From Plasmodiophora brassicae (Eukaryota): a DNA stretch of 56,640 nt. The notes beneath the pieces were generated by a model, which saw only the letters and a program-made list of their open reading frames with translations, did not search any database and had not been told where the DNA came from. The position numbers and the translations under genes are program-made. Location: the NCBI GenBank assembly GCA_036867785.1, contig CP145409.1, forward strand, positions 2,046,001-2,102,640. The letters run 5' to 3'. Shown piece by piece: positions 1 through 56,640 of the stretch; positions within the stretch are counted from its first letter, which is position 1; each line of letters begins with the position of its first letter.

Positions 1-630
1 CCTCCCCGGTCCGCCTGGGGCGATCGCTCGTCGGCCTCATTAGCGATTTTGTGTGCGTTTGCGTGTGGGTGCTGTGCGTGTACGCGTGTGTTTGCGTATC
101 TGTGTTGTTGTCGGCGTGGGCGTGTGTGTGCGCGAGTATCGAGCAACTGCAACCGTCTTTGTCTATTAGAACGGGGCCAGCAGCGGTCTGCCTCGACCAG
201 AAAGGAGACAGCGTGCTGCCCACCCGTGCCGCGTGTGGTGGGCGTATGCTTGATGCTTAAAACGCGACGCGCCGATCTGAAAATCTCGGTACGGAACCGC
301 ATGCCTACCCTTCCTGATGTGCCTTTGTAATAACTCGGATCTCTACTCAGTGGTCTCTCGTTGTACTTTGCCTGCTCGAAACGTGCATCTGGGCACAACT
401 TGGTATTGCTGACGGTGGGCACGATTCGCACGGATCGTCGTACCTGAGCCGCGAGGTTGAAAACGTTGCGAACAACGGGGTCCAGGTGACCGAACTCGAA
501 CCGTTCCTCTTCTCGCCCCCTATCGAGCTACCGATTGTTCGGCCGCCTCCGAAGGTCTTCTATCCATCGCCGGTTCTACGGCCTTCGTCCCTAAAGCAGT
601 TCCTGCACGTGTCGTTTGAACCTCGTACGG

Positions 631-1598
631 ATGACGATGACGAAGGCGATGGCGCCGCCGGACGCGTCGCTGTTTGACGAGGTCGTCCTGCTTAACGACG
701 ACGTCGACCCGTTCGACACCTCCGTTATGATGACGATCTCGCCAAACGGATCGTCGTCGTGGAACTCGGATGATTCCGTGCAATCGCCCGCTCCACCGGC
801 GACGGTGGTCCCCCTTAAGGATCTGATCCAAGACCATGCTGTTAAGGTGCAACGTCTATCTCGCAAGGCGAAACTCGCACGGTATGGCTCGGTCGGTTGC
901 ACCTCGCTGTCATGTCAATCACACAGACTATCGTTGCTTTCAGGGACAATCGCAAGCGCAAGTCGAGCCGCCTGAATGAATTAGAAGCGGAGTGCACTGC
1001 GCTGCGGGCTGAAGTCGAACGTCTTCGAGGGCGCGAGCGCGAAACTCTTCGTTTGCTGCGAGAAGGAGGAGGCAACTGCTCCGTCCACGATTATATCGTC
1101 CGCCAGCACCTGCAGGACTTAGTCACGGCGCAGCAGCCGATGCATGGCTTTAACGAGACGCTGCTGGACCTGACAGCAGTGTATGACGAGAACGGCATGA
1201 TGCGACTTGAGGCGATCAAACGTGCGGCGATGGATCGCTCAAGCCCTCCCGAACGCTTCCTGGCCTGGGCCATGTCTCGTCTGAATCCATCGTTCTTCAC
1301 CGACGAGAACGGGATGTGGGTCAGCCTGTTCCAGAGGCGCCTCGGTCTATCGGACGTTCAGCTCCAGCGCCTGCGCGATCACGCGTGTCCGCTGGCGCAG
1401 GCGCAGTCTCGTGTGAAGATCGAGATCGAAGCCGAATTCGACGCCCTTCGTCAGCGCTGGGAGGCCTACGGGCACGACGCGCGTCGCCTACTCGGCGCCG
1501 TTCTCTCTACAATGACAGACGACCAGTTCGTCAAGTTGGTGGAATGGGTCGGCAACAACGAGATCTGCGTGAACCAGCTTATTCAGGAGCTGCCTTAG
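631..1598 (+). CDS. bZIP transcription factor with C-terminal helical (DOG1-like) domain; 2 exons
   Basis: GT-AG intron 882..943 joins ORFs 616 and 897 in frame. This gives the basic region and zipper RLSRKAKLARDNRKRKSSRLNELEAECTALRAEVERL. Start ATG 631 is assumed. Confidence 0.8.
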
Positions 1599-2927
1599 TT
1601 AATCGATTCGCTCCTATAGAATACTTTACGATGCGTCCGCGCATCGTCATTCGTCAATAAAGCACGGCATCATCGTCGTTAGACGTGAGCGCGACCGGAG
1701 CGAGTTGCAGGAATGTCCTCCTCGCGGAGCCGGCTCTCGCACGCCGACTTGGGTCGCTTCCCCGATCCCTGGGGCCTTCAGCAGCGTCTCCGCAACGGGA
1801 AGTGATTCATGTCTAGCGGCCAGGTGAGTTGAAGTCTCCTGGTTTCTGTAGCGCACTCCGACGAGTCGCTATCTAGCAACCTGCCTGACGATCGACGTGC
1901 CAGCTGGTCGCGTCACTTGATCAAGGCCGGCAGCGGTTGCCGCGGCGTCCATAGCGTAATGGCGTTCCCCATGCTGCCTACTTGTATTTAGGGCTAGATG
2001 TACTTATTCGCGTCAATTACCCGGATGTGTTTGGTGGTCTTAGAGCACCTCGACGGGCTCGACAGCTCAAGCTACCACTGCTTCTGTGCAATGCCAAAAA
2101 TCCAACACCACGCTCTGCAATATATGAGTCGCGCGCCCTAACGCGATTCCAGACTTCGGACTCCGCGGCGGACTCCGTGCGCGGACTCCGGTGGACCGCA
2201 TTGTCAATTGATTCGTCGCACGGTTCAAGAACGTACGCCGCTCGATGCTTGTAGGTAGTTATTTCTGAACACAATTCCTGCTCCGTGTAGTCCAGCCTCT
2301 AGAGCTGCTGTAACACCGAAGTCCCCACCGGCGCTGCAGCGGTGCTGTCCAATGGGCAGTCCTGTAGAGGCAGAGCAATTTGGAACACTTGGGCACTGGC
2401 CGGACTGTGAAGTGTCCATGATCAGAATCTTGTTGTCCACATCGTTTACTGTTGAACGTTTGACGTCAACGGACGCAGTCAACTAATTCGCGGCGTTCAC
2501 AGGTTGCTGAATGCTGGCATCGAGGAGTATCTCGTTCTCAGGTAAGGATACGTACCCGGTATTTTCAAGTTGCCCACACGATGATCGATTATTCATTCAA
2601 ATGTCTTCTTGCCATTGAGGAGGGGGTGATAGCCCTCCGAATGAAACCACTATTGCTCTGTTTCTGAGTGTGCCCCATTCATTTCGGTTTCAACGTGCCC
2701 ATTTCGCTCTGCAGCCAGGTCTGACGCAAATCCTGCTGTGCACATAGGTCGTCGTGCAGGTTCGCATTGCAGATGCCGTCTCACAGCGTAGCAACATAAT
2801 ATATAAACCGACCACTCATTCCTGTCCGCATAACGGCGTTGATCGTGCCCGCGCTGCGATACGTGCCTGTCGAACGCCCGCCCGGCTGGCTTCGACCGCC
2901 GTCGCGCGCGGTGCAAAACCTGACGAG

Positions 2928-4850
2928 ATGCATCTGATGTTCGTCGTCCTTGTCGTCGCCGGTGTCCACCTGGCGGCGGCCGGCCACGATTTCGAACGGG
3001 GCGCCCAGCACTACAAGGCGGGGCGCATGCGCCTGGCGGCGCTGGCGTTCGAACGGGCGGCGGCGTCGAACCCGGCCAGCACGGACGCGTATTGCAACGC
3101 TGCCATTGCGCATGGCGCCGCCGGCGACCTCGACGACGCCGTTCGGATTAGCGACGACGCGCTCAACGCCCCGGGCGTGGACGCTGGTGCTGTCCACGAC
3201 ACGCTCTGCTCGATCCTGTTGGCGCAGGCCGCCCGCGCCCACCGATCCATCGATGACCGCGAAATGGACCACCTGCTCCGGGTCTGGAACCTGACGATGC
3301 CGTCCAGGTCGGCCCCCGTCTACGTCGACCCGGCGTTCGTGGCCCGCTTGCGATCGTCGTGCTCGAAATCGTCGTCACTTGAGCACCGGGCGATGATGCA
3401 CCTGGCGCTGGAGGAGGAGCAGGACGCCATCGACCTCATCATGTCGTCATCGGATGCGTCCCCCGCCGATCCATTGAATGCCTTGCTGGACGAGGCCAAC
3501 GACATCCGGTACCGCCTCGGGATGGCGTGCGCTGAGAGCGCCATCGCCCTGATCGACCGCCCATCCTGGGCGTCTCGCAATCGCAGTATCGATCAGCGGC
3601 GCCTGGCGTCTGCCATACGCATTGCGGCGCCCGATCGCGTCGCCGACGCCAACCGTGCCGCCCGCCTCGCTGAGGAGCGCCGACTGGCGGAAGTCGGAGG
3701 CACCCGCAAGCTCTGTGCCCCGTTCACCGAACGGGTCCCGCTGCCGAATCCCGTCTGTGCACCCGGATCGTGGTACGGCCCGCCGGTCGTGGACGCCCTC
3801 GATGGCGTTCGCTTGCGATACCAGGAGCCGAGCCTCCAGGTCGTGCACGCGCGTGACGTGTTCATGGAGGGCGCGTCCGGCGTCGTGTACAATGACGAAT
3901 GCGTGTGGTTCAGCCGGCATAACTCCTGGCCGGACGACTTCGACGGCCGGGCGCTGGGCAAGGCGACTGTCCCTGTGTCTGGAACGATCTACAACGTCGG
4001 CGTCGACGTCGTGTGCAACAACTTCTACCACGTCGTCGCGGAGGGCCTATCACGTCTTGCGTTAACGCTGTATGCCGTTCCGGTTGGGCAGCGGCGTCTC
4101 CTGCTTCACGATTGCCCGCTCTGGCGGGACATCGCCGAGACGATCCTCCCGGGCCAGTCCGACGATGTCGTCTGGTACAGCACGGGCAGTGGCGCCCGGT
4201 TCGCAACGGGCACGCGGCGGTACCAGTTCGAGAACCTCCTGACGGTCGACTACGAACGCGACCGAACAGTCGACTCCTGGGCGGGATACTACCCGCCGAA
4301 AGCCGGCGTCGTCCTCGCTCGTCGTCTCGTCTTGCAGGCGGTCGCTGCCAGCAATGCTCGCCGTCCTGGCAAACGGGTCGTTTACGTGTCCCGATGCGAC
4401 GCGGGTTTACGAAGAGCGGTGGTCGGCGAAGAGCAGCTGCTAGCAGCGATCGCGACGGTCGTTGGTCGCGACTGTATGGACGTGTTCGTCGTCAGGCAGG
4501 ACCGTCGTCACCACCGTATCATTGATCAGGCGCGACGATTCGCGAACGCCGACCTGATCGTCGGCCCGCATGGCGCCGGTTTGACCAATATGATGTTCGC
4601 GCAGGACAAGGCGACGATTGTGTATCTCCCGACAGAGCCCATGGCGGATCACTGTTTCGGGAACCTTGCGGCCGCACTGGAGATGACGCTCCTGCCGGTG
4701 CGCAACGTCACTGCGTTCTATCGCGGCCCGTACCTGCTCGACGACGCCCTCGTCGACGCTGTCGTCAATGTGGTCCGCCGAGAGGTCGACCGCAGAGGGT
4801 GGCTTCCAGGGAATGTCTGTCGAGAAGAGAGCATACACGACGACCTGTAG
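2928..4850 (+). CDS. Signal-peptide TPR + glycosyltransferase family 61 (DUF563-like) protein
   Basis: Hydrophobic N-terminus MHLMFVVLVVAGVHLAAAG, then TPR-like helices (AYCNAAIAHGAAGDLDDA). GT61 motifs NFYHVVAE, VVYVSR and QARRFANADLIVGPHGAGLTNMMF follow. Confidence 0.85.
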   Translation: MHLMFVVLVVAGVHLAAAGHDFERGAQHYKAGRMRLAALAFERAAASNPASTDAYCNAAIAHGAAGDLDDAVRISDDALNAPGVDAGAVHDTLCSILLAQAARAHRSIDDREMDHLLRVWNLTMPSRSAPVYVDPAFVARLRSSCSKSSSLEHRAMMHLALEEEQDAIDLIMSSSDASPADPLNALLDEANDIRYRLGMACAESAIALIDRPSWASRNRSIDQRRLASAIRIAAPDRVADANRAARLAEERRLAEVGGTRKLCAPFTERVPLPNPVCAPGSWYGPPVVDALDGVRLRYQEPSLQVVHARDVFMEGASGVVYNDECVWFSRHNSWPDDFDGRALGKATVPVSGTIYNVGVDVVCNNFYHVVAEGLSRLALTLYAVPVGQRRLLLHDCPLWRDIAETILPGQSDDVVWYSTGSGARFATGTRRYQFENLLTVDYERDRTVDSWAGYYPPKAGVVLARRLVLQAVAASNARRPGKRVVYVSRCDAGLRRAVVGEEQLLAAIATVVGRDCMDVFVVRQDRRHHRIIDQARRFANADLIVGPHGAGLTNMMFAQDKATIVYLPTEPMADHCFGNLAAALEMTLLPVRNVTAFYRGPYLLDDALVDAVVNVVRREVDRRGWLPGNVCREESIHDDL

Positions 4851-4872
4851 CGCGCGACACGACATGTATGTA

Positions 4873-5756
4873 TTAGTCGGTGTGTAGGCCAGGGATATCT
4901 GGGGACGGTTCAGGAGGGCGCCCGGTGAGCCATGCCCACAGGTTGGCGACGCAGCGGCATGTGGGCGGGCGCTGCCCTAGCCGATCGTGCAACCGTACGT
5001 AGAACTCCTCGTCAACGTCCATGCCCAGTTGCGGCGTGTACACATGCGTCCTAACCCGGAACACCTGGTGAGGTCGCCTGGCGGGCCTGCCTGCACTGCC
5101 AAGGCATTACGCGTACCGATTGATATGTCTGTCGACGCTCCACTTCTGGACGACTTCCTCGGCAACGCACTTGAGCGCCTTGTTTTCGTAGCAGTTGCCG
5201 TCAAGCGGCGTCGTCAGACGGCCGGTCACGAAGCTGTGCGCAGAATCAGGCGATATCCATGGAGTGTTATCGAGCCATTTGCCGAGCACAACGGGTAGTT
5301 GCCCGCGGTACAGCGCGTCCCGATAGGCAGGCCATCGGCCAATGATGTCGGCCAGGTCGGCGTTCACGATGACAGTACTTCTCAGCGGTTCCCGGGTGAT
5401 TGGGGATTCGCAGCCCGGCGATTCACGCGTCAGGCACCTGGTGGCGGTTCAGCCTGGGCAGTGCTTGAAACAGCTAGCGAACCGCCGATCTGGACGTACC
5501 ATTTCTTAACCGCGCTCCATTCATAGGTGATCCCGTCCGATGCGACGACAGGATAGCGGAGCAACTCGGTGGTGATCGGGCAGGTCAGCGATACGGGCAG
5601 GTCGTGATCGATCTCCGGCGCGTCCCGCCAGGTCTGCCGTACGACCTCCTGGCGCAACCGCGACATCGGACCCACGGCCGTCACAACCAGCGCCCCCCAG
5701 GCCACCGATGCGCCGGTCGCGCTGAGCACCAGCAACAACGCACTCATGAGACGCAT
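4873..5756 (-). CDS. Predicted secreted U-box (E3 ubiquitin ligase) protein, multi-exon
   Basis: Signal peptide MRLMSALLLVLSATGASVAWG. Removing intron 5438..5499 gives a full U-box: LTCPITTELLRYPVVASDGITYEWSAVKKWCLTRESPGCESPITREPL..NADLADIIGRW. The 3' exon structure is approximate. Confidence 0.75.
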
Positions 5757-5967
5757 CGTTCTGGGAAAAAGCCCTGCCCACGGTCGCCCTTCACGCCACT
5801 GCGCTACGCCACTGCGGTGCGCGATTTATAGCGCCCCCCAGTCACTGCAACTGCAGCTGCGGCTGCCGCTCTTTCCAACGGTGCTTCCTGTCACGACCTC
5901 TGGCTGTGCCGCGCTGAGCGTGTACTGTTCTATAGTACAAACACGTAATACGGTGTGCGCGTATGGA

Positions 5968-7980
5968 TCAGCGGGCCGTGGGGTCGAACTCGTCCGCATC
6001 GGCGCGTGCAACGGCGGCGTAGATCTGCGACAGCATCGACACGGATCGTCGGACGGGCGATCGTAACGCCATGCGCGGCAGGCTCCCGCAGCGCGCCCTC
6101 ATCGACGACGTACGCTGGGCCGGCCTGCCACCTGGCATCGTTTCCAGCCCCGACAACGACACGGCCGAGTGGCGCCGGCCCATCGGCTCCAGGACGGTGC
6201 GCTTCTCGATCAGGTGCCGTGCGACGCGCAGGCGCCCGGCAACGGCATCGCGATCGGCGGTGCACGCATCCACGAGCGCATCGTCGTACCGGCTCAGGCG
6301 CAGGTGCGCCAGGGCGCGCGTTAGACGATCGTGCCATGTGTGCGATACCGCCTCCCGGGCGCGCTCCTGCCACCCGCACACGTCGTCTTCGACAACAAAG
6401 ACAACCTCGTTGTCGTCGTCGCCGTCCCCGTCGTCATCGTCACCTGCGAGGTTGTGGTCGCGGCACACGACGAGGTCGGGGTCGTGCGGGAACCGGCGCA
6501 GGGCGGCACGCACTTCCTGCCGCGCCTGTTCGTACGCACCGAGCGCGACGAGCGCCCGCACCCGGTACGTCATCGCCTCGACGTTCTCCGGCGCCAGGCG
6601 CAGGACCATCGTGCAGTCCTGCAGGACGACGGCGAAATCGGCGATCTCGAAGGCGGCACGGGCACGCGCCAGGTACGCGCCGGCGTCGGTGCCGTCGAGC
6701 ACGATGGCGGCCGTGAAATCGCGCATCGCCAGCCGGTACTGCTTCAGCGACGCCGACGCCAGGGCGCGTCCGCGTTCGACGAAGGCGCGCGCGAACCTGG
6801 GCTCGATGTTGATCGCGGCCGTGAAATCGCTAACGGCGGCCATGAACGCGCCGACACGCGCCTGGCAGCGCCCGCGCGTGAACCACGCGTACACGTCGTT
6901 CGGGTTCGCCGTCAGCGCCGCCGTGAAATCGCCGATCGCGTCCGGCCACCGCCGCATGCGACAGTACACGTCGCCGCGCTTCGTGTGCGCCATCGTCATG
7001 CCCGGCGCGATCCGCAGGCACGCGTCCAGGTCGGCGAGCGCGTCGCCGTACCTGCCCATGCGGAACAGGACCGTCGAGCGGTTCAGGAACACGGTGGGCG
7101 TGTCGGGGGACAGCTGGGCGGCCGCGTCAAAGTCGGCCAGGGCGTCGTCGAGGTTGTCCAGGCGGCAGTGGGAGCACCCGCGCGATTCCAGGAACCGGGC
7201 GGCGTCGAGCGGGTCGATGGCGATGGCGCGCGTGAAATCCTGGACGGCGTCGTCGAACCGGCGCAGCTCGTGGAACGTGTTGCCGCGGTTGAAGTGGGCC
7301 GAGGCCTGCCCCGGGTCCAGCTCGATCGACGTCGTGTAATCGCGGACGGCGTCGTCCAGGCGCCGCATCTGGCAGTACACGTTGCCGCGGTTGTAGTAGA
7401 TGACGGCCGTGCTCGGGTCCAGGTCGATCGCCGCGGACAGGTCGGCGATGGCGTCGTCGAACCGCCCCAGCTCGGTCAGCGCGTTGCCGCGGTTCATGTA
7501 GGCGGCGGGCGAGTTCGGCGCCCGGTCGATCGCCGCCGTCATGTCCCGTGCACATAGGTCGTACTCGGCGCAATCGTAGTGGACCAGGCCGCGCAGGTAG
7601 TACGCCTCGGCGAACGCCGGGTCGGCGTCGATCGCGGCCGTGAAGTCGGACACGGCGGCGTCGTACGCGCATTGCGAATGGTGGAGCAGGCCGCGTGACC
7701 GCAGGACGCGCGACACGCTGAACGGCGTGCGCGCCAGGCCCAGCGCCTGGTTCAGGTGGCGGGTGGCCTCGGCGGCCGCCTCGGGCGTCCCGGCCGCCAT
7801 GAAGCGCAGGCCGAGGCAGAGGTGGGCGGTGGCCGACCCCGCGTTCAGCAGGGCGGCGTCCTGGAACAGCTGCAGCGACCGAACGGTGTCGGCGGCGCGC
7901 GCGCACTGGATCCCTTCCAGGCAGAACTCATAGGCGAGGCGCGCCCCGTGCAGCGGCGTCGTCGCCACCGGCGGCGGCAT
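5968..7980 (-). CDS. Tetratricopeptide-repeat protein (many TPRs)
   Basis: Single long ORF with repeated 34-aa units, e.g. AYMNRGNALTELGRFDDAIADLSAAIDLDP and IYYNRGNVYCQMRRLDDAVRDYTTSIELDP. Confidence 0.9.
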   Translation of the reverse strand: MPPPVATTPLHGARLAYEFCLEGIQCARAADTVRSLQLFQDAALLNAGSATAHLCLGLRFMAAGTPEAAAEATRHLNQALGLARTPFSVSRVLRSRGLLHHSQCAYDAAVSDFTAAIDADPAFAEAYYLRGLVHYDCAEYDLCARDMTAAIDRAPNSPAAYMNRGNALTELGRFDDAIADLSAAIDLDPSTAVIYYNRGNVYCQMRRLDDAVRDYTTSIELDPGQASAHFNRGNTFHELRRFDDAVQDFTRAIAIDPLDAARFLESRGCSHCRLDNLDDALADFDAAAQLSPDTPTVFLNRSTVLFRMGRYGDALADLDACLRIAPGMTMAHTKRGDVYCRMRRWPDAIGDFTAALTANPNDVYAWFTRGRCQARVGAFMAAVSDFTAAINIEPRFARAFVERGRALASASLKQYRLAMRDFTAAIVLDGTDAGAYLARARAAFEIADFAVVLQDCTMVLRLAPENVEAMTYRVRALVALGAYEQARQEVRAALRRFPHDPDLVVCRDHNLAGDDDDGDGDDDNEVVFVVEDDVCGWQERAREAVSHTWHDRLTRALAHLRLSRYDDALVDACTADRDAVAGRLRVARHLIEKRTVLEPMGRRHSAVSLSGLETMPGGRPAQRTSSMRARCGSLPRMALRSPVRRSVSMLSQIYAAVARADADEFDPTAR

Positions 7981-8424
7981 CACCGACGTACCTACTATCG
8001 CTGCCGGACGGACGCGGCAACGCTTAAGATTGGGAATGAACCGCCCAGGTCGGGCATGGCCAAACGCGGCGCGCCGGCTGCAATCCAGGGCCTCGAGCGC
8101 TGTTTAACGTCGGGTGACCGGCGATTGATCCGCCCGACGCCAACCGGATTAGTCCCACCAGCGAACCATATCGGCCGGGAGCGGCGTCCAGGCTCGCCCC
8201 ATCGCATCTTACAGCTGCCAGCGCAAGGCCCTGTGGCGTTAGAAGCCGCCGTCGGCTCGAAGGCATGGCCGATGAAACCCAGATGGGACGGCCGTGCCTG
8301 GCGCTCCCGATCACCAGATCACGGGGACGCTGCCGCAAGGAGGCGGCGCGATTTCGACGATGCTACCTGGCCAGATCGACGATTGCACATCGTGCGGGTT
8401 TCCCGGCGGTCATCGACGTCGATA

Positions 8425-10657
8425 TTATACTGACACCCTGTTCGGCAGGATCGATGTCATGTGCGGATCGGCGTCCTGCGCCACGGACGTCGTCATCGTA
8501 TACGTTGCTGTCGACGACTTACCATCGGCGCCGCCGTCGTCCGTCCACGTCCCGGCCCCCGTCCTCGCCTCCACCGCGAACGACTGGTGGTCCGCTAACA
8601 ACGACCGATCCTCGCTTTCGCCTTCGCCTGCACCTTCCTTGCCGGGGCCCGCTTTCCTCGTCGCCAATGGCGGATCACCGCTATGGGGAAGGACGTACGC
8701 GTGCGTCTGGATGTAGCTGACGAACTCGCGGTACTCGTGGCTCTCGATGAATCGCGGATAGATCTCCTTGGCGATCAGCGCCCGCACCTGGCTCTTGGCG
8801 CTGTCGAACATGTCGAGCGTGATCGTCTCCTTCCGCTTGATCGCCGCCTTCAACGCGTCGACCACCAGCGACGACACGTTCACCTCGAGTTTCGCCTCGA
8901 CGCCAAAGTACGTCACGTAGATCGACCTGGCCCGAGCCGCCAGTTCCGTTTCGGACGCGTCCGCCGCTCGACTGAATTGCTCGCAGGCCCGCCAGAACAT
9001 GATGTTCTCGCCCGTGTGCTCCTTGGCGCAGAACTTGGTCATCATGGCGAACCCGACCGGGTGCAGGAGCAGGTCGGTCAGCGGGATATCCGCCACGTTC
9101 GACGTCCACCGCAGGCGCAGGCACGCGCCGGCCACCGGTTCCGTGCAATGGTCGCCGACGAAGAACCGGTGGAAGCTGGCGCTGTCTAACGTCATGAAGA
9201 CGCAGCGCGTCAGCGTGCGTATCGTCGCCATCCGCGGTGCGCTCCTCATCAAGGCCAGATCGCCGAAGTACGACCCGGCCTGCAGGTGCGTTGGTGTCTG
9301 TTCCGGGGTCGACGCCGCCAGGTTGGCCCTCCAGCTCATTTCGACCTCGCCGTGGACGATCAGGAAGAACTCGTGGCCGGCGTCGCCCTCGGCGCAGACG
9401 AGCGCGCCCGGTTCGTAGATGCGGATCTTGGCCGTCGACGCCAGCTTCACCAGCGACGCGTTCGACATGGACTCGAAGAACGGTGTCTGGTACCGTCTGA
9501 ACTGTTGCGCGACCCTCTCGGCGATACGCAGGTGCATCTCCTTGTTCAGACCATCGTTGAACGCTGCCGGTGCACACGTCAGTACGTGCTGAATGGGCCG
9601 TGTTTCGCACCCGATGTGTACAGAGAAGGCGGTCGAGGTCGTATTTGCTGATCTCGATGAGCAGGGACGTCTCAACGGCGATGACGTCTGCTGTCCTGGG
9701 CATCTGCAGGATCAGGGCCAGTTCGCCAAAGTACTGCCCCTTGATGAACCGGTTCAGGACGATCGACCGGGATGCCCCTGGCGCACGGGTGAGAACCAGC
9801 GCCCCGGATTCCCTACCAGCATTGCGAACCTCCAACGGCGTGCAATTCGCCGAGCATGACGATGAACAGGGAATCGCCCGTGTCACCTTCGCGTATGACG
9901 ACATCGCCCTTTTGAACGCCCCGGTAGTTGACGGTGTCGGCGATCAACGTTTGCAGGGAGCTGTCGATGCCGCGGAACAGGGGCGTCTCTTCCAGGATGG
10001 CAGGTGTCCGCGCCTGCAGGTCGATGTACTGAAGCAGGGGCAGTGGGCGACCACGACTGCCCGCTTGTCGGCGGTACGCTCGCACCAGCCCGCCCAGATC
10101 CGATCGCGACAATGTGAATAACAAAGCGCCCTTCACCCCTGCCGTCAGCGCGCGCTGTCGTACCCTTTCGTCGCTGATGACGTCGCCTCCCAGGAGCGCT
10201 CCAGGCAGCTTCTCGCAGAGCTCCTTGCCGGAACCATCGAGGACAATCATAGATCCTGGCCGAACGTAATTAAAATCGTATTGGAAAACACGTCATACGC
10301 GACGAACCTTCGGAGACGATGGCCCAGAAGTCGGCGCTGTCCCCGACGCGCCACAATGTCTCGTTCGGTGCAACGCGCCTTGCCTTGAACTTGTGCGACA
10401 GTTCAACGATGTCGTCGTCATCGTACTGTATGCGGAGGCACGAGTGCCGCAGGCATTGGACGGCTGCGCGATTCGCTGCCCAGTACAGCAGGCACCGTCT
10501 GAGCGGCGATCGTCGCATACGCCAACGACGGATGGGTGACCAGCGCGCCCGACCGCCCGCAGATATTGCAGGCGATCCACGTTACCGTACTCAGGCCAAT
10601 CATGGCCCCTACCAGGGTTATCGTATACAAGTGGCCATGTAGAGCAGCGCATCGCAC
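8425..10657 (-). CDS. Protein with three cyclic-nucleotide-binding domains and a C-terminal RGS domain; multi-exon
   Basis: CNB motifs GQYFGELAL..PRTADV and GSYFGDLAL..PRMATI, plus a degenerate third domain (LWRVGDSADFWAIVSEG). RGS motifs KEHTGENIMFW, ARSIYVTYF, LEVNVS and FDSAKSQV..EIYPRF. The 5' end is uncertain. Confidence 0.8.
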
Positions 10658-10862
10658 GTCCCCTGGTTGCCCCTGCTTCTAAGCTCCGCTGCGGCACTAT
10701 GCGGAGGCACAATACGCGCAGTAATGATCTGGGTGTCACCCTGTGACTGTCAATTAGCCCCTTTCCTACAGGTCGGTGCTGGTGTGACGTGTACCCGGCA
10801 TAGGCGAGCGCCCTACCTAGGTGGTGGTGATTCATGCGGCGTCGATAGCCACGCGCGTCTCA

Positions 10863-13164
10863 ATGGGGACGGCCTTGTCTACGCCGGCAGATCCGCCGCC
10901 GCTTTCATCGTTGTTCGCGCACGGCAATGCTGCCGCCGGGAACATCAGCAGTGACCACAGGACAAAGGCGCATCATAACCTTGTGTTAGCTTGGGCCAGC
11001 GGCGGAGCTCCCGTCCATGTCGCTGATCTGGAATCATTCTCCCCGGCCGAGTCCATTATCGTCCTGCGTCTATTCGAAGAGGACCCATCTACACCGTTGC
11101 CAATCTCGCAGGCGGCGAACTCATTGTGGGATTCGGCTCAGTCATCATTGAACCTCGAGCATTTGAACGTGCCACTGAACGTCACCGATCGTGAGATTGG
11201 CATCAACGACGGGAGCCTCATCCTGCAATATCGCGTTCTGGTTTGGTCTGGACGCGCAGCCACGTCAACGGACGTTTCCATCGCCGAAAGGGACGGGTTT
11301 CGTTTGTCGTCGATGCTTGCCGCGGCGGCGCCGTCCACCATCCGAACCATTGAAAGCATATGGCGCGACATTCCAAAGGTGTTCCCGTTCGCCAATTCGG
11401 ATTATTATTCAAGCGCGACGGATATGAACGATAATCTGCTCATTCGCGCCTTGTGTGGGCCGGACGACGCCGACCCCATGTTCGCAACACTGTTGCCACG
11501 TTCATCGTCGATACCGTCGCCATCTGTGCCGAAGAAGACGTTCGCGTTGAACATGGGCCGGGTCGGCCGCGACCTATCGCCGGCGCATACCGCGAGGTCA
11601 TCGGATACGCCTATGACAATGCGGCGATCGTCGGAGCTCAGCGAGGAGCAGCTGAAATTGGCCCAGCTGGAGTACTTTGGGCCGTTATCGTCCGAGATCA
11701 CCCCGAACTTGTTCCTGTCTGGCGACATTGTCGCATCATCATTATCGCACCTGCAAAGCCGGGGCATCACCCATATCGTCAATGCCGCCGCCGATGCATG
11801 CCGCTCGTTCTTCCCCGACCGCTTCACCTACCTGGCCCTGCGCCTGCTCGACAGCAAGCACGAGGACATCATGTGCCGCATATACGACGTCATCGAATTC
11901 ATCGACGCCGCTTTAAGGTCCTCTCCTGATAACAACGTCCTCATCCATTGCCACCGTGGGGTCTCCCGATCCGCCACCCTCGCCATCGCCTACGTCATGG
12001 TCAAACACAAACTCTCCTTCCAGGCTGCGTTCGATCATGTCAAATCCAGGCGCGATATCGTATCGCCCAACATCGGTATATCATGCCTTGATACAATCCC
12101 CCTAGCTCTGACCTGACCTGGACGTACGTAGGATTCACCGTATCGCTGATGCAATGGCATGCACGGATGCATGGGTCGGTAAGCTCGTCTCCGGTCGCGT
12201 ATCGCGTTGTACCGTTCCGACGCGATCCGCTTGTGCTGGTGGCGAAGCTCGTACCTATCGACGGGCCAATTGACAGTCGGGGCGTGTTCCTGTTCCAAGC
12301 CAGCACAGCGGTCTACCTGTGGCGAGGGACGGGTGCACACCCGCGCCTGCATCGATTCGCGGAGCGGGTCGTCATCCCACGCTTGCAGCGCTACGAGATG
12401 GCGCCCGCCCTGGTCATTGACGTGCAGCAGGGCGAAGAACCTCCTGAGTTCCTGGCGATGTTCTCGGCAGATCGCCTGGCGAGAACGGCGCCCAATTTCT
12501 CCGACGGCACCATCGAGCAGTGGACGGAAGACTACCAGGCCGCTATCCATATCATCCCTCGGTTAACGTCGCTGCCGTTGAGTGGTTCGGTGAAGTCTGC
12601 GCCCGCCACCGTTATCGGATGCGCGCAGACCGCTAGACCAGTGGCCGCTCCGGCGCGGCACCTGACCGTTCATATCGGAGATACCCTGAGGGAACACGTA
12701 TGCCGAACGCCACCCTGCGTTTCCTGACCTGGAGTGAACTAACTGGTGTAATGAAGGAACTGGCGCAGGTCATGGTACCCGTTCAACCGTCGGTGGACGG
12801 GGACTCTGACGGCGATGATGAAGAGGACGCTGATGGAAGCACGGCCGATGATGGCGGGGAGCGCGCGCCTGCGCAGATGTACTCCTGGCCGGACATGATG
12901 GAAATTGACGCGTTTGGACCGGAGGATCTGGCTGAACGGGAGAAGGACGTCGTTGTGTTCGTCGACCGGTCGTCGGACGGGAGGTCTGCCAAAATCCACG
13001 TATGGATCGGGGCCGATGTGGAAGCGCCGGAAGCCACACTCGAGGAGTTCGCCAAGCAAGTCGGCCGGGACGTCATTCAGCGTCTGCACCTGGGGGACCT
13101 GGATACGGAAACCATCCTGCAAGAGGCCGATGAGGAAACGGACGACTTCTGGGATATGTTCTGA
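10863..13164 (+). CDS. Dual-specificity (MAP kinase) phosphatase with gelsolin-like domains, MKP1-like
   Basis: Catalytic loop VLIHCHRGVSRSAT. Intron 12076..12131 restores SPNIGF. Gelsolin-like segments DSRGVFLF..VYLWRG..QQGEEPPEFLAMF and KIHVWIG..EETDDFWDMF. N-terminus MGTALS fits the myristoylation consensus. Confidence 0.85.
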
Positions 13165-13645
13165 CGGACGACGTCGCCAGCTGGCCCTGACCTAGAAGCA
13201 ACGGATAACTCTATGGTATTAGAACGTATGATTACGGATGATGGAGGCCAGTCGACCTCTATAAGTAGGAACGTCGAACGAACAATACGGTCCCGATCAC
13301 TGACGGAACGAGGGACTTAGAGATAGGTGCGGCGACGTTCGCCAGTGTTGTAGGCGTGGATACACATTACTTGTCGTCAGGTCGCGCTAAGGCCGAGGTC
13401 AATGCATGCGCGCGATCAGCACCCGTCGCAGGGACGTCACGCCTGCTGTATCGTTCCGTTATTGCTGGAAGTTGGCATGCTCGACGCCAGTGCTGCCAGG
13501 TACGAGCCTGCCATTGCAGTGAGGTGCGTTGTTTGCAGGTAACGAGTTCATCCTCGCACACATGAAATGTTTAGTCATTTGCTCAGGCCCAACGTTGTTG
13601 GACCGGCCGGATTTTCGAGTGCTGGTTGGAAAGGGGACTGGCCAT

Positions 13646-14886
13646 CTAGTTCGCACGCGACGCTCGAATGAATAAGCCAGTGCCAACGGATGAGGCTGCA
13701 ATGACAGCGGATAGAGCCACACTCAAGCAAATTGTTGAAGGGCCAGCTGGAACCAGCTTCAGGTGATCTTGCGGATAGATCAGATAAACTAATGACGACG
13801 TAAATGTCGATCTCGATATGTTAGGCATATACATTAACGACGACTACCTGCAAGCCCGTACAGGGAAAAAGCAATTGCATACGAAAACTGGAACGCGACG
13901 AACCTAATTAAATGCAGAGCGTGTGCGCCCATCAAGACGTGCTCTCGAGTGATCCGCTCAGGTGACGTACGCAGCAAACGTTGGAATAGCAGCGAACACA
14001 ATGTTGCCAAGCATATGGACGGCGGCAGCGGCGACGCAAATGATCCAGCACTTGGAGACAGGTGTTTCCATGGCACGGGACATTGCCAACACCATCCGTC
14101 CAAAGAAGATGACAACCAGGATGTCAATGGTCAGGCCGTGGACTTCGAATACGGTCGCATCTAGAGGCCACGGAAGCACAATCGACAGTATCGCGATCAC
14201 CGCTGTATCGACGAAGACCACTGCAGGTGTGACTCTCCTGACTTCCGTATAAGACGACGAAGTTGGCATATCGTCCATATTGGAGACACTACCAGGGACT
14301 GGGATTCGTCAAAGCAATACATATTGCCAGTTCGGCTTGATTGTGGAAGATGCCGACCGCCGCGAATATCTTACCAGGTTCGAATATTGCGGACACGATT
14401 CTGCAGGAAGTGTGTTTTCAGCTCACCGCTGCTGCAGGTTTCAACTTACACAATAACACGCAACTCACACGGCTGCGAGCGTCATCTGAGGATAACACAC
14501 TATTTAGATGGAGCCAGACGTCAGACGCTAGCCATGTCGCGTACCGCAACGTACGCTGTGATAAGGTTGCCAACTAGCAAGACGTAGTGATTGGCCAGAG
14601 ACAAGCTGGTCGGCTCCTGGCAGTTACTGGCTGTGCTGCTCGTTGCAGTGAAGGGTCGTTTGCTGCGTATGCCGTGCATTGCTAGACCAAGGGCAAGGGC
14701 GACAGCAACTATGTTGAACGCATCACCGGCGTACACAACATGATTGTTCCACCCTACCGATGGCAATTGTGCTTCAGATGGACGAGCTGCAGGAATAATG
14801 ATCAGACACTGACCCGGAAGAACTGTAATCCACGTAGGAAGGCCGAATCCATCAGTCATCTGTGCAGGGACTTGCATGGTGCACAA
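13646..14886 (-). pseudogene. Fragmented multi-pass membrane protein (degenerate or intron-rich gene)
   Basis: Successive minus-strand ORFs (14521..14886, 13958..14278, 13834..14127, 13646..13834) each carry hydrophobic helices. They are broken by stops and frame changes, and no family was recognised. Confidence 0.3.
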
Positions 14887-15303
14887 AATTATGCTGCCAC
14901 GCTCACTACTTGTGACTCAGCTGCCCGATCCAGAACCGTCCTCCGTACCCTAAATCTGCTAGTGCCGACGTCGATATCGAGACGGGGTCCGTTACTGTCA
15001 ATAAGAACATGGCCACGTGGACCACAACGCGCCGTTGGCGTTAGATTCGAGAAGGTTCCTGAACAACGGGAGGGTTGGCCCATATATAAGAAGGTCATTT
15101 CGCGTTCTCAAACTAAACACTTGCAAAGATGTATTGGCGACTTTCGTCCGAAACGCAATGGGGAAAGGGGGGGCTATTTCTGGTATAAGGCACACATGTA
15201 CAGCTGCTAACGCAGGCCGCGGCGCACTTGGAAATTTGGTCCCGCATTGAGTTGTTGTTCTGCACGAACAGACAGAGCATTGCCGAATCACGCCAGAGTC
15301 GAA

Positions 15304-16617
15304 ATGGCTACCGACAACCGCATCCGCCTTGGGACGGTACTGCTGTCGTATACCCCACTTGTAGCGCTTTTCGGTGCCGTTATAGATGCGGTTACGCTTC
15401 GCTCTTGCGATGGAGTCGACTACATCGTGAACACGACGTCGGCGATCGCGCACAGCGAGGTCCTAAGAAATCTGTGCGACGACCTCAACCTTCACCAATG
15501 TGACGATGCCGTGTGCGTGCCATTACCGGCTATCACCAGCACCGAATTGCAGCTGATTGCTGAATTCATCAACCGTTTCGCAGTGCATGAGGTATACTCA
15601 TCGAGCTTTCGCTGTGCCGACGTTAGGGAGATTTCTGATATTCCCCTGCAACAGAACTGTAGTGCCGCGGAATTTGTTAGGAACAAGCTCGAAGCCATGG
15701 GGATTGAAACCCAATGTCAAATGGTGGTAGCCGCCCACTACCTGCAGGTGGAATTGCTGCTGGGCGCAGTGGCATCTACGAAGCGCAGGTGGAGCGATTT
15801 CGCGGCAATGCGGCTCGATCTTCCCAGCGACGCCCTCTGGTTCATTGTGAACAATGCTCCAGGCATGGTACGGCTTCGCGAGGCCGCTGGGACGGACGAC
15901 CAAAGGGGCGCCTTGTATAGGCTGATTCGCGACCTGCTCGTAACCGGGCAATCGGCTCTCATCAGTGACACGCTTTGGGGTTGCCTGGACAACTTACTGC
16001 TTTGGGCTGCACGTCATGGAGAGGAATCGGTTGTCGAGTTCCTTCTGAGTGGCCCAGTCGACGTCAATGCGCGCAGCGCTGAGCTGGAGACGGCTCTGCA
16101 CCTGGCAACCACTAACGACCACGTCGCGGTTGTCGCCTTATTGCTGAAAGCGCCCGGAATCGATGTCAACCCCCGTGGCTTTATGCGGCGGACGCCTCTG
16201 CACAGTGCGGCCATCTGGAGACGCTCGTCCATACTCGATTTGCTTCTGGCCGCTCCCGGGATCGATGTCAACGCTCGAGATCAAGCGGCGCAGACGCCGC
16301 TCCATTTGGTGGCAGGCAGTCGACGAGTTCAACTCGTGAGGCGGTTGGTGGACTTCCCGGGGATCGACCTGTATGCCGAAGACGATAGGGGGCGGACCGC
16401 GTTGGCCTGCGCTAGGAAGCTTCGCGACCCAGATGCCGTGTCCCTGCTTGTTTCCCACATGCGGACTGCCAATATTACTACTCCCCGAAGCGGACCTCAC
16501 CCCGTCGCAAGCGGCACGCTGATGAAGGCGCTCATAGGGTGGCTCAAGAAGCGGCTCTCAAAGTCGGTAGGGAGCAACCAGTGTTCGCCATTCAGTCCTG
16601 CCAGCTGCATGTTCTGA
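15304..16617 (+). CDS. Putative secreted Skp1/BTB-like + ankyrin-repeat protein
   Basis: Hydrophobic N-terminus, then Skp1/POZ-like VTLRSCDG..SEVLRNL..VPLPAITSTELQLIAEF..AAHYLQV. About 5 ankyrin repeats follow (ETALHLA, RTPLHSA, QTPLHLV, GIDVNARD). Confidence 0.85.
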   Translation: MATDNRIRLGTVLLSYTPLVALFGAVIDAVTLRSCDGVDYIVNTTSAIAHSEVLRNLCDDLNLHQCDDAVCVPLPAITSTELQLIAEFINRFAVHEVYSSSFRCADVREISDIPLQQNCSAAEFVRNKLEAMGIETQCQMVVAAHYLQVELLLGAVASTKRRWSDFAAMRLDLPSDALWFIVNNAPGMVRLREAAGTDDQRGALYRLIRDLLVTGQSALISDTLWGCLDNLLLWAARHGEESVVEFLLSGPVDVNARSAELETALHLATTNDHVAVVALLLKAPGIDVNPRGFMRRTPLHSAAIWRRSSILDLLLAAPGIDVNARDQAAQTPLHLVAGSRRVQLVRRLVDFPGIDLYAEDDRGRTALACARKLRDPDAVSLLVSHMRTANITTPRSGPHPVASGTLMKALIGWLKKRLSKSVGSNQCSPFSPASCMF

Positions 16618-16706
16618 TGCTCATTTCCATGGTTCATTCACAATGTCTTAAAGGCTCGAATAAACATGTACTCCCATCCTTTGCGGGCGAACAAACGCGG
16701 CCAGTG

Positions 16707-19334
16707 TCATGCGGTAGTATCAGTGATCGTACTGTCCGAATCAGTGGAAATCGCATATGTCGTGGCTCCCTGGTTGGCTTCTCCGCGGCGAAACATTCCA
16801 CTGCGCTGATCGACTGTTGCAGGGCTCGTGAAGGGCGGCGCTTGCCGCTTGGTGAGCTGGCTCAAGGGCATGGGCGTTCTAAAGGGTTGTTCAATGGATG
16901 GGAGGTTCGAAACGGGATTGCTGATGCACCCGTCGAGTGGGACAGCTCTTGTGGACAACCCGAGGTTCAGTCCAGGTGCCGTAATGCCATGATAACGCAT
17001 AGTGAAGTACGCAATGCAAGTACACAGGGCCAGGACAAGAACCACGAAGAGGGTCGCTGCTATAAGCACAATCGTTTCGTTCGACGGTGTCCAAAGGTTC
17101 GAATTCGATCGCAATGATGCGGATTTTGAAGGGTTGATCGTCAAAAGCGGTGGGCCCGTTCCCGATACCGGTATGTAGTTGATCTTGGATGGTGGTGCCC
17201 TCCCCAATGACGTCCGCATGGTACCGACAGATGTCTTCGAACTCGTTATTGATGACGCCATTCCTGGCGTCGGATGGCTACTCGAAGCAACCCGTTTGAC
17301 GCCAGGCAGCCCAGATTGCTTACGAAGAGATGTGGGAAGTGGGTGAAGACGACCCGACCGAACGTTCCTGGCTGTCGAGGATATCCGTCGTAACTTTGGA
17401 CGCAGAACGCTGGTTGATAACGACCTCCCAGGAACGGAGCAGACAGCCAGGACGCTGAGGTGTTTCATCTGACCTGGGAATGGGTCACCAAACAGCGTCG
17501 GCGTCGCTGTCACGTTGCAGGACGCTCTTTTCAGGCATGCAGCACTGACGATGGCGCTGCTGTTTACGGCATGGTACGCTCCTAAAGCGAATGTCGGAAA
17601 CATACCGGAAGGCAGACCGTAGGAAGCAAACGTAATCGCAGAGATAACGGTAACGTTCTCCGCCATTGAGCAGCGTAACATCAGAGTGTACCCGTCGAAG
17701 ACAGTGCCGCCAATGACATCGGGTCCGATTGCTTGCTTCACGGGTGTCGTGTCCAGCATAAGCTGACGCAGGGCTGTCGTCGACTGGACAGAAGACCAGA
17801 AACGAATATCGGCGACAGCTCCCATAAAGACGGACGACGTGGGACTCGACGGACGTGCAGAGAGCCAGACCTTCTGAGTAGATGGCGACAGTGAAATGGC
17901 GCTCGACATGGGTGTCACCTGCTGGAAAAGAGTGTCTTTGGAAAGGCTATACGTCAAAGTTACCCCCGAGCCCGAAGACACGGATACGGCTACGAATACC
18001 CAGGCTCCTAGCGATATCGTCTGTGACGATGTGATGGAGCTCAAGGACCCGTCCACAGCAGCAGCACAGGCGTAAAGAGAACTGGGTGGCTGAAACTGCA
18101 GGCATGGTGCCCGAACCGAGACAGCGTCACCGGCAGGGGCCTCCACGACCATAATGGACCCCCTGGCCTGCTGCATTCGGCTTACCGGGTCGACATACAC
18201 CCACATGGTGTAGGTGAAACCTAGAGCGGATTGCGCGATTGGCGTCAGCGATGGCGTTGGTGATAGGACCTGCCCCATGAACGGGTACATGACACCTGTC
18301 GTGTAAATGTACCCGTTGAGCGGTTCTGCAAATGCCGACTTATTCGTGCAGACAGCCGACGCGCTCAGGCGCTTAAGGTTGCCAGGGAATGGATCGCCAA
18401 ACACTGAGGACGCTGCTTGTACCTGGCAGGTAGCGGAGCCGAAACATTGGCCTTGAACGATGGCGGTGCTGTTCGACGAGTGCTGAACTCCGATCGAGAA
18501 GTCTGGGAACAAACCCATCGGCGTGCCGTACGACGCGAACGGAATTGAGGTGATGACACTGCCCTGTGGACATTGCAGAGTGATGGCGTATCCATCGAAA
18601 GCCGTGCCGCCGACAGTTCCAGGTGACGGCGACGATGTCGGTGGAGTGGTTGATGCGCGTAATTCGTTTAGCGCCGGTGCCGATAGGAATGCCGGCCAGA
18701 AGCGTAAGTCGCGGAACGCACCAAGAAATTGTACAAAGGCACCGTTGGCGATGCCCCAGACCTGTTGCGTTCCAGGCTTCAGATACACGTCATAGGTCAT
18801 CGCTAGGCTCTGCTGAAACAGATCTCCTGATGGAAGGCTGAACGACAGCGTCAGGTTGCGCAACGGGCCGCTGGATATCGACACAGCCATGAACACCCAC
18901 GTGTCGATCGCCAGCGGCTGCACCGACGTCATCGTCGTCCAGTAATTCGGAAGCGTCGATGACGTCTGACAGTACGCTTTGACTAGCCGATTCGTCTGAA
19001 ACTGGACGCCTGGAGCCCGCACATGCAAAGTCGAATCCGTGGGTTCCCGAACCAGCAGCATAAACGCGACATCGGAGTACGTCAGCGAGTCGTGGTGAAC
19101 ATTCACCCACCAGGTATACGTGAAATCCAGCGTCGTGTTCGCGAACGCCGACAGCGGCGGTGTCGGACGTAGTGCGTTGTTGAGAATCGGGAACGTCGTG
19201 TTAGCCGCATAGACGTACCCGTTCAGTGGTTCAACGCCGACCGCGACGTTAATGCTCGTCAGCAACGCAATCAGTGCGGATGCAATCGCCGCCTGACAGA
19301 AAGCGAGGCCAGGACGCCGGTCGGCATTAACCAT
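16707..19334 (-). CDS. Type I membrane lectin: 2x [LamG/concanavalin-like + SUEL galactose-binding lectin], Ser/Thr stalk, TM helix
   Basis: Signal peptide, duplicated EPLNGY..FTYTxWV..WVFxAVS and duplicated LQC..ITSIPFASYG..C..FGDPFPG..KxLSxxAVC (SUEL signature). TM segment IVLIAATLFVVLVLALCTCIAYF. Confidence 0.8.
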   Translation of the reverse strand: MVNADRRPGLAFCQAAIASALIALLTSINVAVGVEPLNGYVYAANTTFPILNNALRPTPPLSAFANTTLDFTYTWWVNVHHDSLTYSDVAFMLLVREPTDSTLHVRAPGVQFQTNRLVKAYCQTSSTLPNYWTTMTSVQPLAIDTWVFMAVSISSGPLRNLTLSFSLPSGDLFQQSLAMTYDVYLKPGTQQVWGIANGAFVQFLGAFRDLRFWPAFLSAPALNELRASTTPPTSSPSPGTVGGTAFDGYAITLQCPQGSVITSIPFASYGTPMGLFPDFSIGVQHSSNSTAIVQGQCFGSATCQVQAASSVFGDPFPGNLKRLSASAVCTNKSAFAEPLNGYIYTTGVMYPFMGQVLSPTPSLTPIAQSALGFTYTMWVYVDPVSRMQQARGSIMVVEAPAGDAVSVRAPCLQFQPPSSLYACAAAVDGSLSSITSSQTISLGAWVFVAVSVSSGSGVTLTYSLSKDTLFQQVTPMSSAISLSPSTQKVWLSARPSSPTSSVFMGAVADIRFWSSVQSTTALRQLMLDTTPVKQAIGPDVIGGTVFDGYTLMLRCSMAENVTVISAITFASYGLPSGMFPTFALGAYHAVNSSAIVSAACLKRASCNVTATPTLFGDPFPGQMKHLSVLAVCSVPGRSLSTSVLRPKLRRISSTARNVRSGRLHPLPTSLRKQSGLPGVKRVASSSHPTPGMASSITSSKTSVGTMRTSLGRAPPSKINYIPVSGTGPPLLTINPSKSASLRSNSNLWTPSNETIVLIAATLFVVLVLALCTCIAYFTMRYHGITAPGLNLGLSTRAVPLDGCISNPVSNLPSIEQPFRTPMPLSQLTKRQAPPFTSPATVDQRSGMFRRGEANQGATTYAISTDSDSTITDTTA

Positions 19335-20004
19335 TGCGGACAGTCCGTTTAGTTGTCGTGGCGATCAGGGTACCTTGACTCGGGGCACTTCGTTAACGCT
19401 TTGCTCTCTTTGTTGTAGACTGATATAGGGACTGGGCTTTCAGGCGCTCTGGTTGGGGTGACCGATGACCTGCATTCTGACGAACGTGTCGAGCAGCTCA
19501 GTTTCCGGCTCGGGTGAATTGGGACCAGGTAATGAGGCCATTTTCGAACGGCTCTGATTCAAGAGTGCCAGTGCCCATGACACTGCGAATGTCCCGCCGT
19601 CGAGGTCTTTGCTTCCGGACTGATCCGGTTGCAAACCCGGAGTCCGAGGAGCGGCCCCAGTCACCACCGGTTGCCTTCATGCTGCGGGTGCTGCGGAATG
19701 GGTGCTGGCGTGCAGCGCTGTGGAAGACGGTACCGCGTCGATCTGCAGTCCAACATCTGTACATCGCCAACGTAGGGGAGATCGGCATGGCTGGTTTTCT
19801 GGTTTTAAGCATCTGTGGCAGCTTCGCTCCTGCCACACGTCGCCTCGGGCGCCCATGTCCGACACGGTAGCGATCATTCGTCATACGTGACTATTGGTAC
19901 TCCAGTGTTTGACTCACGAAAATCAGCATGCAGGACGTTGGAGCCACCATGCCACTCCGGCAGGGCGTGTAATTGCTGAGGACGTTCGAATCCTGTGGAG
20001 GAGC

Positions 20005-20394
20005 ATGAAGAAGTTGACGGACCAGGTGAACGCGTTGCGAAGTGACCTGCTAGCATTGATGCGTGATATCGATGCTGAGTACGCTGACAGCGACGAGGAG
20101 CGCATCATGAGGCTCGATGAGCTGCGCCTGCAGACCGAAGAGCAGATACGGTACTGTGACGACGCCCTGTCCCAGTGCGGCCAGGATCTGAAAGAACTGA
20201 CGCGACGCCGTCGGCTGATGATGGAGGGGCTTCGTTTGCTACGCGACGACGAAGTGGAGCCGCTGCGGGATCATCTACAGGCGCAACGAAACGCCCGGCA
20301 GGAAGTTTTTCAAGTCGACCTCCTGCCTCTGCGGCACAGGGTGTTTTCGATTCGCAACCAGCTCAACGACGTCAGGCTGCTGCCAGAACGGTGA
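20005..20394 (+). CDS. Small coiled-coil hypothetical protein
   Basis: ORF with heptad-like L/E/R/D-rich helical composition. No family recognised. Confidence 0.4.
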   Translation: MKKLTDQVNALRSDLLALMRDIDAEYADSDEERIMRLDELRLQTEEQIRYCDDALSQCGQDLKELTRRRRLMMEGLRLLRDDEVEPLRDHLQAQRNARQEVFQVDLLPLRHRVFSIRNQLNDVRLLPER

Positions 20395-20650
20395 TCCATG
20401 TTTGGCGGTTTGTGCACAATATGACATACAGCGTTGGACACATGCCCGAAGAATCGGTTTTGATGGCGCCATCCGAAATCTTCTGGAGGCATTCGGCCAG
20501 CCAATTCCAGAGCCTTACGTCTTCGGGACGGCGTCGAATATTCTAGAAAGCGTGCTGTGATGTATCATGCGAGCGCTGGGAATTGCGGACCACTACACCA
20601 ATCGGTTTGTGGGAGACACGACTCCAACGATATCGACCTGCTCCGACGTC

Positions 20651-22531
20651 ATGATGCCGTTTGTTGCCGTTGTATGGACGGTCGTATCACTCGGTATTGG
20701 CCATTCCCTGCCGCTCCCTGTTAATCAAGCCGCTGCATCACACTGCACGTTCGTCTCGATCGGGAGGGCCCCTGCAGTCAGATCTGCCGTTCTTAGGTCA
20801 CTGTTTCCAGGTTGAGTCGCGTGGCACCTGATCCGTCCGTGATGAAGCAGCTCGTGTTCGCGATCAAGAACCGCTCTGTGAAAGACCTCGAAACGATGCT
20901 GGAAGCCGTGTCCGATCCGGGGTCGCCCTCGTACGGCCGATACATCTCCCTGTCGGAGTTGGGCAACATGACGTACAACGCGGAAGCGTATGACGCCGTG
21001 ATGGGCTGGCTCACCGACCAGAACGTCACCGACATTAAGGAGACGGTCAACCGCGATTTCGTCACAGTCAACGTACCGGTCGGGGCCGCTGCGGAAATGC
21101 TCGGGACGGCGTTCCACACGACCATCTGCCCAAATGGCCGGTTCGTCACCGCGCCGAACTTCACCATGCCGCAGGCTCTTGAAGAGTATGTGGACTTCAT
21201 CGGCGGTACGTGGCATCGCGCGTCCTGGCAGAAGCACGTGCAGGTGCACCCGAACGCGGCGAACGGTCCCGTCTTGAACGGATCCGTGACGCCCGCTCTT
21301 CTGAACAGCTTCTACAAGATCGTCAGCAACGGTGCCCAGGGGACGAGCGGCTCCCTGTTCGAAGCTCTCGGGCAGAGCTACAGCCCCGCCGACCTGACCC
21401 GGTTCCAGACGACGTTCAACCTGACGCCCCAGGGCATCAACACCGTCATCGGTCCCAACAACCCCAACGCGTGCGTCGCTGACCCGAACGCGTGTGGCGA
21501 GGCCAACCTCGACGTACAGTTCTTCATGGCCGTCGCCCAGCAGACCGACACGACGTTCTGGTCGATTGATGCCAACGCCCCGGACCCGTTCCTGTCCTGG
21601 GTCATCGCCGTCGCCAACGATGCCAACCCGCCGCTGGTGCACTCGATATCGTACGGCGGAGCGGAGCAGGGCGAACCGAACGGCGCCCGATTCAACCAGG
21701 AGCTCATGAAGCTGGGTCTTCGCGGGGTCACTGTCGTCGTCAGCAGCGGCGACGACGGCGCCCATTCTCCCGCCCTGCGACAAAACCCGGCCCAGTGCGG
21801 TCTGGTGGCGTCGTTCCCGGCGTCCTCGCCTTACGTCGTGGCGGTAATGCTCGCCTGTCACCTGCGACATATCGTACCGCTGACTGCAGGTCTTGCTTAC
21901 CCATATTGTAGGTGGGTGCCACTCAGGGGCCGGAATCGGGACAGGCGGAAGTGTCGTGCTCGAGCCAGACGGGAGGTATCATCACATCCGGCGGCGGGTT
22001 CAGCACGCTGTTCGCCCAGCCCAGCTACCAGAAGCAGGCCGTACAGGCGTTCCTGAACAAGGTGCCGGCTGCTGCCCAGAGTCCTGTCGCCAGCGGCCGC
22101 GCGTACCCGTACGTGTGTGTTGGCACCGGCGAGGGCCTCCGTGCGCTGATCAGCCGTCGATCTCCAGGGACGTATCGCTGATGGGGTTCAACTACGTCAT
22201 CGTCGATGGCGCCCAAGCCCTACAGGTGTCGGGGACCAGCGCGTCCGCTCCCGTGTTCGCCGGCATGCTGGCGCTGGTGAACGCGCGGCGCGCCCAGGCC
22301 GGTAAACCTCCGGTCGGGTTCGTCAACCCGCTGCTGTACAGCCTGCAGGCGACGACGCAGGCCCGCGTCTACAACGACATCGCCCAAGGCAGCAACAACT
22401 GTGCCGCGGGCGTCGCCCCGAACATCAACTGCTGCACGTCGGGGTACACGGCGACCACCGGATGGGATCCCGTCACCGGCCTCGGGTCCGTCAACTTCGA
22501 CGCCTTCCTCGCCGCCGCCGCCAACGCCTAG
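20651..22531 (+). CDS. Secreted S53 sedolisin / tripeptidyl-peptidase I-like protease, multi-exon
   Basis: Signal peptide and pro-domain VSDPGSPSYGRY. Catalytic motifs GEANLDVQ, SISYG, SSGDDG, VSGTSASAP, and Ca-site GWDPVTGLG. Confidence 0.9.
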
Positions 22532-22684
22532 GCAGGTAGGCGGTCCACACATGGGGAATACACACACGTCGTCATATGGGGCCATCATCGTGTTGTGCAG
22601 GCTGCCGCGGAGGTGACCTCGCGGCGCCGCGCTGATCCGTCCGTCCGATCGGCCGCAATCGGCGTCCCCACCCGGAGTCGTCGC

Positions 22685-23555
22685 ATGGTCGCCACCGCCG
22701 ACTGCCCCGCCCTGTGCTTCGGTCCGCCATCTGGCGATTCAGGTCGCATCCCGACGCCGCTGACGACCTGTCTGTGCAGATACGCTGATCCACCACCTGG
22801 ACGGGGCCAACGGGCGCACCCCGGCCGCCGCCGATCGCCGCCGCCTGCCCGACGGCCAGTTGTACGTCGGCGCGTCCCGACCACCAGTCGTTCAGCGCGT
22901 TCTGACGCCCCGCGTTTGGTGACCCATAGCCCGTTGTTTGTCACGTGGAAGAAGCGCGACGACGGTGGCTCGTATCGACTTCGCGGCTGTATCGGGACGT
23001 TCGCGCCGCAGATCCTCACGGTATCGTGCATCACGCTCGCCCAGCAGGCGGTTCGGTCCCACGAGTAACTTATAAGACACATGTGCAGGACGGCCTGCGC
23101 AAGTACTCGCTGACGAGCGCGCTGAACGACCGGCGGTTCAGCCCGGTGGGGCGATTCGAAGTCGCCGACCTGCACTGCGCCGTCTCGTTGCTGGTCGGTT
23201 TCGAACCCGCCCGTCACGTGTACGACTGGGACATTGGCCGTCATGGCATCACGTACGCCCCGGTGCCGCCCGTTCGTCGTCCTAGCTGAACGAGTGACGT
23301 GTCGCCAGGATTGACTTCAACGACCCGGATTCGCTGGGCGTCACGTTATCGGCGACGTACCTGCCCGAGGTCTGCCGCGAGCAGGGCTGGGACCATCGGC
23401 AGTGCATCGACTCGCTGATGGCCAAGGCCGGCTATCGTGGTCGGTCCTCCGAGCGCCTCCGACAATCGATCCGCGTCACCAGGTACCTGTCGTCCAAGGC
23501 GTCCCTGTCGTACGACGAGTACGTTCGGCTCGCTGCCGGCGCTGATGACGCCTGA
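22685..23555 (+). CDS. AMMECR1-domain protein, multi-exon
   Basis: PLFVTWKK..LRGCIGTF, SALNDRRFSP, WDIGRHGI, SATYLPEV..QGW..IDSLMAKAGY. Stop TGA at 23553-23555. Confidence 0.9.
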
Positions 23556-23623
23556 CCGGCCTCATGCGCCAATGTTTGACCTGTGTTTCAATATAGGAGT
23601 ACCGACCTATTTAGGAAACAGTG

Positions 23624-25753
23624 TCATGCGCCCGGCTGCTTCCTCCTGGGTTCGACCAGCTGGGACAGGGTCCACAGCGTCTCGACGTCTACGAGGACGA
23701 ACGTGCGCTGGATGTACTGGAGGGCGGCGCCGTACAGCGCCGGGTCGATACGGTACGGGATGCGCTGGCAATCGCGGATCCACCCGATCCGATCCGCCAT
23801 GATGCACATCTTCTGGAAGTTCACCATGTTGTGCTGGTGCCGATCCGGGTTGCCGTCGTCGATGAACGTCAGGTCCTGCAGGACCAGCCCTAGGTGCGGT
23901 ACGCATGGCGGCTCCAGCGTCTTCATCTCGGCCCGGAACGCCCTGCTGTTGTTGTCGACGCTGAACAGCGTCTTGAGCTCGTCGAACGAGGCGCGCACCT
24001 TGGCGGGCAGGGCTTCCCAGGTCTGCTTCAGCCTGTAGATGGCGTTGGCGTTCAGGCTGGCGTAGATGGCGAAGACGGCGTTGTAGTTGCGGGCCGCCCG
24101 GAACAGTTCGCTCAGCTTGATGAACTTCTTCAGCACGACGACCCGCCTGGCCAGGGCGTCCTGGCCGAGGATCGTCGCCTGCACGAACGACGTCATGCGA
24201 TTGAACCTCGCGATCATGGCTGTGATGTTGGGCGCCGATTCCGGCCGCTTCGACCAGGCCTGGTCGACGAACTCGCGCGCGTTGATCTTCACGAACGCGC
24301 GCGAATCCTCGTAGCAAATCGCCTGCACAAAGTCGTCCTCGGCCACGTCCAGGAACGAGGTGATCGCGTCACCGGGTGCATTGGGGAATCGCTCTGCGGA
24401 TTCGTCTATCGGGGTCGATGCCGACGCCTCCAGGCGCCGCAGCGTCTCCAGCATGTTGCTGGCCGACGTCTTGGACCAGGGTTCCGGCGAGGTGCTCAGC
24501 TCGTTCATCTGCTGCTCGAACATGGCCTTCACTGTGGTAGGCGCCCCGTCACGACACGACCGATCCGACCCACATCGTTTCGGTACCGTTTGGGTTCCGC
24601 AGGAAGTCGTCCGGGAATTCGTGGAGCCAGTACTTGAGCAGGGCGAGCACGCGAATCTGCATGGGCGCCAGACGGGCGGTCTTGTAGGCGGCCAGCTCAC
24701 TCGGCGTCATGTTCGGGGCGCACGGCACGTTGCACCGGCGGATCATGAGCTCCAGGATCTCCTCCGCCTGCGCCACCATCGGGAACGTGGCCAGCAGCGC
24801 GAAACGCTGATGCAGATCGGGCGGCGACGCCGGGTCCGATAGCTTCTCGATCAGCTTCGCCAGCGTCGCCGCTTTGATCCTTGCTTTACTAGATGCGTCG
24901 CCACCAACCTGCTGCGTCAGGCAATTCTCAGGCGCATCCTGAAACGAGACAGCGCATCAGCGGCGTTGAACAGGTCGCCGTTCCGCAACGGTACGGACGG
25001 GCTCATCAAAGACATAGGTGGATCCAGGCGACACGGCGAACGAGAAGCCCAGGTTGCGGAACACGGTCGGATCCGACCCCATCAGCGGCATCACCTTCGA
25101 CGATTGCATCGCCTGCCCGTACCCGCTGTGCAGGTCGACGTATTCCGCCAACAGCAGCGGATCCATCTGCCCCGAACGTCGCTTGATTTCCTCCACTTCC
25201 ATTCGCTCGAATTCCCATGTCACTGTTGTCGAGGAACGGTTATCGTCAGTTCGACACACGAACACGGCGCTCCTGTCGTACCACGAGGCAGGCCATCTTG
25301 GGCGGTTTGTCGGCGGATGGTGTCCTCGAACTCGGATTCCAGGCGGGGAGCCGTAATTGTTTTCGAGTTGCTGCTCTGTCTGATTCGGGCGACCAGCGTC
25401 TGGCACTCGTCTCGCGTCGCCTGCGACAACCGATGCAGGACGACGTCACGCTGCGTCAGGAGCATGGCCATGATGGTGCGGATGTTGGCGTTCGTGTTGC
25501 CTGTGTAGAGCGCATGCTCCAGGTCGGCCTTCCATCCTTCATCCAGGATGTAGCCAGATCCGCGCCTGCTGCCAGTACTACTGCTGGCACCGTTCGTAGA
25601 AAGCGACCTTGGTGAGCGACCCCCCAACAGAGCGGACGATTTCATACGAAGCTCTTGGCTTCGTCGCTCTTGGACGTTCAAACGTTGTAGGAGGAGCATA
25701 CGCTGATGTCGGCTGCGTTCCAATTGTTTGCGAAGGGCAACGACATCGCCCAT
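23624..25753 (-). CDS. Ras guanine-nucleotide exchange factor (REM + CDC25 domain), multi-exon
   Basis: REM motifs ATLAKLIEKL and RVLALLKYWLHEFPDDF. CDC25 motifs NYNAVFAIYASLNANAIYRLKQTW, PCVPHLGLVLQDLTFIDDGNPD and VNFQK. Confidence 0.88.
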
Positions 25754-26373
25754 GGCGATATTGATGAAATGAGATTCCCATGGGCAGCGTACCTTCGCAG
25801 ATCGGGTTTCCCTGTTTCGAAATCAGCACCGCAACATGCTCGCACAGACAACGCGGTGCCAAGTTGCTGACCTATGTCGCCTTTCCGTGGCCAATGGTAC
25901 GCTGGACCGACGCGGCGGTTCACCACCAAATGTATGTGGATCGTGGACCGGTTACATCTTGTATGATTCCGCAAGTGCCATGCCCCAGGACACGTAAGAG
26001 ATACCGTTTATTACCAGCAGGGCGCACGTTGAAGGGAAGGGCGCGATGACGTAGCCTGGTCGACGCAGGCCCTTCGGCAACGCAGAACTGTTCCGAGATG
26101 CCGGCGTTGAGGCGAACGCACCGTGCAGACAATCATGAAACGCACGAATGACCTCGCTCGTTGCGGTGTCCTGATCCAGGAGGCAGTGTATTGTGCTTAT
26201 AGTACCAACACACAGCGCGGATTGAAGCTCAAATATATGTCACAGACGGCAGATTTTCGAAGATGATTCTGAGTTACAAGGCGGGAAGCGACCAAGATTT
26301 CAATCGAACGTAGATTCCTAGCGAACCCGATATTTTCGGTGGCTCCAGTGCTGCCACATCGATAGCTGCGGGC

Positions 26374-28428
26374 ATGTCACCAAATGTCGTCACCTGCGTC
26401 TATGCAATTGCTCTGCTCTTCGCTCTGTTCGACCACAGCGCGTCTCAACCCGTTCTCACCCATCGTGGGTTCATGCTAGACACTGCTCGTTGCTTCTTCC
26501 CCAAGTCCCGAATCAAGCTCATGCTGGACATGATGAAGAACGCGTCGATGAACGTATTCCACTGGCATATGACTGATAACGAGGGGTTCCGCATCCAGTG
26601 GAACCGCGACAACGGCGCATTATCGTCCCATTACGTCCCTGACATCTACTCTCACGCCGAAATCAAGGAAATTATCGATTATGCCCAAGCACGAGGTTTG
26701 CTCTATCGAAGAAGAATCGCCGCACTTTTGTCTAACTAATGTGGTGAAGGCATCGACGTTATCCCCGAGATTGACAGCCCTGCACACGTGTACCCATTCA
26801 GCCTGGAATACCCTGAATGTATGCTACAAGGCGAACCGGACAACTTCGAGCTGTCGACATCCCCAGATGTGAACGACCTGCGCTGGGATCTGTTCCACGA
26901 GATCTATCCAAACTTCACGTCCAAGTACGTTCACTTCGGGCACGACGAGATCGGCAACCGGGCCACCGAAGTTCAGAAATCCCTGGACTTCGTCCAGACA
27001 GTTGCTCAGTCCCTGCACCGGCGCCCCATTATCTGGAATGACCCGATAACGAGGCAGGGCCTTGCAGTGAGCAGGAACTTTACGATTCAGGCGTGGAAGG
27101 GTGACGCGGCCAGCATGCAAAGCATCCTCTCAGCTGGGTATCAGACCATCATCTCCGACTGGAACTACTGGTACGTTGGATCCGGCGGGTCCGGGCCCAA
27201 CGGATGGTACACATATCCCGCATCGTCGTATGTCTTCCCAACGCACAACACTTCCAGCATTATCGGTGCCGAGCTCTGTTGGTGGACTGAGGAGGCGGAC
27301 AACGGGAACCAGGACTTGGCATGGCTGCACGACGCCATGATGATAGCTGGTAAGACCATGTGGTGCTACAAGAACCCGTCCTGCAATCCGGCAGTATCTC
27401 CAGCACCAAGCCCCCCACCTATGCCGCCGTCTGCAACGCCGGCGCCACGACCTGTAAAGTCGACAACACGTAAGACCAAGAGCTCGTCACCTCCACAGGC
27501 CGTGTCTCCAGCGCCGAGCATTCCACCTACATCAGCAACTGCGGCACCGACACCACACCGAACGAGATCAACGACACACGCCATCAGGGTTGCTCCAACA
27601 CCAAAGTCGGTTCCTCCAACCATGTCTCCAGCATCTAGTCATCCACCTGCGCCACCATCGACGGCCCCAACATCACGTTCGATAAAGTTGACCACACACA
27701 CGGCCAGGATTTCACCAACTCCAAGCGCAAAACCTCCAACCATCTCGCCAGCACCGAGCCGCCGTCCACCTACATCTCCGTCCAAAGCAGCAACTCGTTA
27801 CCGCCTGAAGACAACGACCCACACGGCGGCAGCCCCGACGCCAATCCAGCATGCGGTATCTCCAACGATTTCTCCAAAACCGATGCATTCTGTATTTCCA
27901 CCATCAAACCAACCGACGCATTACCGAGCAAAGACGCCTACGCGCAGAGCGACGGTTCCGCCAGCAACACACCCGATGTCCCCATCGTCAGTTGCGACGT
28001 TCCGGACCTCAGAATCGTCCGTTCCGTCTAGAGGAGCCCTTCCACCTGTGCCCACCGTGCCCCAGGTCCCACTTTGGAGAACAACGCCAAGTACACGTTC
28101 TGCGACAGGATCATCAACGAAGTTCCGCCTTGTTAAACCGGGGACTTTGACAAGAAGACTCTTGATGACGACGAGCAAGTCTGGACATCGAAACTTTAGG
28201 AGTACGATTTCAGGAGCCCGTCCTGGTAACGCAATAAGTGACGCTTCGATGACGGTATCCGGCACTGTCGTGACGTTCCTGGCTATTTCCGCAATCACGG
28301 CATCAGTGGTCGCTATCATCGCTGTCTGCTATGCCTGCTGGTGTGCTCCAATCCGACATCAAAAGCTACACGCAAACATCCCCCGTATGGGTGCAAATCC
28401 TCAGCATCGGGGCGAACCAATGTTTTAA
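26374..28428 (+). CDS. GH20 beta-N-acetylhexosaminidase, membrane-anchored with mucin-like stalk (copy 1)
   Basis: Signal peptide, HRGFMLDTAR, NVFHWHMTD, intron 26696..26749, GIDVIPEIDSPAH and catalytic HFGHDE. A Pro/Ser/Thr stalk and C-terminal TM follow. Confidence 0.88.
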
Positions 28429-28839
28429 GCCTGTGATCTCGGCGGGTATCAGAGGCTTCAGTTTCATCAGACACTGGAAGTCGACAATTATGGTTACAGG
28501 TTCTTCATTTTGAATTAAAACATTCCTTATATGCCTGATATCTCTGCGACTTGCGGCTATAGATTCGGTCGGGTAAATTAGAAACACTCCAGGCTGGAAC
28601 GTGTCAGACGCTGATAGGAACGAGAACGCAAATTAAATTTTCAGGCTTCAGGTGCAGGCACATATGGAAGCGCCCGTACACAGGTATACCGGCACGGTCC
28701 TGCCTGTGGTTCACAGGGATAATCGACCGCAGACTGTCAGAATTGGCACTCCGCAGATGCAGATCAGCTTAAAGATTTTAGATATTATCGAAGGGCCGTT
28801 GATATTAAAGAGTACGATCAAGGACTTCCTATCGAGAAG

Positions 28840-30789
28840 ATGGCATGCCCTGTGGCCACGAGTGCTCCTATTGCAGTCCTGCTATTCGCTTTGCTTAGCC
28901 TCCACTGTGTATCTCAGCCCGTCCTCACTCATCGGGGCTTCCTTCTGGACACCGCCCGTTGTTTCTTCCCTAAATCTCGCATCAAACTTATGCTGGACAT
29001 GATGCAAAACGCGTCGATGAACGCGTTCCACTGGCATTTGACTGACAATGAAGGATTCCGCGTTGAGTGGAAACGCGACGGCGGCGCGTTGTCGTCGCTT
29101 TACGGGCGCAAGATTTACTCCCACTCCGATATCACAGAAATCATCCGTTACGCGCAGGCTCGAGGTAACACCCACACTGGTAGGCGCGCACCGAGCACGA
29201 TTAATAACGAAGCTTCTGCAGGCATCGATGTTATCCCAGAGATCGACAGCCCTGGACATGTGTACCCATTCAGCCTGGTATACCCTGAGTACATGTTGCC
29301 CGGACACCCAGACAACTTTGACCTGTCGGGAATACGTGATGTCAACGAGTTACGCTGGGACCTTTTCCATGAGATCTATCCAAACTTCACGTCCAAGTAC
29401 GTCCACTTCGGGCACGATGAGATTGCCAACAACGCCACAGAAGTCCAAAAGTCTCTCGACTTCGTTGAAACAGTTGCACAGTCTCTGAACCGGCGGCCTA
29501 TGATCTGGAACGATCCGATTACGAAACAAGGGCTTGCAGTGAGCCTGAACTTTACGATACAGGCGTGGAAGGGAGATGCGAAATTCATGCAAACAATTCT
29601 GTCTGCGGGGTATCAAACAATCATTTCCGATTGGCAGTACTGGTACGTCGGGTCTGGCGGGTCCGGTCCCAATGGGTGGTACAAGCACCCTGCATCGTCG
29701 TATACCTTCCCGACACGCCATGAGTCCAATATCATTGGGGCCGAACTCTGCTGGTGGACGGAGGAAACCGACAAGCCCAACCAGGATTTGAAGTGGTTGC
29801 ACGACGCCATGATGGATGCTGGCAGAACCATGTGGTGCTACAAGAATCCGTCTTGTGGTCCGAAGACATCACCCAAAACAACCAAGAAGCGTGTATCAAC
29901 GTCAGGGTTGCCACGTCGTACGAAACGGACCACCCACACTTCCAAGGTGTCTCCTACTCCACATGCGCGTACGCCACCCGTCTCGTCGACACCAAGCCAC
30001 ACCCTTTCGACACCATCTACGGCAGCAGCTTCACAAAAGAGGCCGTCGGCCACACATACGGCCAGTCGTGTCCCTCCAACTCCTTACGCATCTTCACCAC
30101 TGGCCTCTCCAGCGCCGCCAAGTCGTCCTCCGTCGCCGTCAGCAGCATCGTATTCTCCGGCTCCAAATCCACCGCACCCAACTGGTACGACAAAGGGACA
30201 CCGCCGAGCGACGACACCGTTAGTGGAGGTGGCCCGACATGGCACCCAGTCGGTTACGCTGAAGAACATGATCAGGACACCCGCTTCACACACTGCAACC
30301 GCCAGCGCTATCAAGCCATCCGCAGTCGCTCCAGGTACTGACACCATTCCACCCGAGTCGCCATCAGCGATGCCAAAGACGAAGAAGCGGATCGTGACCA
30401 CTACACAGGTATTGCAGCCATGGTCCCGCAAGGACGTTCGTAGGCAGAAGACCGTAACTGCTACTGCTCTACCAACTACCGGTCGCCTTGTTGGACAAGC
30501 TCCTTTGACAAGGCGTTCCATGGTGGCGACGGCTTATACGACGGGCCGTCGACACATTACGGTTACGGTGCCTGCGTCTGGATCCGACGTTGCCGTAAGT
30601 GGCGTACCATCTGTGGTTATGTCCGACATGTTCATGACGTTTATGGCTGTCTCCGCTATCGTTGCATCGATCGTTGCCATCATCGCTACTTGCTACGCCT
30701 GCTGCTGTAGTCCCCAGCGCCGAATCCAACAGAGCACTGTGTACGGCACCGGCATACACCCACGAGAACAGGAAGAACCTGTCTTCTGA
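28840..30789 (+). CDS. GH20 beta-N-acetylhexosaminidase, membrane-anchored (tandem copy 2)
   Basis: Same motifs as copy 1. A 57-nt in-frame GT-AG intron (29165..29221) sits at the same position, followed by stalk and TM. Confidence 0.88.
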   Translation: MACPVATSAPIAVLLFALLSLHCVSQPVLTHRGFLLDTARCFFPKSRIKLMLDMMQNASMNAFHWHLTDNEGFRVEWKRDGGALSSLYGRKIYSHSDITEIIRYAQARGNTHTGRRAPSTINNEASAGIDVIPEIDSPGHVYPFSLVYPEYMLPGHPDNFDLSGIRDVNELRWDLFHEIYPNFTSKYVHFGHDEIANNATEVQKSLDFVETVAQSLNRRPMIWNDPITKQGLAVSLNFTIQAWKGDAKFMQTILSAGYQTIISDWQYWYVGSGGSGPNGWYKHPASSYTFPTRHESNIIGAELCWWTEETDKPNQDLKWLHDAMMDAGRTMWCYKNPSCGPKTSPKTTKKRVSTSGLPRRTKRTTHTSKVSPTPHARTPPVSSTPSHTLSTPSTAAASQKRPSATHTASRVPPTPYASSPLASPAPPSRPPSPSAASYSPAPNPPHPTGTTKGHRRATTPLVEVARHGTQSVTLKNMIRTPASHTATASAIKPSAVAPGTDTIPPESPSAMPKTKKRIVTTTQVLQPWSRKDVRRQKTVTATALPTTGRLVGQAPLTRRSMVATAYTTGRRHITVTVPASGSDVAVSGVPSVVMSDMFMTFMAVSAIVASIVAIIATCYACCCSPQRRIQQSTVYGTGIHPREQEEPVF

Positions 30790-30915
30790 TACTCGAATCT
30801 TCACCTTTGGTACGGCACGCCTCGTTTGCAATGTGTGCATCGCAAGTTCTCCAATACACAAAGCACGGTGCCATTTCAATTATCATCAGGACTGTGTGGC
30901 GTGACGTTTTTGGCG

Positions 30916-32021
30916 ATGAGCGGAGCGCAGTCCGTGGTGCGGCGTGTCGAGATTGGCGATGTTCTTCCGACGTCAGCAGCAGCCACAGCAGCCGCCGCCG
31001 CAGCCCGATCCACAGTCGTCGTAAGTCGCGCCCGGCGACGCTTTGTTGGAATGTAAATCCAAGTGCTCTGCGATGTAGGCGACAGGCGCAGATCCATGAG
31101 CTGAAACGATTGAACCCCACCGTCATCGCCCATCCGGACCAGTCGTCGTTCGATATGCCGATCCATACGCCCACCGCCCGGTTCGACCTGCAAATGTAAA
31201 CACGGGTCGTCTCGAACATGTCTGCGAAATCTGACTACCGATACTGTAGACGGCTGCCGGCGGATTTCCCAGCTGTCAGCCCCTTGCTAACCGTATCGGT
31301 GGCGCACCTGTCGCATCCGCTGATCGGTGCCGATGGCGTGATCGTGCACCCGCAACTCAGCAACTGGAACACTCACTGCGCTCTCGGCAACATTGTTCGC
31401 ACGATCAGCACGGATTTCCTGGCCAACCCTCCCGTCTACAATCCGCCACAACCACGTCCAGACAAAGCACAGGCTGCTGCTGCTGCTGCTGCTGCCTCAC
31501 CAACGTCACAGCAACCAAATCCGATTGCGTTGCCGCCCATACCCCAGGTCTGCGAGGAGCTTCGCCGTCTGCCGACAGATCGCCTCGTGGCCATGGACCA
31601 GAGCACCATCGAGGTCGAGGAGTTCGCCGAGGGCCTGCCCATTTACGAGGCCATCGTCCAGCTGCGCGCCGACATCGAGAAGAACGTCGTCGAAGTCGCT
31701 AGAGCGAACCTGGCGGTTGCCGACGACATCTCCGACCTGCAACGCGACGTCGACGAGCTGTCCGGAAAGGTGCAGGCGGCGAAGACGGCGTACGATGCGG
31801 CACGTCTTCGACAGGAGACGCTTCTGGCGCAGTACTCGGCGCCGGCCATGGCGTTGCTGTTCGAGAAGAAGGCCGATCGTGTCGACATGGCCAGCGAAGA
31901 CGTCCGGCAGAAGTACATATCGGGCGACCTGAACGAGGACGCGTTCGTGGCGCAGTTCATGGCCGGGCGCGTCGCGTTCCATCGGCTGATGGTCACCCGG
32001 GAGCGCCTCCTGCACGCGTAG
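30916..32021 (+). CDS. VPS37: ESCRT-I subunit VPS37-like (UEV-like N-terminus + Mod(r) C-terminus), multi-exon
   Basis: UEV-like LPADFP..HPLIG..HPQLSNW..FLANPP, a coiled coil, and C-terminal SEDVRQKYISGDLNEDAFVAQFMAGRVAFHR. Introns near 31021..31078 and 31196..31249. Confidence 0.7.
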
Positions 32022-32046
32022 CTGATCTATAAACACCAAGTCTATT

Positions 32047-35000
32047 TTATTGTTTCCTGCCGATCGCCTGGGTCAGGCGCCGACTTTCCCAGAGCTGCCG
32101 GAGGCGATCGACCTGGACGGGGGCGGCGGCTTTCGACCTGGCCGTGCTGACGAACGCACCGGATGGTAATTGCCCATCGTCGTCCAGTGCAACGCCGACG
32201 TCGTTCTTCAGCAGCTCCGTCTTGAGGATGCGAATCGATCGCCGGATGGGCGTCTGCCTCGGGTTCTTGGCCAGCAGCGTCTTCAGCGCGAATTGCAACT
32301 GCGACTTCTTGACGATCGAGTGATGCGTCGTGTCGGTGAGGCGTGCGACGGCACCGGATTCGATCAGGTCGCGAATGTTGCCGCCGTGCACGTTGCCGCG
32401 TTTGAAGTCGTCAACGAACTCGTCCATATTGCTGGACTGCAACCAGGACGCCACGTCCTCGGCCGACCATTGGTCCAGTTCGGCCTGCGGCACCGTCGGC
32501 GAGTCGTCCGGGTCGTCCGCGGTGGCCTTCCCCCACATGGTACGACCTTGCGGTTTCATAGACGTCGCTCCCTGGATTGCCGCGGTCTTGGCCGGCGCTG
32601 CGGACGCCTTACTCGGCACCGGCGCCCACGGTTTCATCGGGCGGTACGCCGGACCGATGCTTCCCTTCACCTCTGCTGTGCTGCTGGTGACGCTCGTCGT
32701 CACCTTGTCCTTCTGACAGGCCGACACCCGTTCCGACACCCGTTCCGGGGCAGGTTTCCCGCGGGCGCCCTGGTCACCCGTCTGCTGCTGCTGTGTTGGC
32801 CCGGGCTCTTGCACAGGCGGACCGGATGCCGACGCGCTTGTCATGTTGGGCATGCTGGCCTTGGAGGAGAGGCGGTGGTGGAGGATGGGCGCTCCAGCAA
32901 TCACCTCCGACAGGCCACGATTGGACAGTTTCGTGCTCTTGACGACCGCTGCCGCCGTTCCCGACTTCTTTTTGAACGCTGACGACGTCATTGACGTGTC
33001 CGCCTGTTGCTGCTGCTGCTGCTGTCGTTGTTGTCGTTGCTGGCCGTCCAGCTGCTCTTGCGCCTGCGTACGATGTGGCTGACGTGCTGCTGGAACGTTA
33101 ACGTTGATGGGCAACGCCGGGTTGTCGATGAGCGACAGTCGCTTGATGGTTGTCGAGGCGCTCTTCTGTTCCGATATGCTCTCCGACGGTTCATGTTGGG
33201 CAGTGTTTGGCTGTGGAACAGGTTCGGCAGGGCGATATGGAGTCTGGGGTGTTGGCGGGATCGACGCCACCTCCGCAACGGGCGACAGGGGCATCCGTTC
33301 CGGTGGCAGAATATCGGGAGCCGACACGCGAATCGCCATCGACGGCGCGCGTTGCGACAGTGCGGACGACGCCGACGACGGCGACCTGGACGACGGCGCG
33401 AACTCGGCCGATGGCAGGTCGAACGTGATAGCGTTAGGGGCGGTGGCGTTGGCTTGGACGTCGTCGTCATCATCGGACACACTGTCGATGCTGACCTGGC
33501 GGGTATGTGAGCGCACGTCGGCGGCAACGACATCGTCGTCTTTGCTGCTAATCGAGTCCAGGCTGACATCGTCCACCTCACCGCCATCCGACAGGATCGC
33601 CTCATCTGACCTCGGCTGCGGTTGCTGCGGCTGCTGCTTCTGCGCTGCGTTCGACAGTTTACGTTCCTGGGCGAGGCGTGCCCATTCTCGGGACTCCTCC
33701 GAAGACCACTTCCGGGCCGGCTGCGAGTCGGCAACCGAACCGTGCCGTGACGACGTCGGCGTGCTGGGCGGGTCGGCCAGGACAGTGCGGGCGTCTTCGG
33801 GCGTCGGCAGAATCAACCGATCCGTGTCACTGCCACGAACGGCGGTCATCGATGACAGCGACCGCATCGACGTCATCGACTGTCGCGTCGGCGCGATGAT
33901 TGGCGCCCCGTTCGGGTCGCTGAAGTCGACGGCGTTCAGCACCTTGGATCGTTTCTTGCGGACGAACCACGATGACGACCTGGATGGCGATTCGGCGACA
34001 TCGCCTGCCGCTGTCGACGGCACATCCGGCGGCGGATTCTCGTTCCCGTTCAGCAGCGTCACGATTCGGTCCATGTCGTAGATGGCGGCGCTCTGGGTGC
34101 CATCGGCGGCCGTCATAGTGCCCTGGTGCCACACTCAGCAGCGAGGAGCGTCCAGGACGAAGCGATCGTACCTCGCCGTGCCGTTTGTCGTCGACGAACG
34201 CCCCTCGGAACGATTCGCCATTGGTCCAGGTCATGACGCCTGCGTCCTGGCGTCGTCCGCGACGATCGACGCGCCCCTGCCATCGGTTGCCGTTCGGGTA
34301 GACGAGCGTACCGGTCGCCGGGAACGCGCCGTTCTCGAACACGGCAATGTACCGGCACCCGTTCTCGAATATGAATTCGCCGTTGCCATGCCACTTGTAG
34401 TTCTGCCATTCGCCAATGTACTTGTCGCCGTTCATGTACGTCATCACGCCTGGGCCTTGCATCTGATCGTCGACCCACGTCCCTGGCGGCAAATGCGTTA
34501 TGCCAACAGGCGGCAGAAACTGAAACCGACGGCACCCACCTTCCAATGTTCGTCCGTCGGCGAACACGAACGTCCCGTTGCCCTCCTTCTTGCCGGCCCG
34601 GAACATGCCCGTGAACCGGGACCCGTCCTTGTACAGGAACATGCCCTTGCCGTTGGCGAACCCGTCGGCGTATTCGCCCTTGAAGATGTTGCCGGACATG
34701 TAGTAGAATTCGCCCCGGCCGTGCCGTTTCCCGTTGCGCCATTCGCCCTTATACCTGTTGCCGTTGGCGTACTCCATGGTGCCCTCGCCGTTCTCCAGGT
34801 TGTTCTGCCAGTTGCCGTCGTACCGGTCGCCGTTCGCTGACTTCAGTACGCCTTGCCCGCTGAGTTGGTCGTCGACGAACGACCCCTCGTAGACGTCGCC
34901 GGTCCTCCAGCGCATGACGCCGATCCCATGGCGGACGCTGCCCTTGTGCAGCGGGCCGTTGTACACGCTGCCGTCCTGGTACGCGACGATGCCCTTGACG

Positions 35001-36154
35001 CAGACCCCCATCGAGAACGTTCCGCTGATCACCAGGCCATCCGCCCTGGTTAGCGTTCCCTGGCCAGACTTCTGCCCGCTCAGGAACTCGCCTTCGTAAC
35101 GCTCGCCCGATGACGTCACAAGCACGCCCATGCCCGACATCTGAGGCAGTCTGGTCAATACTCTGTCGGCGCTTGGCCGAGACCGAACGCTACCTGATCG
35201 TCGAGGAACCTTCCCGTGTACACGTTGTTGTTCGTCCAGGTCTGCGTGCCTTTGCCGTTCTTCTTCCCGTTCAGGAACTCGCCCTCGTAGACGCACCCGT
35301 CGACGTCGACGTACCGTCCATGGCCGGACGGGACGCCGTTACGGAACTCGCCTTCGTACAGGCGCTTCGTCACGGCCGACTCCAGGCGGCCTTGCCCGTG
35401 TGGGACGCCGTTCTGTCAGGGCGAACCATTGGTCAAATCGGTGCCGCCCGCGGCGTGGTGACGATGCCGCGATTACCTCCCAGGTGCCCGTGTACTGCAG
35501 GCCGTTGGGCCAGGCGTGGCACCCGCGCCCCTTGGGCAGGCCCGCCACCCAGTCGCCTTTGTACGATGCGCCGCCCGCCGTGCACTGCCCTTTGCCGCTG
35601 CGCTCCGATTGGCCGTTCACTTGGCCGGCGTATTGCGGGTTCGGCATCGTCCAGGCCATGGGCGGCAGGACGAAGAACGACTCGGTCATCAGGCTCATTT
35701 GCGGGCGATAGGACGCATCGGACGCCAGTGGCGGGCTCGCGTTGGCACTGCCGTGCATGGTCAGGACGCGGGGGCCCTGCGCGCTCCGATGGTGCGACAA
35801 CGACGTCTGTGGCGTCGTCTGCGCCCGCGCTGCCGCATGCAGCAGCGCTTCGACCCATTCGTTTCGCTGTGCGGCGGACGAGGCGCGCATGAACAGGTAC
35901 TGCGATTTCGTCGACGGGCCAATCTCGACGGCGAACGAGAACTCCTTGTGGATCAACGGGGTGGCGTCCACGATCTTACAGTTGGCCACCGAGATGGATC
36001 CCTTCGGCGATTTCGCCTGGTGCTTGGCGTAATACGACAGGACGCGGTTCTCCAGGATAAAGTACCGTTTCTTCCACCCGCTGCGGACGTTGTTCGCATA
36101 CGAGATGGGCAGCTTGTACAGATAGCCCTCCATCTGGCGCGTGAACGTCGACAT
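32047..36154 (-). CDS. PH domain + MORN repeats + SAM domain protein, multi-exon
   Basis: PH: MEGYLYK..WKKRYFIL..LSYY..RNEWVEAL. Many MORN repeats (YEGEFLNGKKNGKG). SAM: WSAEDVASWL..FVDDFKRGNVHG. Confidence 0.85.
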
Positions 36155-36395
36155 CGAGGCGACGTCGCCGTCGCGACGCGATGGGCAACGTCCGCTCAAT
36201 ACGCACACAGAAGCGGCAAGGCACGTGCCCGTGTGCGATGCCCCAATCGACACGTATGAAATATCTGCGTTTGACCGAGTCGGGCATCGTCGAGCACTAC
36301 GGGTCCAGATTAACCTTCAATGGCGACCGTTTAGTTTGGTCCAGCCCTGGTGAACTCCGGGGACGGTCCGTTGATTGCCGGGGGCGTGCCGCATC

Positions 36396-37843
36396 ATGCC
36401 CGGGTCGCGTCCTGCCGACGATCGCAGCGCGCCTGCGCCTGGTGGGTGCCCAGTCGACCAGCGCAACCATGGTGACGCGCCCGGGTCCCCCGCCTATCAC
36501 GACGGCAAGCCTTCATCGGAACCGCTGGGCTGCCCCGTTGCGGATCAACGTCCCGTGGCCGACGACCCCCAATGTCCTGTCGCTCATAGCGACGGGAAGT
36601 CACCTGGACGTGATGCGTGTCCCGTTGCTGGGAAACAGCCGGCCAAGCAAGCGTCTGCGCCTGATGGATGCCCTGTCGCGCATGGGTCCGGATACCGTCA
36701 CCCGCACGTCTACAATGTCTACAACGAGAGGATCGACCCGACCAATCAGATGGCCGCCAACCCCAATCAGAAACCGGGGCCGGGACAGACGCAGCCCCTG
36801 TCGACACACCGCGTGCAATCGTCCATACCGAAAGGCGGCACCGACTCCACCTGGTCCTGTAGGTCCAACTCGTGTCTGTCATGCCGCCATCCCGCATTGC
36901 CTTACAGCGACGTTGGCTCCGTGTAGATCCTTCACCGCAAATGTTCTATAATGCATTGAACCGCAAAGGCAAACTCGACGGCGTATCAGAGACCGACGTC
37001 AACGCCATCGTGGCCATTCACAACAATATGAACGAACGGACCTGGCAGCAGGTCCTGCAATGGGGTACGCACAGAATCGTTTCGCTACCCGGTTTGTACT
37101 AAACCAGTGTCTCTCTGCAGAGTCGTGCAAATCGTGCCCCGACCCGACCTTGCTGCGGTTCATGGGCAGACCGAACCAGCTGACGCCCAAGGCCTACATC
37201 AAGTCATGGCTGGGATACGGGCTTCCATTCGATCGTCACGACTGGATCGTCGACCGATGCGGTATAACGGAATTGCTCGCGGCCGCTTTCGTTCCTTGTT
37301 GACGCTGTCTCCTCAGGCCAGGAAGTTCGGTATGTGATCGATTACTACCACGACGAGCAAGGCGTGGAGCACGACCAGCTGCCGTCGTTACGAGACACGA
37401 CCTCGGTAGCGTCGATCAAGGTCGATGCGCGTCCAGCGCTGGACTCGTTCGAGAGTTGCTTCGACCGGCTGCGACATCTGTTCTCTGACACGGGCCAGTC
37501 GCTGCCGAAGGCGACGCCCTCCCAGGAACCTGCCGTCTCGGAGCACGTTACCGACGAAGACGCTGCCGCCCTAGTTCGAACTCGCTGTGAATCGGCGCTG
37601 GCGACGTTCCAAGGCTGTACCGATGAAGCGCAATGCGCCAAGGCGGCCATGGCCCTGAACTACTGCATGGGTGCCATCGTGTGCCCGGATGAAGCGCAAC
37701 AGTTTGTGCACAAGGTGGACAGCGGGACCGCCGACGACGCTGAAGCTGCCTACGAGCGCTTGACGAATTGCCTTTCGCGTTCACCTGCCCTGAAGACTTT
37801 ATTCCAGGCCGATGATAGCGACCTCGGACCCAAGCAATCCTGA
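36396..37843 (+). CDS. HCCS: Holocytochrome c synthase (cytochrome c heme lyase), multi-exon
   Basis: Five N-terminal CPV heme-regulatory motifs. Family motifs [49 protein letters not shown] and DARPALDS. Confidence 0.92.
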
Positions 37844-38069
37844 TAACTGTACAGATACACATGAGTCTGGGAGCAACTCGTGTTGCTCTCCGGTGCGGCA
37901 CCGGCGTTGGGTGGTACACCCTCTTCGGACTGTATGGTATTGCCTGTGGGGGCGGGGCTCATTGGGCGCCGTTTTCGGCGAACGGGCGACCGAGCGTGAC
38001 GGCAGTGGGGTACACGCTGCTGAGCATTTTGGAGCGCGCGCCCGTCACGTCGCGTTGAGGGAGTGCTCG

Positions 38070-40105
38070 ATGATCACTATGGCGGTCACCATGCAACGGC
38101 GGCTGCTGTCGGGGGCGCCGCGTGTTGCACCGGTACAGGCAACGAGCAGTGCTTGATCAGCGACCCGAGCGTGAGATCCCAGTCGTGCACAGATACTCAC
38201 CCAGCGATTGCCCGACCTGGACCCCGACCTGTTTGACATCATTGAGCGCGAGAAGCAGCGGCAACGGAACAGCATATCGCTGATACCGAGTGAGGTGGGA
38301 CGGCTTCGTTTGCGAAACACTGTACGGGCTCTGAGCGGCTGGTAGAATTTTACGAGTCGCAGTGTCCTTGATGCGTTGGGTTCCGTCATGCAGAACAAGT
38401 ATTCAGAAGGTCCCCTGTGCTTAGTGGTGCAGTTGGCTGTTCGTCTGATGCCTGTCAACGGAATGTATAGGGTACCCCGGTGCGCGGTATTACGGCGGTA
38501 ACCAGTTCATCGATGCCTGCGAGCGCTTGTGCCAGGAGCGGGCACTGGCCGCATTCCGGCTATCGCCGGACATGTGGGCTGTCAATGTACAGCCGCTGTC
38601 AGGGTCACCTGCCAATTTCGAAGTCTATACGGCTATCTTGCAACCGCACGACCGCATTATGAGCCTTGATTTGCCTCATGGCGGACAGTACGTCACACAC
38701 GTCGGCCATCGGCATTCCATCCATGCGCTAGTCTCAATATATAGGGTGTGTGCCACAGTTTGTCGCATGGATACTCTACGCCGACCAAGAAAGTCAGCGC
38801 CGTATCCAAGTATTTCGAGGTTCTCCCCTATCGGCTCGACGAGGTCCGCATTGCGATGAACCCGCCTGCCCTCGCTGACAGCAATTCTAACGCTTAACGC
38901 AGGCGACTGGCTTGATTGATTACGACGATTTGGAGCGTTTATCTGCCCGGTATCGTCCGTCGGTGCTCGTCTCGGGGGCGTCGGCGTATTCTCGAGATTT
39001 CGACTTCGCCCGTCTTCGCAAGGTAACTGCTTGTATTGGTCCTATACTACGCCTATTATAACACCTGCAAATGAAGATTGCCGACAGGTGTGGAGCCTAC
39101 CTACTCTACGACATGGCCCATGTATCGGGTTTGATCGCAGCAGGTATACTCAATGACCCGTTTGAGTACGCCGACATTGTCACGACCACGACTCATAAAT
39201 CGCTTCGTGGTCCACGAGGAGCCATTATCTTCTCCAGGAAGGGTAACTGAGCCGAGCTATTAAGACTAGTCGTCGAGCTCACCTGTTAGTTGTTTCGCAG
39301 GCGTACGTTCTGTTGACAAGAAGGGCGTTGAGACGATGTACGACCTTGAATCCCGGATCAACCAGTCTGTATTCCCCGGCCATCAAGGCGGCCCGCATAA
39401 CCACACAATCGCTGCGCTGGCTGTGGCGTTGAAACAGGTATTGACAGCGACCAGATTTGCGTTTGTTGGTAATCGGAGGCCTTCCCTGTTTAGGCCTCAT
39501 CCAGCGAGTTCAAAGAGTACCAGCAACGAGTCGTATCAAACTGTAAAGCGCTTTGCAACGCACTCAGGGCAGCCGGGTTCTCGATCGTATCTGGCGGCAC
39601 CGAGAACCATCTTATTCTGGTCGACCTGAAACCGCTGGGTGTCGATGGTGCTAGAGTTGAGCGCACGCTTGAGCACATGAATGTGGCCCTGAACAAGAAT
39701 ACCGTCCCTGGCGACAAAAGTGCAATGGTTCCAGGCGGAATTCGTCTCGGGACGCCTGCAATGACAACCCGGGGTCTGAAGGAGGACGACTTTGAGAAAA
39801 TTGCTGAATTCGTTGTACGGGGTGTCGAAATTGCACTGGCAGCAAGTAGCAAGGTGGGTCCATTGCTAACCGGGATATCCTTCTGTCCTCTCACCATGCC
39901 TTGCAGGCGACGTCAAAGAAATTGAAAGACTTCGAGGCGACGCTGCTTGGTGACAGTTTTGGGGTATCAGAAGCAAAGGCAAACGTCATTGGTAGGATGC
40001 TCACATGGTGGCCTTCATAATCATATTGTAACACGCCCCACAGAGTTTGCGCAGCAGTTCCCAACGATCGGCTTCGACGAGAGCGAGATGAAGTACCAGG
40101 ACTAA
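38070..40105 (+). CDS. SHMT: Serine hydroxymethyltransferase, probably mitochondrial, many short introns
   Basis: [36 protein letters not shown]-lysine motif [24 protein letters not shown] and [13 protein letters not shown]. The N-terminus is Arg-containing and lacks acidic residues, like a presequence. Confidence 0.95.
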
Positions 40106-42108
40106 GCACTCGATAAACTGTGAAGTTTGCACCGCCAGCGTTGCTCTGTGCTGAATTAGCGGCTACCGATCGAATATGTATATTCGGCCACAGCGTGAAG
40201 CATACCCGATGGGCGATTGCCGACGGTAGGGCACCAGACCAGGCTTTGGACATCGCGGCCAGCAGGAAAGAGAAGGTAACCCCGGTACAGAGCGCTAGTA
40301 GAACACCTTCAATGCAGTCCGCGCCTGCCGCTGTGTGGGATTCATACGACGCCGAAAAGCGGCCTCGCCGTCGTCGACTGCAACGTTGTACGCTGGGACC
40401 CGACGTACTATCGCGTTCGGCACCGCACGAAGAACGTCTGCATGTACGCCAGCTGGCCCGTAGACGTCTACCCACCGACACCGTCGCCGGCAAGCGATTC
40501 ACTGTCCGACCCATGACGACCGGCTATAGCGTGTTTCTGGACGCCCGGCAACGACATTGAGTGCTACCTGTCCATGTCTGCAAGCTCGTTGCCGCTTTTA
40601 AGGGGCGTCCAGCTGCACGTGGCGGTCGCGTACTGGCTGTGTCCCCGCCCGACAGCCGACCAGGTGGTGGGCCCCGTCTCTCGATCGACGCGTAGCAACC
40701 AGCGACGACCGTCAAAGCCTGCAGCACTTGCGTCCGACCTGTTGACCCGTTTCTTGCATCGGGACACATTCAGGGTAGCATTGAATGGTTCGGCACGACA
40801 TCGAGCATTACGTTCGGCCCGTTCGGTATGGGCATCAACGTCCTCTGAAGCTACTGCAACCAGCTGTCCGATGCTTCTCGGGCCGGTTGGCGTTCGCACC
40901 GGCCGCAACGACCCGCGATGACGACCAGGAGCTGCCGGTGCACCTGATGCAGCTGCGTGGATTGCCCCCGGACCACGTGGCGACGCCTCCCGACCGACAC
41001 CTTCGCTCGACGACGTACGCATTGAAGAGCGCGGCGCCATACGCGCATTCAAGGCCCGTGATCGAAACGGACGTCGTCCGAGCCGATTGCAACCACCGGC
41101 GCCGAGATCATGGGGTTGACAACATTGGCGTGTAGGAGACCCCACTATTAGAACAGCGTGGTGGCATCTGCAGGGCGTTTCGCCGCCACTGGTTAGTCAG
41201 CTGTGCCTCTCTCACATGGCCGCTGTGTCGTCGCCGGACGAGGTCCCCCAAGGCAGTACCGATGATTCCTGCTGTGTGACGGCTTCCTGGATCGCGATTC
41301 GCAAACCCTGCACGCGCGGGAGCGAAGCTTCTGACAATGATGTCCAGAGGATCGCTACGATTGTCGGGCGGTGCTCGATCTTTCTTGCTATGATAATGAC
41401 CTTGGCTCAGAGTGTGTATCGCGAGCAAATCGGTTCGTCAGCTGCGGACTCGCTGGGACTGACCTTCGCTGTAGCAAACTGACCACATGGCGTGTCGTCG
41501 TGGCACAGAGCTGTGGGCACTTGCCAGCTTGACAGTTTCGTTTGCTCTGCGCCACACAGCCATCGTTAGGATACGTGTCTGCCAACATTGCCGTGAGCAG
41601 TGAACCTTGCTCTCGTGCGATTTCGACTGACACAGGTCGCTAATTGTGTCTCTCGACAATTCATCGCGGTCGCTCTCCGAGCTCGACATAGAGCGAGCGT
41701 CTGCAGCGGCGTGTTGGGAGCGCAGTGATCAGTACAGTCATTCGTGCCCAACCATTCAGTCAGCGACGAACGACTCGCCTGCGTTTGCCAGACGCGCGGC
41801 TCTGCTGTGTGGCGGAGCGGCGACTCATCCGCGTGCGACGAGCAGGTCCATTGCCGTCGGCAGACGCGTCATCGTCAATGTCCTCGCTCAGTTGGTCGGC
41901 CTTTGGGTTGCCCCGTCGCTGGTGGATAGCGGCGACGTACGCGCCCACCATATCGTCGACGACGCCGCGAAACCTCGACGACGTTCCCTCTGTCATCGGC
42001 CTTGGTCGCGAGTCCAGGATGACCAGCTCGAACGCGTTTACGAAATATGCATGTGCGCGCCTCGAGCTCACGCCGATCTCGACGAGCATGCGCCCCACAG
42101 CACCAGAG

Positions 42109-42212
42109 CGTGCTTATAAAGACGCCAATCGATTGGTGCAGCGCCGCGCACATCTTCGACATACTGCAGATGTGCGGCGCTGCACCAATCGACTGGCGTC
42201 CTTATAAGCACG
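42109..42212. repeat. Short inverted repeat / hairpin (45-47-bp arms, 12-nt loop)
   Basis: CGTGCTTATAAAGACGCCAATCGATTGGTGCAGCGCCGCGCACATCT pairs with AGATGTGCGGCGCTGCACCAATCGACTGGCGTCCTTATAAGCACG, with 2 mismatches and a 2-nt bulge. Confidence 0.9.
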
Positions 42213-42877
42213 TCGACGACGAGGACATGCTCAGCGGGGTGAGAACGGCGTCGTTTCGACCGGCACCGACCCCTAGTCAGCACGCCGGGGCCCAGCGCGA
42301 GTGCATGATAGACGCGGAGAATCAGAATTTTTTCCGCCGTCGGCCAAGTCGACTGGTGGACGGGAGAAGGCCACCTGTCCTTGACGCCCTTGACAGCGGC
42401 GTGCACCTGCGTCGACAGCGTCTTGTGGCCCTTTGACAATTTCACGATGGAATCGACCGCCGCTAACTGGACTAGCAGGCCGTTGTGCGGGTCGGCCAGG
42501 AACGAGCCCCAGTCGATCTTGGTGCAGGCGTCCCGCGCGTCCGGCGACGAGTGTATGACGCCCTGTATGAGAGCCAGCGCCTCACACAGCCGGTGACGCT
42601 TCTTGCTGCCCTGATTGGCCGACGGCAAGGGTACGTCCTGCCAACTCGCGTATGCCTCCAGCAGCATGATCGACCGTGATACCAGCGGCAACGCGCTCAG
42701 AGTCATCGGGTCAGACGACGCTGGCAGACGCAGCACCGCCGATGGATCGTGCAGTGGCGGGACAATCATGACGACATGCGTCAATACGGCCGGAAAACGC
42801 GACGACGACGCCCAGCGTCCATCGGGGCGAGCACTCATCGGCTGCGCTGGTCGGGGCGCGTCATCCATCCGTTCTTC

Positions 42878-44600
42878 GGAAGACGAAAAGCAGGCGGTGA
42901 AACTGGTGAGGGACGCGATGCGGAAGCGTATCCGATTCTGTCGCCAGGTGGTCGCCGATCGCGTTCCTGTCGTGCACGGCGTTGAGTACGTCGCTAACCT
43001 GACCATGCGTCAGGCGTGCTTCAACAGCATGTGGCAGGAGGCGATGGGTTCAACGACGATGCCACGTTCCTGCTGCTGGAGGCGGAAGCGGTGTGGGCAC
43101 ATCTCCGGCGGAAACTAGAGCAGTATGTCGTGTTCCCCCGCAAGATGTACCGCGCGATGTTTCGCCGGCTGGAGCGCGGTCGCCGGTCTCATTTCGTGTC
43201 CAACATCGATCGGCGGTCGCTGAACGCGCTGCTGTAACAGGCAGCTTTGACGGGTGGCTCTTTCATGGTTGTGAAGCAGCACCAAAGACACGGGAGGCTC
43301 AGCGGTCGCGGATGGCTAGCAGATACTACCAGTCACTGGGTCGTGAGAGCGTGGCGCCCGGTGTGTTTATAGTACAAGCCGTAGTCGAGGGTTTGACGTC
43401 GATGTGGAGTCTGAATAGGCTGCACGTGCCCACAAGCAATCCCCGCGACGCGTGACCAGCACACTGCAGATCTTCGAAGACTGTGTTAATGCGGGTTTTG
43501 ACGGGTCGTCGATCAACCCACGTCGGTTCTACCACCGGGCCACGCCGGACAGCAATGTCGGGCCGTGGCTCGTGACTTCGTCTCTGCAGTTTGGCCGATT
43601 TTTCGTCGTCGACACGTACATGGATCCGCTAGCCCTGGTCATCAACAGGGGCGACTTCATGAACTTTATTCAGAGCCTCGACTACGTCGATATGATGGCG
43701 ACAGTCCTGCGGATCTCCGTCAAAGGAAACCGGCACGCGCTACTACCTGGTCCAGTCGTGGTTCCTGGTCATCTCATCAGGGCTGAGCCCAATGCTGGCA
43801 CCGGACGCCATTGCTCTGAACCTTCTGATCGTACGTATACGCACCTTCAGTCTGCAGAAGGTTCAGAGCAATATATGGTGTCCGGTGTCAGCATTGAGCT
43901 CAGCCCTGATGAGATGACCAGGAACCCGACTGGACCAGGTAGTGGAGCGCATGCCGGTTTCCTCTGACGGAGATCCGCAGGACTGTCGACATCATGTCGA
44001 CGTAGTCGAGGCTCTGAATGAAATTCATAAACTCGCCCTTGTTGATGACCAGGGCAAGCGGATCCATGTACGTGTCGTCGACGAAGAAGCGGCCAAACTG
44101 CAGAGACGAAGACACGTAGTCGAGAGGCGACCCGTTCGAAGCCACGGCCCGACATTGCTGTCCGGCGTGGCCCGGTGGTAGAACCGACCTGGGTTGATGG
44201 ACGAGCCGTCAAAAACCGCATTGAAACAGTCTTCGAAGATCTGAAGCGCGTTCAGCGACCGCCGATCGATGTTGGACACGAAAGGAGACCGGCGACCGCG
44301 CTCCAGCCGGCGAAACATCGCGCGGTACATCTTGCGAGGGAACACGACATACTGCTCTAGTTTCCGCCGGAGATGTGCCCAGACGGCTTCCGCGTCCAGC
44401 AGCAGGAACGTGGCATCGTCGTTGAACCCATCGGCCTCCTGCCACATGCTGTTGAAGCACGCATGGCGCATGGTCAGGTTAGCGACGTACTCAACGCCGT
44501 CACGACAGGAACGCGATCGGCGACCATCTGGCGACAGAATCGGATACGCTTCCGCATCGCGTCCCCCACCGGATTCAACGCCCGCTTTACGTCGTCTTCC
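42878..44600. repeat. Large inverted duplication (palindrome) of a decayed gene segment, 27-nt central spacer
   Basis: Left arm ~42878..43827, right arm 43855..~44600. Both encode nearly the same peptides on opposite strands (DAMRKRIRFCRQ..; HLRRKLEQYVVFPRKMYRAMFRRLERG; FMNFIQSLDYVDMM). Confidence 0.92.
43233..43463 (-). mobile_element. Solo LTR (231 bp) of an LTR retrotransposon
   Basis: Present only in the left palindrome arm. Ends are TGTAACA...AGCACA (TG..CA), flanked by a CTGC direct repeat at 43229-43232 and 43464-43467. TATAAA on the minus strand at 43366-43371 sets the tentative orientation. Confidence 0.8.
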
Positions 44601-45275
44601 TTCTTGACCGGGCCGTACTTCCTAAGCGCGGCGGGCAACCCAGCGAACGACTTCCGGACCTTGCCCTTCTCGAACGTAGCGCGGACGGCCGCGTTCAGGG
44701 TACCGATGTGGGCAAAGCGGACGGGGTCCACCAGAACGCGCCCACGATCCCGCGTGCGCTGCGACACGGTCGCGTTGTAGCACGAGCGCGCGGATGCCAT
44801 AACGGAACTGCAACGTGACTTGCATCCACCGAACCCGGCGACCTCCCCGACCGGATAGTACGAGCTCTTGCGTGGCGCGATGCCACAGCCGACGTCCAGA
44901 TTTCGCAGCGCTGAGTAGTCGCGGCAGACGGCAACGGCTGTGTTGTCGGGGAAGGGTTCGGCCGACACGTTGGACCCGATGTCGAAGCGCGCGCATTCCA
45001 TTAACGTTGACGGCCAGAACGTTCGCAAGTAGCGGCGCGCGCACCTCGAGAACGTCGGCGACACACGTCATTTTCATCAACGAGCGCACACCTAGCGCTT
45101 GCATCAGCACCATGATGGAGCCGTCAAGCTCATCCTCAAGAGCCTCCAGGACAGCGCGGGCGGACGAAGGTGGCATAACCACGGGGCGGCGGTGGGCCCC
45201 AAACTGGTTACAAGGTGTTGTTAGCGCGTTTGAGCCACCGTTAGCTAGAAACAAAGGTACCGTTGGAAAGGGCAT
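43860..45275 (-). pseudogene. Frameshifted gene of unknown family (source of the palindrome)
   Basis: Overlapping minus-strand ORFs 44622..45275, 44474..45064, 44025..44471 and 43900..44145 read as one protein across small indels. Comparison with the left-arm copy confirms some of the indels. Confidence 0.6.
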
Positions 45276-45779
45276 TAGAACTCAGAGGCAGGACGCCTGT
45301 CCGGTGTGCCAAAAGTGCCACCGTTCGTCTGCAATTGCGAAGAATGTGGGGCAATTTGGGCACTTTGCTGATTTCACCAAGTCGAAGCTGAACTCCGTGG
45401 GGGTGCGCAAAATGCCGCGCGTGGTCGGCGTGGACTCGTTTTGCGCGACCGGTGCACCATGGACGGCATCGCCAGCTGGCGTCTCGTGGTCAGGCAGACG
45501 CGCGCTCGGATGATCATCCATGAGTAGACCGCGCGTTCCACGACTTCCTCCTGTCCTGTTGGGGTCAGGACGTGATGCACAGGCGGTAACCGCACATGCT
45601 CCGGCGGCGACCTCGATGTCTGAGACGCTGTGCCGCATATGATCCAGGCCTTCGTCCGCTGAACTGCCCCTGTCATCAACGAGTTCCGCGCTCTGTCCAT
45701 GGTTCGAACACCCACATCTCTGGGGTCTGGCTGCACCACGTCGATGCCGCTGTGGGTGCATCTCGGCGCGATCGACTAC

Positions 45780-48700
45780 CCGATGTCGCTGCAAGTCGCG
45801 AAAGCCGCCCTCTGCGACGTCCTGCATGGCCGCCCGACATGCCGTTGTGTTCGGCATCACACGGCGCAGGTCGCTCCTGACGATGCGCCTGCCTGCACCC
45901 GCGCCGACTCCCAACAGACCCGCTACCGCCTCAACACGTCCTGCTGGACGCTTGACGTCGCGCGCGTCATCGAACTCAATAGCCGCATGCAGCACGTCCT
46001 GCTGTTGGGGTATCGTCGCGTCCAGCGCGTCTGCGAGAACGCCCTGCACCTCGAGGACAGGTACGAATTGTCGCCTCAGGCACAGACCCCAGGCCCTCTA
46101 ACTCGTGCTGGACAGGACACGCCTGGCGTCACCTGCTGTCTCCCGTCCAGCATGAGCCGCTGATGGACAGTGGTCGTCCTGCCGGGCCGGGCCGGGTCCA
46201 GCACCGCGCCGGCCTGCTCCTCAGCTAAGGCAGCGTTTAGACCGCCCGCCGCAGCTCGCTGTGTTCTGTCTGGCGCGCCCTTGACCTACATCATGCATCG
46301 ATGGACGAGAACAACCAAGGGCGCCTCTGCTGTCCCGTCCGCCTGACGAGCGTCGCTTTCCTGTCGTGCAAATCGTCCAGCAGGCCAGCGGTGTCCAGCG
46401 CCATTTGCCGCCGGTCGATATGCGGGCGCGTGCCTGCCGTGGGAGACCCTCCGCCATCCCGGCCGTCACATCTTCACAAAGTCAAACCGTTCAATTCAGG
46501 CAGACGAGGTCTCTGCAGGTTGTCCTGGCGTCAACCGGCGCCGAGCGGCAGCGTTCGAAGAAACCGGTGGGGGGGGGGGGGGGGGGGGGGGCGCCCGTTC
46601 CCGTTCCCGGGCGTGGGCTCCGTCGTCTTCTGCCACCTGCGTGTCGATCATGACAAATGGCCGATCAGCTCAATCCATCGACGTCAGCAGGTCTGTCAGG
46701 GCCGCGGGCAGGTACAGCAGTACCTGGCACCCGATTCTCAGCAAACGGTGTCGTGTCCGGCATATATCCACAACCAGAACAGTTCAGAACAACTAGACCA
46801 GTTCGATTCGCGCGGATAGCGCCCTGCAGGCCACGCTGGCGTCCCGTTGCGCGGAACAGCGGTCCTCGCTGCACTGGGTGCAAAGCGACGGCGCACATCA
46901 CCGATGACGTGCGCCGACATCGCCGCTACATGCGTGTCGATGACTGCCAGTCAGACCAGACGAACCAGACAGGCATGTCCGGCATCAATACACGAATGCA
47001 GGACAGTTGATCGCGTCCGTGTCCCAGCAATGCTTCGCGTTCAGCGCCTGCCGCTGTGCGTAAGTACGCGCCAGGTCCACTTCGATGTCGACCTGGTGTC
47101 GCGGGCATGGCATAGCAATGCGAATCTGGGCGATGTGCCGTCGTATGGCTTCTATCTGCATTACGTTGTGGCCAGATTTACAGTTCGGGTACCAGGTCTG
47201 AGCACAGCCATCGATCGCCTGCAGGTGGGCGCCAGACGTCCAGATGCGTCCACGTGGGCAGCACGGCGCCGACTCCGTGGGCGGGCGACGTCGACGCGAC
47301 CGACCACCCGACGCCGCCGCCGATCGCCTCGCCGCTCGCCGCCCACTGCAACGTCCTACAAGGCCGCCCGATATCCAGTTGTGCTCGGTACTGCGTGGGG
47401 CAGGTCGTCGACGCCCTGGCACCTAAGCCTGCCCTCTCAGCATCCGCGCCGCCATCCCCGCCTAGCGACGCCATGGGCCAACGGACCCAGTGCACCACTA
47501 CACCTCCCGCTGGACGCTTGCCGACACGTACGACGCGTCTGGGCGGAGCATGTGCATCTCCAGGACAGGTATGGGGTGTTCCTTGATGCACAGCCGCGCG
47601 GATTCACTGACATTGTTGGCAGGACCGACCTGCAATCGACCGTTCAGCACGAGCACCTGCAGGGCACTAATCGTCGTTCCTAGAGGGGCGGAGACAACCC
47701 CAGGCTAGCCTTCTCGAGGACTGGGGCGGCGTCCTGACTGCCCGCCGATCGTTGCATTTGGTCCGACGCGCCCGTGCTCTGCACCATGCATCGACGGGAC
47801 GGCCAACCAAGGGCGTCGCCAGGCTTCCCGTATGCCAGCGAGCAGCGTGTTCCTGTCCTGCAGGTCGTCCAGCAGGGCAGTTTCGCCCGTTACTACTGCC
47901 CGACATGGAAACGTCTGCCACCGTCGACGACCTGCCACCATCCCTGCCGACATCTGCCTGAACCAGAACCGTTCGAATTACAAGCAGACCAGGTCGACAC
48001 ACGCGTACGTCTTGCCCGCAGGTTGTCCTGGCGTTAGCCAGCACCGCGCGACAGCATTCGATGAAACTGGGAGAGGGAGCAGTGCCCGTCGCCGACATCG
48101 GCGCCGCATGTGTGTGAACCATAGTAGATCAGGGAAGACGAGCAACCCCAGTCAGGTTTGTGCCTCGTCAAACGCACGTGGCACAACGCTGGTAGCCAAT
48201 TCGCCGCGACGACTCTCCGACCACCGACACGGGTCATCGCACCCACTTCGAACGCAACACATATAGGTATCGTCCTGGACATCTGCCGTCGCGTTCCCGG
48301 TGCCACTATGACCGCAGCACGCCCTGATGGATGCTTGCCGTCGCGTTAAGCTCGTCTGGGAGGACATCCTTCACCTCCAGGAGAAGAATCTTTGTTCGCC
48401 TGAAGCACGGAGCTTCATGTTCAAAGGGCACTCGTGCCGTCCTCCGCCGTCTCAAGTCGACAAACAGTCCCCGCAAGGAAGCCGTCACCCTGCCTAGGCT
48501 GGACGGAGCCAGCATCACTTCTGTGGCGGCGTCCTGGCCCCCTGTCGACCTTGGCAATCGAGGGCGTGCGCCAGTGCCCTGCACCGTGCGCCGATGGGCA
48601 GGCACACCATCCAAGGGCGTCGCTGAGCTCCAAGTCTGCTTCCATACAGAGCGCCAGTCTGTCGAGCGTATCATACATCAGGCCCGTCGTTCCCAGCGGC

Positions 48701-50200
48701 AGTTGTTCGCCCTCGACATGCGCACGCCGCCCTGCCACCGACGACGTCCCGACACCATCCCTGCCGGCATATTGCCACAACCAGAACCGTTCAATACAAT
48801 CCAATGAGGTCGAAGTCGCGCGCAGCACCGGCACTCAACGGCAGGAGATCGCTGACATCCGTGCAGGACGCATCACCCTTTGCAGATCGAGGACACCAGC
48901 CTCGCGCCTACCTGCGTGTCAACCTCCGGTCAGACCAGCTGAGCAGTGCAGTCATACCAGGCATCGCAGCACACATGTGGTACAGTTGATCGTGGCAGAT
49001 TCCCAGCAACGCCTCGCATCCAGTGACCCAGTTTGCAGACGTTCTCGCCAGGCCGTAGGCCAGGTCGTAGTCGACTGGTTGTGCGGAACGACATCGATCG
49101 CGAACGAGTCGCTTGCGATTGTGCCGATGTGTGCGATATATATACATTGTGTCGAGTCCATACATGAGCCTGATACGGGGACTGTATTCAACCATCGCAT
49201 GACGGCGGACGCCGGTCAAGAACCTGAAGGAGGCGCCGGCTCCGTTGTGCGCCGTCGGCGCGACCGATCACAAGTCATCGCTGCGGGTCGCGAACGCCGG
49301 CCACTGCATTGTCGTGCACGGCCGACCGACATGCCGTTGTGGTTCGGCGTCGCAAATCGCCTATCATCCACGTCCAGACGCGCCTGCCCGCGCCCGCGCC
49401 GACCAGCGACGCGGGACGACGCACCCACTACAAGAACAACACGTCCTGCAGGAAAGCCTATCGACGCGCCCGAGTCGTCTGGGAGAAGGTCCTGCACCGC
49501 CGTGACAGGTGCAATTCGTCGTCTGACGCACAGAGCCAGGCCCCCCTCTAACCCGTGCTTGACAGGACGCGCCTCCTTCTGTCTGCGGCCCCACATGCAG
49601 CGCCAGCAAACGATCTGTATCTCCAAGAGAAGAACGTGTCGTTGCATTTCGCACTTGCGCCCAGGCACAACATGCTTTGGATACATATGACCTCAACATC
49701 TCCCGCCTTTCCACCATGAACGCGAGCAGGGCAGCAGTCCTCCCTGCCGACATATATAGACTGCTAATGGAAGCGTCGTGCTGACCTGATCCGCAGCTGA
49801 GCGGCGCCCTGCAGGCCCGCCCTCGGATGACAGCAATCGCTCGCGCGCGCCGCTCCAAGCACTGAGAGGGCAGACCCACCAAGCACACGTGGCCGTCGCC
49901 TCGACATGTGGGGATGCCTGCCTCGCGTCGATGAACCGCCGCCCTCCTTGCTGAAATATCGCAGCAATCCGAAGCGCCCAGTGCAAGAATATTAGGTCGA
50001 CACGCGCGTCCGCCGACTCAGCATGACGTCGTCCTGCCGTCTGCCGAAGACGGCGCTGGGTGCGGCGCCCGTCGCAGGACGTACATCGGTGTCGCGATCG
50101 GCAGACCAGCCAAGGGTGTTGCCGACCTCGCCAACAGCATAGAATGCGTCTCTTCCCTGTCCTGCAGGTCGTCCTGCAGAACAGCGACGTCTAGCGCCGC
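45780..50200 (+). pseudogene. Array of decayed paralogous gene modules (subtelomeric repeat family)
   Basis: Motif CxVxxGRPxxxC at ~45813, ~47347 and ~49305. RVW/C(E)xxLHLxDR-like motif at ~46030, ~47535, ~48345 and ~49475. AACCAGAAC(C/A)GTTC at ~46772, ~47961 and ~48779. TCCTGCAGGTCGTCC at ~47856 and ~50160. Confidence 0.6.
46569..46591 (+). repeat. Poly-G tract (G23)
   Basis: Uninterrupted run of 23 G. Confidence 0.9.
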
Positions 50201-50336
50201 CTGCTGTGGACGACCCCAGCGACATAGTCTGCCGACACCGATGTACGTCCTGCGACGGGCGCCGCACCCAGCGCCGTCTTCGGCAGACGGCAGGACGACG
50301 TCATGCTGAGTCGGCGGACGCGCGTGTCGATCTAAT
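49991..50336. repeat. Inverted repeat with 104-bp arms (1 mismatch) and 138-nt spacer; fold-back/MITE-like
   Basis: 49991..50094 is the reverse complement of 50233..50336 except at one position. Confidence 0.92.
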
Positions 50337-50567
50337 GCAGCAGCTGGCCTATACTCGTGCACACCAGCCCCGCAAGTCGCCCTGGCCGCAGCCCGCTCGC
50401 AGCGGCAGCAATCGCTGGAGTCGACAAAGGGCGAGGAGCCAGTCGTCGTTCCGGGCCACCGGGTTTGCAGCTCCGTCTGCGATACGACCACGCCAGACCC
50501 TGACCAGACGAGAAAAACGGAATGTCGTGCATTGGAGCACGCAAGTAGGACCGAATGCCACGCCTGG

Positions 50568-50654
50568 TTTATGCAACTTGACGGCATTGACACACCGCGC
50601 AGCGCGTTGCTTGATCAAGCAACGCGCTGTGTCAACGCCGTCAATTTGCATAAA
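50568..50654. repeat. Palindrome with a perfect, spacer-less 30-bp core
   Basis: Core CAGCGCGTTGCTTGATCAAGCAACGCGCTG at 50600..50629. Outer arms TTTATGCAACTTGACGGCATTGACA / TGTCAACGCCGTCAATTTGCATAAA have 2 mismatches and a one-sided bulge. Confidence 0.9.
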
Positions 50655-50719
50655 TGCACCCCGCTGTCAGGGCTGATCCGACCTTGGTGCCCGGTCCGAA
50701 ATCGGTTGGAAGGGCCGCA

Positions 50720-51180
50720 TGTGCAAGTCGCCAAATCTGCGAGTGGTTGTCATTGCCAGCGCCCCAGCAGGGAACATGTTCGGCGCTACAACGAGCCCAC
50801 GGCCCCGAAGTTCGATGCTGTCGTTCCCGATGCAGACAATGTCGACGGGCGCGCTTGACAAGGGACGCAACTTGGTGCTATGTACATGTACGTGGTGGTG
50901 GACTGCGCTTCGTTAAGGAGACACACCCGCTGTACAACGCCCTTTCCTATCTGATTATGGTTTGGCACGGTCGCGAAGGCTAGCCTATCACATTCAAGCA
51001 AGACACGGGCGTCACGTTGAAGGCGCACACGCAGTACCTCTCCAGCAACGCGACATTGGCGACAACGTCCTCATTAATTCGGTGTGGTAAGCTGTTTCCA
51101 CAGTCGTGGTGCATCAGTATCTTCGCATCGAGCGGCAGAACCTGCTGTAAGTTCGTCAGAACCAGGACACCAAGCTACGA
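50720..51180 (+). mobile_element. Degenerate Helitron Rep/helicase fragment (region N-terminal to the Rep motifs)
   Basis: Across frameshifts it reads EHVRRYNEPTAP..RNLVL..RGGGLRFVKETHPLYNALSYLIMVWHGREG*..VTLKAHTQY..LIRCGKLFPQ..VVHQYLRIERQNLL*VRQNQ. This follows the order of the Helitron consensus as recalled: RRYNxPT..RDIV..GGLxRIxExHPxYDxLxYPLLFxxGExGW..GRLFQQ..VDxYxxIExxRLxxIRxNQ. Confidence 0.75.
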
Positions 51181-51751
51181 CGTGGTTCTTCGCTGTGCTG
51201 GTCGCCGCACGATAGGCCAGCAACCCTGCAACAGTACTTACCCCTGACCTTCCAATATACATCTCCTTTCCGATGAAGTTAAATCCTCACTCGCCGTTCA
51301 TCCTCTCTTTCGACGCCACAAGCACTCTCCCGCCCCTCGGCACCAGCATATTCGTGCGGCAGACGATAACGGATCGATCGGGCGACGCATCATCCTTCGG
51401 TCAACGTGCCGTCGTCGGGGGCGACGACCCAAATGCGGCGTGAAGGTTGGCTGGCGCCGGCGCCGTACGCCACCAACAGACGATAATGCTGGCGTACCAG
51501 ACCTCCGCCGACATGCCCATCTTCGCATGCGGGCGGAAAGGCCTTCTCGGTGGAGTAAGTTCACTGTATGTATTGTCGACAATCGTGCCATGCTCAGGCA
51601 GTCGCCTTCTCGCGCCAACAACATCTGGCAGAGCCCCATCTGTGGTCGGCCGACGGGCCATCATCGTCATCGACCAACAACCTGCATGTCCGGCCTTGGC
51701 GACCGATACCGACATGCGCTTGGCCATGATGGCGACCTGAGGTGCCTGAGT

Positions 51752-51805
51752 GGTGGCCTCGGAGCGCCGGTGGCCTCGGAGCGCCAGACTGGTGGCCTCG
51801 GAGCG
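51752..51805 (+). repeat. Three direct copies of GGTGGCCTCGGAGCG(CC) upstream of the kinase gene
   Basis: Copies start at 51752, 51769 and 51791. The array ends 83 bp before ATG 51889. Confidence 0.85.
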
Positions 51806-51888
51806 ACGCTCACAGTCACAAGTCACAACCTTCTCTGGCCAGGTCTGTCCACACGGACTTTCATTCCAGTTTGACGTGGGCGGCCATC

Positions 51889-53032
51889 ATGTCGCAGTCT
51901 CTGGAGGAGCTCTTCAGGCAGGCGCACGTCGACGCCGCGGCCGCGAACAGGGCCGTCAGGGAGGCGCGGGACGCCAACCTCGATGACCCGCGCCTGCCCG
52001 ACATGGAGCGCGACGCCGACCGCGCCGGTGCTGCCCGCGACGCTGCCCTGGCCGCCCTCCAGGCCGTTCGCCCGGTCGGTACGTAGACCGGCTACACGCC
52101 ATTTCCGCCCGTTTTGCTAAATCCAGTGTATAGACGAGAGCATTCGCGATCGCCTGCGACGGCTCAACGTCCGGGTCACAACCAGAGACCTTAATTTCTT
52201 AATTGACAAGGACGTTGCCGCATATGGCGAGCTGCGCCATGCGAATCGGAACGAGGCCGAGCGAATCCTAACCAAGGCGCGGTCTCAATTCATCACGACG
52301 GACCGTTTCTACATTGGCGAAACGCACGGGTTCATTTTGGACGGCGTGCTCCCAGTCGCTGGCCAAGCGAAGTCTTGGTTGTTCTATGCGTACGGAACCG
52401 GCGATGGCGTCGTGCGGGTCGCAAAGCGGTATTCCGTGGCGGCTCAGGAAGACTATGAGCGTGAGGTCAAGGCAGCCGAGACGATCGGGCAGCATGCAAG
52501 CATCGTGCAGGTTGAGGCATCGTTTTGCCACAACGGCTTCGGCTATATCATTATGCCGTTTTTTCCACGAAGTGCATCGGATCTCCTGTCGGTGTGCAAA
52601 CCTCCAGCCACTGTTCCACGCTCTATAACCCGCTCCATTGGCGAAGCTGTCGCCAATGCGCTTCTGTTTATGCACGAGAAGAACATTTGCCACTGTGATG
52701 TGAAACCAGCCAACATCATGCTCACCGACCATCGTGAAATGCTTCCGGTTCTTGTTGACCTCGGATCCGCCGTTCGCAGTGGCGATGCCTTGGTCGAACA
52801 GACCGTGTCATTCGCCCTGGACTTCCAGACGCCACATGCCGTGCCGGGGCTCGATTGGACGTGCTTGGGAAGCACTATCTGCATGTTACTCGGCCTGGAG
52901 ATTCAAGACGCCACCCGGCGTTCCATGGTCGATATGCTCCGCTTCATTAAGGACCCGGCCGCTGATCTGGCCATCAAATGTTTGGAGAACAACGTTGCCC
53001 GCCTGCGTCAAAATGTCGCGCCGCCGCCCTGA
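51889..53032 (+). CDS. Atypical non-RD protein kinase with helical N-terminal header; 2 exons
   Basis: Intron 52079..52133 (GTACGT..GCTAA..TAG) joins the exons in frame. Motifs VRVAK, YEREV, YIIMPF, HCDVKPANIML and VLVDLGSA. Confidence 0.85.
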
Positions 53033-53051
53033 ACAAAACGGCTGTCCCTGA

Positions 53052-53104
53052 AGCCGTCGCCGCCGTGCAACGCAGTGTTATTGCGTTGCACGGCGGCGAC
53101 GGCT
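53052..53104. repeat. Perfect 23-bp GC-rich stem-loop (7-nt loop)
   Basis: AGCCGTCGCCGCCGTGCAACGCA-GTGTTAT-TGCGTTGCACGGCGGCGACGGCT, starting 20 bp after the kinase stop. Confidence 0.95.
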
Positions 53105-53342
53105 GAGTTACGGGTGTCAACAGGCTGTCCGATACCTTTAGGGACTTCTGTAATGTATTATGAATACATGGCTAATGCGTCTGAGGGGAAATTGTTTCTC
53201 TTCCCGCGGGATGACACCCCCGATTGATCCCGCGGGACGAAAAATGCCATTCGTCCCGCGAGCTGCTGCTTTACTGCGGGTGCCCGCGTTCGCTGTCCGT
53301 GAGTCCGTGACCCAGCGCTGCGCATTTCTGAGCTGTGTGTGG

Positions 53343-56047
53343 ATGGCGAGCATTGATCTGGTTGAGATTGAGATGGCGAGCGTTGACGAGGCCGCCCAAG
53401 CGTTTCCGGATCTACCGGAGATTGAGATTGGCGATGATGACGGCGACACCGGTCAAGATTCTGTCTGTGGCGTCCCTGCTCCGGGGATGGAGTTTGAAAC
53501 CCAACTCGAACTGAAGAATTTCATCGAAGGGTTCGCCAAGAGGACTGGGTGCCGTGTAAGTCTATCCAACCGTGAATTGAAGTACCATTATTTTGACATT
53601 TTTCACAGGTCATCATAAAGTTCAAAACGTTCGCCAAGGCATCTCGCTCTGTAGAGTTGTTCGGACACGAAGGAGCCTGGGCGCGTGGTTCGTTATTTCG
53701 TTCCTTCACTGCGTTGTTGGTTCCTACTCATAAGCCATCGTCAGGTGATGGATACTGCAACTTTAAGACCGAGTCGGAGAAAGCTGATCGGTCAGTGAAG
53801 TCGTCGTGTTCGTTGAACATTCCGTTCACGTACGATGTTGGACGACGGCAATACGTCATTAAGGGGGACAGATTCTGTCTGTCCCACAACCACCTTGTGA
53901 TGATCCCATCTCCAACGACAGTAATTGTCAATGACCAACGGGATTTGACTCCTGACCAGTTGTCGTACATAATTAACCTGGGCAAGTATTCCCTTCCGTT
54001 TCCAATGGTAAATGGGGATTACGAGCTCCTTTCCGTGTATAACTATGTTACAGGTCACACGCATGCTGTCCGATCAATTTCCAGACTGCAGAATTCAGAA
54101 GCCATTATTGCACCGTCTTCTGCGGAAGGGGAAACTGCAGGCGTTCGGCGGCGATCGTGATGCTATGAACGCCCTTATCAACCTGGGACGAAGCTACGAA
54201 GAACACGGAGGTTTCTTTGAAATCGACATCGATGTCGATTGTCGATTGGAAAAAATCTGGCTAGCGCGCGCTGAAGGGCTTCAGTTCGCGTCTGTGTACA
54301 ACGACGTTGTACAAATCGACGGCGGCGCGAAGATGAACGCGTACGGCTTTGTGTTCCTTCCGGTCACCGTTATCGATTGCCTTGGTACGTTTGTCGTGCT
54401 GTGATCAATATCTTTGCGTGACCGCAATGGGTAATAGGCAAGTCGTATGTGGTTGGCGCGATGGCTGGGCCCTCCGCTGAAAACAAAGCGGACGTCGTGA
54501 AGACGCTAGAATACTTTAGGGTGAAACGAAGCGAGTCTGTTCTGATCGCCGACGATGCTCTAGCATTTCGGGCAGCTGCCGTGGAATGCGATATGGTGTA
54601 CCACCAATGCACCAAGCATTATCAGGCGAAGATAGCTCGCGCCTGTGCAGGTAATTAGTTTCTGCGACTCTCGTACTGCCGTTATCGAATTCTTAGACAA
54701 CATCATTATAGGGCTTGGCCACGAGGGGAAGGAGTTCATGATCAAGGCGAACACGCTAGTTTATCACATATTTCCGTCCGAAGACGCGTTCTTCGCGAAG
54801 GCGGACGAGTATCGCCTCATGTTTCTACAGTACGGTGGAGCCGTGAAACTCTTCGACGACATTGTTGACAAGAGACAACAACTTTGTCGTACATTCACCA
54901 GTTGTAAGTTTACCGGATCACACTCGTCAAACCAGCGGGCAGAAGGCACGATCAGCCGTACCAAACGCGATGTGCAGCCGTGGCTCTCACGCGCGAACTT
55001 ATTCGAGATGTTTACGCATCTGGAAATGATACAGAAACAACAGGAGGACGAGGCGGCAAGACTATTGTCTAACCTTATTCGCAAGGGCAAGCATTGGAGC
55101 GACTACGTTGACAGCATTTTTCGAGAGAGACAGCTCAATTCGCGCCTTCTCAGTTCAGTTAGGGAGGTGGATACAGGTGAGAGTCTATACTGCATTCAGT
55201 TTGGGGTTTACCTACAGTGACATCTGTTTAGGGGAGTACGAAGTGGGAACCTCTGACCAGCCGGATCGACACCACGTAATGCTCGGCGATGTATCCCTTG
55301 GCAACATTCCATCTTGCACGTGCCCCGAGTTCAGGTTAGGTACAGTCTTTGCGTTGTGCTTCATATCTTCCTGATTATTCTCGTAGGTCTACACTAATTC
55401 CGTGTAGCGGCATTTGTGCTGTCTTCAATCGCACGCAAGATGATATCTTCAGTTTGCAGTACGTCCACCGCCGATGGTGGCTTCGCCTTCATCCACAATA
55501 CGAGGCAGTGAGGCGGAACCTTCGCGTCCCTGACGCGCCGGCAGCCGGTGGAGATCATGCAATGCTTCCAGAACGTGACGCTTCGTGCGACAGTATCGTG
55601 GTTGATGAACCAGCAGTGTCAGTTCGTGCATCCCAGGACGATATTTATCACCGAGTCGTCTACCCGTCGAAACAGGAGGTTCGGTATCGAAAACTCACCG
55701 AGGCATTTGGGCGTTTGGTTCATGATGCCCGATCCAACGAGCACTTGTATCGGCGCTTGATGTCCACGTTTGCCTCCTTGCAAACCGAGTTTCAGTCGCA
55801 TCTTGCTGGCGCTCGACACGCAGCGGATCCTCAAGAAGCTCACGTTGCCGTTCGTCCTCCGTTGCGGCAGGGGGCAATGCGTGGCCGACTGCCTGATCGT
55901 GTTCAACGCACGTCTCGACTTGACGCCCGTTCTGCAACGGACAGGCAGGCCGCCAAGTGTCATGCGTGTCTGCGAAATGGCGTCACCGCAACAGATCATC
56001 GTTCAGGGCGCAAATGTCCGTTTTACGATAGTCGTCAGCAAGGTTAG
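53343..56047 (+). mobile_element. Mutator/MULE (FAR1-like) DDE transposase gene with about 7 short introns, SWIM-like finger and C-terminal Zn knuckle
   Basis: PGMEFET..FAKRTG and C..C..HNH DNA-binding domain. Catalytic YNDVVQIDG, LIADD, CTKH (CxxH) and SNQRAEG. SWIM-like SCTCPEF..IPCSGIC and C-terminal CHAC..H..C. Introns at 53556..53608, ~53688, ~54008, ~54386, ~54651, ~55177 and ~55335. Confidence 0.88.
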
Positions 56048-56323
56048 CTTACTTCGTGGTTAACGTTCCCCCTGCCTGTTGACGCGACCTGAATACAGAT
56101 CACGGAGCGGAGGAGGATGTGTCCAACAACGATGGTGCATTGGCTGAAACCGAAAGTTCGCCACGCGGAGATCACGTTCTTCATCGCCAGCACGACCATG
56201 GTTAGTACATCGTTGATGGGCTGTTTACACATGTCTGATCAGTCACCCGGCCGCTAGAGTCTGTGTTTTCTGTCATCTGGTACGCTACACAAATAATGAG
56301 GTACCAGCTGCTGCGTCGTAACT

Positions 56324-56640
56324 GGGTTTTAGGGTTTTATAGGGGTTTTTTTAGGGTTTAGGGTTTTAGGGTTTTAGGGCTTAGGGTTTTTAGGGTTTTT
56401 TTTAGGGTTTAGGGTTTTAGGGTTTTTAGGGTTTTTAGGGCTTAGGGGCTTTAGGGTTTTAGGGTTTTAGGGTTTTAGGGTTTTAGGGTTTTAGGGTTTT
56501 AGGGTTTTAGGGTTTTAGGGTTTTAGGGTTTTAGGGTTTTAGGGTTTTAGGGTTTTAGGGTTTTAGGGTTTTAGGGTTTTAGGGTTTTAGGGTTTTAGGG
56601 TTTTAGGGTTTTAGGGTTTTAGGGTTTTAGGGTTTTAGGG
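56324..56640 (+). repeat. Telomere (TTTTAGGG)n with degenerate proximal zone
   Basis: 23 perfect TTTTAGGG units at 56457..56640. Variant units (T3-T8 AGGG, CTTAGGG, CTTTAGGG) at 56324..56456. The G-rich strand runs to the window end. Confidence 0.98.

What the first reader, a model, noticed from the sequence alone, without database searches (positions are those of the whole stretch)
42109..53104. Five unrelated fold-back structures within 11 kb of subtelomere
Seen: inverted repeats with arms of ~46 bp (42109), ~720-750 bp (42878), 104 bp (49991), ~40 bp (50568) and 23 bp (53052). They share no obvious sequence, and I noticed none comparable in the 40-kb gene-rich arm. Inference: either a record of repeated fold-back or template-switch repair at a chromosome end, or a hairpin-RNA/small-RNA producing domain that could silence subtelomeric families or supply small RNAs during infection.
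Basis: partly seen in the sequence, partly recalled or inferred. Interest (0 to 1): 0.75.

Follow-up and report, generated by a model that had tools for sequence, protein, structure and literature searches.

The report
Small-RNA hairpin cluster near a telomere
The five fold-back sequences near this chromosome end of the clubroot parasite are real, and four of them coincide with small-RNA-producing loci already listed in a 2026 paper, so this is mostly a known kind of feature.

Summary
All five inverted repeats are real. They are the only significant inverted self-matches in the window: 5 of 5 lie at 42.1-53.1 kb, none in the first 42 kb.

The window ends in a (TTTTAGGG)n telomere and matches Plasmodiophora brassicae.

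Four of the five are already-published small-RNA loci.
- The exact 21-mers of Pb-miR028, Pb-miR027 and Pb-miR026 (Zhang et al. 2026, PMC13547706, Table S8) sit in the stems of the 42-nt, ~40-nt and 23-nt hairpins. Their order and spacing match assembly PbJS.
- On that coordinate map, phasiRNA-like loci PHAS21-229 and PHAS21-230 fall on the two arms of the 0.72-kb repeat.
- The 104-nt repeat is in none of the tables read.

The big repeat is a truncated, flipped copy of the 3' part of a decayed gene, abutting that gene's own 3' end.

Best reading: these are hairpin small-RNA genes born by local inverted duplication. No convincing target-site duplications flank them.

Subtelomere enrichment in general is not supported: 20 of 435 published PHAS loci start within 60 kb of contig left ends, against 19.7 expected.

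Residual interest: long genomic hairpins as a dsRNA source in an organism reported to lack RdRP.

The parts
42109..42212 (-). Hairpin IR1: 42-nt arms, 20-nt spacer. Carries mature Pb-miR028 at 42187-42207 on the minus strand (5' arm of the minus-strand hairpin).
   Evidence: repeat. (DNA fold -51.5 kcal/mol, z -11.8). (exact 21-mer). (21 of 21 bases paired in the stem). (Table S8 row Pb-miR028, Ctg_2:867910-868039).
42878..43827 (.). Left arm of the large inverted duplication. It is a truncated, flipped copy of the 3' part of the decayed gene on the right. It carries a 235-nt insertion at 43229-43463.
   Evidence: alignment blocks. (both arms translate to the same protein with different frame breaks). 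(PHAS21-230, Ctg_2:866916-867250, maps to about 42890-43224).
43828..43854 (.). 27-nt central loop of the large repeat, bracketed by a perfect 18-bp stem (43810-43827 / 43855-43872).
   Evidence: stem 18, loop 27. (DNA fold of 43790-43892: -38.3 kcal/mol, z -11.0).
43855..44600 (.). Right arm of the large inverted duplication. It is the 3' part of a decayed minus-strand gene whose reading frame continues upstream beyond the repeat boundary.
   Evidence: (ORF 44477-45067 minus strand, GC3 0.80, coding-like, crosses the boundary). (PHAS21-229, Ctg_2:865587-866266, maps to about 43874-44553).
43900..44800 (-). Decayed gene ('gene Y'), about 300 codons with at least two frame breaks. It belongs to a near-orphan family. 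The ATG at 44800 is a possible start, read off the sequence only.
   Evidence: three-frame reading. (4 hits in 1.84 billion representatives: two short fragments at 82% and 68% identity, one 990-aa protein at 38%, one spurious repeat protein). (no Pfam family).
45763..50431 (.). Non-coding stretch of three to four degenerate direct repeats (65-80% identical). Successive copies of one segment start 1528 and 1964 nt apart. IR3 sits in the last unit.
   Evidence: direct-repeat families. (no frame-specific GC bias in any ORF between about 46.2 and 51.7 kb)..
49991..50336 (.). Hairpin IR3: 104-nt arms, 99% complementary, 138-nt spacer. Not listed among the published miRNA, PHAS or hc-siRNA loci that I read.
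   Evidence: (RNA fold -306.6 kcal/mol, z -27.6). (no Ctg_2 entry at about 859810-860155).
50568..50654 (-). Hairpin IR4: imperfect 87-nt palindrome. Carries mature Pb-miR027 at 50574-50594 on the minus strand (3' arm).
   Evidence: -38.7 kcal/mol, z -8.2. (exact 21-mer). (20 of 21 paired). (Pb-miR027a, Ctg_2:859488-859582).
51730..53032 (+). Kinase-like gene. Its stop codon lies 20 nt before hairpin IR5, on the same strand as Pb-miR026.
   Evidence: Pkinase PF00069, E 1.5e-14, on ORF 52121-53029. (both ORFs coding-like)..
53052..53104 (+). Hairpin IR5: perfect 23-bp stem, 7-nt loop. Carries mature Pb-miR026 at 53086-53106 on the plus strand (3' arm). The last nucleotides run past the perfect stem.
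   Evidence: (-36.6 kcal/mol, z -11.1). (exact 21-mer). (20 of 21 paired). (Pb-miR026a, Ctg_2:856959-857361).
53343..56200 (+). Terminal multi-exon gene of a P. brassicae SWIM-type-domain family (context only). No terminal inverted repeats bracket it.
   Evidence: sequence. (exon 54636-55217: 58% identity to a 1084-aa P. brassicae protein that UniRef names 'SWIM-type domain-containing'). (no Pfam hit)..
56324..56640 (+). Telomere array, 8-nt unit (TRF consensus GGGTTTTA, a rotation of TTTTAGGG), 39.4 copies, with variant units at its inner edge.
   Evidence: (the same unit reported for P. brassicae).

Best explanation
The five fold-backs are a local cluster of hairpin small-RNA genes in a Plasmodiophora brassicae chromosome end.

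How it works:
- Transcripts that run through an inverted repeat fold on themselves.
- The parasite's single Drosha-like RNase III (PbDRL) cuts the stem into 21-nt duplexes.
- These are loaded on PbAGO1 or PbAGO2.

The three short hairpins each give one dominant 21-mer: Pb-miR028, Pb-miR027 and Pb-miR026. The 0.72-kb hairpin gives phased 21-nt siRNAs from both arms.

The repeats arose by local inverted duplication (fold-back or template switch), not by transposon insertion.
- The large one is a flipped, truncated copy of the 3' part of a decayed gene, placed tail-to-tail against that gene around a short palindromic centre.
- The 104-nt one is a recent inverted patch inside a degenerate local direct-repeat array.

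Shown:
- The repeats exist and fold.
- The exact mature sequences are present in the stems.
- Published sRNA loci coincide with 4 of the 5.

Shown by the paper for the organism in general, not for these loci:
- The AGO proteins mediate silencing.

Inferred:
- The dsRNA is intramolecular.
- The origin mechanism.
- Any target or biological role.
For: 1. Exact matches. Each of the three 21-mers hits once with 0 mismatches, and chance expectation is 0.00 in 100 shuffles each. The only other hit for each is the partner arm, with 2 mismatches.

2. Each mature sequence lies wholly in the stem on its own strand, with 20-21 of 21 bases paired.

3. Collinearity with PbJS Ctg_2 in reverse orientation. 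IR4 to IR1 centre distance is 8,450.5 nt in the window and 8,439.5 nt between the precursor midpoints in Table S8. The precursor lengths of 95 and 130 nt fit IR4 (87 nt) and IR1 (104 nt).

4. With p + w = 910,135 to 910,146, PHAS21-229 maps to about 43,874-44,553 (right arm is 43,875-44,596). PHAS21-230 maps to about 42,890-43,224 (left-arm block 42,879-43,230, which ends at the 235-nt insertion).

5. Within the PbJS interval that corresponds to the whole window (about 853.5-910.1 kb), the tables list 3 miRNA and 2 PHAS loci. All 5 fall on inverted repeats. One hc-siRNA-like locus would map near 2.2-2.8 kb, not on a repeat.

6. The paper reports 21-nt phased sRNAs with 2-nt offsets, two AGOs, no Dicer, and a Drosha-like enzyme that cuts long dsRNA. 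[quoted passage not shown]

7. Origin.
- Both arms translate to the same protein with independent frame breaks, and only the right copy continues upstream as a coding-like ORF.
- The centre is an 18-bp stem with a 27-nt loop.
- IR3's left arm continues the native order of its repeat unit, and the spacer holds repeat sequence in native orientation.
- No convincing target-site duplications.
Against: 1. IR3 is the longest near-perfect stem, yet it is in none of the miRNA, PHAS or hc-siRNA tables I read. The 78,890 siRNAs are not listed singly.

2. The PHAS assignment rests on coordinate arithmetic from three anchors. The tables give no sequence for PHAS loci. The inner left-arm block 43,464-43,811 has no listed locus.

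3. None of miR026, miR027 or miR028 was validated experimentally. The paper validated miR002, miR041 and miR045. ShortStack was run with permissive settings.

4. All three start with U, whereas the paper says most Pb sRNAs start with C.

5. miR026 has 636 target rows for three copies. That suggests unspecific GC-rich matches.

6. sRNA production does not show function.

7. In PbJS the region lies about 853-868 kb inside Ctg_2, so its subtelomeric status depends on the assembly.

8. A 5-nt direct repeat (TTCTT) flanks the large repeat within 1 nt of its ends. I expect about 0.17 such matches by chance among the 169 boundary combinations tried.
Confidence: 0.8

Rival explanations
1. The repeats are neutral scars of fold-back or template-switch repair in an unstable chromosome end. 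Small RNAs from them are incidental by-products with no targets and no selected role.
For: - Both copies of the gene in the large repeat are broken.
- IR3 and IR4 lie in non-coding degenerate repeats.
- IR3 gives no listed sRNA locus.
- None of the three miRNAs was validated, and miR026 has an implausibly long target list.
Against: - The miR026 and miR027 hairpins are kept with identical mature 21-mers at 3 and 4 PbJS loci.
- The listed precursor length is 95 nt at all four miR027 loci, and 79 nt at two of the three miR026 loci.
- The mature sequences sit in well-paired stems.
- This rival shares the origin step with the best explanation and differs only on function.
Confidence: 0.3
2. The hairpins are terminal inverted repeats of small non-autonomous DNA transposons (MITEs or foldback elements), and the small RNAs come from those.
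For: - miR026 and miR027 are multi-copy: 3 and 4 loci on four other contigs.
- Table S5 lists 600 'Mutator' elements.
- A SWIM-type gene lies next to the telomere.
- TTCTT flanks the large repeat.
Against: - No flanking direct repeat longer than 5 nt at any of the 5 structures, even with +/-6 nt slack at each boundary.
- IR4 and IR5 keep their spacing on Ctg_15 (2,427 nt against 2,467 nt here). That points to a segmental copy, not separate insertions.
- The right arm of the large repeat is continuous with a coding-like ORF that crosses the boundary.
- No inverted repeats bracket the SWIM gene.
- The five share no sequence.
Confidence: 0.07
3. Some of the palindromes are long-read assembly artefacts (chimeric fold-back reads) at a contig end.
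For: - IR3 arms are 99% identical and the structures lie near a contig end.
- Raw reads could not be inspected.
Against: - The arms of the large repeat differ at 5.5% of positions and by several indels.
- An independent assembly (PbJS) keeps the IR4-IR1 distance to within 11 nt over 8.45 kb. That leaves no room for a missing 104-nt or 720-nt arm.
- Published sRNA loci sit on both arms.
Confidence: 0.03
4. The short hairpins are transcript 3'-end or termination signals of the neighbouring genes rather than small-RNA genes. IR5, for example, lies 20 nt after the kinase stop codon.
For: - IR5 begins 20 nt after the stop of the kinase-like ORF, on the same strand.
- IR1 lies between two co-oriented minus-strand ORFs.
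Against: - Exact published mature 21-mers come from these stems.
- No such hairpin follows any other coding-like ORF: 0 perfect stems of 12 bp or more lie in 1-42000.
- The two roles are not exclusive. Cutting the hairpin would also cut the host mRNA.
Confidence: 0.1

Closest known systems
Annotated P. brassicae miRNA and phasiRNA-like loci (Zhang et al., Adv Sci 2026, PMC13547706, Tables S6 and S8)
   Same: Identical mature sequences (Pb-miR026, 027, 028), the same order and spacing, and PHAS21-229/230 on the arms of the large repeat.
   Different: In what I read (abstract, sections 2.1, 2.2 and 4.5, passages, Tables S1-S8 in part), the paper does not describe several things.
- The inverted-repeat anatomy of these loci.
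- Their clustering next to a telomere.
- Their origin from a duplicated gene.
It contains no word starting with 'subtelomer' (its two 'telomer' matches concern the assembly) and no 'inverted repeat'. IR3 is not listed.
Young plant MIRNA genes formed by inverted duplication of a target gene (Allen et al. 2004 model; recalled, not read here)
   Same: A hairpin whose arms are a flipped partial copy of a protein-coding gene. It sits next to or near the parent and gives 21-nt small RNAs along the stem.
   Different: - Here the parent copy itself forms one arm and is already broken.
- Processing is by a Drosha-like enzyme, not a Dicer-like one.
- Trans targets are unknown.
Hairpin-RNA (hpRNA) endo-siRNA loci of Drosophila and pseudogene inverted-repeat endo-siRNAs of mouse oocytes (recalled, not read here)
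   Same: A long genomic inverted repeat, transcribed as one RNA, gives siRNAs without an RNA-dependent RNA polymerase.
   Different: A different eukaryotic supergroup, a different nuclease and phased 21-mers. Single-transcript origin is not shown here.
Large palindromes primed by a short inverted repeat next to a break (Tetrahymena rDNA, yeast and mammalian amplification models; recalled, not read here)
   Same: Two long arms meet at a short asymmetric centre that is itself a small inverted repeat (18-bp stem, 27-nt loop).
   Different: - Only about 0.72 kb was copied.
- The chromosome continues normally on both sides.
- There is no sign of amplification or loss of distal sequence.
MITE-derived miRNA hairpins
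   Same: Short, near-perfect hairpins present in several genomic copies.
   Different: No target-site duplications. The IR4-IR5 spacing is conserved between copies. The hairpins share no terminal sequence.

Membership tests
Published Pb-miR026 / 027 / 028 loci (PMC13547706, Table S8) | The exact mature 21-nt sequence is present. | tested here: met
   Each has one 0-mismatch hit, at 53086-53106 (+), 50574-50594 (-) and 42187-42207 (-). Chance expectation is 0.00.
Published Pb-miR026 / 027 / 028 loci (PMC13547706, Table S8) | The mature sequence lies in the stem of a hairpin on its own strand. | tested here: met
   20, 20 and 21 of 21 bases paired. MFE is -58.5, -64.2 and -89.3 kcal/mol.
Published Pb-miR026 / 027 / 028 loci (PMC13547706, Table S8) | The same order and spacing as in PbJS Ctg_2. 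| tested here: met
   IR4-IR1 is 8,450.5 nt here and 8,439.5 nt in PbJS. The IR5 precursor is listed as 403 nt, so its midpoint is 92 nt off.
Published Pb-miR026 / 027 / 028 loci (PMC13547706, Table S8) | Small-RNA reads with precise processing at this locus. | not testable with these tools
   This is the paper's ShortStack call. No reads were available to me.
phasiRNA-like loci PHAS21-229 / 230 (Table S6) | The locus coordinates coincide with the two arms. | tested here: met
   by arithmetic from the three anchors. The fit is within about 6-45 nt of the arm boundaries. There is no sequence to compare.
phasiRNA-like loci PHAS21-229 / 230 (Table S6) | 21-nt phasing of reads. | not testable with these tools
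   This is the paper's sRNAminer call (phasing score at least 10, p at most 0.001).
Hairpin-RNA genes born by inverted duplication of a gene | The arms are copies of protein-coding sequence, one of them truncated. | tested here: met
Hairpin-RNA genes born by inverted duplication of a gene | One transcript spans both arms. | not testable with these tools
   No RNA-seq at hand.
Hairpin-RNA genes born by inverted duplication of a gene | The small RNAs act on the parent gene family in trans. | not tested
   Only two fragmentary relatives (82% and 68% identity) were seen. No target data.
MITE / TIR DNA transposon | Target-site duplication directly flanking the inverted repeats. | tested here: not met
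   The longest flanking direct repeats are 3-5 nt with +/-6 nt slack. Only TTCTT at the large repeat sits within 1 nt of both ends.
MITE / TIR DNA transposon | Many dispersed copies with unrelated flanks. | tested here: inconclusive
   Searches give 3 and 4 copies. The IR4-IR5 spacing is kept on Ctg_15, which suggests a segmental copy. Flanks could not be read.
Short-inverted-repeat-primed palindromic duplication | Long arms meet at a short centre that is itself a small inverted repeat. | tested here: met
   18-bp stem and 27-nt loop at 43810-43872.
Any curated Rfam family | A covariance-model match at the gathering score. | tested here: not met
   0 matches in the whole window, both strands.

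The most novel reading that the evidence does not exclude
The paper reports that P. brassicae lacks an RNA-dependent RNA polymerase. It states that the way siRNA precursors are generated 'remains unclear'.

The large repeat here gives a concrete answer for one locus pair: two adjacent PHAS loci are the two arms of one genomic inverted duplication.

Of the 435 published PHAS loci, 168 have a PHAS neighbour within 700 nt. That is 89 adjacent pairs with a median length ratio of 0.80. Random placement gives about 19, with a maximum of 41 in 500 simulations.

The boldest reading not excluded has two parts.
- Long genomic hairpins born by local inverted duplication are a main source of dsRNA for phased siRNAs in this parasite.
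- The IR4-kinase-IR5 block is one of a small family of duplicated small-RNA cassettes shared by several chromosomes, with miR026 and miR027 copies on Ctg_4, 10, 12 and 15.
Probability: 0.3. Interest if true: 0.6.

Novelty: already known. Interest (0 to 1): 0.35.

Why it matters
Four of the five structures are already in print as small-RNA loci, so the finding itself adds little.

What the window adds is the anatomy behind the table rows.
- A phased-siRNA locus pair turns out to be the two arms of an inverted duplicate of a decayed gene.
- Three 'miRNA' precursors are near-perfect short palindromes in the same 11 kb.

The source paper says this organism has no RdRP and that the origin of its siRNA precursors is unclear. 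A simple genome-wide intersection of inverted repeats with the published loci could settle part of that open point.

The clubroot agent is an important crop parasite in which RNAi is being explored for control. Knowing which loci feed its RNAi pathway is therefore of practical interest.

Tried and rejected
1. Family of the gene in the large repeat.
- Pfam found nothing on any arm ORF.
- The full HMMER scan of 1.84 billion representatives gave 4 hits. Two were short fragments. One was a 990-aa protein without a Pfam family. One was a spurious match to a low-complexity repeat protein.
- A search with the 990-aa protein found only itself, a JGI 'hypothetical protein'.
- The ESM Atlas gave no usable hit.

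Names and copy numbers of those fragments therefore stayed unknown.

3. The minus-strand ORF 42071-43009 next to IR1 had no homologue among proteins of 172-548 aa.
- Whether IR1 lies in an intron or a UTR stays open.
- GT-AG introns of 140-236 nt that would splice it out in frame exist on paper only.

4. Rfam at gathering scores gave 0 matches, and there are 0 tRNA genes.

5. Transposon reading: no target-site duplications and no inverted repeats around the terminal SWIM-type gene. Pfam gave no MULE or SWIM hit on its exons or on its 1084-aa relative. My first impression of a FAR1/MULE-like transposase rests on recall and on the UniRef name alone.

6. Pb-miR042, another multi-copy miRNA near contig ends, is not in the window at up to 3 mismatches.

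7. Contig lengths of PbJS were not found in the supplementary document. Whether the paralogous copies on Ctg_4 and Ctg_15 are near right-hand ends could therefore not be decided.

8. Which arm of IR3 is the original could only be argued weakly from 65-80% identical repeat units.

9. No eukaryotic DNA collection was at hand.
- Genome contigs holds bacteria and archaea only and was not used.
- Other genomic copies of the hairpins were therefore not read.

10. I did not compare all 234 published miRNA sequences with the window by script. I relied on the Ctg_2 coordinates, of which all rows (miR021-041) were read.

Full report
OBSERVATION. The repeat finder and a self-blastn of the whole window at E<1e-4 give the following.
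- 42109-42212: 42-nt arms, 93% complementary, 20-nt spacer.
- 42878-44600: the large repeat.
- 49991-50336: 104-nt arms, 99% complementary, 138-nt spacer.
- 50568-50654: an imperfect 87-nt palindrome.
- 53052-53104: 23 nt, perfect, 7-nt loop.

These are 5 of the 5 distinct inverted structures in the window, and none lies in 1-42000. Perfect stems of 12 bp or more with loops up to 60 nt number 0 in 1-42000 and 4 in 42001-56320. Folding energies lie 8 to 28 standard deviations below dinucleotide shuffles, and no shuffle folds as well. The five share no sequence.

CONTEXT.
- The window ends in 39.4 copies of an 8-nt unit, a rotation of TTTTAGGG. That unit is reported for Plasmodiophora brassicae, and also for Chlamydomonas and Theileria (passages of PMC6823432 and PMC11191646).
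- G+C is about 0.52-0.71 per 2 kb. Table S4 of PMC13547706 gives 59.4% for P. brassicae.
- The only homologue of the terminal gene's largest exon is a P. brassicae protein, at 58% identity.
- Together with the exact miRNA matches below, the organism is P. brassicae. I did not try to tell which isolate.

The last 15 kb reads as follows.
- Two co-oriented minus-strand ORFs around IR1.
- The large repeat, with a decayed minus-strand gene.
- About 5.5 kb without frame-specific G+C bias (about 46.2-51.7 kb). It is made of three to four degenerate direct repeats and holds IR3 and IR4.
- A kinase-like gene, Pkinase E 1.5e-14.
- IR5, 20 nt after its stop codon.
- A multi-exon SWIM-type gene.
- The telomere.

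ANATOMY OF THE LARGE REPEAT.
- A gapped alignment gives 721 aligned positions at 94.5% identity.
- Indels include a 235-nt insertion in the left arm (43229-43463), 23 extra nt in the right arm (44117-44139), and several of 1-4 nt.
- Both arms translate to the same protein, each with its own frame breaks.
- Only the right copy continues upstream beyond the repeat boundary, as a coding-like ORF (44477-45067, minus strand, GC3 0.80).
- The left arm is therefore a truncated, flipped copy of the gene's 3' part, laid tail-to-tail against the gene's own 3' end.
- The 63-nt spacer is itself a small palindrome, with an 18-bp stem and a 27-nt loop.
- The protein family is almost orphan. Four hits came from 1.84 billion representatives: two short fragments at 82% and 68% identity, one 990-aa protein at 38%, and one spurious hit.

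LINK TO PUBLISHED SMALL RNAs. A literature search led to Zhang et al., Adv Sci 2026 (PMC13547706). I read the abstract, sections 2.1, 2.2 and 4.5, passages, and supplementary Tables S1-S8 in parts 1-4, plus searched rows of S8 and S9. Table S8 lists three miRNAs on PbJS Ctg_2.

| miRNA | PbJS precursor | Exact match in window | Structure |
|---|---|---|---|
| Pb-miR026a | 856959-857361 | 53086-53106 (+) | IR5 |
| Pb-miR027a | 859488-859582 | 50574-50594 (-) | IR4 |
| Pb-miR028 | 867910-868039 | 42187-42207 (-) | IR1 |

- Each 21-mer occurs exactly once with no mismatch. The only other hit for each is the partner arm, with 2 mismatches.
- Each lies in the stem of its hairpin, with 20-21 of 21 bases paired.
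- Order and spacing agree in reverse orientation. IR4 to IR1 is 8,450.5 nt here and 8,439.5 nt in PbJS.
- With that map (p + w about 910,135-910,146), PHAS21-229 (865587-866266) falls on about 43,874-44,553, the right arm.
- PHAS21-230 (866916-867250) falls on about 42,890-43,224. That is the outer block of the left arm, up to the insertion.
- Within the PbJS interval that matches the whole window, the tables list 3 miRNA and 2 PHAS loci, and all 5 fall on inverted repeats.
- One hc-siRNA-like locus (Repeat28) would fall near 2.2-2.8 kb, far from the anchors and not on a repeat.
- IR3 has no entry.

MECHANISM. The paper reports the following for the organism.
- About 90% of sRNAs are 21 nt long, with phasing and a 2-nt offset between strands.
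- There are two slicer-type AGOs and no Dicer.
- A Drosha-like RNase III (PbDRL) is needed for sRNA biogenesis and cuts long dsRNA.
- There is no RdRP, and the origin of siRNA precursors is 'unclear'.

The best-supported reading is that transcripts through these repeats fold back and are diced into 21-mers. Each short hairpin gives one dominant species. The 0.72-kb stem gives phased siRNAs. The loci are shown to be annotated sRNA sources. That the dsRNA is intramolecular, and what the RNAs target, is inferred or unknown. miR026 lies on the kinase gene's strand just after its stop codon, so cutting the hairpin would also cut that mRNA. This too is inference.

ORIGIN.
- No structure has a convincing target-site duplication.
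- The five share no termini.
- No inverted repeats bracket the SWIM-type gene.
- The large repeat has the layout expected of fold-back copying primed at a short inverted repeat.
- IR3's left arm continues the native order of its repeat unit. The spacer carries repeat sequence in native orientation, and the right arm is the flipped patch. This last point rests on weak alignments.
- Arm identities run from 92% to 100%, which suggests events of different ages.

RIVALS.
- Neutral repair scars with incidental sRNAs cannot be excluded. This rival shares the origin step.
- The MITE reading fails the target-site-duplication test.
- The assembly-artefact reading is contradicted in two ways. The arms are 5.5% diverged. 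An independent assembly also keeps the distance across both long repeats to within 11 nt.

WIDER PICTURE FROM THE PUBLISHED TABLES.
- miR027 has four loci (Ctg_2, 4, 10, 15) and miR026 three (Ctg_2, 12, 15).
- On Ctg_15 the two lie 2,427 nt apart, against 2,467 nt here. The block is therefore duplicated.
- Chromosome ends in general are not enriched. Of 435 PHAS loci, 20 start within 60 kb of a contig's left end (19.7 expected) and 0 within 15 kb.
- By my eye count, 15 of the 214 miRNA rows read do so.
- Right-hand ends could not be scored because contig lengths were not found.
- In PbJS this region lies inside Ctg_2, near 853-868 kb. This may reflect scaffolding, since PbJS contigs reach 3.45 Mb against 2.1 Mb in other assemblies (Table S4).
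- 168 of the 435 PHAS loci have a PHAS neighbour within 700 nt. Random placement gives about 19, with a maximum of 41 in 500 simulations. This pattern is expected if many are repeat arms. It would equally arise if the caller splits single loci.

NOVELTY.
- Four of the five structures are already listed as sRNA loci, so the finding is already known in kind and largely in particulars.
- Full-text searches for 'Plasmodiophora' with 'subtelomeric' gave 6 papers, 5 listed. I checked passages of the one P. brassicae genome paper.
- A search for 'Plasmodiophora brassicae' with 'inverted repeat' and 'small RNA' gave 1 paper, seen as a listing only.
- Neither search found a description of inverted-repeat anatomy or of a chromosome-end cluster.
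- The source paper has no word starting with 'subtelomer' and no 'inverted repeat'.
- The open and testable residue is whether genomic hairpins are a general dsRNA source in this RdRP-less parasite.

LIMITS.
- No P. brassicae genome, reads or RNA data were at hand.
- The PHAS mapping is arithmetic, not alignment.

Noticed in passing
window 45763-50431: Three to four degenerate direct repeats (65-80% identical) with no coding-like frame bias fill the gap between the large repeat and the kinase-like gene. Successive copies of one segment start 1528 and 1964 nt apart. This looks like a decayed subtelomeric repeat array.
   Followed up: partly
window 43229-43463: A 235-nt insertion is present only in the left arm of the large repeat. 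It has no match elsewhere in the window. The published PHAS21-230 locus appears to stop at its edge.
   Followed up: partly
window 53195-53260: A palindromic CCCGCGGG-type motif occurs twice, plus once as CCCGCGAG. The copies form overlapping 11-18-nt stems between IR5 and the start of the terminal gene. Possibly a promoter element.
   Followed up: no
window 53343-56200: The last gene before the telomere has several short introns and a CxC...C motif. Its only homologue found is a 1084-aa P. brassicae protein that UniRef names 'SWIM-type domain-containing' (58% identity on one exon). Pfam finds nothing on either, and no terminal inverted repeats bracket it.
   Followed up: partly
window 26413-27383 and 28879-29855: A direct duplication of about 0.97 kb at 76% identity, 2.47 kb apart. 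It lies inside long plus-strand ORFs (26740-28425 and 28723-30786). Probably tandem paralogous genes.
   Followed up: no
window 7229-7508: A 102-nt period repeat (2.8 copies, 71% matches) lies inside the long coding-like minus-strand ORF 5971-8103 (GC3 0.90). Probably a protein repeat domain.
   Followed up: no
window 56324-56450: The inner edge of the telomere array carries variant units (TTTAGGG, CTTAGGG, TTTTTAGGG, TTTTTTTTAGGG) before the regular TTTTAGGG run.
   Followed up: no
PbJS coordinates in PMC13547706 Table S6 (not in the window): Four PHAS locus pairs have identical sizes and P-values: Ctg_2:19477-20102, Ctg_2:2954145-2954770, Ctg_14:881719-882344 and Ctg_17:625992-626617. They look like copies of one repeated small-RNA cassette. 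At least one lies 20 kb from a contig end. No counterpart is listed for this window's interval.
   Followed up: no
window as a whole against PbJS Ctg_2, about 853.5-910.1 kb: By the coordinate map, the window's telomere would fall about 853.5 kb inside PbJS Ctg_2. That contig is at least 2.95 Mb long, while other assemblies have a longest contig of about 2.1 Mb. Either PbJS scaffolding joined two chromosomes or the isolates differ.
   Followed up: no
window 42071-43009 and 41763-42113, minus strand: Two ORFs lie on the minus strand on either side of IR1, in different frames. The upstream ORF, read stop to stop, runs through the hairpin. GT-AG introns of 140-236 nt containing the hairpin would join them in frame. 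Pb-miR028 might therefore be intronic. No homologue was found to test this.
   Followed up: partly
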